The position numbers were made by a program, and so were the translations under genes. From Yuukianura sp. NJ FZ-2021 (taxonomy: Eukaryota): 64,000 bases of DNA. The DNA is taken from assembly GCA_046563655.1 (NCBI GenBank), contig CM102285.1:12400001-12464000 (forward strand), written 5' to 3'. Numbering within the stretch: position 1 is the first letter of the stretch; each line of letters opens with the position of its first letter. Shown here piece after piece: positions 1 to 64,000 of the stretch. The notes under the pieces were generated by a model, which made no database searches, was not told the DNA's origin, and saw nothing but the letters and a program-made list of their open reading frames with translations.

Positions 1-1096
1 CCCACAGTCCTAAAAAGTTGGCAGCGATTCAATGAAAGTGTAATGAATAGGGTTGGGGAAAGCTTTTACTACTTGGCTTGACGTTTTGCACTTTCGTATT
101 TTGAGCTTATTCAGCACATTTCAGGACAAAATGCAACAGGGTTTTGTGCGTTTCCGCTTCACTTTCACTTTACTTTTTAAAAATGTCCAGCGCTCAAGCG
201 ATAAACTCAAAAGTCATGTCCTCAGGTCCACAATTTCAAAGTCCAGTAATTAAAATGAACAGTATTATGGAAACAAAACGTGTTTGAAAATGGAGGGTAA
301 ACACCAACACCGTAAAATATTAACGGTTTCCAACAAAGTAAATAGAATACTGGTCTCCAAATAGGGTTTCCAAAAGTCCTGGAGGAGTGATCAAAATTTT
401 GGTGAAAGTTTATCCTTTCATGAATAACAAAAGCCTAGAGGGATAGAGGTCATTTTTTATCGCAGCTCCAGTCCATCTGTCTATTCTTCAGAATCAACAG
501 ACAACCGTGTTCTGGAATGACTTGTTTTTCTGGAAAATTTTGTGTAAACTGATTATCTCTTCACCAGAAGCACGAACTAAACTGGAGCTGGAACGTTACT
601 GCGGAGAAAGTTTCAATTAGAACAATTGGATTTCGTAGCCTCAGGTTAGACACACTTCTAGTCGGGTTTAATTGGGTCAATCCACTTTACTATAAAAAAA
701 ATCCAAATTCTGGAAGAGCCAAAGCGATGATTAATAAAGGAAGTCCAAGTTTTTAGAAAATCGCAAAACTAATATCCGTATTTCGAGTGGAAATTTAAAA
801 AAATTATCAATTTTAGGAAAAGCGCAAAAAAAGTCCGAAAAAAATCCACAATTGTAGTAGAAAATCTAAGAAAGTCGGAAAGTTGGGAGAAAGCTGCAAG
901 TGTTTCTTGTTTGATTTTGGATTTTGCAGAAAATGTACAAAGCCTTTCATTACGTTGGATAAAAATTGAAGTTGTGTGATCAATAATGCCTTGAAGGGAA
1001 AGCAAAAATTGATTAATAAGAAAGAGCGGAAGCGGAGGGTTTAGCCTAACCCAAAGCAAAATCATTCAACATTGCGCAGAAGTTGGTTGGACTGAC

Positions 1097-1337
1097 CTTT
1101 CTTCCTCAAAAGGTCATCAACAATGATGGCACTGATCGTGAAGATATTTCCCATAGTCGTAAGTGTAGCCACACCAGAAATGAAGACTAGTCGAAAGACT
1201 CTGCCCCAGTCTTGCTCGTAATCATCCGTGACACGGACGTGTTGTCCCTTTTCCCCTGGGTCTCTCCAGCCTTCACTCGTCGCTGGAATCAGTAGAAGCG
1301 ACACCAGCGAAACGACGCTGATTTCCACCCGCACCAT
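1097..1337 (-). CDS. First coding exon of a class A (rhodopsin-like) GPCR, melatonin-receptor-like/orphan type; the gene continues beyond the left edge
   Basis: Translates as MVRVEISVVSLVSLLLIPATSEG...DWGRVFRLVFISGVATLTTMGNIFTISAIIVDDLLRKK(G). It has a hydrophobic N-terminus, a TM1 helix with the class A GN motif and a basic first intracellular loop, then a phase-1 donor (G|GTCAGT at 1096). No downstream exon recognised in 1-1096. Confidence 0.75.
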
Positions 1338-4300
1338 TCTGGATCAGTGCACTGGACATGGAGAGAGACCCATAAGAACACTAGACTTTGTTCTCCAGTG
1401 TTCTCCAATTGAAATTGGACAAAAGAGCTTCAGCAAAAAACGATTCCAGAAGATCCACTGAGTGCCTGGAACCACGGAACGTGCTTCCAGAATTTCTAGA
1501 TTATTTTTATATCTTCACAAAAATTCATCGCCAAAATGAGCTTTTTTCTCTCGATTGCTCCGGAAGTCGGAATCTTTTATCAAAACCGTGAAAAAATCCG
1601 CCATTGTTTCCGAGTTTCTTCAGTTTCAGAATTTTTCAAATTTCATTTCCATGTGTATCCTGAAATTTAGATAAAATTGAAAATTAGATCACTGGAGCAA
1701 AATTGCATTTTGAGAAGGCCAAATTGAATTGTCTATTGACGAATAGCTTTAGTAGTTCTATAAAAAGGATTTGGAAAGTAGAGCTCGGAAGTTCATGAGA
1801 ACTGGAACAGAACTGTCGTGTCACATTGAATTTAAGCCTGGATTACCTTTCCCTCTCTTTCCCCTTAACGAAAAGCAGCGCTCTTTTTACTTCTGTCCTT
1901 GTTTTCAATTGGACAATTTCTAGGACTTTGACAGAAGGGGATTTGAAAAACCGTGAGACATGGACGAACTTTCTCTATTTCTAGTTTGACCAAACACTGG
2001 AATTTTTCCAAGATCTTCTTCAGCAGATCGATCAATTCGCTAAACCCTCAAATTGTTTTTCTTTTGACGAAAAAAAAGAAAGAAGAAAACTTTTGCCCGA
2101 GACAAACTTTCATTCAAAATGAACAAGCTTTCTTGCAGAGGATTAACAAAAATACATGTGACCTTTGACCTTTAGAAACAAGCAAAGGGCAAATTTAAAA
2201 CTGGTTAGATTAGAAAAAAAACCGCCAGAGGGAAAGCTTCCACTTCGATTAATGTCACCCCAAAAGTTTGTTGAAAAGTGTAATTTATTTTTAGCCTTTC
2301 ACTTTTTTTAAGGTTTCTTAAATTTTTTGAGGTTTAGGTTTGGCTTTTACATAAAGTTAGGTTATACTTTCTTCGAAGCTTCAGGTTAAGGTAAGCCATT
2401 TGGATTTTACACTGCGGAGAAAGTGGGCTTTCCTTTCAGGAGGCTTTCTTAAACTGCTGTTCTCAGCAAAACGGAAAAGTGTCACTTTTGTCGCCTGTAC
2501 TTCGCAGGTTGCCATTAGCATGTAAAGTGGTTAAGTGGAAAAGCGAATCCTCCCGAGGATCAACTTTCAACTGCCAAAGAAAACACTCACGAGATTGGCC
2601 AAAGCCTTTTTTTTGGAAGTTCTAAAGGAAAGCCTTCTTTCACTCAACTAGAAAGTCTCACTCTAAATGGAGGCAATTTGGACTTATTAGTTCCCCGAGG
2701 TGATCAGAGTGACACATTCAATGTGTAATTGCAAATTGACAAATTGCAGACAAACTCCCCATCCACACCAGATCCAATTCCAAAAGTTTCAAATCTATGT
2801 CAACGTCTTGGGAATTTGATCTTACCTAAACTCACTACGTATTTCTAACCTTATTTTTGGAAATTAGAAACCAAGAGAGGCTTGAAATTTGAGAAAAGGG
2901 AAAGGTCACATTGAAATTCAAAATTGAGGAAGTGAAAGCATAATTGAGAGGTTCTCTTATGCGTGAAAAATGAAAGATTAAGAAGTCTGAAGCATAGACT
3001 GTTGAAGAGCGCTTGAGTAAAATCTAACTTTAAGAGTTGGTGGTAGCGTAACCTAAGCGTTTCCTTAACCAAGCATCGAAACTTAGCCTAGCATGAAAGA
3101 TGAAGGACTCAAAGGAAAATGGAAGGAGGAAAGCCTTGCGGCTTCTACCGTCAGAGACTACTGCTGACTCGGTGGATAATTTCCCAATTGTCATCCTCTA
3201 CTGCATAAAATTCCATGGTAGATTTTCTGCAAAAGTAGAACTGTGAGATACTTGAAGTGGTGTAATATCCGGAGAAAGTGGATCCTAGGGAATTGGGTCC
3301 TACTTGGCAGATTAGGCAAATGAAAGTCCTGTGTTCTGAAATAGGAGCCCTTTGTAACTTCAAAGTCTTCGTCATTCCTCTTTAAAAACCTTCTGCTGTT
3401 TTCACCACACCCACAAAATTATTAAAACCGGATTCGAGGAGAAAGTGGAATAATTGCGTAGACTTTCATTTCAAACAACACTCAAAATACTCCAGAGAAA
3501 GTCGTTAAGTTCGACGTAAATAACAACGTAATGACTCCACAACTTTCTCCGCTCTCTTTGTAAATTTTGAAAAAAAAAATTCTTCGAGTTGTTTCGAAAT
3601 TTGGTTTTTCTTTTTTGTTTTCTTTTAATCTGTTGCTTCCCCATAAACAGTGTTAGGTAATTTTTTGAATTTTTACTGTGTAGCAGTTAACAAATCTGGA
3701 ACAATGAGCTACCAGCGTAAGTTTTCAGTCTGAACTTGCAGTAATATATTTTAAGTACTATTTCAATTTTGGTTTTCTTTTTAGATTAGGTTGCATTGAA
3801 GTTGAAAAAAGTTGAGAATGCGATCAATTTTGACAATTGAAACGGAATTTTGCACAGAATAATAGAAAATAGTTAGATTTTGGAACAGAATTTCATTCTA
3901 AAATCTAAAGTTCAGCAGAGTTAGAGGCTTAAGTCCTCATGTAACTATGTACTTTTGAATCTGAAGAGAGAAAATGGTTCCTAACGAGAGGCAGTTCAGA
4001 AGTTTTGTGCAGTTAATAAGTTTTTTCTTAGTTTTTCTACTCCTAGAAAATTGTCCTGTGAATGTTGAAGTCTCTGCTCCAGAACTTTCTGCTATCTAAT
4101 ACTTACTCTACTGATAGTGTTTTTGCAACTTTTCCTCAGAATTTTTGCTGGAGAAAGTTAGAGAAGGATGGATCAGGTTGCAGAATTGTATCATCCTTTC
4201 CAGGAGAAAGGAGATGAAGCAATAGAAAGCGAGTCAATGGAACAAACGAAGGGAAAAAATAATTGGTGGAGACTAAAAATACTTTTCATGATCCAAGCAG

Positions 4301-6202
4301 ATAACTTTCACTTTCCCAACTCCTTCCAAACCAAAAATAACTGTCATATGCCAGAAAAAGTGAAAGGAAGCTGTGGAGAAAAGCAAGACTCACAAAAATT
4401 CAACAGAAAACGAAAAAAATTAAAAACGAACGTAATCCTAAAATTTGATTTTAAACTTCTATTTTTGTTGAAATGGTTCTCACTATCCATAAAAATTAAA
4501 GAAACCAGAAACGTGCACGGAAAGCTTGGACTGCTTTATAATGTTAGTAAAACAAAACGTGAGAAGAGGTTAGTATGAGTTAGGTTTTTGGAATTTTAGA
4601 TAATAGGGTTGGCGAAGATGAAAAACTAATGGAGAAAGTTGTGACTGACATAAATTTGCCAAAACTCAAAAATTTCTGTAAAAATTTGCATAATGAACAA
4701 ATGGAAATGAAAAATTAACTTGGGGTGGTAGTGTCAAAACGAACTTACGAGTTGAAAATTTCTGGAGAACTTTTGAACTGAAATTTTGCTCCTCCTGGTT
4801 CACTTTAACGCTCTCCGCTTAAAGTTCATCAATTTGACCAACTTTTGCTTTCTAATTGGTTTTCCTTGACACTTTGACTTTAAGAGTAATGAACTTCCCT
4901 TCTTCTCCACTAAATGTTTCAAGAAAGTTCAAAATTTTGCAGGGGAAGTTACGCCGCAGAAGGGACTTTACAGTCCTGAAGTGTCAAAAGTGAATGAAAC
5001 TTTAACAAAGGCGTCTTGACGGGAACAATTTGGAAGAAAACTGGAGAAATTGATGTTGGTGGTGGTTGGAGGTGCTGAGGCTGCTTCTGGAAAATTGCTG
5101 AAAGAAGAGCGACGGACAGAGTAGTGTTCCGGAAGGAAGATCCGGCAGAAGTGACACTGAGGAACTGATAGAAAACTGTTGGGAGATCCAGAAGTTCCTG
5201 GTTTTTTGGTTTTTTCGTGGGAAGGATGAAAGCCATGTTCTATGTCTCATGGTTATACACAGGCGTCGAAGTTTTCACTTCCAGTTTCTCCAGCGATGCT
5301 CCCCTCGAGCGCTACTGGGAAGTTTACAGCGATGAAACACGAATATTATGCCAGCCCTGAAAATCTGTAAAACTCACTGTTGCTTCTCTTTTTTTTTGCT
5401 TTAACTTTCTCTACTAAAATTGGACCTAAAGTTGCTCTTCCTGGACGTAATTCAACTGCCAATCTTTTTTCAGGTCAGAATCAAATTCCGGGCATTTTGA
5501 AAATACTATTACATATCGTGTTGGCATGCAACTTGGTTCTAAACTTTCTCTAGAGAGATTCAGCGACTAAAAATTTTGCGGAAATCGTTTCTCTTAAAAC
5601 GTGAGAAAAAGTGAAAACGAAAAAAATAATTTTTTCCCCTAAAATTTGACAAGCAAGTTTGTCAACAGGATTGTTAAAATTTTTAGGTCCAGTTTGAAAC
5701 CTACGAAAAAATATTATTTACTTTGTTAGCTCCTTCTACGTTGCGTTGCATAGCTTGAAAAAGGGTATTAACCTTGAAGACAGTTTTCTACTAATAAGTG
5801 AAAGTTTTTTTCATGGGAAGGGTCGCACTTTCCTCAAGACATGTAAAGGGGCCCTTCTCACCAATTTTTTTTTTTGCGGAATAAGATTGGAATGGGTTGA
5901 AACGTCGTAAAAAGTGAAAAGAGAGATTATTTGTCTCAGCATTTGTCTAAGTCAATCCCACAGTTGAGACACCACGAATAAGATTGGCGGGAAATTAAAT
6001 TTGAAAAGAATGAAAACAAACAAAAGCAAAAAATGTGACAGACAGGCCCAAAATAAATCCACTCCAAACTCCAAAGTTCCCGTTCCACGTCCAGCAACTT
6101 GTTTGCGATCAATTAATTGAGTTTCAATCATGAAGTAGGTAGAGTTAACATGTTTCAATAACAATTACTTGAGTCATAGTGGGGTTTAAGTTTGAAAAGA
6201 AG

Positions 6203-9200
6203 ATGCGTACAATCAAGTGTCAGTGTGCTAGATGCAAATTGTATGTTCGTGCAACTCTTTCCGAAAATCCGGGTAAGTTAAGAAGATTAATAAGCGATTG
6301 ATTATGCTACAGCTACGCTACCACGATGTCAACCACTTCATAAGTGCGTATTATTTTAATAATTTCAATCTTTTAATCCAACTATTTACTGACTTACAGA
6401 GTATGATATCTTTGAAGAAGATGGAATTACGAAGAGGCAAACGAAATTCGAACACCGGGACTACCAGGTAAATATGTATTTGATATACTCTATGATAATT
6501 CAATTGAGTTCGGATTGAATATAATTTATGTGATGTATTTCACTAGACCGCCTTGATTGAGATAGCAAAAAGAAAAAACATCATAGCATGCCTCCCTACT
6601 GGATCCGGAAAAACGTTTATAGCCTTCAAACTGATTGAACATTTTCAAGATGAAATTATTGGGTACAAACATTTAGTATCAGTTTCGAGTTAACGTCAGC
6701 ATTAATGTGAATGAGTTCAGTTTGACAATTCTATTTATTTTTCAGTTCGGGGAAGAAGGTCATTTTTTTGGCTAATACTATTCCGCTCGTAGCACAACAA
6801 GCGGAGTTCTTTGCAAGAAATTCAATGCTTCGTGTCAAGCATCTCACTGGGGACATGGAAGTGGATTACTGGTCTGGAGAGAAGTGGGGGAATGTTGTAG
6901 AAGGATTTCAGGTAACCACTGCGTACCAACTGCTTAATTTTGTACTAAACTTGAATTCTCGAAATAACAGTGATTTGATTACTACGTTTCTTCAGATGTT
7001 TAACTTATCTTTTTTTTTTATGTGTAGATTCTGGCAATGACGACGCAGATATTCCTAAACATTATACGTCCTGCCTTTATTAAGTTTTCTCAAATTGCAC
7101 TGCTAATCTTCGACGAATGCCACCATGGTAAGCTACACTGATAAGATAATTGGCTTTTATATGAAAATTGCATTATTTATATAAGCATATACCGATCGGA
7201 ATTCTTTTCCTTCTTTCAGCTGTGAAGGACCATCCTATGAAACACGTATGCTGTACCAGTTAACACCACACTACGATATCAACTCTGTTAATTTCCTTAT
7301 GTTTGGTACAGGTTATGCAGAAATACCACGAAACGAAAATGATGGAGCCAAACTATCCTTTACCACGGTATTTGCTACCTAACTGAAGTGATCGGAGTAC
7401 TTTATTATCGTCTTCAATATTTTATTGTTTGTTGTTCTTTTAGGATTTTGGGGATGACAGCTACCATAATCAAAGGAAATTGTACGGAGTGGGAAGTCCC
7501 TGCTCGTGTTGAAGAGCTCGAAAGAACAATGCAGTCTAAAGCTGTAACATACAAGGATTACCAAGAAGTTCTGAAGTGAGTTCCCAACTCATGAACACTT
7601 TTTAGTATTTTAATACAAGAATGGGCTATTAACGATTTCCCCGAAATTTTTAGGCACTCGACCAGCAGCCGTATAAACAAGTATCGCATATCCAGTGAGT
7701 CCGATGATGCGTTGAACGCAGTTTACCTCTTGGATGAGTTAGAGGACTACTCAAAGCACCTCAATAAACTTCGAAATGAACGGAAGAAATTGAAAGCAAT
7801 AACTTCAATTAACGGAATAGATCCGACACTCCGCAGCTCCGAAAATTTATACTTGAGCTTGAAGAAGCCAACAGCTGGTGACTTGCGTATTGCTGTAGAC
7901 GACGTAAAACACTGCTGCTTGTACCTTGGTAAGTAAGCGTCGACCATGGATACCGTGTAAGTCAGCTACTGTTATTACACACAAAATCTTTCTGATCGTT
8001 AGGACCTTACTGTGGAATTATTGCCATCAATCTGAAGATTGCTTTCATCGAGTTCAGTCTTATGGACATTACCGATGGTATCATGAGAGAGTGGTACTTG
8101 AAAGTACGAACGCTGTTCAACAAGATCAAGTACGACACTCCATATTCGTCTTATTAGTTATCCTTTCGTGTAACAATGTGTTTTCTTGAGTTTAGGAGCA
8201 ACATTGAATCGTATATGAATCGATTCATGGATGACAAGTACAAAGTTATCCATTGTACGACAAAAAAGCTCCGGAAATTGGTTGAAATTGTAAAACAGGA
8301 GTTCGGGTAAGTGACAGATAGTTCCAGAAAAAACTTCGAAAGCTTTCAATGAATTTTATTTACTTACAGAATGAACGACCCTCCACCATGCATGTTTGAC
8401 GATGAAACTGGTGAGCTTGAATTAAAATATAGTTACTAAAACCCGAAGTGCTCTTATCGGAATGTTATTAACAGGAGTCTGCGGCATCGTGTTTGTTGAC
8501 CGTCGAGTTGTCGCCCAAGTTCTGGCTTGGTATTTGAAGGTAAGTGTTATCTACTTACTATAGTAATTTACGCTCTAAAGGTACTATAACATGTGTTAAA
8601 TAGTCATCACAATGATAAATCTTTTCTTTTACAGGACTTGGCTTCGCTGAATGAGGACTACGAATTCATCAGGGCAAATTTTGTTGTTGGCACTTCCAGA
8701 AGTGGGTTTGAGTCTGTCGAAAACACTGTGTATTCCAAGAAACAGAGAGAGACTATTCAAGGGTTAGCTCAATTCTTAATTTGGTCAACTAAAAAATGAA
8801 ATCTAATGCTTTTCTGTGTTCTTTTTTTTAAGGTTTCGATCCAAAAAGTACAATATTTTAGTCGCAACTGCCGTTTTGGAAGAAGGAATTGATGTACCGA
8901 GCTGCAATTTTATTGTGCGCTTTGATAAGATAGTTACATATACTTCCTACATCCAGTCAATGGGCAGAGCAAGGAAACCAAACGCTTTGTTCTGTGCCCT
9001 AATTGACGACGCCAATTATCACAAAGATGCTTCTGAGCTGGATACGTATCAGCGAATCAATGTAGCCATGGTGAGGCACCTCATTGCCAATGTCGAGAAG
9101 GTAGATGAAGAACCAAAGCCTATGGAAATTGAACATGGAGTTGAGCCGTTTTGTCCAGGAGGAACAGCTGACTCACCGAGCGTGACTATGGAATCAGCAA

Positions 9201-12200
9201 TGGACGTCATTGACAGGTACCAACGAAAACATCATAATTTCTTATCGCATAAAGTACGAGGCAAGACAGCTAATGCCTAAAGTACTAAACTTCTTAACAA
9301 ATGTCTTGCAGATACTGCAACTTACTCCCATGCGATGGAATTTCTACTTTGCAGTCTCTGAGTTGGTGGATTGAGAAGAGCGGAGGATTGGGGAATCAAT
9401 ATCAAGGCCATTTGAAGCTACCGATGAACAGCATAATCCGTGGCACAGTCAAGGTTAGTGAAGATTCTTGTTACATCGGTTCGTTTCTAGTCTGTACAAT
9501 GTATTTGCATTCTCTTGTATGTTGAAAACAGGGTTTAACAATGATTGGAAAGGATTTGGCGAGGCAGGCAGTGCATTTTGAGGCAGCGAAGATGCTATTT
9601 GAGCTTGGAGCGTTGGACGACAAACTTCTTCCGTCGAGACCAAAAATTCCCGAGAAAATTGAAGCTTACTTCAAAGCGTTGGCAGGAATTTCGGAAGAAA
9701 TAGAAGCAGAGGATGGCGAAGTAATAGAGAAGCCGGAAAGAAAACGTGAATCCCAAAAGGATAAGCCTGCGACGTGGTATAGGAAGAAGGTAAATCTGAC
9801 ATTTTGATATGTTTTGGTTTTTTTTGGTTGCATGCATATGTTAGTCTACGTTTTATTTCTGTTTTTTAGATTCCAGAAATCTTTATGGAGCGCTCATTAT
9901 CTGTTCCAAGAGACTACAAAAGTTGTCGCGTTTATCGAATTTGTTTTGATCTAACGGAACCGAATCCAAATGCGAATTACCAGTTTCGAAACATTTACAA
10001 CTTTGCAAAGGGTACTGCAATTGCCCTTGTCACTTTCGAAGACATTCCAGAGGTAAGACTGTGATTGTTATCTTTTGAAGTTCGTCTTTTCATTATAATT
10101 TTGAGCTGTATTTGACAGATTGGCAATTTTCCAATGTATGGTGGATTTGGGATCATCACTGCCTCGTTACAGTTGCTAACAAAGTTTAAAAGTCGAGACA
10201 TTCCATTTGACTACGCACCGGAGTTTCAAGAATTTGTATTCAGTGAAATCTTGGGCTTAAAAAATCGGATGCTTCAACGACAGCGGAATGCGCCTTTCTT
10301 CATGATTCCTATACGAGAGGGTGAATGACATAGACAAACATTGACAAACATGTACAACTTCACTTTACTTCGAAATCTTTTGTTTCAGTGCGAAATCGAA
10401 GTGGCAGTTCGTGGGAAGTCGACGCTCAGCTGATGGCAGACATTAGGGGATTTTCTGGAGTGAGTCGTATGAAACGACCAAACGAAGACACGAGACGACA
10501 AAGAAGACTTCCATCAAAAGAAGAGTACAAGAGGAAGTTTGAGAATGCTGTTGTTGCTCCGTGGTACAAGAAGGGCGGCCAGTTTGTAAGTTCACATTGA
10601 TAATGTGCATATACATTACAAGTAACACATTATAACTTCAGTTTCTATCTTCCGTTTAGATCTATTGTGTGGACACAGTCGAGGAAGAAATGACTCCAAA
10701 ATCTTCATTTCATGACGCAAATTACAGCAACTACAAAACCTTCATTGAAAATGAATACCGAACGAGAGTTTACGATAACAATCAGCCGCTACTAAAGACC
10801 AAATTAGCAGGAATCGGTAAAGGACCGAAGCAACTCAACTACTTGTTAGTGAAATTCGCAAAGGAAGATGAGTTTTGCGTCTACCTTCTGCCGGAACTTG
10901 TACACAAACTCCCGATTCCTGTTTCGTTCATGGTTCAACTGAAGCTTATCCCAAGCTTTCTGCATCGGTTGTATCGTCTTTTGATTGCACGAGAGATTTT
11001 GACTGACATTGCACAGTATTCACAATGGGATGGAATTTTTAACGAAAACAGAAGCAACTCTGACTCAGTTGATGATGTCAACAGACTGACGGCGGAACAA
11101 GAAGAAAAGAAAGCTGCAGATATGAAACGGCGTCAAGAGTTCCAAGATCGACTGTTGAAGGCTAAGAAGCCAATTCCAGAAGTCCAGAATATTCAAGATC
11201 GTGAGCTCCATTATGAGTTCATTCATCCGAACAGAATTACAATGAAGGACATTCAGCTATTCCATGAAGCGGTGTCTGACCATCATGCAGCCAAGAAGCT
11301 GATTTCCAAGATTGATCCAGCTTTTCAACCAGACAATATCGAGTCGGACATAGGTAAAAGTTGGTTCTGCTTCTACTAAACTTTGTCTTTGTATTTGATA
11401 AAAATAACTTTCTGTTTACAGAGCTCACTCCTATTGAAAGTATTAAGCTGAAAACCCTGCAACCGGAAATGGATTTTAGTACAACCGGCGGACCAACACT
11501 GTTGGCAGTGATGGAGGTAAGTGTGAAGCACATTTTTAAAAATCTTTGAAATAATGAACATAGGAATTGCATAATGTTAACGTACTTTGATTTTTTTAGG
11601 CATTGACACTGTTCAAGTCAAATGACGGAGTTTCATACACTCGACTGAATAGAATTGGCTGGTCGTTCCTAAATTATGTGATTTCGACGCACATTTTTAT
11701 CAATCATCCTGGATGGTCTGAACCACTGATGTGTCAGCTGAGAAATCGGCTGCTGTCGCTTACTTTTCTATGCGCAGTGGCCAAAAAGCGAAACCTGGCG
11801 GAAATTATGGCTGCTAGCGATTTTTATCCAAACGCCACTTGGACTCCACCAGGATTCAAATTGCTGGAAGGCAGAAGACTGGATTTGGGAGAAATCGCTG
11901 CAGAGCATAAAGTTCCTCTCAGAGTCTACGATGGACTTACTGATATAGCCTTGAAGGTAAGGTTAAGTCTATTTTCTAAATTCGAGGAGAGTTATGTTTA
12001 GGTCATTACCGATATATGATGTTGCTTTTTTTTTAGAACATGGAACGCACAGAATTGGAAAACTACGTGATTACAAATGCTCCCAAGTTTGTTGTCCAGC
12101 GAAAGATGCCGGGTGTGGAGGATTTAGTTGCACCAAGCCCCAAACCAGGCAGAAAACCTAAGCCGCCGTTGACTGGTGGGACATTTTCTAGCTACACGCA

Positions 12201-13756
12201 TACTGAAGTTTCGGATCAAGAAATATGCCAAGGGTTCTCAGCACTTGTGGGAGCATTTTTCATCAAATGTGGGTCGGCTGGAGCATTGAAGCTGTTGGAT
12301 TGGCTAGGATTTCGAATTCCAGACGAAAATGGAGACGAGCAAACTGTATTGACTTTGAAAGTTACGCTTCCCGCCGAAGTTTTGGATTTGACTGCTGATG
12401 TGAAAGCCGAATTGAAGCATTTAGTTCCCCTTGCAGCCAAGTTGGAAGAGAAAATTGGTTACACGTAAGAATTTTCAAGAATTTCTTGGTTTCAATTTCA
12501 AGCCTTTTCAAGTTACATTGTTGTTTTACAGATTCAAGAATCGCAGTTTACTCGTGGAGGCGCTTACCCATCCGACATACTTGGCAAATAACGTGACTCA
12601 GTGTTACCAGCGATTGGAATTCTTGGGAGATGCCATATTAGGTAAGCGAGCTACGTAAGACTGTTTGATATAAATCTTAGGAAGTTGTTTGCTCTCGTTT
12701 TCAAAACTTTGATGTTTTTTTTTTGTTCTTTAGATGCACTTTTAGCAAATCACGTCTATTCAATGACAATCAAGGAAAGTGATGGCTCAAAATACAGCAC
12801 ATTGGAGCTCAGTGAAATCTACAAGTGTTTGGTGAACAACATCACCTATGCCTCACTGGCAGTGCGTTACGGTTTGCACAAACATTTGCTCTCCATGTCA
12901 AAAGCTCTGTCGGACATGATTGACAACTTTGTGTTGTTTCAAGAAGCTAGCTCGCATCAAGTCGTTGGACATGTAAGGTTTGATAGTTAGAGAAAGTTAA
13001 CTACATTATTGGTAACGTTTACTGCGGACCCTTGGGGTTTTACGTCTAATCTAATAGTGCGAATCTTTCAGTTTACTTTAATCAGTGACGAAGAAGTTCT
13101 TGGACTTAAGCACATGGAGGTAAGCATTTACATGATTGCGTGGTGCCTGGTGCATTGATTAAGATTGCCAAGTTTAATTTGTTTGATTTAAGGTGCCGAA
13201 GGTTCTGGGAGATGTTTTCGAAGCTGTAGCTGGAGCCATTTATATTGATTCTGGAGGATCTCTTGACACAGTTTGGAAAGTATTCTACCGGCTAATGGAG
13301 CACGAAATTAGTGAGTATCGCGGATATAACGAAAAGCATAAGTTGTGTTTCTATGTTATTTCAGCGATTTTTAATTTGAGTCTCAACTAATTCTCAGACG
13401 GATTCTCGACTGCAATTCCTAAGTCTCCGATGCAAGAACTGTACGCTGAATTCCCTCAGAGTGTGACTTTTATGTAAGTTGGAAGTTGGCAAATATCAAG
13501 CCTTTAGCCTAGTTGACCAGTTGAAATCTTCATTAGAAATTCTGTCATTAGGAAATGGACGTCACAGAAAATACGGGATCGTGGACGCGAACTGTCGAAG
13601 ATTACAGTTGGACCCCACGGGTCTTACTTTGGTAGTGGGACGAACTATACCAGAGCTAAGGAAGCTGCGGCCAAGGTGGCCTTAAAAATGATCAAAGAGG
13701 AAGACCTGTTTATCAAAGATCGGGAAAATGCGTCCAACATCATGATTTTAGTTTGA
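6203..13756 (+). CDS. Dcr-2: Dicer-2-like endoribonuclease, ~1743 aa, 30 exons (helicase-DUF283-platform/PAZ-RNase IIIa[degenerate]-RNase IIIb-dsRBD)
   Basis: Exons: 6203-6272, 6400-6467, 6547-6662, 6746-6911, 7028-7127, 7220-7245, 7312-7367, 7444-7575, 7654-7928, 8003-8129, 8196-8306, 8370-8410, 8475-8539, 8635-8762, 8833-9216, 9312-9453, 9532-9789, 9870-10052, 10119-10320, 10389-10585, 10660-11353, 11422-11516, 11600-11956, 12037-12464, 12532-12641, 12734-12972, 13072-13119, 13193-13310, 13398-13473, 13537(or 13552)-13756. All introns are GT-AG and phase-compatible, total 5232 nt. Motifs: [49 protein letters not shown]283 YCNLLP...LPMNS...[16 protein letters not shown]...LLPEL; IIIb YQRLEFLGD and [10 protein letters not shown]; ds[21 protein letters not shown]. 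Dcr-2 rather than Dcr-1 is inferred from divergence. Confidence 0.93.
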
Positions 13757-14639
13757 AGACTGAGGACGTGATACAGATGAAGGAAGAAGACTGGCGATGG
13801 CGAAATCAACCATTTTTCCTACAACCAAAAGTTATTTTTAATGTAAGTTGACCTTTGGATAAAACCAACAATTTATTTTAGGCAGAACGTGTGAAAACGA
13901 ATTTATTTGGAATGAGTGTTAACTGATTGCTTTTTTCTTTTCGATGCTATTAAGTGCTTGTTAAAATCGTTTCTAGCAGATCACTGTGAAGATGAAGGCA
14001 CTCTAGAATACTTGGCTGAATGGCGGGAAAGTTAAAAATTCAATCTTCCTAATGAATTGGAAAATGATACGTGACACGAAGGCTCCCTCAAACACCAAAT
14101 GGATAATGGTTAAATTCAATTAATTGTGTTGTGCTTTGTGCATGTGTGCTTGTGAGTGAATTCTACTGATTGAGGTTTAGATCATTGAGCTCATCATTTC
14201 ACTAAGGAGACGACAACAGCTGATTGATTGACATCATTACGTGAACTGTAAATCCTGGAGGCTAGAACTGGACGGGAGAATTCTGAAAGCATATTGACAC
14301 GGTAGCTGAAGCTGTTTTGCCTGGAGCTTTAACTGCAAGTAAGTTAACTTCAGTTATCTCCTCCCTCTGACTTAATTAGAATTATGATACAAAAACCTGA
14401 AGGTGTGAAACCTTGTTGATTAACGCGTTAACAAGGTCGATTGAATTCCATATGTTAATTAACGATGTTTCTGGATTGCAGGTGTAGGTGTGTATGGACC
14501 ACTGTGCTGTGCCCTGGGACGATATTATTGCGTATTGCGCAGGCTTCAGACTGGTATTGGTGAATCGTGTCCTCGAATGACGTACGAGATCTTCACGAAT
14601 TTTCACGAGGTCAACGTCAAATCCATGTGAAATTAAATT

Positions 14640-15622
14640 ATGGCTACTAGACGAGGCGAAAAGGCAAGTTTGCTAGAATTGAAAGAACAGGGACAAACGA
14701 CTCAAGTGAAGCCTTCGTTTCGTCCATTTCGAAGAGCCAATGAATACATTGAACGAACAGTCCTTCCAACTGATACACTCCAAGGGATTTCGTTGCTTTA
14801 CAACACTACGGTAATCTAACTTTTCTACTGTATTCATTGGAGTCTGTGTTGTGATTTTATTTTGTTTTAGGTAGCTGAGATAAAGAAGCTCAATCACTTG
14901 CAAACTGACGGTAAATTGTTCGAACTTCACTCTTGATTGATCATGATTATGAACTGCGATTTGAATTCCACGATTTCACTTATTTCAGGAGAGCTGCATG
15001 CTCGACGTGTCATCAAGGTTCCGTCGCGTGGTGTGCTTATAAACCTAGAACCAGTACCGACCACTTCGAAAACAGTAAATGAAGCCCCACGGTCTGCGTT
15101 TTCCGTGGATGATAGATACGCATATGACGTTGATGATGATCCTGACACGAGTGCTAGTGGCAGTAGTCGAGAAAGCATCGCTGGAATCTCGTACCTCAAC
15201 ACCAAAGACACATTGCTTACAGAGATAAAAGCCAAAGTGGATCACGTTGCGTCGAATTCTCCTATTTTACAAAATGAAGGTCAAGGTATTGAGGATCTTG
15301 AGTTTTCTCCCATCCGTAAGGGTACTCCTCCACAACTTTTATACTGCTATTAAGTTGCGCAGATCATTTTTAATCTGTTTGTATCTAAGGAGTTCGTGGT
15401 TCTCTGGTGGATCGCCAAAACGAGTCGCCCCTGAAGTGGTGGCATGTGCTGTTCCCTTGTATGGGATTTGTGATTCTCTTTCCTATTCTTCTGTTTATAT
15501 TCCAAGAACATCTACACGACCTGGGTCACAAGCATGACAACGATCACCTGATGAGCGCCTCCACCTCTAGTATGCTTCCTAGTTCTGGTTCGGAATACCT
15601 TATGTCAAATATTAACCAGTGA
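14640..15622 (+). CDS. LysM domain membrane protein (LYSMD3/LYSMD4-like), ~256 aa, 4 exons
   Basis: Exons 14640-14810, 14871-14910, 14989-15315, 15390-15622 (771 nt). Spliced LysM: YIERTVLPTDTLQGISLLYNTT|VAEIKKLNHLQTD|GELHARRVIKVP. C-terminal TM: KWWHVLFPCMGFVILFPILLFIF. An alternative start at 14577 via a 69-nt intron is possible. Confidence 0.88.
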
Positions 15623-16990
15623 AGTTACGCTATTTTCTCACCGATTTCTTATCTCCGAGAATACTATTTTATTCTAGATTTATCTCGCGCACCAGAAGTT
15701 GTATTTAGGTAACTAGCTTCATCGCGCAATTCTTTCACAGAATTTCACGACTACTACTTCACTATTCAAATTCCTCAAAAACCTCGCACCATTTATGCGA
15801 AAATTGTCAATCTATGGACTTGGGTGACGGGTTTCTCAAATTGCAAATTTCAATTTGTAGAAAATTGAAAATCCTTAATTTATGAATTTTTGCGAATTCT
15901 TCTGTGTACAGTGGAATTTCGCGATAAGAGGCAAGCGTGAAAATTCATCAATTTGGAAATGCTAGGTTAGTTTGTAATTTTTAGGTTTATTTAGGAGTTA
16001 GTAAACACCGAACGGTGTTCATCTCGGGTCATTTTACGCAAGACGTAATAAATTACAAGTAATTGTGATTTAATTTTAATTAAATGATCTTATCAAGCAT
16101 TAATTTTTGGGTGTAAAAATCTGCTGGGTGGGGAATTGAAGGAAGATTTTTCACCCACTCTAAACGCTTGCGCCTCTTGCTCTTTGTTGGGTGTTGTGTC
16201 TATGGTTGGTGTCTGGTCTGTGTGTGTCCTCCATCAAAATTAGGATCAATCAGATGCCAATTCGACAAGTGTTAACTTCATAATAAGTTAAGTTGAAGTT
16301 AAGTTGAATGTTGAATCTAATTTTGCAAAAATTAATTCCTCACTTTTCTTTGTGTAGGAGTGCGAGTGATTCATCAATTGATCAATTATCCGCAATGAAG
16401 TTCTTGGAAACTTGGAATTGGGCATTTGAAGATACAGAGAACATGGATTGGCTCTAAACACCGTTATGATGAAGAAATTTGGAATTTAGATCCACCGTGT
16501 CCATCATGGATATTAGACTCACGTAATTGGAATGAAGAAGGGGTAATTAATTAAGTTCGGAAATCGGAATTAATTTCATACCAAATCTAGTAAGTCCGAC
16601 CGATCTCTTGCCAAACTCCTTTGTTCTGGCAAGCGATCGCATTTTTTGGTTCATTCGTTTAGTTAGTTTTCTAGTTTCTAGTTATTCACACAGTAGGTTT
16701 TGGTAATTTAGCTTTAGGTAACTAACTATTAAATTCTAGGGATGATGTTAATTGATTCTTGGTTTGATTTGGTTTGCAGATTACAGACACTCACTCCCAC
16801 TGCCAGCAACGACGCCTGTAATACTCTTACGGAACGGACGACACAGAGAAATGTGACAGCGATCTAAGTATCCTAAAGACGAAGGAACTGAACACAGTCT
16901 GTCTTCCATTGAAGTACTACGATTAGCACGTCGCTGAAATAAGGCAACACCACCTTCCTCGACCAGCACCGACGACAAGGAGACGACGTA

Positions 16991-18717
16991 ATGGACATAT
17001 TCTTGTTCCCTGACGAGGTTCGTTTCAGCTATTGAATAACTGTATGCTTTCTTACTCAAATCACTACTGAAAATTAACAATGTTCTGTGTATTTTCATTT
17101 TCTCATCTTTATTTTCTCTCTATAGATATTATCCATTGTTTTTGAGTATGTTTCGCAAACAGACTTGGTTCAGAGTCGACTTGTCAGCAAAGAATGGAAA
17201 CAGAAGATAGACACCCTCGTCTCTTTTCGGATCAGGCTAAACGATTCTCAACCGCAATCGTTAGTGCAACAAATGATGAGTCTTCGAGTGAGAGGTTGTG
17301 AAATCGTTCATCTGAAATTACCATTTACAGCAAAGTTCAAGAATCCTCTCTTCGTCAAGGAAATTGTTTTTACTAATTCTTCCAAGGAGAATGTGCGAAC
17401 ACTTCTAAAGGCTTGTAGTGATTTGGAGAAAATTGCTTTCTTCACTACGTTTGTTGGAGACAAATTCTTCGACATGGACAAGAAACCTGAAGAGCTGTAT
17501 CGCCTGAAGAAGTTGAAGGAGATTGAAGTTGGGATTCAAGTGTTCAACTCCAAGGGATATGGAAAAAGTTCAGTGTTTGAAACAGTTTTTGCGAATCCGC
17601 AACTCACTTTTCCTTCACTTCGTCGACTATTTGTGCATTACCCGATGTCAGCCACAGAATGGATAAATGTGTTTCAGTTTATTGGTCGACATTATGCTAC
17701 GCTTAAATGTTTAAAACTACGGTGTTTCGAGTGTCCTCTGGGAATAACGGAAGTTCCACCAGCGATAGTCAAACAGTTAACGAAATTGAAGCTGTCAACT
17801 CTTGAAATTATATGCAATTGTAGTTGTGGCGAGTACTCTCCTATTCACGACACCTTCGCGGAACTCGTAGCGGCTCAAAGCGCTTTAGAAACACTCACGT
17901 TGGACGTAAGAATAGTTGTCAAATTACATTTATTAGTAATCAAGGAATCTCAATTAACTTTAGTTCTTTGATTTTGTTTCAGTTCCATAAGTGTCCGCTT
18001 CAAGGAATCAAAGATGTCATCCGAAAATGTGCACCAACATTACAGTATGTGAAATTGTGTCAAGTGGAATTTGGTTTTGAAGATGATCTTCAAGGTTCCA
18101 TGTTTAGTGGATGTGTTCGGTTACGTGAATTGAAGCTCCATTGTCTCCCACGCGTCATCGTTTACGTTTCGTTGGAATTGGATCAGCCAGGTTGTGGAGT
18201 CCTACCGAAGCCAGTGGCAAAGGGAGCCGAAACGATTGGATGGTGTTTCCCAAAGTGCTTGAAACGTTTCAGCATCAAGAGTTGTCACATTCCAACGGAA
18301 GAACTAATCAACATGGGCTCTGATTATGGATGTCGGACACTGGAGCAGTTGGAGCTGTACGACATTGGAACAAGTGAAAGTTACGGTTACGGTTTGACCT
18401 TCGACGCTTTCATAAGTTTATGTGAAAATCTCAAGCATTTAGAGTTGTTTAATTTTCGGTGCGCGTCGTACTCGTCTTTGGAAAATGTGCATTTGGAAAA
18501 TCTGAAGTGGCAATTGATCTTGGAAGCTGGAAAGGAGCTAGGCATTTACAGTGTACCGACTTGTGATTACTCTGATCTCTTTCGTATTCGGAAAACTGAG
18601 GAAGATGATGAAGATGAAGAAAAGAATGGAGAGATTGACTTGACTGGATTATTTACGTTTCGATTTAGAGGATTAGCACAGCGCCAAAAGTTTTTGGATC
18701 GTGTAGATGTGTTGTAA
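16991..18717 (+). CDS. F-box protein with LRR/RNI-like C-terminal region, ~513 aa, 3 exons
   Basis: Exons 16991-17017, 17126-17905, 17983-18717. Spliced F-box: MDIFLFPDE|ILSIVFEYVSQTDLVQSRLVSKEW. Recurrent LxxLxL motifs follow (LKKLKEI, FPSLRRLFV, TLKCLKL, RLRELKL, TLEQLEL, NLKHLEL). Confidence 0.85.
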
Positions 18718-21162
18718 GTTAAATAAGAGTTTTAAATCCATATTACGCAATAATCTGTCATGAATCATGATGTTTAGATTATCTGTTGGTATTTATTTAT
18801 ATAAGTCGCTCGGAGCTTATTTTTTAATCTTCCATCTTGTACCATGTAATGCCGATCTTGTATTTTCAGGCTTTCGTCTCTAGATGTCTCCGAGTCCAAC
18901 GGAAAGCAAAATATACTTCGCGGGACGTGAAATTCGGACATTCAAAAGTACTGGCAAGTACTGGCTGTTGGCTGAGGTTTGATATTGCTTACTAACCTTA
19001 TATTGAGCACTGTGATTCTTGTTACTTTATTGATTTCCTTCCAGTTAACTGTAATAAGCGTTTTAGTTAATTTTTAATTTTTAAGTTTATTACATCGCAC
19101 TCAAATTGGGAAGCGCGTTTGATTTTGATATTTGTTGAGGATTATATTTATAATTCAGCTTTTTTTTTTTTTGAAACTGAACCTTGAGTTGAGTGGCGTT
19201 GAAGACTACCTTTTTAGAAGTTATAGAAATAATTGTTCAAAATACATTCCATACTTTCGAGTGCCAAAAAATGAGTGAAATGAAATAAGTATTAACTACC
19301 ACTCTTGAGTGTTTTTGCAACATCACAAGGTAGCGCGGACTTGTAGAGAATAAATCAACTCCTTTGAACTCAAGATACTTGAGGGGAGAGGACCATGAGG
19401 GGAGTTCTACTTTAATTGTTTCAGAAGAAAATAATTTAAGATTTAATAATTTTTTAGGCTGAGAAGTACTTCCACTTGATAAGTTGAATATAATTGTTAT
19501 ATTTTCCTTTGACAGTATTCATTTTTCCTAGAAGAGGTGCGATTTAAAAAAAAAAAAAGAATAAGAAAAAAGTGGTTTTCAATTTCTAGCCTACTAGCCC
19601 TTCACGTTTCATCACTTGCGCGCTTTTCTAAAGCTGGAAAATATAAATTATATTATTATATTGGTATATAAAGTATTATGGTGTAATGTACACGGGAAGT
19701 GTACCAAGTACTCGAAGTATGCCGTACCAGAGTTTCCTATTGCCGGTATACCGTAGATTTCCAAATAGTACCTTAGTGGCACAAATAGTTTTGCCGACCG
19801 TTGGGAGGGGGGGGGGGGCGGCAGAGGAGTATTATACATAATAATATATGTGTTAATGTATTAGGGAGTTTGCGTTATAAATAATTCATAGAGTTTATAG
19901 AAATTATGAAATTGAGTATATCCCGCCCTTTTTAAGTAAGTTAGCAAATGACGTCACCTCCCAAACTTTTCGCATTTATTGAACTTATGTTCGGTGTTTA
20001 TAATTTTTTTATTTATAATTTACTATTTTATAGTATTTTATTAATACTTTCTACAAATTCTGTAATTTATTTATCACGTCAATTCCCTATTATACATAAT
20101 ATAATACCATTTTATAGTATTTTATTAATAATAATACTGTTTTACTAATTGGTATAATATTAATATCATTATCAATCAATTTTAATATTAACATCAATTA
20201 TAAATATTTTATTAACCTTGTATTAACCAATTTTACAATAATTATATATATTTTTTTTGTAAAAGATAAGGCAGTTTTTGCCTGGTGCATCTCTGCTCTG
20301 GGTAAAGTGGTAAATTACTATTTTAGTACCACTGGTAATTAATATCCTAATGGGGATAGGGACGGTTATGTGGAATGGGGACAGTATTTGGAGATTTACG
20401 GTAAGACCCTTTGTGATTCGTCAGACTTAAGAGTGTGTGAGGATTTTAAGCCTATACTTGAGAGGGTGTTAAGTGGAGAGTGTGATATGCCTAAGTGTTC
20501 CCCTTAAGTGCATAGCTCGTAAGGTGTAAGTTGACTGGCCGCCATGATGGTTTTCTTGGCTGGCCAATGGGAGTAAGACGCCAGTGTCTTTTCCATTGTG
20601 ACGGCGGGAGGAAGTTTGACAGTTTCTCCTCCCGTTGGTGCCGAGGAGGGAGGTTCTAGAACGTCGTCATGACGATGGCGCCATGGAAGTCCAAGTGTTG
20701 GAGTACTCCCTCCCCCTCCTCCCTCCATGGCTGCTGACTCCGTGTGGTTCCTTTGCATTGGCATGCATGGACTCCTCTCCTCTCGTCCACAGCGGTCTCT
20801 CGAGCAAGAGAGAGGGGAAACACACACACAAAGGAAGAGAGAGCCCATTTTCCTGTGAGTACGAGACAACGAAGGTCCTGTACATCCGCAGCATTCAGCA
20901 CAAAGGAGCTCCCTTCAACCAAGACATACTGAACTGCTCGTCTTTGGAATTGGATATTGGATACTCTTCTGAACGTCAAAAGTAAGTTCTAAAGGTCGTG
21001 TCATCCCGTTTGTTAGTAGTATGGACATCAGTGGGAAGTGGCTACATGGTTGTCAGCACTTCTTTGACATTTGAGGACACGAATTGGACTTAATTGCTTC
21101 TTGTAGGAAAGTGTTTGAAATCAAGTGATCATTTTGGCTGTTGTGCCAGTGACTAAAGGTGA

Positions 21163-21204
21163 ATGACATCCTCCATGAATAGACTACAAAGGACAGAGAT
21201 ATAA
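21163..21204 (+). promoter_or_regulatory. 13-codon uORF whose stop codon overlaps the spen start codon (TAATG)
   Basis: ATG ACA TCC TCC ATG AAT AGA CTA CAA AGG ACA GAG ATA TAA. TAA is 21202-21204 and the spen ATG is 21204-21206. It lies downstream of a plausible acceptor at 21106. Confidence 0.5.
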
Positions 21205-24200
21205 TGGTGAGAGAAACGAGACATCTTTGGATTGGAAATCTACCGGAAAATGTACGAGAGGAACAAATCCTTGAGCTATTCCAAAGGTAAGACGTTCATC
21301 TTTGATTATTTTGTTTGATTTATTGATCAAATGAGAACCAAATGAGAATCTAGTTTAAAGTTTAAAGACTCGCTCGTGGAAATAAATGGGATTGGCTGTA
21401 CAAGGAAAAGCTTGAGTGCAGTTGAAGTTGAAGAAATAATTGTTGGTTGCAGAAAATTTGGTTCGCTTACCCTTATTTGCTTTCTTAGCATTTGAAACGG
21501 AACAATACTGCCTTGGCTTGACATGGGAGTGAGTCATATGTCGGTCGATGCGCATTGTAGCACGTTAGCTTTTTAGACTCTGAGAGATGGACGCTGAGAT
21601 GAAGTTTATTGTTGCTTTTAATCTTTTGCAAAAAGTCGACCTGTGTACTCTTTTCTGTAAACAGGACTGTGGTTATACTGGCAACATTGCAAGTATAAGT
21701 ATAGGCAGAGGCTAACTGTTGTAGCCTTCCTTCGGCATGTTGAGAGCATTAAAGACTGCTTCGCCTGCCAATATGCCGCTATTTCTATCTAGTTCAACAG
21801 AGATAGAGGGATGGTTTCATGTTTTTGCAAAAGAGAGAAAAGAACTGCTATCTGAATCTTTTTTCTTTGCAAAAACCGTAAAATTGTTGTAACCTTTTGG
21901 TTTTAACTTTTAAGTGAAGTCTTTGTTTGTTTTCTTACGCGTAAAAGTACTGCGTTTGAAGGTTGAATCATCACCAAACCCAACTGGATTTACAAGGTGT
22001 TAAAGTTTTGAATCCTGTTTGAACTAAATTTTTTTGTGAGATGTTTGGTCCCAATTTTTGAAATGTGTGACCTCTTTTGGGCTTTCAAAAATGGACCAAT
22101 TTTGGTGTGAGTTTCGAATTTGAGTTCAGTTTCAAAGCGTTTCTGGGTTTCAGTTGCCGATTTGTGGCGTTGGTTGGAGTTGCTAATTGTTTTTTTAGTT
22201 TTCGAATTGTATTTTTAGTTTTTGAAATACTTTTTTTTTACTCAAAGTAAAATTTGAGTTAAGATGAGCAGAGCAGGATGAGGAAATGTGAAACAGTTGG
22301 TGGATGTTCTCGTTCTCTATCTCTCTTAAAAGTTATTTTGATGAAATGGAAAACAAAGAAAACAAAAAATTTGTAGGTTGGAAGGTTCCATGGACTTGGT
22401 TCTGGTTCCAAGATTTCACAAAAGTTAAGGATGCTTCCAAGCTGTTGTTCTATTCAGACTTGCCTTAACATAACAAAAACTGTTCGTCTTGGGTTTTTCT
22501 TCGTTTTTTGTTAGGAGCGTGAGAAACTCTTAAGAAATTGGAGACAGTGACTTGAGGGTTAGTTGTTGTTGGTTGAAAAGTTGGAAGTTTCGTGTCAAGT
22601 GTGAATTGAAATTAAAGTCTTGGAGCACCCTTAGTAATTCATGACCCCTTAGCCTAAGGGCTCAAAATAGAAGGAGACTAGGGATTGGGCTGAATGCTGA
22701 GGGAATTGATCTTGCTGCTGTTCGAGATGCTTCGAGATGGATATAGTAGCATTGTCGGATTCGTCTTGTTTCCACTTCGTATCAACTAACTTCTGGCCTC
22801 TGTTGAGTTGAAGTCATTTGGGATAATTTGAGCAGCCTCTTGTATGTGTTTTTTCTAGAAAGATTCTTTATTACATTTATATAGTACGTAATGTAACATA
22901 ACGTAGTCTAAGTTGGTATAAAACAGACGCTGAAGATGCTATATACAGATGAGAGCTGATTCAATTCCAAGAAGTTCTGTTCCTGCTCACGAATGTCTGT
23001 AAGAGTGTTCTGGATGGAGATAAATTGCGTATGGCAGAGTTCAATGTCGACGATGTCGAATGTTTAAAGTTAGAAGGCAGGGCTTTTTCAAAATACATTT
23101 CGAAACTGACTAAACCCTAACGTTGAAGGGCTGAAAAAGCTTTAAGTTAGGGTAGGTTTTTGTGTTTCCGATGAATCCGAGGGTGGGTTTGAAGGGAACT
23201 TGAGGAAGACAATGGAAAAAGAGCAGGGATGATGATGGAGGGAGCTTTTTTTTTATGGTTCCCGGGGGGAGTTTTTCGGTTGTTACAGGAATGGATGTGT
23301 ATGTGTGGAAGGAAGATGCTGGTTAGGTTTTAGCTGGAAATGCTGCTGGCCCCAGTACTTCGGCGTAGTTTCATCGACCCGACTTGACTACACAACTTTT
23401 TTTTCTCCCGTTCCTACGGGGTTCCTAGGTCGATTTCCTAGGATCTTGTTTTTGGTTACTCTTTTACTGTATACGTGGATCTTTTCATTTCAGTTGGTTG
23501 GGTTTTCAACAGAAAAGCCTTAGCAACGTACTTTTTTTTGTGAGTAAAAGCCCTGGGAAGGGCTTCTCCCAGGTCTTTTCTTTATTTTTAACGAGGGAAC
23601 GTTCTAGAGAAAACAACCTGTCTCTCCCGTTTGCTTACGTTTAGAATATATTGATGCCTTACCGAGTTCCCGAGTTGCCTTTGCCTGGTTTTTACAGGAA
23701 ACTGGAATCATTAGCTATTATTTTCTCGTCTGCCTTCTGCCCATCCTATTTCAATATAGCCATCAGGACCAGACTTAGTTTTTTTCGTTTTGTAAAGAGC
23801 GGAGCAGGGAGTAACTACTTTCCTGCTACATGAAGCCTCGGATATCAAATGGCGAAAAAATCTGTTCTTGGAAGCACTAAAAAGAGGGTTCGTTTGCTGG
23901 TTTTTGGTGGCTGGTGTGCCTCCTAGGGAAATTTTCTGGTTTTTGCCGGTCCCCTCCTGGTACAAAAGCTATATAGGGAAGCGTTAATCATGTCTTTTGT
24001 AATCCCATGGTTCTTAGTCGACGTGTACTTGGTTTCTTTGGTGGATGGAACGATGAGGGGAAGTGTTGCTGGGCTGCTTGAATGGGATTTGGTACTTGGA
24101 AGTGGAGCCAATTTCGGTAATAATACTGGCTAAAGTACATCCAACCATCCCTTGAAACTGGTAGTTTTTCAAGCCTGTGGAAGAGTACATTTGGAAATGT

Positions 24201-27200
24201 TAGAGATATTGGCCTGAGGATGATGAGAGCGAGGGAAAAACTGGCTTGAACTTACCATTAACTGTTGTCAAATATACGGAAGGTTTTTATGAATACTACA
24301 AAACCAGAACTAGAACCAATTGAGAGGAGGAGACGCTTCGTCTTGTCTTGTCAGACTCAACCATTTCGGAAAAAAAGCTTAGAGCGAGGAAGATGATGAT
24401 GGCTAAGGTTTCTTTGTAAAATAAGAACAGAGTAGGAAATTACTATGGTTGGTAAGGCTGAAAGGTAATGAAGCCCATTTCAAAACTGAAAAAACTGAGT
24501 ACAAGGTCAAACCTAGCGTGAAATTTTGGCATTTCGACTTTTTCTTTGAATCTGGACAGCACTGGAGGTGTGGCGAGTTTAGGAAAAAAAAGATGCTAAA
24601 AATTGTTTGGATTTCGGAAATGTGGAGAAAGTAAAACTTGGGAATTTTGGATCTTGAGAGTTTTAAAAACGTAAAAGTTGAAATTTCTTGATGTTAGAGA
24701 AAACTGAAAACTGAATTTTTGAAGTAAAACTAAAATTTTGGGGGGTGAAAACTTTTGAATATATAGAAACAGCTTGGGATTTTGTAGAATTGATGAGTTA
24801 CTGGGCTTTGGGCGGGAGATTGATCAAGGGAAAGAGAAATTAGACTTGATTAGTCGGAGAACGAGATAATCAATCAAAATTGTTTTTAGTGATTTTGAAA
24901 AGAAGATGAAGGGCGTGGTCGTTTGTGTAATTTTGTTTTTATCCAAACTACAATAATCGTTTTTGATCTTGTTTATCTGAGAGAGCTCTCCTTGTCCTTG
25001 AGTCTGCTGATCCCCGTTGAACAGTTGACCGGTATTGGAACTGGAAACTAACGTCACAGTCCAGAAGGTGCTTTATATCAACCAGTACGTCAATACCCGA
25101 ATACGAATACTTGTTAGTTGTTTACGTGTTCTGTTTTAGACGTGATTATGATGTTAATTTCAACCTCCAATATGGCAAAAGACAATAATTTGAGGGAATC
25201 TCTTCTCAGAGGTCACTGGGTCGTTACTAAAATTGTAAAAATGACCAGAAACTGTAGATTCACATTTATAAAAATTAATTGCCGTTGCAATAATAGCGGA
25301 AAGTCAAAGTTCTTGCGTTTAGCTAGATTTCCGGAAAAATGGAACCGAGAAATGATTGAAAAATTATTAAATAGAGTTGAAGATAAATATGAATGAAGAT
25401 GAAGATAAATAGAGTTTGGTGTACTTTGGAATTAGAAGAAACGATCTCGTGTTGTTATTGGTTGTGTCGAGTATACGAGTGAAAGTGGAACTAGGAATTG
25501 CGCAATTCAATACATAGACTTACCGAAACCTACGACATCTTGTTCAAAGTAGATGTAAACGATATCTTCACTTTCCAGATCCAATGCTGACTTCAGAAAA
25601 ACTGACGAGGGAGTATTTGAATTTTAGCGGGTTGGTTTATACAGACAGCATCACAAATGCGCGGGTTGAGTTTTGGAATTGACAGTAACTGACATAAGCT
25701 AGACAGAGGGACGGACAAAGTTAAATTGTTTCTGGAGAAAGCAATCGAAAAACAGCGTCCCGTTTTTCTTTCTCGTGAAAGTGAAGCTTTGAAAGGAAAA
25801 AACCTGATGAAGTTTCGGAGCTGTGCTGCGGAGCTCAAGTATTCGTCGTATTTCCTAACGACGCTTGTATTGTAGTTCATTTTTTCCTTGAAGGAACTCC
25901 TGGTAGATGCGAGTCTTGAATGGACTCAATTTCAATCTCGTTTTCCTGTAGCATCGCCAAGACCGCACCTTACTACGTTTCTCTTGATTTCGTTCTTTGA
26001 GTCGATGGAAATCCTGGAGGAGTTGACGGGATTGGGCTTTGTGTGGAAGAGACACAGAAAAGATTTAGTCTAGCTCCTAGCTGGAGCCTTAAGTCTACGT
26101 ACGGATTCTCCAGAGAGAACCTTATGCCGGTGCTGGGCTTAGGCTTAGCGTTCGAATTTTAGTTCGCAGAGAAAGGCTTCAATTTTCCTTTTCAGAGGAT
26201 TAGGATTTAAAAGGAGTGGGGGTGGGGAGTGGGCTGGCGGTGGGGAGTCATAGATAAAACGCAGTAGTGAATTTTATGCCTAACAAATTTTATATGTTAG
26301 TTTGTTAGGTTTAAAGTTAGTTACGGAGTCTAGTAAGTTGGTTAGAGTTTGGTGTAAGTTTAGCCTAGGCCCATCCTATTAGAATTTGAGTTTGAACTGG
26401 GAATATACCCTATTTAACGGCGTATAGCGCGTACGGAAACCTAATTTCCAATGCTGTACTAGAAACAAGTTTTTGGTTTTTGTCTCGCGTCTTTTATGAA
26501 CTGTTTAGAATTGATAAATTTTTGGACCTGTTCAATACGCTTGGTTGTTTGGGGCTTTGGTTAAGCTTATCGTAGAAATTTCGGTTGAATGCGGTCCCAC
26601 AGTCAGACATACGGAAGTTTCTACCCAGAAGAGCTAACGATAAGAATTCAAAGTTTTAGGAATTGGATGCTGGGGCGTCTTTTTTTAAAAATTGTAAGAA
26701 GCGAACCCGTATAGCAACCATTGTTTGCTCAACCTCTTCGCTCACGAAGAAAATTCTGAGACTTTTCTTTGCCTTTTCAAGAGTTGGAACGTTTTTGAGT
26801 TGGCAGCACTAGTGGGCTTTAGAGATGATGATGGCCTCATTGTCATTGTTGAGACGAAATGGAGGTGCAGTAGTTGTAATAAAAAGTTGAAAACTTTGGA
26901 ACATTCATCGCATCGTCTTAAGATTGTTTAGTTTATAAGAAACTGAGATACACGAAGGTTATATAAGAGCTAAGCAGAGATGGAATTGTGTATTCATTTG
27001 TGTAGGGTAGGCGAGTTGTTTCTAGGAACTTGAGCTGAAACTTTTGGGAGTGCTGCTAGTGCTGCTGGTTGGTTTCAGTACTTGCGTTTTGGACGAAAGT
27101 ACTTTTGGTTTGGAAGAAGGGGAGAAAGGTTGGTCTGTATAGAGAGGTTGTTGGTTTGGAGCTGAAACCAGCCAAAGTTTGCTGAGCAAAGTTTGGGCTG

Positions 27201-30200
27201 TTATTAAGCCTAGGAGAGAGCGCCTGACTACAAAGTTTTCGTGTCTGAAACAGGGACGCAGACACTGAAGTTGAGCAGAAAACTATGGTGGGAGAGTAAA
27301 AGAAAAGTTTTTTTGGTGTGCTATAACATAGGAAGAGAGGTCTCTAGAACAAAGGTTCGAGATAATGGAAACTTGGACGTTATACTGTTTACTGTGCAGA
27401 AAGAATTGCTATATGGAGGTTTTCATTGTACGGTTTTGGGATTGGGTGTTACTTTTGGATGGATGTAAGCTTTCTGGGCCTGCCATTCTTATTACAGGAT
27501 GAGGATGAAAGTCTCGCTGCCGCTGGCAGATGAGATGAGAAAGATGAACATTGAACATATGAAATGGAACTCATTTGGCTCTAGGGCTAGGAAGCCAATC
27601 GATCCTAAAAACTAGTCAAATTGGAACCACGGCTTTGCTAATGGCTAGGCCGAAACGAGAAAAACCAAATCATCTAGACGAGGTTTAGCTCAGCTTAATT
27701 TTACAGTGAATTCGGCCCCAGGTTGAAAAAAAAATTGATGCTGTATGTAATCGCACTTTTTACTTCAACGAATGCAGTAAATTTCTTTCTAAATGGAGTG
27801 TTTAGAGCATCTCGTTGGTTTGAATTTCTTCAGTTGCTCAGTTTAGAGTTTCGGTTGTAGAATTTTTGTTGGCTTTGCTAAATTTTGGGATGAATTTTAA
27901 CATGAACAATAAGAGTTGGCTCGAAGTGACGATTGTGTTTAGTAGTTGTATGGAGATGTTTATGCTTTGACTGATTTTTTGGTAATGAAGGAAATTTCTA
28001 AATAAGAATCTTGGAGACCTCGAATCCCAAATTTCTTTGGAGTTTGTACGAGGGAGGATGAGGAGAGACCAGCTTTTACGACTTATCTTTAGTACAGTTA
28101 TAGTAAAGGCATTAACGTAGGCAGTATTATAAGTACTTGGCAGCGTCTTTTCAGTAATTGCCTATACTTGGTTGGCACAGAAGATGCGAAGGCGAAGAAA
28201 TTTTGCCTTGTTGTTGAAGAGCAGGATGGGTTAGGTAATTGAACTTTTTTGTAGCATAGGGGTAGGGGCGTTTTAAACAACTTTTCAAGTGACGAGGATA
28301 GGGCTGAACGCTTTAGAATGCTGTTTGATGACAGGCCAACCTAGCCAAAACTTTTTCAATGAGAAACCTTGGATTGTGGGACTCTAATAACTTTTTTCTG
28401 ACTATAGTTTAAGTTTTTTATGGTCTGTTCATACCATAGATTAGTAATGGAAGTGTGCAAATTGTAAAAGCTCTATATCCAGAACCATTTTTGAGTAAAC
28501 CATAGACATGTGATGCCAGAAGTGAAGTCATGTCATGCATTCGCCAAGTTGTAAGAACTCTTAAACCGCAGTAAAGCACAGCATGAACTTTACTCTCTAA
28601 TGGCCAGTTCTACCATTGCAGGTTAAAGTTAAACGGAGTTTAGTGCAAACTAGTTCCACCTTTAAACTCAATTAACTTAATTATCCGTCAATTAATTGTG
28701 GCATACAAGGTATCAAAATTCTTGTATTCCTCCGCCGGTTAAAGTCCGGTTAAATTTAACCGGCCGATTTTCTCCAGTTAAATTTTTTAATCTCCGGTTA
28801 AATATTTAAACTCATGTCATGCATTCGCCAAGTTGTAAGAACTCTTAAACCGCAGTAAAGCACAGCATGAACTTTACTCTCTAACACATAGATGAAAGTA
28901 CGACGCAGTTTTTGGCTGTTGCCAAAGGTATGAGTGGATTTACACTAATGCTGCCAAGATTCGGCGTATTTTGAGAAGTTGGACTTTAGACGCATGTTTT
29001 GGCTACTTGGGTTTCTTTGAATTTGAATTTGTGAGCTATTTTCGAAGAAACACGGTAAATTGTATTTTTGTGTGTGGAAAACTGGGTACTGGCTTTTCTC
29101 AATTTAAGGAGATTAATGAATTTTGGTAGCGACAGACGGAAGAATCGTCATGGCGGTCGGTTTTCTTCTATTTTCTCTGGGTTTTTGGGAAAAAGACTAG
29201 AAGATGTGCTGGGAAATGTTGGATTGCATTCTGTCTTTCCGTTTTTCGCATGAAGAGTCTCGTGGTCGTAATGTACTGAATGGGAGACTACTAGTAAGAG
29301 AAGACCAAAGTTGTAAGAGCGTTTTTTTTTTGGCTAGTATACTAGATTCGGAAAGAGAGATGTGCTGGGAAATGGTCCATCTTTCTAAACTACCCGGGAG
29401 ACAGGCGGTGGAGCTTTTACTCCGCCTTCCTTGGAAAAGGAAAGTTGGAAAAGCGCCCATTATTTCCATTTCTATGGGCCTGCCTCTGGCCTGAGCTTCC
29501 AATTCTTTCCTGGATGCTGGAAACTCTCTCTGCGAGACCGAGGATGATGTACCGTCTTGCAGAAAATGGCAATTTGGAAATGCCTCCCTTTTCTAGCTCG
29601 GTTCAAATTCCCTATCTCTCGCCTCCGCCTCCTTTCTCTGCACTTTCTCCTAGCGAATCGCTTTTTCCTCCGCTTATTTCCTCTGAAACGGAAAAGGAAA
29701 GTGGAGAGAAAGTTGACGCTTTTAGTACATGGCTGGATTATGGATCCCTGTTCCGTTTTCCCTGGAAAGCCTCCAGTATATACTCAAGTTACGGGAAAGT
29801 ATACTTAAGTTAGGGTAGAATATAGTAGATACGATGCTGGCGATGCTGGCAGCATCGTATAGTACTTATAGCACCCTAAACTTGGGCCTTGGCAGAAACA
29901 GGGCTGGCTGTACGCTTCTGCTTGTGTGCCAAGTCTGGTTGGCTTTGGGTGTGCAGTTGATGCTAACTCGGTAGCTTTCTCTTTGGAAAGAGAGAGCTCT
30001 ACTACGTAGAAACCGTGGGCGTTGTGGAGGGGAAAGTGCTTGGAAGTAGCAACGGTTTCCCCCAACAGTCGTCTTCGTCGTCTCCTCCTAACATATAAAT
30101 TTTATGGAAGTCATTCCAGTCCAAGTCCTTGCCAGAATGGAATCTTTTTTTTTCTCTGGAAAGAGAAAGGAAGGCGGCTTCCGCTAAGCCAAAACTCTCC

Positions 30201-33200
30201 TACTGCTCGATTCGCTTCGTAACTTGACAAGGGCTTGGTTTTTTTCTCTTCTGTTCCAGTAGTAAACACGAACTTTTTCATTTTAGTTTCCAAAGTATAG
30301 TTGAAAGTACTTTCAAGTTTTGCACCAGGGTTTATTCTTACTTGAGAGACGTAGTATGCTGAATCTCATGCAATAGAAGTGGATATAAAGGTGGGGCGGG
30401 TGGGATTTTTTTTAATGGAAAGTCGATCGATAACCTGGGATGGCAGAAAAATCACATGGCGGAGGTTCTGGACGTGTTCGTTTTCGATTTTAGACTGCAA
30501 TTTGATGTGTTTTTGAAAAATTTAGTGGGAAATTGAAATTCACGATTTATCGACTGTAGTGCATTTTTACCTCCAAGGACATTTGAACAATAGCAAATTT
30601 CGGAAAATTGGTCGTTATAGGAAAATTGATGTTTGGGTTGACAATGGTAGGAGGCTGAAATGCGCCGTAGAATTCGTGGTAACACGAAAACATTATGGAA
30701 AATGCATAGAAATTGTGAAATTGGAGGTTTAGCGGGGTTCTGGCAGCGTTCAGCGATCGAAGTGTGGAGATGTTGGATAAGATAGAGTTGAATTGATGTG
30801 TGCCGTTGTTGCGGAACATCCCAGGTTATTAATGCCAAATTCAACCACGCACGTGCCTTTTGTTTTTCCAGAATCGATGATAGTACTTGTCCAGTAGTAC
30901 TGGAGACATAGTTGATACTGGATACTGGTCTAAATCTAGGGCTTTGTATTCCGTCGTTCCTTGGTTTGATATCTTATTCTATCAAAAACCGTGATTAGAT
31001 TAAAGTACTGTACGTGACACAGCTCTTACTTTCACTGTTTCACTAGGAAAGCAATTTCGTAGACAAGAGAGTTATGTGCGATTAATTCAAAGTGCTTTTT
31101 GCTACTCCCTGCCCCACGTTCCGAATTGTACTAAATTGTGTAAACCTGGATTTTCAAACTTGGGAGTTAGTGCTGTTACGTTGTATTCAACTCGAAACTT
31201 GGACAATACGCAACTTTGTTGACTTAGTTTTTACACTTCCTGATCATCAGTACAAGTAATCACCTTGAAGTTGTTGACTGATGATTAGTTTTTATATAGG
31301 TTTGTGTTTGTCGGGGTAAAAAGTTGGCTCTGTGTTGAAATTTATCGAGAATTTTTTATTTGAGGACCTTGACGTAAATGGTCATGTGATGTTTTCTGAT
31401 GTGGCAAATAAATATTGGAGCTTATGTAAAACCAAATTGAGCGTAATCAACCTGTCACCCCCGAAATTGGAAAATTCTTCCTTTAGTCATTTCATTTTTA
31501 CATTATTACGCTTGCTTGAAGCAATTTCAGCGTTAAGGCATGCTCTTGTAACCTAAATGACAGAATTGACTTGATTTTGATGTGAAAGTGTCTGGGGAAT
31601 TTAGATTTTCCTTGGAAATATTGATTTAGGCTTGAGGACTTTCTCTTTTCAATATATTTTGGCTTTGTACAAATGAAGCTACTATGCGAATTTCCAATTT
31701 CAGCGATTTTTCTGTTACTTATTTATCGATTTATCGGAGTTTTACGTTTTTGTTGTGTTTTACATGTCTTGTTCAGTGCATATGAACTCACACGACGTGC
31801 GGCGCGTTTTGCTTTTTGGACTTTCGTTTTTTAGGACAAGAAAGTTGTTTACACTTGGCATAAACTGTTTCTGGTAAAATCGAAATTCATTTACACAACT
31901 GACGGCAGACAGTCCAAAATCCAAAGTAAAAATGGAATGTTTGGGAAAAAGTGAGAGTTGAAAGTTAAACCTAACTCGATTTCGGTCGTGCGTCTGTAAA
32001 TTGTGTTTGTGTAAAAAAATTTTTTTTAAAGTTTTATTTTTCGAAAATGGGCTGAGCGATTGGAATTGGACAGTGTTTTAAACGATTTTTTCCCTCGTTT
32101 TTGGCTGATGATTGTTTAGTGAGTTTGTTCAATTTTTAATTTTTACTTTTGTTTTGTGTTTTGCAGACACGGCCGAGTACAAAGTGTTAAACTTCTGTCG
32201 GACGACACAACTAATTCTCCTGCCCTGTCTAACGGTGGAAACGGAGTTCGTAACAGCGTGATCAACGGAAGTGGTCAGCGTGCTACAGTGTCGTTCATTG
32301 ATATCCGATCAGCGTCGAAAGCGCTCCGTGCTGGACCGACATTGTCCGGTCAAAGCCTTCAAATAGCTTACCATGAACCTGGGTCAGTCCTGTCATCATC
32401 ATCAGTGAACAATGTGTCTGTGGAATCTAACTCCTCTCCAGCCCGAAGTGTTAGTGGAGACTCGGCAGTTACCGTGACTTCTGAAATTAGTATTGGTAGT
32501 GGAAGTAGTAACAATACTCTGACTAATCCTGTGCAAGTACCATCCGGAAACAGTAACCCTGTTCTCGGTCACTGTAACAATCCCTCTACTCCTTCAACTA
32601 ATACGACTGGAACCAATTCCAGTAACAACTCTTACCGCCAACAGCGATTTCCTATTCATGGGTAAGTTTTGTTTCACTTTTCCTTTTCAATTCCTGAATT
32701 ATACAAAGTGAATTTAGCAGGAAATTACAGAAATTCTAGTGAATTCTGGTAAAATGTAGTTCAAAATGGCCTTCGGGCTCGCCATGTGGCTATTCTCCTA
32801 ATTTTGTATGAATTTGCATTACTGAGGGCATTGTGAAGTGCAAATGCTTGATCTTACACAGCAGGCGGCAGGAACTTGCGGAATTTGAATAGCGGAATCG
32901 CTGCCAACACGCGTAGAAAGCAGCGGTTGGCTCTCTTTGTCATTAGCGTGTCCATCCATGATTTATTCCTCATTTTGTGGTTTAGTAGATTCATTAATTT
33001 TGTTGAATTCAAACAAACTTGAGCGTAAGATGACTCAGAATCACAAGAATTGAGAATAATATGCACACGAACTACTTTTTCTCCTTTGTAATTTACGACA
33101 AAAGATTGGGTTATGAAGAATTGTTGGCGTTTTTTAGTTGGTTAACTGATGGTTGATGGGAAATGAATAGCAAGAGCTACGTGTTATTGTGTTGGATGGT

Positions 33201-36200
33201 AGAGGTGTGACGCCAGCGATTTCTAGCTGCTCTATCGATCTCAGATCAAAAGATGAACGAATCTGAAGGAAGAAACGAAGAAAGGAGTTGGGCGTGGTCA
33301 CGAGTTCCACGGTTTTCCCTACTTTTTAACTTTTTTTGGCGCGTTCAATTGAAAACGTCTAGTCCTTAGTAATTTGTCTCTTTTGTTGCGATTTTAAGGG
33401 TTTTTAGAAGGGAATTGGTGAATTGAAAGAAGTGTTATTTTAGAGGTGGAGTGCTCTAGGGAGACCTTCGTTTGTTGTAATAGGCTTTAACGACTCTCTC
33501 AGAGTTGAATAAATCTTTAAGAGTCTCAAGGATCAATTAATTCTTGGGCTTAATAATGGCGAAGATAAGTTTAGGGCATGCTTGAGCTATTGACGAGGAA
33601 ATACGGTAAGTAACGTCCCAGAAGTATTTTTTCTCAATTATTTTTGAATTAAAAAAAACCAAGTGAATCAACTCGACGGTATTCCGATGTTGGAACTTTT
33701 TAAAGAAAACTTGGCTCGAATTGAAGTCGTAGGCAGTACATTAACGTTAACTGATTCTATTCTCGTGAGATTCGACGATTCGAGATTCAGCTGCTCAGAC
33801 ATTCGAAAAAAAAATAGTAAAGTATTTTCGCTAGAAAGCTAAGCGTGTAGATGGCTGGCTGCGTATTGAAAAATGCATTGGAGCTGGAAGCCAAAAAGAT
33901 GAATATATGAATTTAATTTTTTTGAGAGAAATTATGATAGGATGTGATGGGAATTTGTTTTTGTAAGAGGATTTTGAATTTTTGTGAAATATCACAAGTT
34001 TTGTTGCTATTTGATTGAGATTTTGAAGTTTTCAGCAGCTGTTGCGTGTTATTCTTAGAAAATGGAAGAGAAATTAGGGGTTGCAACGTTAAGATGCTAG
34101 ACGGCGGAAGCTTAGAAGTTGCAGCAAGAAAGTATTGAATTTTTAATGGTAGATTTCTTTTGTAGTGGTTACGCGGTTATTTTGGTCTTTTGGAACGTAG
34201 AAGAGGGAAGTTTAGAATGATAAAATACGATGAAATCATGATATAAAGTCTAGAGAATCATGGTCTTGTGACTTTGTGTGAGTAAGTTGCTTTCTCCGTC
34301 TCTGCCGGAGTGCTCGTTACTTATTAGGAAGTCTTAAATTAAAAATGCTAAGAGTAAAAGTTAGTTGAGAGTGGGCGGGAATGACAGAAATTCGGACTTT
34401 TTTGAAACGTTACAGTTATGGAACCGAGGAAGAAATGGAAATGGAGAACCTTGAAGCGTGTGATTTTGAAGTAGTGAAGCCGATAAGAACAGCAGAAGCA
34501 CGATGGAAATGAATTATTATTATTAAAGTCTGGATTTTTTGTGTTTCTCTTTGCTTTCTTTTCGGTTTTTGCTTTTACCAGAGTAAACTTGCTCAAAAAT
34601 GTTCACTTTCTGCTTTCCCTTGGCGTTTGAATGGAGCACAGCAGTTGAAAGTGAAAGGCAATTCATATGGGTTGGTTTTAAGTTCCAAACCTTGGCACGT
34701 CATCGTCTTTTCGTTTTGGTTTTTTGGTAATCTCAGAGGAAATGTTGGTGGAACCCACGACATTTCAAACTCGTTTTGTTTTTGTGGAGTTTACTAGTTT
34801 ACAAGAGCTCGGTGCATGGAAAGCTCCACCGAGAAAAGGCGGTGGGACTTTGAGTTTTTAGATTGGACTGGGATAAAGTTTTTGTTATTTTTTGTTACGC
34901 TTTCCTCTTCCCACGCAAAAAAATGGAATTTGTTTTCAGCAAGAGCAAACATGATTGTTTTTTTTTGTTTTCTTAAATCATAAAAAAAAACTAAATATGT
35001 AGTCGAAAAATCATGTTGGTCAAATTCGGAAAAGCAAAAACTTGAAAAACCGTGAAACGAGTGTAGCTGAAATTTTATTTTTCAAAATACGGCGTTGATG
35101 CTTTAATTTTTTTTTTTTTTCGGAAGGAGGATTCTTTGTTTTGTTGGCCTTGAAAATTTGAAATTTGCCAGGTTTCGTTTTCTTTTTGAGTGAAAAAGTG
35201 AGTTGTTTTAGTTGAAAAATTAAGCGGATGCCAATTCTGGATTTTTGCGGAAAATTTGTGGTTTGAGAAGTTTTTTTTAATATACTGTGAAATTTTGAAT
35301 CTTGTTTTCCGCTTCAACTTTTCTTTTGGTCTTTTCTTCAACTTTTGGCATCCAATCGTCCTTGAAGTTTTTCTCTCAAAGGAGTTTGTGATTGTGTAAT
35401 GTTGAAATGAATTTGAGTCAAATTAAGGAGATGAAAAGTTAATTTGGAAGACTTAATAGAAATTTAGTTTATTGTGTGTTTCGTAAACGAGGCAAGAAAG
35501 AAGTCTTACAATATCTACCCAATTTCCAAATCAATGGAGAGAAGCACTTTAGGAAAATAAATGTTTGAAAATGTAGCTCAAAGGTTCCAGAATAAATAGA
35601 ACTGTTGACTTGGCATGATTGAATTCAGTCTCAATCTCTGCGCTATTCTTTTGATCGAATTTCATTTTTTTTCGGTCAAAGTTTACAAAGGAAACTGTTT
35701 CGACGAAGATCATTTGCAATTCATGCCGAATGCTAACGGTATATCTCGGTTTGGCACCAAATACGGCTTTGGCAATGCTATTGTTTGGTAGGAAATGGAG
35801 ACAATGTGATACTTATCAGAGAAACTTTTTTAGAATTTAGAGTTTAGTTGCAATAAAAAGTCATTTCTTCCGCGAGATATGTGCTTTTGAGTTGTTTGAA
35901 TTGCAAAATGTCACTTTTTGATATGGATATCGTTTTGGACTAATGTTACTTTTTTTGACTGTAGGCAATCGGACGACACATCTACATCTAGTCATTTCTA
36001 TGAGCAAACGAAAGGCTTTAGTCGCGGAGGCAGAGGTGACGATCATTTCCATGGAGGGAGAGGACGACGGGAGAGTCGATACCTCAATAACAATCGACAG
36101 GGTTTCAAACCAGACAGAGAAAGGTACATTGAAATTCGTTTTTGAAATTTTAGGGCATTTGACCGAAATTTTGAACTAAGTTGTTGATTTTTGGTTTTTA

Positions 36201-39200
36201 GGAGGTTTCGAAACAATTGGTACTCGAACGAAAATCGATTCGCTCCGCCAGCCCATTCGGAAGGACCTGAGAATGAGAGAACGAGTTCTATCCCTCCAGT
36301 AATGATTAACAATAATGAGCCTGGTACAAATAGTAGCAAAAACCGAATTCCGGACTCTCCCGCTAATGCAGTCTCTTCACGCCACTTACCTTCCAAGATT
36401 CACCAATCGAGGTAAGCAAAAGTTGCGACGCGCGGATGGCGCGAATACGAGAAAAGTTTTGACACACGTACGAGAAAAGTTCTGACAAGTATGACAAAAG
36501 TTGCGACAGAAGTACGGCAAGTGTTGCGACAATTACAAAAGTTGCGATAATGTTGGCTTGACTAAAGTTGTGACAGAAGTCCATTGCAACACACCCGAGA
36601 AAACCGTCAGCTTTTTAGTTTGGAAGTGAAAGAAACGCGTTAAGGTTTGTGTTGTGTTTGTGTGATGTCGAAATTCATATTGTTTGCAGAACGCCTGGAG
36701 CGACGGAACCCATAAAACTAGTAGAAAAAATAATATTTGAAAGGATTTATGTCTGAGTACTTTTTCTTGTGTTGAAACTGGTGCTAGAATGCTGTTGTTG
36801 GTAGTTTTAATTCAATGGAATTGTCAACTTTTCAAATGTCCTCGGCCTTCCCGAGGCTTTTATGTGAAAAGCTGTACTGAAATTTTCATTTTGAAGCAAG
36901 TCTTTTATGAAGGGATGCGCTGCTTGAGTCTTGTTGGTTGTTGGGAATAGTACCCACGGCAGTAGAAAATACTTTGAAACTTCAACTCCCTCAGAGTTGG
37001 AAGTTTGAAAAGTATTTTCTAGCTGCCAGAAGCCCTTCCTTCCGGTTGAAGTTTTATGGGACTCATGTTTATTGTTTGTTTGAGTCTGTAGAAGTCTTTG
37101 GTTGGTTCTCTAGTCATGTTTAGCGTGGGTGGTGAGTCGGAATGGTGGCGCAATAGTTTGGCAATTCCGAGTTGGTTTTGAAGCCAAAACCATTTAAAAC
37201 CTAAAAAAACTGTTTTCGTTTTTGACAGGTCTGTGAGTGAGTCAGGGAGTTCTGATCGCGGGAGTAGTGTTGGGTCCCGGTCTCGTTCTGGATCTCGTTC
37301 AAGCGTCTCAACCAGCGTCAGCTCCGGTCGCTCAAGATCTCCACCACATCATGCATCCGCGTCGGCCCAAGTTTCCAGCGGGGCTGGAGGATCCTCAAGA
37401 TTTCATCAAAATTCCTTCTCACACCAACGGTAAGATCATATATATCTTAAGGTTCGATGTTGAGTGTAACGTATTATATCAAGAGGAAGGACCCCCCATG
37501 GGGGGCCTCCAGGGAACCTCCCTTGGCCTCTCATGCTCATCATCCTCTGACGGCACTGGATTACATTTTTATTTATATTCCTTTTTTTTACTCGTAAAAT
37601 GACAGGCATCTCTCAAGTTTTAGGTTTTCCAAGTGCCTTGAGTGTGCCTGGGCCCTTAAGAAATAGGCCCTTTGCCTCTCTTGCTCTCTGGAATTATTTA
37701 ATCAAAGACTTGAGATTTTGAATTTTAGAGATTTTTGAATTTTGTGATTTTTGAAGAGTGCCCTTATATTTAACTTACTAAAAATCTACGCTGTGTGGGT
37801 TCAGTATTGTGATTGTCATCGCCTGACTCTTTCTAATTTCCTGGTGAACCTTACCCTGTCCTGGTCTGAATGGATCCAGGATCCGTCGAAAATGTCAGAA
37901 CTGACGTGAGTGACATGGGGAATGACATTTTCGTAATTATTGATCTCTCAAAATGCGCGTCTACTATGTCTTTTTCCGCCTAAACTGTGGAGTTTCGTGG
38001 TTCTTTTGTTTTTTGTGTCCAAATGATGTATGATGAGAGTTTTAATGATGTGGAAGTTACGCTGATGAGGTATACTTCGGAAGTATATTGGTGTGCTGAT
38101 ACTAGTTTATGGAAGTGATGTGCTGATACTAGATTTATGGAAGTATGTTGATGTGCTGATACTTTATATTACTGTTATGAACTACCACAGGTACAATCGA
38201 TCTCGCTTGGTGAGTCGTCCAGCAGACTCATCGAGGACACGGCATAGTCATAGTTCGAGGTCACCTCCGATGGGGGGCCGGAGTCGCTCTTCCTCGTCGT
38301 CATCTTCACCCTCTCCTCACCGAAAAGTGTCCACGGCTCCTCATTCCCGTTCTCGATCACCTTCATCAACCAAATCATATTCTCCAAGGTATGGATTCAT
38401 CATTTTCCAACAAAAGTCTCTCCTCTCTCTGTCGTCAGTTTGTGTCACATCATTTTCTTTTGCTCCTGTCTGCAGTAGACATCCAGATCCAATGTCATTT
38501 TGATCAGAGATGTCAAAGAAACCTTACTTTTTAGACTTCTTTAGATCCTGCCATCTCCATATTCCTTCAACATCATTAGACCTTAGATGCTTCACTTTCC
38601 ATTTTTTAGTTACTCTTGGATTTTGGAACTTTTTTTTTCACTTTCGAATCGATCTTCCGCATTGTGGCAAGCTTCATCTTCTTTTTTTAAAGTTTGTACT
38701 TGTGTAATCTTATTCTCGTGCTGGCTCGTGTTTTGGTTTGGTAGATTGGCGACATTGTGGGTGGATTTTAAGTGAGAGGGAGGAAAAGCAGAATTTGAGT
38801 TTCAGTTTTCAGTTTTTGTTGTAACTGTTGTCTAATTTTTGAGTTTTTGGAAAGCTATCTGGTGGATATCAGGTTTCAGAATGGAGGTAGAAAATATTGC
38901 TACAAGTTGCATCTTTTTTTTTGTTTGTGAATCGTGAAAGCCTGTGACAGAACGCAGAGGAAATAATTAATGTCACGCAGAGCGGACTGTTGTTGCATTT
39001 TAAATTTTTAATGAGAAATCCAAGCCTATTTTCCTTCGTCATCATTGTTTTTTGTTTTTTCTGCTGAATGTGAAAACAATTCAGACAATTTTGAAGTTTC
39101 GTAGAAGCGGCAAGCGGCATTTCCGCAACAGTAGCTGAAATTTGATATGATGAGGGGTTTTTTGATTGGAATTGGAAATAATAGAGCGAATTCAAACTAT

Positions 39201-42200
39201 AATTTATAAAAATTTCTGTTTTTTCGGCTTTGCTGAAATATGATAAAAGTTAGGAGCAGTTTTAGACAAAAATACGGTCGGTTTTGGTTGTTGATGTGAC
39301 AGGTTTTTCAGCACTTCTGGATAAACGCGTTTCATTAACGGGCGTTCGTTTCCTCCTTTTGTGGTGGAGAAGTGAAAAGGAACTTGGCAATTTTGGAAAT
39401 TTTTGTTTTTGTTTAGGAAATTTCAGACCTTATTCACGTAATATTTCCAGCATAGTGCTGCCAGTACTATACTATGTGTTTTGTATTTTTAGCAGGAAAG
39501 TACTACAGGGCGCCGTGTTCCAAGAATTTTAGTTACGTAGGATGCGGGAAGTAAGAAAATTGGAGAGAAAAACGTTGTTCCCGTCTTGCCTTAAATCTTA
39601 TTTGACATTTTTTCCTTGAATGAGTTATTTTCAGTAATTACTTAAAACTTAGGGGAAAAGATGCCAAGAAAGAATGAAGGAAGAAGAGTTGTTGTCTGTT
39701 AATTTCTTAAAGCAAAAAAGTGTTAATTTAAAGTTTCAGGTTTTTAGATGAACCTACCTGACTCGTTTTGTGTTTCGAACAGTCTGGGATTTGACTTTTT
39801 TACTGTTAAAATTGGGAACGGCTGAGCTGGAATCTTGTTTTCTTTCTGGGAATTGTAATTAGTTAAAACTTTTAATTTAAAACGAAAGTCTGTTCTTGGC
39901 AAGAGTTGCATTTGTGCCTTCCATTTCCACGTTCCAGAGAAATTTACAAATACATATTAGGAGAATTCAGGAGAAAATTTAACTAAGGCGGTCGATTTTG
40001 GACTTTGAATTGAAAGTTGGGTGTTTGAAAATGAAATGAGGAAGACCTTGTTTGGAAACGTTTTAAAACATAAGGAAATGGTGTGCTTAGTTTTGCTGTT
40101 GGTTGGAAATTGAGTTTCTATTGTCATAAAAGTGTTAATTTATGACTCAGTTGTTTCATTGTAATCGGTTTAATTACGAACTAGGAAACTGCTGCCGAAA
40201 CTTTAATGAATTTTGACATTTGTGATTGCAAATCAAATGAAGCGCGGTTTTTTTGGTTTAGCGGAAGAGTCGATTTGAATTCAAGTGGGAGTTGCATGCT
40301 GGCAATGCTTCCAAGTATTTTCAAAGTATTGAGCAAAAGCTGTTGTGGTGATGACCACTTACGGACACTTTGTGAATTTAAGTGGCAGGAACAGGCAGAA
40401 AAAGTTTGAGTTGTTGTGTGTTGGAGAGTAAAAATGGAAGTGAATTTGAAGCGATGGATGGATGATTGGCGGGTTCTAATTCAATATGAGGAAGAACCAA
40501 GCCCATTCCTTTGTAGTTTTGAAGCCTAGGGATGTTATTATTGTTTCCTTACGTGTTAGTAGGAAAGACTAGCTTTTCGTTACGTGAAGTGCAATTTAAG
40601 TTAATGGTTGGTTGAGGGCCTCCTAAGTCATAATTGCACTTTGAATTCTTAGTTAGTTTGGGTTTTGTTGTGTTGTTAGTCCTTGGGAAGGTGCATATCC
40701 TCATGTTAGACACGAATCACTCTTGTGTTCTTCCCTGTTATGCAAAGAGGCGTTCAGCACTTTCACTTTCGGCTGAATCATATTTGTAATGTGCTGGGAA
40801 GTATACTTGAGTATATTGGAAGTATGTAAGTGTGTAGGTAGGGGGCACGGAAAGGTGAATGAACTCGAACAGTTTGGTTGAGAAGTGGAACTTGTGCACA
40901 CATAACATAACAGAAGAGAGGCTATGGTTGGATAGAAAGAGAAAATATTACTGAGGAATTTAGCACGTACCCACTGGCAAAAAAGTTCTTTGTTTTTTTG
41001 CTTTTGCAGCTTTTTTGCACATGATTTTAATTACTTAAAAGGAAGCACAATTAGGAAGATTTGTGTTGGTTTCATCTGCATTACTTGTTTCCGCATTCCC
41101 TTTTGCGGAAAGTTATGAATTTTAAGAAGCCCGGGAACGACAGGGACATGTTGACATTGGAGTGGGCGACTCACGGATTTGTTGTCGTTGTTTTTAGAGT
41201 AGGAGGTGACAGGATTTTAGGGAAAAAGGAAGAAAATTGTTTTGGATTTTGGAAAAGTGAGTTTTTGAAACGAAAAAGACAGAAATTCTGTTTTTGGACA
41301 TGAAATACTTTTTGTTTTTGTTGTAAAGTGGTTTTTGGAATGAAGGATTTAAGAGCAAAGTGGGCTTGGTGTCAAAAATAAGTCCATTTTTAGAATTGGT
41401 TTTTTGGGAACTCTGGTCGTTAGCATTTAACGTCTAACATTTAAGAGTTAGAATCGTTTTTTCTTTACGAGAAAGCGAAAGTGTTAGAAAATGATAGTAT
41501 CGATCCTCCAATTCTTTGTGGGAAGACTTTGTCCTTAGCAATCTGAAATTTGGATCTTCTGAATTGGTTATTTTTTCGAAATTTTGAGATCGTGTTTCTA
41601 ATAAATCCATTATTGGATTCTCTACTTTTGGTTGAAAAAGAGAAAATGGAATATTTTGGAGGATGATGGTGATGGGAGAGTTTGTTTGAAAAATTGAGAA
41701 GTTGAGTCGATGGATCCTCTTTTGTGTTTTTTTTAAATGTGGTCGTTCGTTGTAATATTGTTGTGTGCCTTTTGCTCATTTTTGCTTTTTTTCGTTTTTG
41801 GAATTCTATTTCACTTGAGCTCTTTTGATGCATTTAGACAGCTTTATTCCCCTTTTTCCCTGACTTCAATTTAATTTTGTTGATTGAATTGGAACTGAAA
41901 CTGACTTGGGCAAGGTATTACTTTTACTAAGCAAAAACCTTTCTCCCGGGCTTTTCTCTTTTTCTCTGGTGAAAGTTGGAAGTTTTTATTTGGAGGTTAT
42001 TTTTTTTATTAAAAATTAAATGTATTTTTTTTAGTTTTTAGTTTAGAAAAATCGAACATGGAGAGCCACAAGTTAGCCCAACGACTCAGCCCCAAATCGC
42101 GGATTGCGTGTTTGTTTGCTCAACCAATATCAACGCAGGCTGCGGTCGCAAAGTCGCAACAAACCTGACGCAGGCTGCTTTTCATGAGTTTGAGCTGCAA

Positions 42201-45200
42201 CTCGCGAATTATAGCTGAAACTCATGATTTGTAACGCAACTCGCGATTTGGGGCTGCGTTTTTCGGGCTAACTTGACATGGTCAAAAACATGGAGTGACT
42301 TGTAAGATTTGTTTATGTTTACTGTTTAGCCGGAGTCTGAATTCGTCGTCGAGTCATCATCAGCACAGCCATCATTCGTCGAAGGGGTTAAGGGTGCCGA
42401 GTAGTTTGGAGTGTTCCTCAAGCATTAAAATACGTAACTTGCCTTCACGTTCCTCCGACACTTCTCTCAAGGATGGTCTGTACCATGAGTACAAAAAGCA
42501 TGGGAAGTTGTCCTGGGTACGAATCCTTGGGAATGGAGCCGACCGACACGCTGTAGTTTGTTTCAAATCGGCTGAACATGCTAGTCGTGCAGTGTCCCTG
42601 TCACAGGACAAATTGTTCTTTGGATGTAAGATCCAGGTTACACCCTACCAGGGTCATGGCCGAAGTAGCGGTGGAGAGGAAGCTCTCGGAGGAACGGAAG
42701 ATGACAACAGGTTCGTTCTATTGGTCCATTTCTATTCTTGGTGTGTCGTGTCAGTGTCACATTTTACTAAGGAATGTGCTGGAAATACTTGTGTGTATAC
42801 TGGAACGAAATACTTGCGCCTACTGCTTATTACGAGCTTTCTAGTGGACTACTAGAAAGTATTCTTTGCATTTTATGCTTTGACGTTCTGCGTCTTTCTA
42901 CTTTTTTTCGGGGTTGGCATTGGATATTTTTTTGACATTGAACAACTTTTTTGTCTAGACTTTTTAATCTTCAATAGCTTTTCGAGTTTTTTGTTTTGAA
43001 GGTGCGCCCTGACCATGAGTTGGGATTTTTACGCCTTATGAATTCAGCAGTGCCAGACGACGCTGAAATTACTTATGATTAGTTGTAACTAAGGTTTTAA
43101 AGGCGTGTTGAGAGTGAAACATACAAAAGTTGCTAAAAGACAAGGACTCTTGCTGATGTTGTCATTTGGTAAATGAAAGTTATGTCACAGAGATGAAATG
43201 ACTCCGTGTCTGATATGATGAACGGACTGCACAAAAGATTGTTACGTGCCGTGTGTGCTAAGAATGATTTTGATGTGATTATGGGTTATACATAATGCTT
43301 TTGTGTAATAACTTTAGTTTTTGATCTTTCTACAGTTTCTTTGTTTCTTTTGTGTAGGCCATTTGGTGACGATGAGTTTGCGACGACGACCCCCTCTAGA
43401 ACTGTCTATGTCACTGGGCTCGACCCGTCCATCATGGCGGCGGACTTGCGGAAAACATTTGAACAATACGGCGACATTGTGGTAAGGAATTGTTTTTTGG
43501 ATTTTGAGTGCGGGAAGAACCGAAATTGGGAAGTGACAAGTGACAGACAGGTTGGATCCTCTTGGAAAGTGACAATGACACTGTCACTTTCCGCCGTCGC
43601 TGCCCGTTTGGGGAGCAGAGAGCTTGTGTGTCTACTTTTTAAATTAGTGGAAATGAAAGTGAAAGTCTTGGAGAACATGGGATTGATTGACATTTAATTT
43701 CTTTTCCTTTTTTTCTATCTTTATTTCAGGATGCTAAAGTGAGAAAACCGCTGAATGATATGGCGACATGTAGTGGAATCATTGAATTTGTGGACATTGC
43801 CAGTGCAAATAGAGCGCAGTGGGTTCGACATGCTTTCAAAGCCAGGGAAACTCGGATTTCGTTCTATCGAAATCCAGTGTCCAGCTCGATACTGCTGGAT
43901 GGAATCACTGGTGTGACGGAGAAGCAAATTACCGGTCATTGTTGTCAATTTGGTGCTATCAGTCGAATAGTCATAGACTCCGAGAGGATCCTTGCTTTGG
44001 TACAATTTGAAGAGGTGAGTTTTACTTTACTGAATAACAAAAGTTGAAATTGTTTTATTTTTCAAATCGGTGATGTCAATAAGCCTATAAGTTATTGATA
44101 AGAGTTACGAAGTGACTTTTTGGAATGAGACGGAGACCAGCACCGCCGCGGTTGGTGAAACCGCGGCAGTACATTTTTGCTTTTTTGGATTTGGTAATTG
44201 TTTTGCAGTTGGGTAATTTTATTGTGTGAATGAACTGCAGTGGGAAAGAGTGATAATTTCTTAATGAATGTGAACCATTTTAATTACAGATCTCATCAGC
44301 TCAAACGGCCTTTAGGGAACTTAAGAACTGGATCCAGAAGGGTAGACAGTTGCATGTAGATTTCGCTTCGGCGGCCTGTGTCCGACTCTTCCTCAACCGT
44401 GCATTGGCCAACAGTGGAAACAATTTGCTCTCACCTGATCTCCGCAGTGATTCTGCCACACCACCGTTCCTCTCTGGTTCACCGACCAAGAACAGACGTT
44501 CTGGTGGTAGGAAATTCAGCGATTTACAAAGTGATCGCAGGCATTCCTACAGGTAAAGCTAAAATTTGAAGTCAATAAGTTGTACTTGTTAGATGGAATC
44601 TAAATGTATTCAATGCAAATTGCAGAAACAATGAGCCTAGTTTGGGTGATGGAAAGACAGAATCAGAACTATCGCCACAACTCTGCAGTCGAAATGTCGT
44701 GGACCATCTCAGTGAGCCTCATCATCTCGAAAACTGCAATGGGCGAAGAAATTCACGGTACAATGGAATGGTAGAAGAAGTTGACCTTGGAGAGGTGCAA
44801 GATGAGAGTCGAGTTAATGGTCTCCCCACCAGTGTTGCGGAACAGCGAAGTTCTTCAAAAGTGAAACATATTACATCTTCAACCAAAATTGATCTCAGTT
44901 GTCACGAGACGGATTCGGCTGTAGTGACCTCTTCTTCAGACATAATCTGTGTGGAGAGTGAACCTACTGAGATTGAGAGCATTCCGTATGAAAATCACCT
45001 ACACAAACATATTGGAGGAACTGCTGCTCTCATCACGGTCAACGGAGATGCGCATGGGGCTACTAGCTACGAGTCAGGTAATAAAAAATAAACATTTTGA
45101 CCATGATCTTGAAATGTATTTGGCTCAAAGCGAGATTATTTTGATGATGAAACAACAACTCGTGACTCGTGATTCACTATGCTTTTTTGTGTGGTTTTTG

Positions 45201-48200
45201 ATTGACATATTTTTCTTTTGTTTTGTAAAGTGGGAGTTCTGAAGAGTCGAGCCTCATATCGTTGGAGTACTAAGTCACAAAGTGTATTTGACGGAGTGTC
45301 AAGTACATCACCACCTGAACCGAAAACTGAAACCGTCCAAAAGCTGTCGCCTGATTCAGGAATTGGCAATGGATCCTTAGTTACAGTAGAACAGTTCCCT
45401 CCAAATACGCAAATTGAATCACAAGTCTCACCCGGTAAGAAAATCTAACCATTTTCAAAATCTCTGAGTTAGTGTTGACGTTTGAACAGCATTTTTGATA
45501 ATTTTTGAAATTTTGGTTTACAGTACTAGAGGATCCTCGTAGGAAACCGTTCGAGAGCAAAATCCGTCGCTCCTCTGCTGACTCAGGGAACATTCACTGC
45601 TCAGCCTTTGTAGCCGTGAACTCTTCGGGTGGTAATTCTATTTACCCAAGTGAAACAATTATTCCTGACAAGTCAGGACAAGATTCAGATGATCGGCCTT
45701 CTACTCCTCTTTGTGATGAAAACCATGAAGCTTTTTCGGATGAACCAACAAAGTCAAGACTCATGGCTGTTACAGGGAAACCTGTTCTTCCGTTACCCAA
45801 AAGCCGTGATCAACCGCCACTCAGTCTCCCACTGCCGGAATTTGCTCAGAATCGGAGTAGCCCCTCAGATGCTCCTCAACGAAATTGCAAATCCCGCGTC
45901 TCTTCCCCAACCACGTCACCTTTGGCACCCGAAGTGGAAAGAAGCCCGGTTTCTTCACCTATCCCAGAGTCCCTGTCTCCAGAAACACCAGGGGTTGAAG
46001 CCTCTCCAGTTCCTCCAACACCCCCACAATCTGTGATGCCCTCTTCAGCAGCTTCAACTGAGGAGAACTCAACCTCTGCTCTTGCTCCTGTTGAGAAATC
46101 TTTGTCTTCATTTTCTTCTCCACCTCCTGCCAAGAGTACAAATATTGATAATACGAATGGAACGACCGGATCTGGAGCTGGTCTTCGTTCTGTTGTTCTG
46201 GGTGAGACGCTACCAGAGAACAAAGTTTCCAATAACAATCGTTCTCCACCACCAGGGATTCGGAAAAAGATGAATTCGGAGAGTCAAAAGTCGAGCGGAC
46301 GTCCGTCGAAACCTGAAGACGATACTGATAAATTGAGTTTGGACGATGAGGATGCCCTTTCCCCACCATCGTCAGACTGTGATGCAAGTCCTCGTCGTGG
46401 AGAAGAAGACTTGACACAGCGTCTGCAAGAGCTGTATCAGAGATTTGACGCTTGGGATAGTGGAAGTCGGTCAGTGGCACGGTCGCTGAGTTATGCATCT
46501 TCAAATAACACGGAAGATGGAACGGAGAGTAGCCGACTGAGTTTACATCTCGACAAACCGTGGTTGACTCGTTCAAAAGCCATTGACTTGGACGAGCTCA
46601 GACAACAACCATCTGACATCACAAAGTCGTTGATAGGGAAGCGATCTGTCTTTGACGACGACAGTCAACGGCTCGAAAGTTTGAATGATACGAATCTCAA
46701 TTCCACTAGTCTACCAGATTGGAGAGCCAGTTTCCAATCGCGCTCAAATTCAACAACTTCTATTTCGTCGAGTACATCAGTTCCACTAACGCCTAGTTCT
46801 GCGTCAAGTACTGGTAGCTCCAATGTTTTCCCACTAGCGCCGACTACAACAGTGGCACAGAGGCATCACTCATTGTCTTCGTCACAAGCGATAGAGATTT
46901 CTGGGCCATCAGCGAAATCTAACTCATCGCTTCCTCCTAAACCACCATCTACTAGCTCCGCCTCATTTCTTCCAACTGCTGGTCCACTACCCAACTCAAT
47001 TATCAAGCGAAAGGAAGGAACTCCTATGGCTGGAACTGGAGTGTCGCAATGGGCTCCAAAAGATCCACGCTTAGCACACAAAAGTAACAGTTTCCCCAGT
47101 TCTAAGATCCCAATTGCGGTTTCTACTGCCTCTCCTCAGACTCCTTCTCAAGCAGTTCCACCTCCAGTGTTCCGCTCAACATCTTTGAATGCCAATCTCC
47201 ATGCAGGGAGAGCTGAGATTCTGCCAAAGCCAGAACTGGCTCCTCCAAAGGCTAAACAACCCGGTGAACATCCAAGTGATGAAGCTCAGAAACCTCTCCT
47301 GCTAACGGAAAAATCAGCCCCACCCCCACCGCCCGGCGTTCATCAAGGAATTCCTCGAATGGTTGAGCGTTCGTTGAGTCTGGACAGCAGGAAGCCTCTT
47401 GCATCGCCTCCAACTCATCCTGCTACTAATCCGTGTAACTCAATTCCAGCGACTACTAACAGCAACAATTCTTCCGGTTTCAATCGCAAGATTAGTTTAG
47501 AATCATACACTTCCAAGGAAGGAGTTGCTTCGGCTGCTGCTTCAACATCACAGAGAAAAGAATTAGAGCCACCTCAGAAACCGAAGAATCGCGGGAATGA
47601 AGTTAAAGAGTCAAGTGTCAAAGAAGTTCCTCCAAAACCAGCCCAGCCATTGACAATCAACAGTAGTTCAGCATGTACAAATGAGTCAAAATCCATAGCA
47701 AAGTTTGACGTAAGCAAGGACGAGAGTAGGGTAACCATTCCGCACCAGCACTCTACCGTGGGAGTAGTCTCTGTACAACAGCAACCGACTCAACCAAGTT
47801 CCCATTTGCCTTCGTCTCAATCGCTGCCCATCAAAGCGGGCAGTAGCAGCAGTGGGAAGGGGAAGGAATCTAATAAAAAAGAGAAGGATCCAATTAAGAA
47901 GAGTTTGAAATCCGGTAGTAGCCTTGGCTTATCAAAATCTACGAACAACTTCAAGGAAGACTCTTCAGGCTCAAATAAATCCGGGAAAGTCAAGGAGAAA
48001 AAAGAGAAGAATGGAGAGAATCCCAGTTCTGGCGGTAGTGCAGGAGAGAAATTGAAACACGAACATGAAAACAGTCGTCACCATCATCACAAGGAGAAAA
48101 AGAAGGAAAAAGAGAAAGAGAAGGAGATTGCAGTCAAGGAGAAGAACACGTCTAATGAAATTCCCTACGCTGCCACTGCCTCTGCCTCCGGTGAACAGAA

Positions 48201-51200
48201 AAAGGAAAAGGACTTGAAGGTAAAGCGACGACTCAGCATTAGCGACATTGAACCAGGTGAGTTGTCTCTTTTTTATTCAAAAAACAGCAGTTCCGAAGCT
48301 TTCGTTTTTGAAAAATGTAGTAAGAAACTTTTCTTTTCTGAATTTTAGATTACAAGAAACAGAAACTTGAGAAGGAGAAGGACGAAGACAATGACAAGGA
48401 GAGAGAACAGACTTCATTTCCTCAGCTTGAAAATTCTCATCACAGTCGTACCAAAAGTGTAAGCTCCAGTTCTGGTTCTGTGGAACGTCGAGAGTCACGA
48501 GAATCTAGTTCGAGTACGACAAAGGAGAAGAAGGAAATTCAGAAGGAAAAGTCTCATTCGTCTACGAAATCATCAGACAAAGGAGAGACAACTTCGAGTC
48601 CTCTTCCGCCTCCTTCAAAAGACAAAAATGGGAAAAGCTATAGTAAGGACAACAAGGAAAGCAGTCATCACAGATCCAAATCAACTTCTTCCAGTAGTTC
48701 CCGGAATCATTACCACGGAAAGTCTGAGAAAACAGGCTCTACGTCGTCACTTCATTCTCACAGTAGCAAGGACAAGGAGAAACAGAAATTGAAAGAAAAA
48801 CAACAAAAGGCAGAGAAAGTGAGTTCACCAGGCGGAAAGGAGAGGGAAAACAGTAAACCAGGAACCAACTCCTCGTCTTCGTCTCAAAACAAACACTCAT
48901 CCAGTCATAATCACAGTAGTACCAGTTCTTCTGTCCATCACCGGAAGAATGAAAGAGACGAAAAGCTGTCGTCTTCGTCTCTGAAGAGTAAAAGCAAAGA
49001 AAAAGGAAGAGTCTCGAATCACTTTAACTCTGACGAAGAAGACAATGTGGACGGAGGACAGAAATATAAGAATGACAAGCCGAAGACTTCCATTTCCTCT
49101 CTCAAAAGTGAAAAGCGGGATTCGGGTAGTAGTAGTGGAAAACCGAAGAGGGATCGACAGAAGTCTGGAGGTGACAGTTCCTCTGCTCCCGGGGATTCTC
49201 TCAAAGGAGAAAGCAGTAGTTCCCGACTTAAGACCAAAGAGCAGAAAAAACGAAGATCTCGAGTTGTAGAAGATTCAGACAGTTCCACTGGTCAGGGCAA
49301 TAAGAATTTACGCATTGAATACTTTTACGATAGGATCAAAATTGCTAATCTCTGGAAACTCATTTCATTTGTAGATGATGAGGAACGAAAACATCATTCG
49401 ATCTTTGATGTCGTGGTGGACGAATACGTTTCAATGTATGATAAGGTCAAGGCCAGATCCAACCGGGCATGCAAAAATGTGGGACCCCGCAAACAGGAGG
49501 AAGAGCAACAGAAGCGGCAAGAGAAAATACAAGACCAACTACAACTTCTTAAGAAGTCGAGGTATTTGTAGTTTAGAATAAACAGTAGTTTGCTCTCATG
49601 TTTGGCTTTGAAATGTAATTTATAATCTTCATTTCAGGGCTAAGAAGGATGAGAAGAAGCGTTTCTCGGTGGATTCAAGGCGGTCGTACCAAAATTCCAG
49701 TGAAGATGAAGATAGTCGGTCCAGACATGAAAGAGAATCGTCTCATGACTTTGAAACTGACCGCAGGCGTAATACTAGCCCAGTTACTCCTCGTGGATCG
49801 CTAAGCATCATAACTGGTCTGTGTACATCAAGCGATGAGGAAAGAAAACATGAAGTCAAGCACAGCAGCAAGCCGAGCAAACCGAAAAGTAAATCTTCTC
49901 GCGATGGAAGCATCAAAAGCGAAAAGAGCAGCAGTATGAAATCGTCTAGAAAGTCCAGCAAGGCTTCACCGTTGAGAAGCTCAGCATTCTATCTCACCCA
50001 TTCTGATGAAGATAGTGGACCGTCTATGAAGAAGCGAAAAATGAGTATGAAGCACAAACCCTCTGTGGCAGTAATCAGTAGTGTGGACACGAATAAATCC
50101 TCTGATGACGAGTCCTTGTCTGAACCTACTACGTCAAAGCGACCTTCTTTGAAGAAATCGTCTTTTTCAAGAATTGAACGAAAGTCTCTAGTGGACATCT
50201 ATACGGAATCCGACAACAGTATCCAGAGTGCCAAAGAGTTACCAAAGCCGTCTCATTCATACAAAAGCAAGAAGGATAAATCAAGCAAACAAAAGTCAAT
50301 GCGCCATCTTTTTGAGACTTCGGATTCCTCAGGCGATGAGAAAAGTATGCCCACAAAGAGAGACAAAGACGTTGAGGGAAAGACGAAATCGACTGCCAGC
50401 TTTTCCAAAGACAGCAAGACGGACAAAAAGAAAGTTTCTCACCATGGGCATGGGAGTTCGAGCGGAAGTAAGAGCAGTAAGAAGAAGAGAGAAAGGCTGA
50501 GTAGTGAAGATAGTAAAAATGTCACTTCTTCCGGGGATGGAGCTTTGGCAAAGAAAAATCAACCAACAATGGAAGATTTATTATTTGGTCCAATGAGTAA
50601 TTCAGGTTCAGACTCTGAAGAGCCGCCTAAACCTATCGTAGAAGAACGGATCGAAACGCCCGCGGTCTCCAAGGGAAAGCAAACATCACTCCAGGACACA
50701 CCGCTCTCCATTTCCTCCTTCAAAAAGTCAAAGTCTGCCAGAAGCAGGAGCAAACAAAGACGGAGCTCTTCTCTCAAGAGTGGGAAGTCTGTTGATGACT
50801 CATCAGCGGCCCTTGCTAATTCAACTAACGAGAGCTCTTCTAAGCATGGTCAATCGAGTTCGGAAAAACGAAAGAAGAAACACAAGAAAGACAAGTCGAA
50901 GAGAGCTGAGAATGCGGTTCATAGGAATGAACATCCATTGGATATTGATTCTCTGTTCAATACTCCAGTGTCATCACCAATGGTTGTAGCCGAACATAAA
51001 CAGAAACCAAGTCCTGATGAAGATGATTCCAGCAAAATTACTTTGTTCGCTGCTCCTCCAGTTGAAGTCACAAACTTAATCAACGTTCAGGTTCAACCAA
51101 TTCGAACCAGCACTCCACCGAATGTTGGAGAGGAAGAGCGTCTTGGAAGATCCATGTTCTCTTCTGATGAAGACGACGATGATAAGCTGAAGATTGACAT

Positions 51201-54200
51201 CAGCGAGGCAATAATCAGTGCCTCTGGAGGAAATGAAGACGAGGATGATGACCTACCAATTCGTCTTGAACCGGCAATCTGTCCAACTACCCCGCCTACC
51301 AATGAACGGGCTATGGATGAGGAGGCTGCTGTGGCCGCTGCCAATTTACTTGAAGAGGAGGAGAAGAATAGGAACTGTCTGGTTGAACAGGACAAGGCCA
51401 TTGAGAGTATTCTGATGGAACGAAAGAGTCCGCCAAGAACGCCTGTTCTTGGTACCATTGGTGGATTGGGTCAACTTCAACCGCAAAGGGATTTGGACTC
51501 TGATTATCTCATCAAAGATGAACTAAAGGATGAGACTGCTATTTCACAAGAAGAAACAGAAGATGCTGTGGCAGCACTCCTCAAAAACCTTGGCAATGAC
51601 GATGACATCGAAACGGAAGAGACACTTGAGAAACGTCCTGCGTCACCACCAACCATACGCATAATTGAGGAAGTAGCTTCTCCTGCTCTTTCGTTTAGTG
51701 AACAACAGTCTGTGGGAAGTGAACAGGAAACTCCCATTTGTGGTCCGTCTAACTGGTTCACCTCTGCCTCGCCTACCAAATCCCCAAAGAGTCAAGAGCC
51801 AGAAGATCTTGAGATTCCAGCTGCCTTTGGAAGTGATGCCCCTTTGATTGATGATACTTGCAGATCACCACCGAGGAAAAAGAGATTGACTTGTGAGGAG
51901 GCGTCGCTTCAACTCCACAATGTTTTGGAAATGGCGAAACAAGCAATGGCAGAGTCAAAGAAAATGGAAGAGGAAGTCGTTCCTATTTCACTACCAGTAC
52001 CAAGCATAGATTCACCTTTACCACCTGAGAAACCAACTGGGCCTGTAAATGAAGCTAGTGAGGGCGGAGCTTCTTCTGGAGATGTTTACGATTTTCATGA
52101 TTCGGATGACGAAGGTGTACGAGCTATTCCACCAGCTCCAATGCCACCGCCTGCACCAGCACCAGTAGTATCTCCAGTTGTCAGCGTTCCAGCTCCACTA
52201 ATTATAAATTCGAAACCAGAATCCAAGGCAATCACACCACCAAGAACACGATCGCCGGCATCTTCAGGACTTTTGGAATTGGTAATCGAGAAACTACCAC
52301 TCAATCCACCTCAACCCCAATCGGTATCACAATTTTCACCAAAGGCACGACCGATTCAGCAATTTCCAATCCATGCTCCTTTGCCGCAGCAGTTGAAACC
52401 TATAACCATTGAAGTTCCTGCTGAACCTGCACCGATTCAGGCTTCTGTCACTCCGGTTCGTCCTTTGGTTCCGGTGAAACTTCAAAGCCCAGCAAAAGCT
52501 TCGCCAGTTCCTGTTCAATTTGTACCAACTACACCACCCGTTCCGCTATTGGCAGCGAACAGAACACCGCCAGCTCCTATCCCGGCAGCAGTTCACAAAA
52601 GTAGTATTGACGAGACTATTGAAGATGTTATTCGAAACTTCAAGTTGGCTGAAGTTCCCTATTCAGAGACAGTCCACCCTCTACCAATTCATCCACCAGG
52701 AAGAAAGGGAAAACGAAGGTCCGGGAGCAAAGACTCGGATGAGATTCCCAGCATTCCGGCGAAAAGTCGACAACAGTCACCAACGAGAAGGATTCCAGTT
52801 TCGTCTCATCTTCAACCAATGCCGGTACATGTCCAGAATCAGACTCCGCAGCAGAAGCCACAACCAAAAGTTAACGCAATTCCAATGATTGAGACTCGAA
52901 CTGATAGCCATGGACCATCCATTTCCGAAGGCTATCTGATTGATCCGCAAACAGGTCATCTCACACATAAGTCGGGACAACTTGACGAGGCGCAGTATGT
53001 TCCTGTTTCAGGTCAAGACATGGCCAAAGTACATTACATCCACGGTCCACCACCACCACAAAATCATCTACAGCCAAGGGGTGGGCAAAAGTCAGATTTG
53101 GAAAGAGCGGGATCCGTGGAGAGAATTGCTCCAGAACCTCAACCGTATCAAATTCAGATTCAAAAGAATGAAGGTTTGCCAGCAATTTTGGCACAACAAC
53201 AACAGCATCATATTCTTCAGCAACAAATTCCTGACAGTAACCGAAGACAAAGTCCATCATCCGCTCACACTCCACCGGGAGGACATTTGCAACGTAAGGA
53301 CAGTTTTGGACAAACGAGAGCCTCGCCACCAGTATCAAGTCCTTCATTCAACTTTGCTCCGATGAGAATGCCAACGGTTCAGAGTCCTCCAACAAGCATG
53401 CCAGGACGAATGCAAGGAGTTTATCAAATTCCAACTTCACAACCGGGATATACTTCTCTGATGAGACCACAACAAGATCCTCAAAGTCTCCGACCTCGTC
53501 ATCAGCTTCCGATTGGCCAGCATGTACCATCCCCAGGTCAAATTCAAGCTCAACTGGTCAGAATCCCGCAAATTCCTATGGCCACAACCATTACGAAAGT
53601 GGACGCAAGGAATGATGAACTGCAAAATAGGAAAGCAAGCCTTTCTCAGCCACCATCCACGGTCATTCTAACCACAACAAGCAATGGACCGATCGATATC
53701 ATGTCTGGCGTCCGTCTGTCAGCTCCACACCATCTGCAAGCTAGAGCTCACGTATGTCGTTTTTTCTTGTATCATCTCAGTTTCTACTCTACTACTGTGC
53801 TGTTCATTTCAAAATTTTGACTTTGATCTTACAGGAGGGTTATATCTCCCAAGGGCCGCCGAGAATCGAAATTGGAGGAGGAATCGTGCAACCTGCAGCC
53901 GGAAGTCCCAAGGGAAGAGTCTCTCAACAACACGAACAAGCCCAGCAACAAGCATCTCAACATCGAATGCATCATATTCCATACGAACCTCCAATGGTAT
54001 GTCATTACTTTTTTATTCACAGTTTTTTAACTTTTAAGTTTTGAGTGAATGAGAAAACACGAAATATAATGCAACTGATGGGAATAACTAGGGCGATCCC
54101 ACGTCTCCTGCACCACTGGACTTGGCTCCACCGTCTGCACATAATCACTCCCGGTCCAATAACAATAATAACCCCGTTGCTAAAAACTTAGCCAGAACTA

Positions 54201-55892
54201 ATTCTAATAACTCCGTTTCTTCCCCGTCGCCACCATCGACGCATCATGGTCGGCAGGTATGGTGTTCCTTCTAGCACTCTCCCTGCATTTCCTTTTTGAC
54301 TTGTCTTCGTCTTTGACCCTTAAGATTTTAAGTAATCACTGCATGTCAATTGTTAGCTATCTAAACACTAGTTAGTGCATGAATGTCTGTTTCACTGTAG
54401 TTTGAGTATGTAAGCGGGAATTAACTTTGGTTTTATTTCTAGACGGATGTTAGAGTCATGGCAAGAGCTCCGACCGGGCTGGACAGTCAGTTCTTGGGAT
54501 CTTTACCACATCAAGGAAATCCTTACCTCCCGTACAATATTCCAACTGTAACGAGTATGCCACCGAATCAACATGGGTTCGCAATGCGACCTGGATCTGT
54601 CGATCCGTCGAAACAGCAACAGCCCGAAGTCCCGAAACAATTGGAGAGACCATCAACAGCACATTTAGTTCCTCAACACCTTTCATCTCCACACCTCGGG
54701 GAACGCGGATCAGCAGAAAGTCCGCATTTGGTCCCGATGTATACCTCACGTCATCCAATATATGGAAACAATGGTCACTTGGGAATGGCTCAGCAGGCTC
54801 ATCATAGCCCAATTCCATCCGCTCACCAACACCAGCGGCAGACGTTTACTCATCCGTTTGAATTTGACGAAAACCGAATGTATGCTCGATCACCCGGGTA
54901 TCAAGTACAGATGCATCATGACACTAGAGAACGCGAACCGACAGGCAGAGAAGATGCTCCATTTGCAGCCACTTCTGCACCGCTCCGAAGACCAGAGGAA
55001 ACTCCACCACCAGCTCATGGCTTGGTGCGATATGCGCAACAGCACCAAATGGTTGATCTACCTCCTGCAATTGAACGAGGACGACTTAGCATACAGGCTG
55101 AAAACCAACAACTGCCTCCGCAAGGAGATTTGATGCTAATGTTGCTTCAGGTATAATTATTCACTACGTTTGAGTTTAGATTTACTTAAATGCTAAGTGA
55201 TCTTGTTGTTTTTGCAGCGATACCCAATCGTTTGGCAAGGAATACTCGCACTCAAGAATGATAGTGCTGCATGCCAATTTCATTTCGTGTCTGGAAACAT
55301 GAATGTTGCCACCGATTCGCTACCAACAAATCCTGATGGAACGACCCTCCCACTTCGAATTTCTCAAAGAATGCGACTTGAGACTGTCCAACTTGATGGA
55401 GTCGCAAGGAAATTGCAGGTACGTGTTCATTTATTTTAATTTAAACTTTACGCTTGAGCCTAATAAAGTCTGGAATTGAATAACAACTCAAATATTCCTC
55501 GGTTATGATTGTAGACGGAGCAAGAGCATTGCATGCTGCTCGCCTTACCGTGTGGACGGGATCACTTGGACGTACTACAACATAGCAATAACCTACGAAG
55601 TGGATTTATCACATATCTTCAACTGAAGCAAGCTGCTGGAATTGTGAATGTTCATCATCAGTCATCTGCTGATACGGTATAAACAGTTTTATGAAATTCA
55701 GCAGTTTATTAATTCTGTGCGAGCATTGATTGATTAATTGGCAAATTCTCCTTGAATTTACAGCCATCCTTCGTCATTCACATCTTCCCAGCCTGTGAAT
55801 TTGCAAACGAAAACTTGGCCCGAATAGCACCGGATTTGCTGAATGGCGTTGCCGACATTGCTCACCTTTTGATCGTCATTGCTACGGTGTAA
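21204..55892 (+). CDS. spen: Split ends / SHARP-MINT family transcriptional co-regulator (4 RRMs plus C-terminal SPOC), ~4185 aa, 22 exons
   Basis: Exons: 21204-21286, 32167-32661, 35965-36123, 36202-36411, 37229-37429, 38191-38388, 42330-42710, 43358-43481, 43730-44014, 44290-44552, 44626-45077, 45231-45434, 45524-48256, 48349-49290, 49375-49561, 49638-53751, 53835-53996, 54092-54256, 54443-55150, 55218-55418, 55515-55676, 55764-55892 (12558 nt, in frame). Diagnostic motifs: N-terminal MVRETRHLWIGNLPENVREE; RRM2 NLPSRSSDTSLKDGLYHEYKKHG...QDKLFFG; SPOC RYPIVWQGILALKND...LRISQRMRLE...CMLLALPCG...KQAAGIVNV...HLLIVIATV*. Inclusion of some low-complexity exons is uncertain. Confidence 0.93.
28528..28884. 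repeat. Perfect 73-bp direct duplication flanking a 211-bp MITE-like insert in spen intron 1
   Basis: 28528-28600 is identical to 28812-28884. The insert (28601-28811) carries repeated C(C/A)GGTTAAA-like motifs and an 18-bp palindrome CCGGTTAAATTTAACCGG at 28746-28763. Confidence 0.85.
36417..36580 (+). repeat. Degenerate minisatellite, about 7 copies of core AAAAGTTNNGAC
   Basis: Cores aaaagttgcgac, aaaagttttgac, aaaagttctgac, aaaagttgcgac, aagtgttgcgac, aaaagttgcgat, aaagttgtgac, spaced about 17-33 nt apart, immediately after the spen exon 4 donor. Confidence 0.7.
38046..38170 (+). repeat. Short degenerate tandem repeat (GTGCTGATACT...TTATGGAAGT, ~27-33 nt unit)
   Basis: Three copies of tgtgctgatact and four of ggaagt, just upstream of the spen exon 6 acceptor. 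Confidence 0.6.
42055..42295. mobile_element. Candidate MITE/foldback element in spen intron 6
   Basis: Imperfect ~40-bp terminal inverted repeats (CAAGTTAGCCC...CAGCCCCAAATCGCG from 42069; CGCGATTTGGGGCTG...GGGCTAACTTG ending 42275). Internal 15-bp hairpin (TCATGAGTTTGAGCT / AGCTGAAACTCATGA). Flanking 9-bp direct repeat AACATGGAG at 42055-42063 and 42287-42295. Confidence 0.6.
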
Positions 55893-57766
55893 GAAATGAA
55901 GGGAGCATGTTAGGCGAAGCGAACTGCTACATACAGAAAGATTCAGAATACTCGAGAGAACTAATTGCCATTACCACCAGCTATTTGATTACGCAGTAAG
56001 TCGTACCGGAAAATGTCAAAGGCGGAAGGAGTATGAAGGAAGTTCAAGGATTTCAAGGTTTAAAAGTATTATAAACATTCAATTACATTTACATAAGCAA
56101 CTTCACTCCTTTGTTCTAAATTAATGTCTCAGAAACGTTCTCCATGTGATATCTCTCAAGAAAAATTTAATTACAATTACAGTTAATTCTTAGAGTTAGG
56201 CATTTAGGCTAATCGTTGAGAATGAATTATTTATGCTCTTTGTAAAATTGTCTAGAGGAGGGTTTCCTATATAAAGAGTGTTTGAAGAGAATGGATCCCA
56301 AGGGTACCCCCGTTGGGCCCTTGAAGTCACTCTTCTCTGGTGCGTATAAGGAAAAGATTTACCCTTATTTGGCTCCGACAAGGCTTAGAAGAAGAAAAAG
56401 CAAGCGTCTCTTTACATTATTTCTTTACAATTAATTTAAGGCAAAACCTGCTGACATGTTTAGGCGGATTTAACTTATGTAAGTTAGGGTTAAAGTTATT
56501 TCAAATTTTGATTTAAAAAACTTTAGGGAAGGAAACAACCAACCAACCTAATTGCTCAATTTTACTTTGTCAAAAGTGTTCGATTGAGTGAGCGCATGTG
56601 AAGAAAGAAAGAGGGAGGGTTGAGAGAATTAAATTCAAGTTTTTAGAAAAATTTTGATGAAAATGTTTAAGGGAAGGATTTTGGCTAAACGTGCAATTAT
56701 TTTCGGATATAACTTCTGATCTCCGTTTCTAATAATTGTTCAAAATAATAACTAACTTCAGGTCTTTTTTTGTCGCTAGTAATTCCAAAATTTCGACAGG
56801 CGAAAGGGCCGAAAATTAGAGAAATTTTTTATACCTTGGTAATTCAATAGTTTTAATTTTTTGGTAATTTCTAATGTTGTTCTCTCCTCAAAACCAAAAC
56901 CTATCCGAGTAATTTCCTTCTAAAAATGAAATAAGTAACCATAATATTAGTTTTGCCTGCTCTGCCCCGATGTCAGTTTTACTTTAGACACTATTACCCG
57001 TAGCCTTTTCATTTTTAATAACAATTAACTTTGCTGCAAAGATTTCTGATTAATTAATGCATCCCAATTTTAGAGTTTTAATTAGTAGTTATTCGTCGGA
57101 GATCGTAAAAGAGTTTATTTTTATTATCCATTGTCTTTTTGTTTACAATTCCAAAAGAATTTAGAATCCTCCTGTTCTGCGTAATAGAGTTAAAAGGTGT
57201 GAATGGAAAAACGGAATTTTTGGCAAAAAATGAGATTTAACTACGGTGAAAGCTGAGGATCAGGCGCCTCTACCCCTTTGTTGTTTTTCTAAAAACAAAA
57301 AACCGAATGGGAAAATATCTACAAAATAATTACAGAACTGTTAAGTTAACCTCCCTCCCCAGTAACTCTACTACAATTAATTGTTAACCTGTTTAAGTCC
57401 ATTTACAAACGAGGGACGCTTGTATAGTTGAAAATGATATGGATAGGAAAACATGGTTCACGTTCAATCGTAGGGGTCTCACTTTTAATTTGCTAAGGAT
57501 TTTTAGTTAACTTTGTTAAGTGAACCTTAACAACTTATTACTTTATGAAAATTTATAGAATGCTGAGCTGAACTGATATAACTAAACAAAACATTACAAA
57601 AAATATCCTTCGCTAAAAATTATTTAAAAAATCAAAATGGAAAAACGTTCATTGAATTTATGAATAAATTTGACTCCGCAAATCTTCATTCTTACGCTAT
57701 CATCAACGTCTAATTGATTTCTAAGTTAAGTTGCTACAAACACTTTAGGATGTTTTGTATGGAAAT

Positions 57767-59663
57767 AAGTTTGAATGGAGGAAAAAGTTGAGGGATTAAT
57801 CCATTCAAAAGTCATCACTTTTCGACTCAACTTTTTCATCCCCCTGCAAACACTCATTTTTAGTAGTTTTTCACTTCAAAAAACTTCCACTTTGCAGCGA
57901 TTTCTGTGGCTCCAGCGCTCGGATCTAGTCATACGACATCGTCCTAAACAATTTTATGTCAAAATTTTAAAAAACAAAAAACAAGAAGTACAGAAAAAAA
58001 GCACAGCATCAAAATTTTGACAGCTTGAGGGTGCTTTTCAGAATTTTTTAAAAAATCTACACATTTTTCTGAATTCAGGGGTGTAGAGTAAAATTCTCTA
58101 TGTCTTTCCGTTAAAAAGTTATGAATTTTTAAAGTTTTTTGAATTTTGAAATTAAGTTTGAATGGCGAAAAAGTTGAGGGATTAGCCCATTCAAAAGTCT
58201 TCACTTTTCGACTCAACTTTTTCAACACTCATTTTTAGTAGTTTTTCACTTCAAAAAATTTCCACTTTGCAGTGGTTTCTCTAGCTCCAGCGCTCGGATC
58301 TAGTCATACGACATCGTCCTAAACAATTTGATGTCAAAATTTTAAAAAATAAAAAACAAGAAGTACAGAAAAAAAGTACAGCATCAAAATTTTGACAGCT
58401 TGAGGGTGCTTTTTAGAATTTTTTAAAAATTCTACACATTTTTCTGAATTCAGGTGTGTAGAGTAAAATTCTCTATGTCTTTCCGTTAAAAAGTTATGAA
58501 TTTTTAAAGTTTTTTGAATTTTGAAATTAAGTTTGAATGGCGAAAAAGTTGAGGGATTAGCCCATTCAAAAGTCTTCACTTTTCGACTCAACTTTTTCAA
58601 CACTCATTTTTAGTAGTTTTTCACTTCAAAAAATTTCCACTTTGCAGTGGTTTCTCTAGCTCCAGCGCTCGGATCTAGTCATACGACATCGTCCTAAACA
58701 ATTTGATGTCAAAATTTTAAAAAATAAAAAACAAGAAGTACAGAAAAAAAGTACAGCATCAAAATTTTGACAGCTTGAGGGTGCTTTTTAGAATTTTTTA
58801 AAAAATCTACACATTTTTCTGAATTCAGGGGTGTAGAGTAAAATTCTCTATGTCTTTCCGTTAAAAAGTTATGAATTTTTAAAGTTTTTTGAATTTTGAA
58901 ATTAAGTTTGAATGGCGAAAAAGTTGAGGGATTAGCCCATTCAAAAGTCTTCACTTTTCGACTCAACTTTTTCAACACTCATTTTTAGTAGTTTTTCACT
59001 TCAAAAAATTTCCACTTTGCAGTGGTTTCTCTAGCTCCAGCGCTCGGATCTAGTCATACGACATCGTCCTAAACAATTTGATGTCAAAATTTTAAAAAAT
59101 AAAAAACAAGAAGTACAGAAAAAAAAACACAGCATCAAAATTTTGACAGCTTGAGGGTGCTTTTTAGAATTTTTTAAAAAATCTACACATTTTTCTGAAT
59201 TCAGGGGTGTAGAGTAAAATTCTCTATGTCTTTCCGTTAAAAAGTTATGAATTTTTAAAGTTTTTTGAATTTTGAAATTAAGTTTGAATGGCGAAAAAGT
59301 TGAGGGATTAGCCCATTCAAAAGTCATCAGTTTTCGACTCAACTTTTTCATCCCCCTCCAAACACTCATTTTTGGCAGTTTTTCACTTCGAAAAATTTCC
59401 ACTTTGCAGCGATTTCTGTGGCTCCAGCGCTCGGATCTAGTCATACGACATCGTCCTAAACAATTTGATGTCAAAATTTTAAAAAATAAAAAACAAGAAG
59501 TACAGAAAAAAAGCACACCATCAAAATTTTGACAGCTTGAGGGTGCTTTTTAGAGTTTTTTAAAAATTCTACACATTTTTTTGAATTCAGGCGTGTAGAG
59601 TAAAATTCTCTATCTCTTTCCGTTAAAAAGTTATGAATTTTTAAAGGTTTGGAAATTTAAATT
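57767..59663. repeat. Tandem array of about 5 copies of a 375-387 bp AT-rich unit
   Basis: Anchor AAGTTTGAATGG at 57767, 58154, 58529, 58904 and 59280 (periods 387, 375, 375, 376). The near-identical 89-aa ORFs repeated in the ORF track reflect this array. Confidence 0.95.
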
Positions 59664-60911
59664 TTTTGGGGAGAGATTTTGTATTGGTTTGTGAAGGAAG
59701 CTGCTGGGAAACCATCCGAGCTGACAGGAGATTGTGCGACCCAGAAAGGTTCCTCGCCCTCCCTCTACTTTTTCCCGCAACTCAAACTCCCATACAAAAT
59801 GCAATACAGGAGGAACTTTCCTATCTGCCTCTCTGCTTCGTACAATCTCCGATCTCAATTTCGGCTTTCTCGAACATCTCTCTTGCAAAACTTTCTTTCC
59901 AAAGGGAGAGGGCTTTAAGTTCTTCCACGCTGCCAGCGGCGTCTTCCCTTGTCTTATGGGAATCAAATAGGCTCCAAAAATTCGCAATTTATTCCTTGCA
60001 TCTTTCCCTTAATATTTACTTCCTAAATTCGCAAATTGCTGCCCGTGAGAGGTGCAGCGAGTACTTCGTTTCAACGCAAAGTAAATCAAATCGTTAACTA
60101 CTTGTTTCCTCACTTACAAATTCAAATTTCAAATGAAAACCACTTTAAGAAAAATGGCTGATCAGTGTTCGGAAGCTGACGAGAGCTCTAATTATTGTTC
60201 TAAATTCTTTGTTATCAATAATAAATCAAGTAAAATACACAATCAATTTATTTCGAAATTTATTTATTAAATGTTTCTTAATTCACTTCAACAATTTCCT
60301 CCACGTCAAATTTAAAGATGCTAAAGCAAAACTAGCCTCGACTGTATTACGTAAATTTCAACTGGCGGTTTTGTTGTTCAGTTTAGAGATCATGAGGACA
60401 CTAAAATTTTGAAATTTTTTGATTCAGACGCCAGCTGAAAGTTAAAAACTTGTTTTTCAGGTAGTAAATACATTTTTAACTAATATTAGGACTGTTTGTT
60501 TTTCATGTGGCGTGGAGGGTATTTTTATTTCAATTCGCTAAAATCTTTTTTTCATTTTCTAGCTTAAAACTTCATAAATAATTGCACAAAATAAGAACAG
60601 GAAAACAGGAATTCCTTCGTTTTTATAATTGATTGCTCGACATTGGACATTACCAAATTCAATTAGATTTTTCCTCTACGGGTTTTCTGAAATTTTGAAA
60701 AAAAGAACAAAATTGGTTACTTTCTTGGAACAGGAAAGGAAATTGAAGCCACGGTTTCCTTACTTCGAAGGCCAGCGGCAAGGAACTTCCTCCCTTCATT
60801 TTCTACTTCATAAACAATTGGATCTGGATAGTCGCCAACTTTTATTGAGACCAGTAACAGTTGGACACAATCTAAAAAGTATCTTGAACTTTTAAACAAG
60901 TATCACGCAAC

Positions 60912-61267
60912 ATGGCTTCGACTCAGACAGCCCTTCGAGTTTTGATTCTTGTCACAGGGGCATTCATTTGTAAATGCTAACTTATTTTTGAAAACTGAAC
61001 GTTTTCGAAATGTTATTTTGATTATCCATGTAATTACTTGTAGGCTTTCAAGAAGCAGAAGGTGCCCAGGCGTCATGGCATACGACTGCCTGTGACGGCT
61101 ACTGCTACAACTACAATCCAGGAGGCTGCGCACAATGCTGCGTCGATGGTCGTCTCTACGGTGACTTAACCCGCTTCGGAGACTGTGACAAGTACCAGCG
61201 TTGTCTCTGTTACACCGGGGAAATTCTGAAGGCTGAACGCAAAACTAACAAATACTATAGCGGATAA
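60912..61267 (+). CDS. Small secreted 8-cysteine peptide (defensin/diapausin-like), 93 aa, 2 exons
   Basis: Exons 60912-60969 and 61044-61267, with a 74-nt phase-1 GT-AG intron. Protein: MASTQTALRVLILVTGAFICFQEAEG-AQASWHTTACDGYCYNYNPGGCAQCCVDGRLYGDLTRFGDCDKYQRCLCYTGEILKAERKTNKYYSG*. Signal peptide ends in A-E-G, start context is CAACATGG, and AATAAA lies at 61298-61303. Confidence 0.85.
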
Positions 61268-61770
61268 TACAGATTCAAAATTCTTTGAATTTTACGAAAT
61301 AAACCGTATTTGATTTACAGTTCACATTTTTTATCCCCCTTTTCACTACTCCAAACGGTGGGACACGGTGTGGGTGCTTTCTCCATGTTTTTTCGGTGAA
61401 AGTGGATCGCTTCCTGCTTGGCTTTCTCAATTCCATGCTTTTCCTCCAGTTCCAGCTTTACTTCATGTTTTTTAGGAATCTGAGGAGAAAGGGGGAGCGA
61501 TTTGGGGAGTCCATGTCTCCGCATAAGTGAAAACTATCGATTTCCAACACTGGAAGTTTTGGAGCGATTTGCCTCTCTCGCAACTCATTCCTTCCAGCTC
61601 TCTGCTCCAGTACACAAAGGCTGCTAGAGTCTACGTCGTGGTGCGTGACACGGACTATTGGGGATCCTGGAACCATGGGTGTCCTATTGTCCTCCTCGAC
61701 AACAACTGGTGGACGATTAGCCTAAGTGGCCCACTGTCCAATTCCCCAAGGATTGATGGGAGTGTAAGCC

Positions 61771-63363
61771 ATGGGTCGTGGGAGTGAAAGCACTCTCCGT
61801 ATTGACGAACCACTTCACTTCCTATTTCTCATCGCCTACTTCATTACGTACTTCTGTTGTGCCTATCTCATGGTGAGCAAACTCTTCACCCAAATCCAAT
61901 TTCAAATTGTTCAGAACAAGACTTATGAGATAAAGAACAAGAATGTAGGAAACTCAAAAAGAGATTTGAAAAACAGGACAAGAAAAGTACTTTGTAAGTG
62001 AAAGGAAATTTCTCCAGTAGTTTGAGGACAAAAGAAAGTTCAAAGAGCAACTTTTAGCGCTAAGAGTATAAGACGCATAAGCTCCGGTAAAACAAATATA
62101 TCAACGTTGAGTCTGACAGTTTTATTCGAAGGGAATTCCAAAAAAGGAAAGTTTCCCGTTGTTCATATTACTTTTTTTACTCAAAAGTTTGTTTTCCAAC
62201 TTTCACTCTTGTACTTTTCCATAAACAGTTCATTTGCTTCAAGCACTGTCGAAGAATGTGGCGTCGGAAACCGTGTCGACCTAGTAGGAGTCGAAATGTC
62301 GCTGAGCTTGTCAATAACTTACATTCCCGTGGAGGGGATTTTGGTGGGACAAGTTCCGGTGGGTCAACGTCGGCCCCACGCCATGTCCAAGTTTCTCTCC
62401 TGCCGAATGGGATTTGTTCAGGTGAGAGTGAGAACGACACAAAAAACTTTTGTTTCGTGTATAATAATAATTACTAAACCATTACAAGGAATGTTTGAAT
62501 TCATTTCTGACACGAATCGAAAGAGAGTTGTCGATTAGTAGTTAATCGCTCCATTTCTCTGTCCAACAAATTGCATAGCATCGAATTCTTTCCCAGTGGA
62601 ATTTGGTTGATCTCGATTGGACTTTGGTGAAGACTTGGTTAATTGCGTTGTTGGTTGGAAGTGAAAGTGAGATCGGAAGTTATGAGAAATGGAGAAAGTC
62701 AGGATTCAGAAGTCTCTGGTGGAAAAAGCACGAAGCGTGAAGCATTTTGGAAAGGTGAAAAATTGATTTGTGTTAGAAATGGGAAACAGACTAAGTGGTC
62801 ACCATAAATTATTCCCACAAGTAGTCCATCCACCCGTATTTCAAATTCTGTAGTATGAAGGATATCCAAAAGTAAATTGGAATTGCCCACTTTGGATCCC
62901 TACATTACGATAATGGGACACTCAAACATGATGTTGATGACTTTGTTTTTTCAAAAGTTATTTCAAGTGTTATGTTCCCTTTACTGTAGAATTGTTCCGT
63001 GGTGACCCTGAGCTGGGTCAACCCCCCTCCACTCCAAGCCTGTCTGAAGACGGAGAAACAACTACTTCCAGGGTCTCACCATTTCTTTCACCGTTTCCAC
63101 GTAAGGCATTGGGTTTCAAAGCGCAAAGTTCAATTAAGTCCTGCCTCGTGCCGTCGTGTTCTAAAATTGGATAACATTTTTTTAAGATGCTAATAAATTT
63201 GATCTTTTGGTTTCTAGGATACCGTGTGGAGTGTGTGGAGGAATTACCAAGTTACGACTCCATTTCGGAGGATTCGGAGTCTCCGCCGCCTTCATACTCT
63301 TCATGTGTTCTCCAGATCTCTCTGCTTCCAGACAATAATAAGGAATCAACGACAAAGGCATGA
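61771..63363 (+). CDS. Single-pass membrane protein with cytoplasmic LPSY and PPSY (PY) motifs, ~183 aa, 4 exons
   Basis: Exons 61771-61872, 62229-62421, 62990-63100, 63218-63363 (552 nt, phases compatible). TM LHFLFLIAYFITYFCCAYLM|FICF is followed by basic KHCRRMWRRK. Tail is ELPSYDSISEDSESPPPSY. In-frame stop just upstream of the ATG (61765). Confidence 0.8.
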
Positions 63364-64000
63364 AAAGCACGTTCTTCCGGCCTAAAAAATGACACAAAAA
63401 TGACGCTCTTTGGACCAGCGAAAGACAGAATCTTCTAAAAAGCCTTGATCTCAATAATTGCAACGCACAGATCACATCGTGCTCTCGCCTAATCACTCAA
63501 TTCTCAACTCCTAATTATTCTTTCTTCAAACACTCATCTGCACCAACGAGCAACGACAATTAAACTACAAATTGTATTCTGAAAATGAGGATCCATTGTA
63601 CTATTTACTAGTTTAATTAAAAAGAAGGGTCAAGGGTCAAAGGGCCCTGTGACCATGAAATACAGAAAATTGTTCCACGTATTCACGTCCTTCTGGAAAG
63701 CAACTCTGCACTTACTTCCTTTTTATACTTTCACATCACATCTTCAAGCATGTTTTTTGAAACACGAATCTTATTCAAACATGCATTTTCAAATTTCAAA
63801 TAATGTAATTTGGAAAAATCAAAGTAATCCACGCCATTCTCATCATGGAGCTGTGCCACCTGACGGTGCCCTACACGTCCAGACTTGTTTGATTTCTGTA
63901 AAAATTCACAAGGCGGAAAGTTTCAACATTAGAAAAAGTGAATATCGGAGGCGGTGTTTTGTCATCTGCCATCTGCTCCTCTCCTGCTCCCTTTTTACAC

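Follow-up and report, generated by a model that had tools for sequence, protein, structure and literature searches.

A Dicer-2-like gene of Yuukianura sp. with replaced RNase IIIa catalytic residues and an intact RNase IIIb, a candidate single-strand nicking Dicer

To our knowledge, the two-site processing centre of Dicer is regarded as invariant in animals, and we know of one-sided Dicers only as tumour mutations, as engineered mutants or as a caspase fragment. Dicer has a single processing centre built from its two RNase III domains, IIIa and IIIb. According to the part of PMC4482082 that deals with this centre, miRNAs from the 3' arm are missing when IIIa is dysfunctional and those from the 5' arm are missing when IIIb is dysfunctional, and because the failure is specific to one arm, partial Dicer activity remains. 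Human and mouse DICER1 with one inactivated RNase III domain are half-dead dimers in which only one arm is cut (described in the same part of PMC4482082). These are somatic (the IIIb hotspots of tumours) or engineered (IIIa) point mutants of a miRNA Dicer. A IIIb-only derivative of Dicer has also been described in C. elegans, where the C-terminal fragment of DCR-1 made by caspase is a DNase (PMC4482082, which refers to Nakagawa et al. 2010). In the trypanosome editosome, catalytic KREN1-3 and non-catalytic KREPB6-8 form RNase III dimers of an enzyme and a pseudo-enzyme, for which sections of PMC6800513 and PMC9508840 report a proposed cut in the mRNA strand only. Finally, the IIIa domains of Trichoplax DCL1b, Albugo DCL2 and some others deviate from ExxGD and DxxE in both motifs, but these Dicers come from other phyla and are merely listed in the relevant section of PMC4791657, where no analysis of conservation or selection accompanies them. 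In the literature searched, this brief enumeration of Trichoplax and protist Dicers whose motifs vary was the only precedent, and no description of an arthropod Dicer of such kind was found.

Here we describe a Dicer gene in a 64-kb stretch of the Yuukianura sp. genome (64,000 nucleotides, called the window below). Like the arthropod Dicer-2-like Dicers, such as those of Folsomia candida (XP_021960857.1), Hetaerina americana (XP_071454543.1) and Larinioides ('Dicer-2'), it has the same domain order, intact helicase motifs including QSMGRAR, a PAZ domain, an intact RNase IIIb and a dsRBD. However, no IIIa acid is missing from the Folsomia protein or from any other member that was examined, and the window protein keeps none. 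It also differs from the DICER1 mutants in that a Dicer-2-like gene of the germ line carries replacements of every IIIa acid, a state that is conserved in a clade. The C. elegans fragment is proteolytic and lacks the helicase, PAZ and most of IIIa, whereas the window encodes a whole protein with a dead IIIa of predicted fold. The editosome proteins are intermolecular heterodimers of small, unrelated mitochondrial proteins without helicase or PAZ, and have no homology to the window protein at the level of Dicer architecture; the window gene, judged from sequence alone, has one dead and one intact RNase III domain on one chain.

The window contains a single Dicer gene of about 30 exons, encoding about 1675 amino acids (Table 1). 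Searches by tblastn with 11 Dicers gave matches confined to positions 6553-13705 of the plus strand. The splice model was made by our own dynamic programming together with homology and manual correction, and gives 29-30 exons and 1657-1694 amino acids; it is approximate in its first exon and in four internal boundaries, where every alternative is in frame. The initial annotation had proposed an open frame of 30 exons, and this model, too, gives an open multi-exon frame. Contigs of two sequencing runs (X1 and X2) skip 84 nt at 9220-9303, which was considered as an exon deletion and rejected, as the skipped stretch falls within the intron 9217-9311 of the corrected model.

Table 1. Features of the Dicer-2-like gene; coordinates are positions in the window
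Feature	Coordinates	Strand	Basis
Entire Dicer-2-like gene, from start to stop codon	6203-13756	+	splice model and tblastn
DExD/H helicase, several exons	6547-9216	+	Pfam ResIII 26.4 bits, DEAD, Helicase_C 43.9 bits (single exons)
Dicer dimerisation (DUF283)	9312-9789	+	Pfam Dicer_dimer 24.1 bits (cut-off 23.7); splice 9216/9312
Largest exon, PAZ and connector	10660-11353	+	Pfam PAZ 32.8 bits (cut-off 28.8)
RNase IIIa, first exon	11600-11956	+	Pfam Ribonuclease_3 (PF00636) 30.9 bits (cut-off 27); 8dfv and 5zak alignments; 50-Dicer alignment
RNase IIIa, second exon	12037-12464	+	alignment to Dcr-1 8dfv residues 1896-1934; 50-Dicer alignment; P0192 match
RNase IIIb, first exon, with QRLEFLGD at 12608-12631	12532-12641	+	Pfam Ribonucleas_3_3 (PF14622) 32.4 bits
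RNase IIIb, middle exons 12734-12972 and 13072-13119	12734-13119	+	Pfam Ribonuclease_3 21.1 bits (partial exon); tblastn
RNase IIIb, last exon, with K, D and E in KVLGDVFE at 13199-13222	13193-13310	+	Pfam Ribonuclease_3 22.1 bits, profile positions 83-102
C-terminal dsRBD in two exons (13398-13473, 13537-13756), with the stop codon	13398-13756	+	Pfam Dicer_dsRBD 23.1 bits, partial piece, below cut-off 26; manual splice reading

The encoded protein aligns end to end with 50 Dicers. It has the domains expected of a Dicer, namely an N-terminal helicase with Helicase_C, DUF283, PAZ, two RNase III domains in tandem and, after them, a dsRBD, and helicase motifs I, II, III and VI are kept (PTGSGKT, DECHH, GMTAT and QSMGRAR, aligned with Dicer-2-like and Dicer-1 proteins). 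The catalytic acids E..E...D and D..E, which a Dicer should have in both RNase III domains, are missing from IIIa. Descent and architecture make the gene a Dicer, yet its motifs indicate that it is no canonical two-site enzyme.

The first IIIa motif reads TRLNRIGWS, with E replaced by T (11639-11641), E by N (AAT, 11648-11650) and D by W (TGG, 11660-11662). HMMER aligns it with ERLETIGDSFL of Drosophila Dcr-1 (8dfv) and with ERLEMLGDSFL of human and mouse Dicer. In the second motif, which aligns with DKSIADCVEALIGA of Dcr-1 (HMMER, solved structures), K is replaced by Q (12217-12219), D by Q (CAA, 12229-12231) and E by S (TCA, 12238-12240). The window protein was then compared with 50 full-length Dicers in one MAFFT alignment. 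E..E...D of motif 1 is present in 50 of the 50 comparators, and D..E of motif 2 in all 49 that have the region (P0117 is gapped there), while the acids of the window protein read T..N...W and Q..S, so that the comparators differ from it at all five positions of the metal-binding acids. RNase IIIb, on the other hand, keeps all its acids and its lysine. Here the window protein has the consensus at both motifs, as do 48 of the 50 comparators at motif 1 and 43 of 50 at motif 2, with the remainder gapped. IIIb is also the best-conserved domain, with 49-53% identity to canonical Dicer-2-like proteins (52-59% between canonical proteins), whereas for IIIa the identity is 31-39% (38-51% for canonical pairs). 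The initial annotation had described IIIa as dead with its fold residues kept and IIIb as intact, and the alignment to Dicers agrees on each of these points. Its coordinates and codons all match the sequence, the codons directly confirm that each acidic replacement takes at least two base changes, and the IIIa motifs are indeed split between two exons. It had also pointed to an alternative exon with canonical IIIa acids as a reason for doubt, but a search of the whole 64-kb window found no canonical IIIa motif elsewhere. IIIa is thus catalytically dead by sequence, with the fold-defining residues retained.

The nearest full-length relative is the canonical protein of the springtail Folsomia candida named above (P0144, labelled 'endoribonuclease dcr-1' by NCBI), with 38-40% identity over about 1200 columns. 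The two group together with support of 100 in both trees that were built (FastTree with 51 rows and IQ-TREE LG+C20 with 23 rows). Adding Hetaerina and Cryptolaemus gives a support of 99-100, and adding the spider 'Dicer-2' gives 95-99. Drosophila Dcr-1, Ixodes and the molluscs stand apart from this clade, so that the gene groups with Dicer-2 and not with Dicer-1, in trees that have long branches (1.07-1.29 for the terminal branch of the window), leave out Drosophila Dcr-2 and include only one row named Dicer-2. The helicase motifs are those expected of an ATPase-competent helicase; in the columns of PTGSGKT and DECHH, Drosophila Dcr-1, whose helicase is degenerate, has GHRSSKE and LEDCH. Scores against PDB structures were tried as another way of assigning the subfamily and were rejected. 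With the IIIa exon, both Dcr-1 and human Dicer reach better scores than Drosophila Dcr-2 does, and the same is seen for the helicase exon and for P0144. Since these scores do not separate Dcr-1 from Dcr-2, the label 'Dicer-2' is used here because of the trees and of one name given by the source. As placed by these trees and motifs, the gene belongs to the arthropod Dicer-2-like clade, in line with the arthropod framing chosen at the outset.

The loss of the IIIa acids is not private to this genome. The initial annotation had proposed to look for orthologs with the same loss, and four fragments derived from metagenomes and SRA data, 43-53% identical to the window protein, were found that also lack these acids. 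P0001 (48% identical) has DCFKEIGATFL as motif 1, and P0002/P0152 (50%) has ERLKCIGSSFM. The sole locus from the metagenome scan (L001, 1079 nt, 43%) reads GKLSRMGNSFL and DADISNGLSGLVGA, and P0192, which is 53% identical over the entire second IIIa exon, reads DMEIAQGLCALVGA. The replaced positions vary between the relatives (N/K/K/S, W/A/S/N, Q/N/Q and S/S/C), while the neighbouring fold residues and one stretch of 18 residues specific to the clade are conserved among the sequences with a dead IIIa. Such a pattern would be expected if catalysis was lost long ago and the structural constraint was kept. Together with the window, the IIIa-dead fragments form one clade (SH-aLRT 99) with a long stem, adjoining the canonical relatives and nested within an arthropod Dicer-2-like clade. 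The fragments end before IIIb, and the integrity of IIIb is known from the window alone. That the IIIa loss is shared by a clade is, on these alignments, a new observation. Word-based searches against longer proteins were also tried as a source of orthologs, but the IIIa exon gave zero matches. With the helicase exon, the same kind of search gave three weak matches and no further orthologs.

How could such a protein work? Our best explanation is that this is a functional Dicer-2-like gene in which IIIa has turned into a pseudo-nuclease domain and which nicks dsRNA with IIIb only, a reading that we consider about evenly balanced between right and wrong. Because a Dicer has one intramolecular centre in which each domain deals with one strand, the protein would still bind and measure dsRNA, with IIIa as a scaffold that provides the structural half of the dimer. 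Hydrolysis would be carried out by IIIb alone, so probably no more than one of the two dsRNA strands can be cut by the protein. The strand that is cut would be the one lying in the IIIb site, and the dsRNA would be nicked, not diced. In canonical Dicers, the strand in the IIIb site is the 5'-phosphate-bearing (5') arm. The loss of IIIa would have happened once, in an ancestor of the clade to which the metagenomic sequences also belong, and this clade would have been maintained since. The initial annotation had suggested a nicking Dicer with IIIa kept as a scaffold; of this, the dead IIIa, the intact IIIb and the maintenance of the gene stand by sequence, and the nicking itself is what we infer from them. 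For human DICER1, a section of PMC6695490 notes that one RNase III domain can be disturbed by changes in the other, so a dead IIIa need not leave IIIb fully active. The acids of IIIb could instead be kept for metal-dependent RNA binding or for stability, and not for cutting.

Other readings have to be weighed against a IIIb-only nicking Dicer. It is rather unlikely, but a serious alternative, that the protein is a non-cutting sensor of dsRNA or a loader of small RNAs (a signalling or RISC-loading paralog that would recognise dsRNA or siRNA, or pass it on, through its intact helicase, PAZ and dsRBD), with IIIb cleavage irrelevant or minimal. In Drosophila, Dcr-2 takes part in the loading of siRNAs and in virus sensing independently of dicing, which counts in favour of this reading. 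It would also agree with the fully kept helicase motifs I, II and VI, with a helicase that is 42% identical to that of the nearest canonical relative, and with the fact that IIIa catalysis is clearly dispensable in the dead-IIIa clade. What it does not explain well is the difference between the two RNase III domains, as all four acids and the lysine are kept in IIIb while the equivalent positions of IIIa have drifted freely, an asymmetry that is hard to explain without a need for cutting.

A role beside a canonical Dicer-2 of the organism, as its partner or modulator, seems improbable; the protein would compete for substrates, pre-process them for the canonical enzyme to finish (for example by nicking or holding dsRNA), or regulate. 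The sequences with a dead IIIa share a clade of 10 rows (support 92) with the canonical-looking P0012, P0032, P0040, P0042 and P0022 and the Folsomia protein, and this clade is compatible with a duplication into canonical and dead paralogs. However, there is no second Dicer within the 64-kb window, and the canonical fragments may come from other species.

A decaying duplicate, that is a young pseudogene with a frame that is open by chance, is a highly improbable reading. A IIIa with lower conservation than canonical pairs show, and the long terminal branch, would fit with it, but the open frame over about 30 exons, the intact IIIb and helicase motifs, and relatives whose exons are still open and whose fold residues are conserved at only 43-53% identity all argue against it. 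So do the differences found in contigs from four runs and two studies, which cover the gene and give it independent DNA support. As examples, a contig of run X1 (record 7) covers 12030-12657 with 1 difference, one of X3 (record 24) covers 12097-12666 with 3 differences, and one of X4 (record 31), from the other study and labelled as another organism, spans 12179-12531 without gaps and with 12 differences. Among the 40 differences listed of 465, 16 are synonymous, 12 nonsynonymous and 12 intronic, and none hits a motif codon. The 28 coding differences among these 40 of 465 give a pN/pS of about 0.21, on an approximate gene model and with contigs that may mix haplotypes, close paralogs or individuals. 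All 12 of the indels listed, of 116, are intronic, although only 33% of the gene is intron sequence. Frame breaks, a pN/pS near 1 and exonic indels, which would mark a pseudogene, were thus not found in the changes listed, which are 40 of the 465 differences and 12 of the 116 indels. Going by this pattern, the gene is under purifying selection, and the idea of a decaying duplicate, for which the initial annotation had named a dN/dS near 1 as a sign, is already largely refuted. The chance of an assembly or sequencing artefact, or of mis-spliced IIIa exons, is close to negligible (the initial annotation had already called sequencing error unlikely): the gene model is only approximate, but the exons are covered by contigs of the four runs, each replacement takes at least two base changes within long open exons whose alignment with Dicers runs from end to end, the loss is shared by independent relatives, and the window holds no canonical version of the motif.

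The IIIb-only nicking Dicer can be taken one step further, although we put this forward as a doubtful extension. An old and conserved lineage of arthropod Dicer-2 paralogs may have been converted to ATP-driven, strand-specific nickases, in which dsRNA would pass through the intact helicase and be cut in one strand only by IIIb. The products would then be strand-biased or single-strand small RNAs, nicked duplexes or DNA nicks, and the lineage might represent a branch of antiviral or transposon RNAi that has so far gone unrecognised and that acts alongside canonical dicing or in its place. If the nicking reading is true, a IIIb-only Dicer-2-like enzyme that is carried in the germ line and selectively maintained would mean that the half-enzyme state has been used by evolution. 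It would also offer a natural system for the products of a nicking Dicer, for the origin of strand choice and for the non-catalytic role of an RNase III domain.

Eleven Dicers used as tblastn queries all match a single locus in the window (6553-13705, + strand). A splice model built by dynamic programming and then corrected manually places a complete Dicer gene there, with introns that are mostly 60-120 nt long. Four exon boundaries are ambiguous, but the reading frame is kept, with one stop at its end, in all 16 possible combinations. Searched exon by exon, Pfam returns ResIII/DEAD, Helicase_C, Dicer_dimer, PAZ, Ribonuclease_3 (twice) and Dicer_dsRBD. The helicase of this gene retains the motifs PTGSGKT, DECHH, GMTAT and QSMGRAR, unlike that of Drosophila Dcr-1, which is degenerate in those columns. 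These motifs and domains suggest a working second RNase III domain (IIIb), helicase, PAZ and dsRBD.

Features of the window discussed in the text
Feature	Position	Strand	Basis
Dicer gene	6203-13756	+	splice model, 30 exons, about 1675 aa
IIIa motif 1 exon	11600-11956	+	Pfam Ribonuclease_3, 30.9 bits (cut-off 27)
IIIa motif 2 exon	12037-12464	+	alignment onto Dcr-1 motif
Two overlapping open frames	17126-18714	+	281 and 297 aa
Very large gene	about 32100-55200	+
Weak RRM matches in the large gene	42277-42852, 43296-43694
Long open frames in the large gene	45502-53817		948, 409 and 1402 aa
Open frame with doubled stretch	59034-59549	-	172 aa

The first RNase III domain (IIIa) is different. The codons read in the initial annotation (AAT 11648-11650, TGG 11660-11662, CAA 12229-12231 and TCA 12238-12240) were found to be exact when the window was re-read, and the lysine position of motif 2 is occupied by CAA (12217-12219). 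With HMMER, motif 1 aligns on ERLETIGDSFL of Drosophila Dcr-1 (structure 8dfv, E 1.8e-13) and on ERLEMLGDSFL of mammalian Dicer (5zak and others), and motif 2 aligns on DKSIADCVEALIGA of Dcr-1, again in a solved structure. The comparison set was 50 full-length Dicers recovered by exhaustive HMMER searching. All 50 have the glutamate pair and the aspartate of motif 1, and D..E of motif 2 is present in all 49 that include the region. The window deviates at all five acid positions and at the motif 2 lysine, which bears out the proposed replacement of the IIIa catalytic residues. The accompanying claim of an intact IIIb also stands: QRLEFLGD and the second IIIb motif agree with the comparators at the catalytic positions (48 and 43 of 50, the remainder being gapped). 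A six-frame motif scan of the 64-kb window found canonical RNase III motifs at the two IIIb sites only, so the window contains neither a hidden alternative exon with a canonical IIIa nor another Dicer. The alignments show a IIIa that is predicted to be unable to bind the catalytic metal in the usual way.

Searched exhaustively, the IIIa exon has no full-length match exceeding 35% identity; its closer matches, at 46-50%, are short fragments of SRA-assembly and metagenome origin. Further relatives are the locus L001, from a metagenome scan, and the fragment P0192, from a word search that used the second IIIa exon. All of these relatives lack the IIIa acids ("dead") in the motifs that they cover.

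IIIa motifs in the window gene and in related metagenome- or SRA-derived fragments
Sequence	Motif 1	Motif 2
Window	TRLNRIGW	QGFS
P0001	DCFKEIGA	outside fragment
P0002/P0152	ERLKCIGS	outside fragment
L001	GKLSRMGN	NGLS
P0192	outside fragment	QGLC

The substituted positions carry different residues in different dead sequences, and the fold residues IG.SF, W.PPG and ALVGA are conserved among them together with a clade-specific stretch. Varied replacements on a kept fold look like the pattern of an old loss of catalysis under continued structural constraint. The dead IIIa is a real, conserved state. Three further metagenome and ENA fragments (P0154, P0103 and P0153), which start past motif 1, bear the dead-clade signature EPLL..FRN and GLPEILSGSDF.P..SW.PPG.

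In a tree of the IIIa domain, the four dead sequences cluster together at the end of a long stem (SH-aLRT 99) and are grouped at a support of 92 with the canonical fragments P0012, P0032, P0040, P0042 and P0022 and with Folsomia candida P0144, the nearest named full-length relative. Full-length trees were made with FastTree (51 rows) and with IQ-TREE under the LG+C20 mixture model (23 rows). Both join the window protein to P0144 at a support of 100, at an identity of only 38-40%, then to damselfly and beetle Dicer-2-like proteins (99-100) and a spider "Dicer-2" (95-99), apart from Drosophila Dcr-1 and the tick, mite and mollusc Dicers. By this placement, the gene belongs to an arthropod Dicer-2-like lineage and may come from a springtail or a relative. 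P0144 and every other member of that full-length clade have a canonical IIIa in the alignment.

Conservation differs between domains. The window IIIb is 49-53% identical to canonical Dicer-2-like proteins, compared with 52-59% among the canonical proteins themselves; the corresponding values are 31-39% and 38-46% for the N-terminal core of IIIa, and 31-37% and 48-51% for its C-terminal core. The helicase is 42% identical to that of P0144. By these identities IIIb is as constrained as in working Dicers, and the constraint on IIIa is changed or weaker.

The gene is covered by contigs from four DNA runs (two studies, two organism labels); no RNA run was found to contain it. Around motif 2, a contig of run X1 has 1 difference over 12030-12657, one of X3 has 3 over 12097-12666, and one of X4, from another study and organism label, has 12 and no gaps over 12179-12531; an artefact is largely excluded. 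The population is very polymorphic: window positions 6400-13800 (7.4 kb) show 465 single-letter differences and 116 indels. On the splice model, the 40 differences listed divide into 16 synonymous, 12 nonsynonymous and 12 intronic ones, giving a pN/pS of about 0.21 (1086 synonymous and 3939 nonsynonymous sites). All 12 listed indels are intronic, with introns making up 33% of the gene span; six of them crowd at 13129-13142, leaving roughly seven independent events. In this listed subset, the low pN/pS and the confinement of indels to introns argue against a decaying duplicate, and a pseudogene is largely excluded. The gene is maintained.

Some contigs are 8-10% divergent (for example, 50 differences over 7772-8293 and 32 over 11746-12126), and the high diversity could come from haplotypes that have diverged, from the pooling of individuals or from a second, recent copy of the dead-IIIa gene. 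There is also an 84-nt length polymorphism, where contigs of X1 and X2 skip 9220-9303 within the intron 9217-9311; its first two letters are CC and its last two TG, not the GT..AG of an intron, so a splice event was rejected.

Elsewhere in the window, the two overlapping open frames just downstream of the Dicer gene are seemingly intron-poor, and the first has an F-box match (PF00646, 21.5 bits), the remainder being without a Pfam match. The very large gene, with serine/lysine-rich open frames, may resemble a SPEN/split-ends-type protein. From 18000 to 44000 on the + strand, GC skew stays positive (up to 0.33) and AT skew negative, with a sign flip near 44-48 kb. The minus-strand open frame, which has no Pfam match, contains one stretch of roughly 30 residues twice, suggesting that a repeat, tandem or dispersed, is present.

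Full-text literature searches brought up no arthropod Dicer described as having a dead IIIa, and none is described in the accessible parts of a Dicer review (PMC10328071), a study of tardigrade Dicer (PMC12505628), a survey of insect RNAi (PMC5521735), work on aphid dcr-1 (PMC2857804) and a Drosophilid RNAi preprint. In aphid dcr-1, catalytic residues are kept in both copies (PMC2857804). The closest precedent is the IIIa of Trichoplax DCL1b and Albugo DCL2 and a few others, deviant in both motifs, which the accessible text mentions in one sentence without follow-up (PMC4791657).

The IIIa and IIIb of one Dicer together make up one processing centre; 3'-arm products are lost when IIIa is defective and 5'-arm products when IIIb is, and hence partial activity is kept (PMC4482082). 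In C. elegans, a C-terminal DCR-1 fragment with IIIb acts as a DNase (PMC4482082). A rival reading makes the window protein a modulator of a canonical paralog. That it is a non-cutting sensor or loader is argued against by the asymmetry between IIIa and IIIb. A mechanistic parallel is found in the trypanosome editosome, where catalytic KREN endonucleases are paired with non-catalytic RNase III proteins, with proposed cutting of the mRNA strand only (PMC6800513). For the window Dicer we infer strand nicking by IIIb only: the protein would bind and measure dsRNA like Dicer-2 and cleave only the strand lying in IIIb, nicking the dsRNA rather than dicing it, and IIIa may serve as a scaffold or RNA-binding half.
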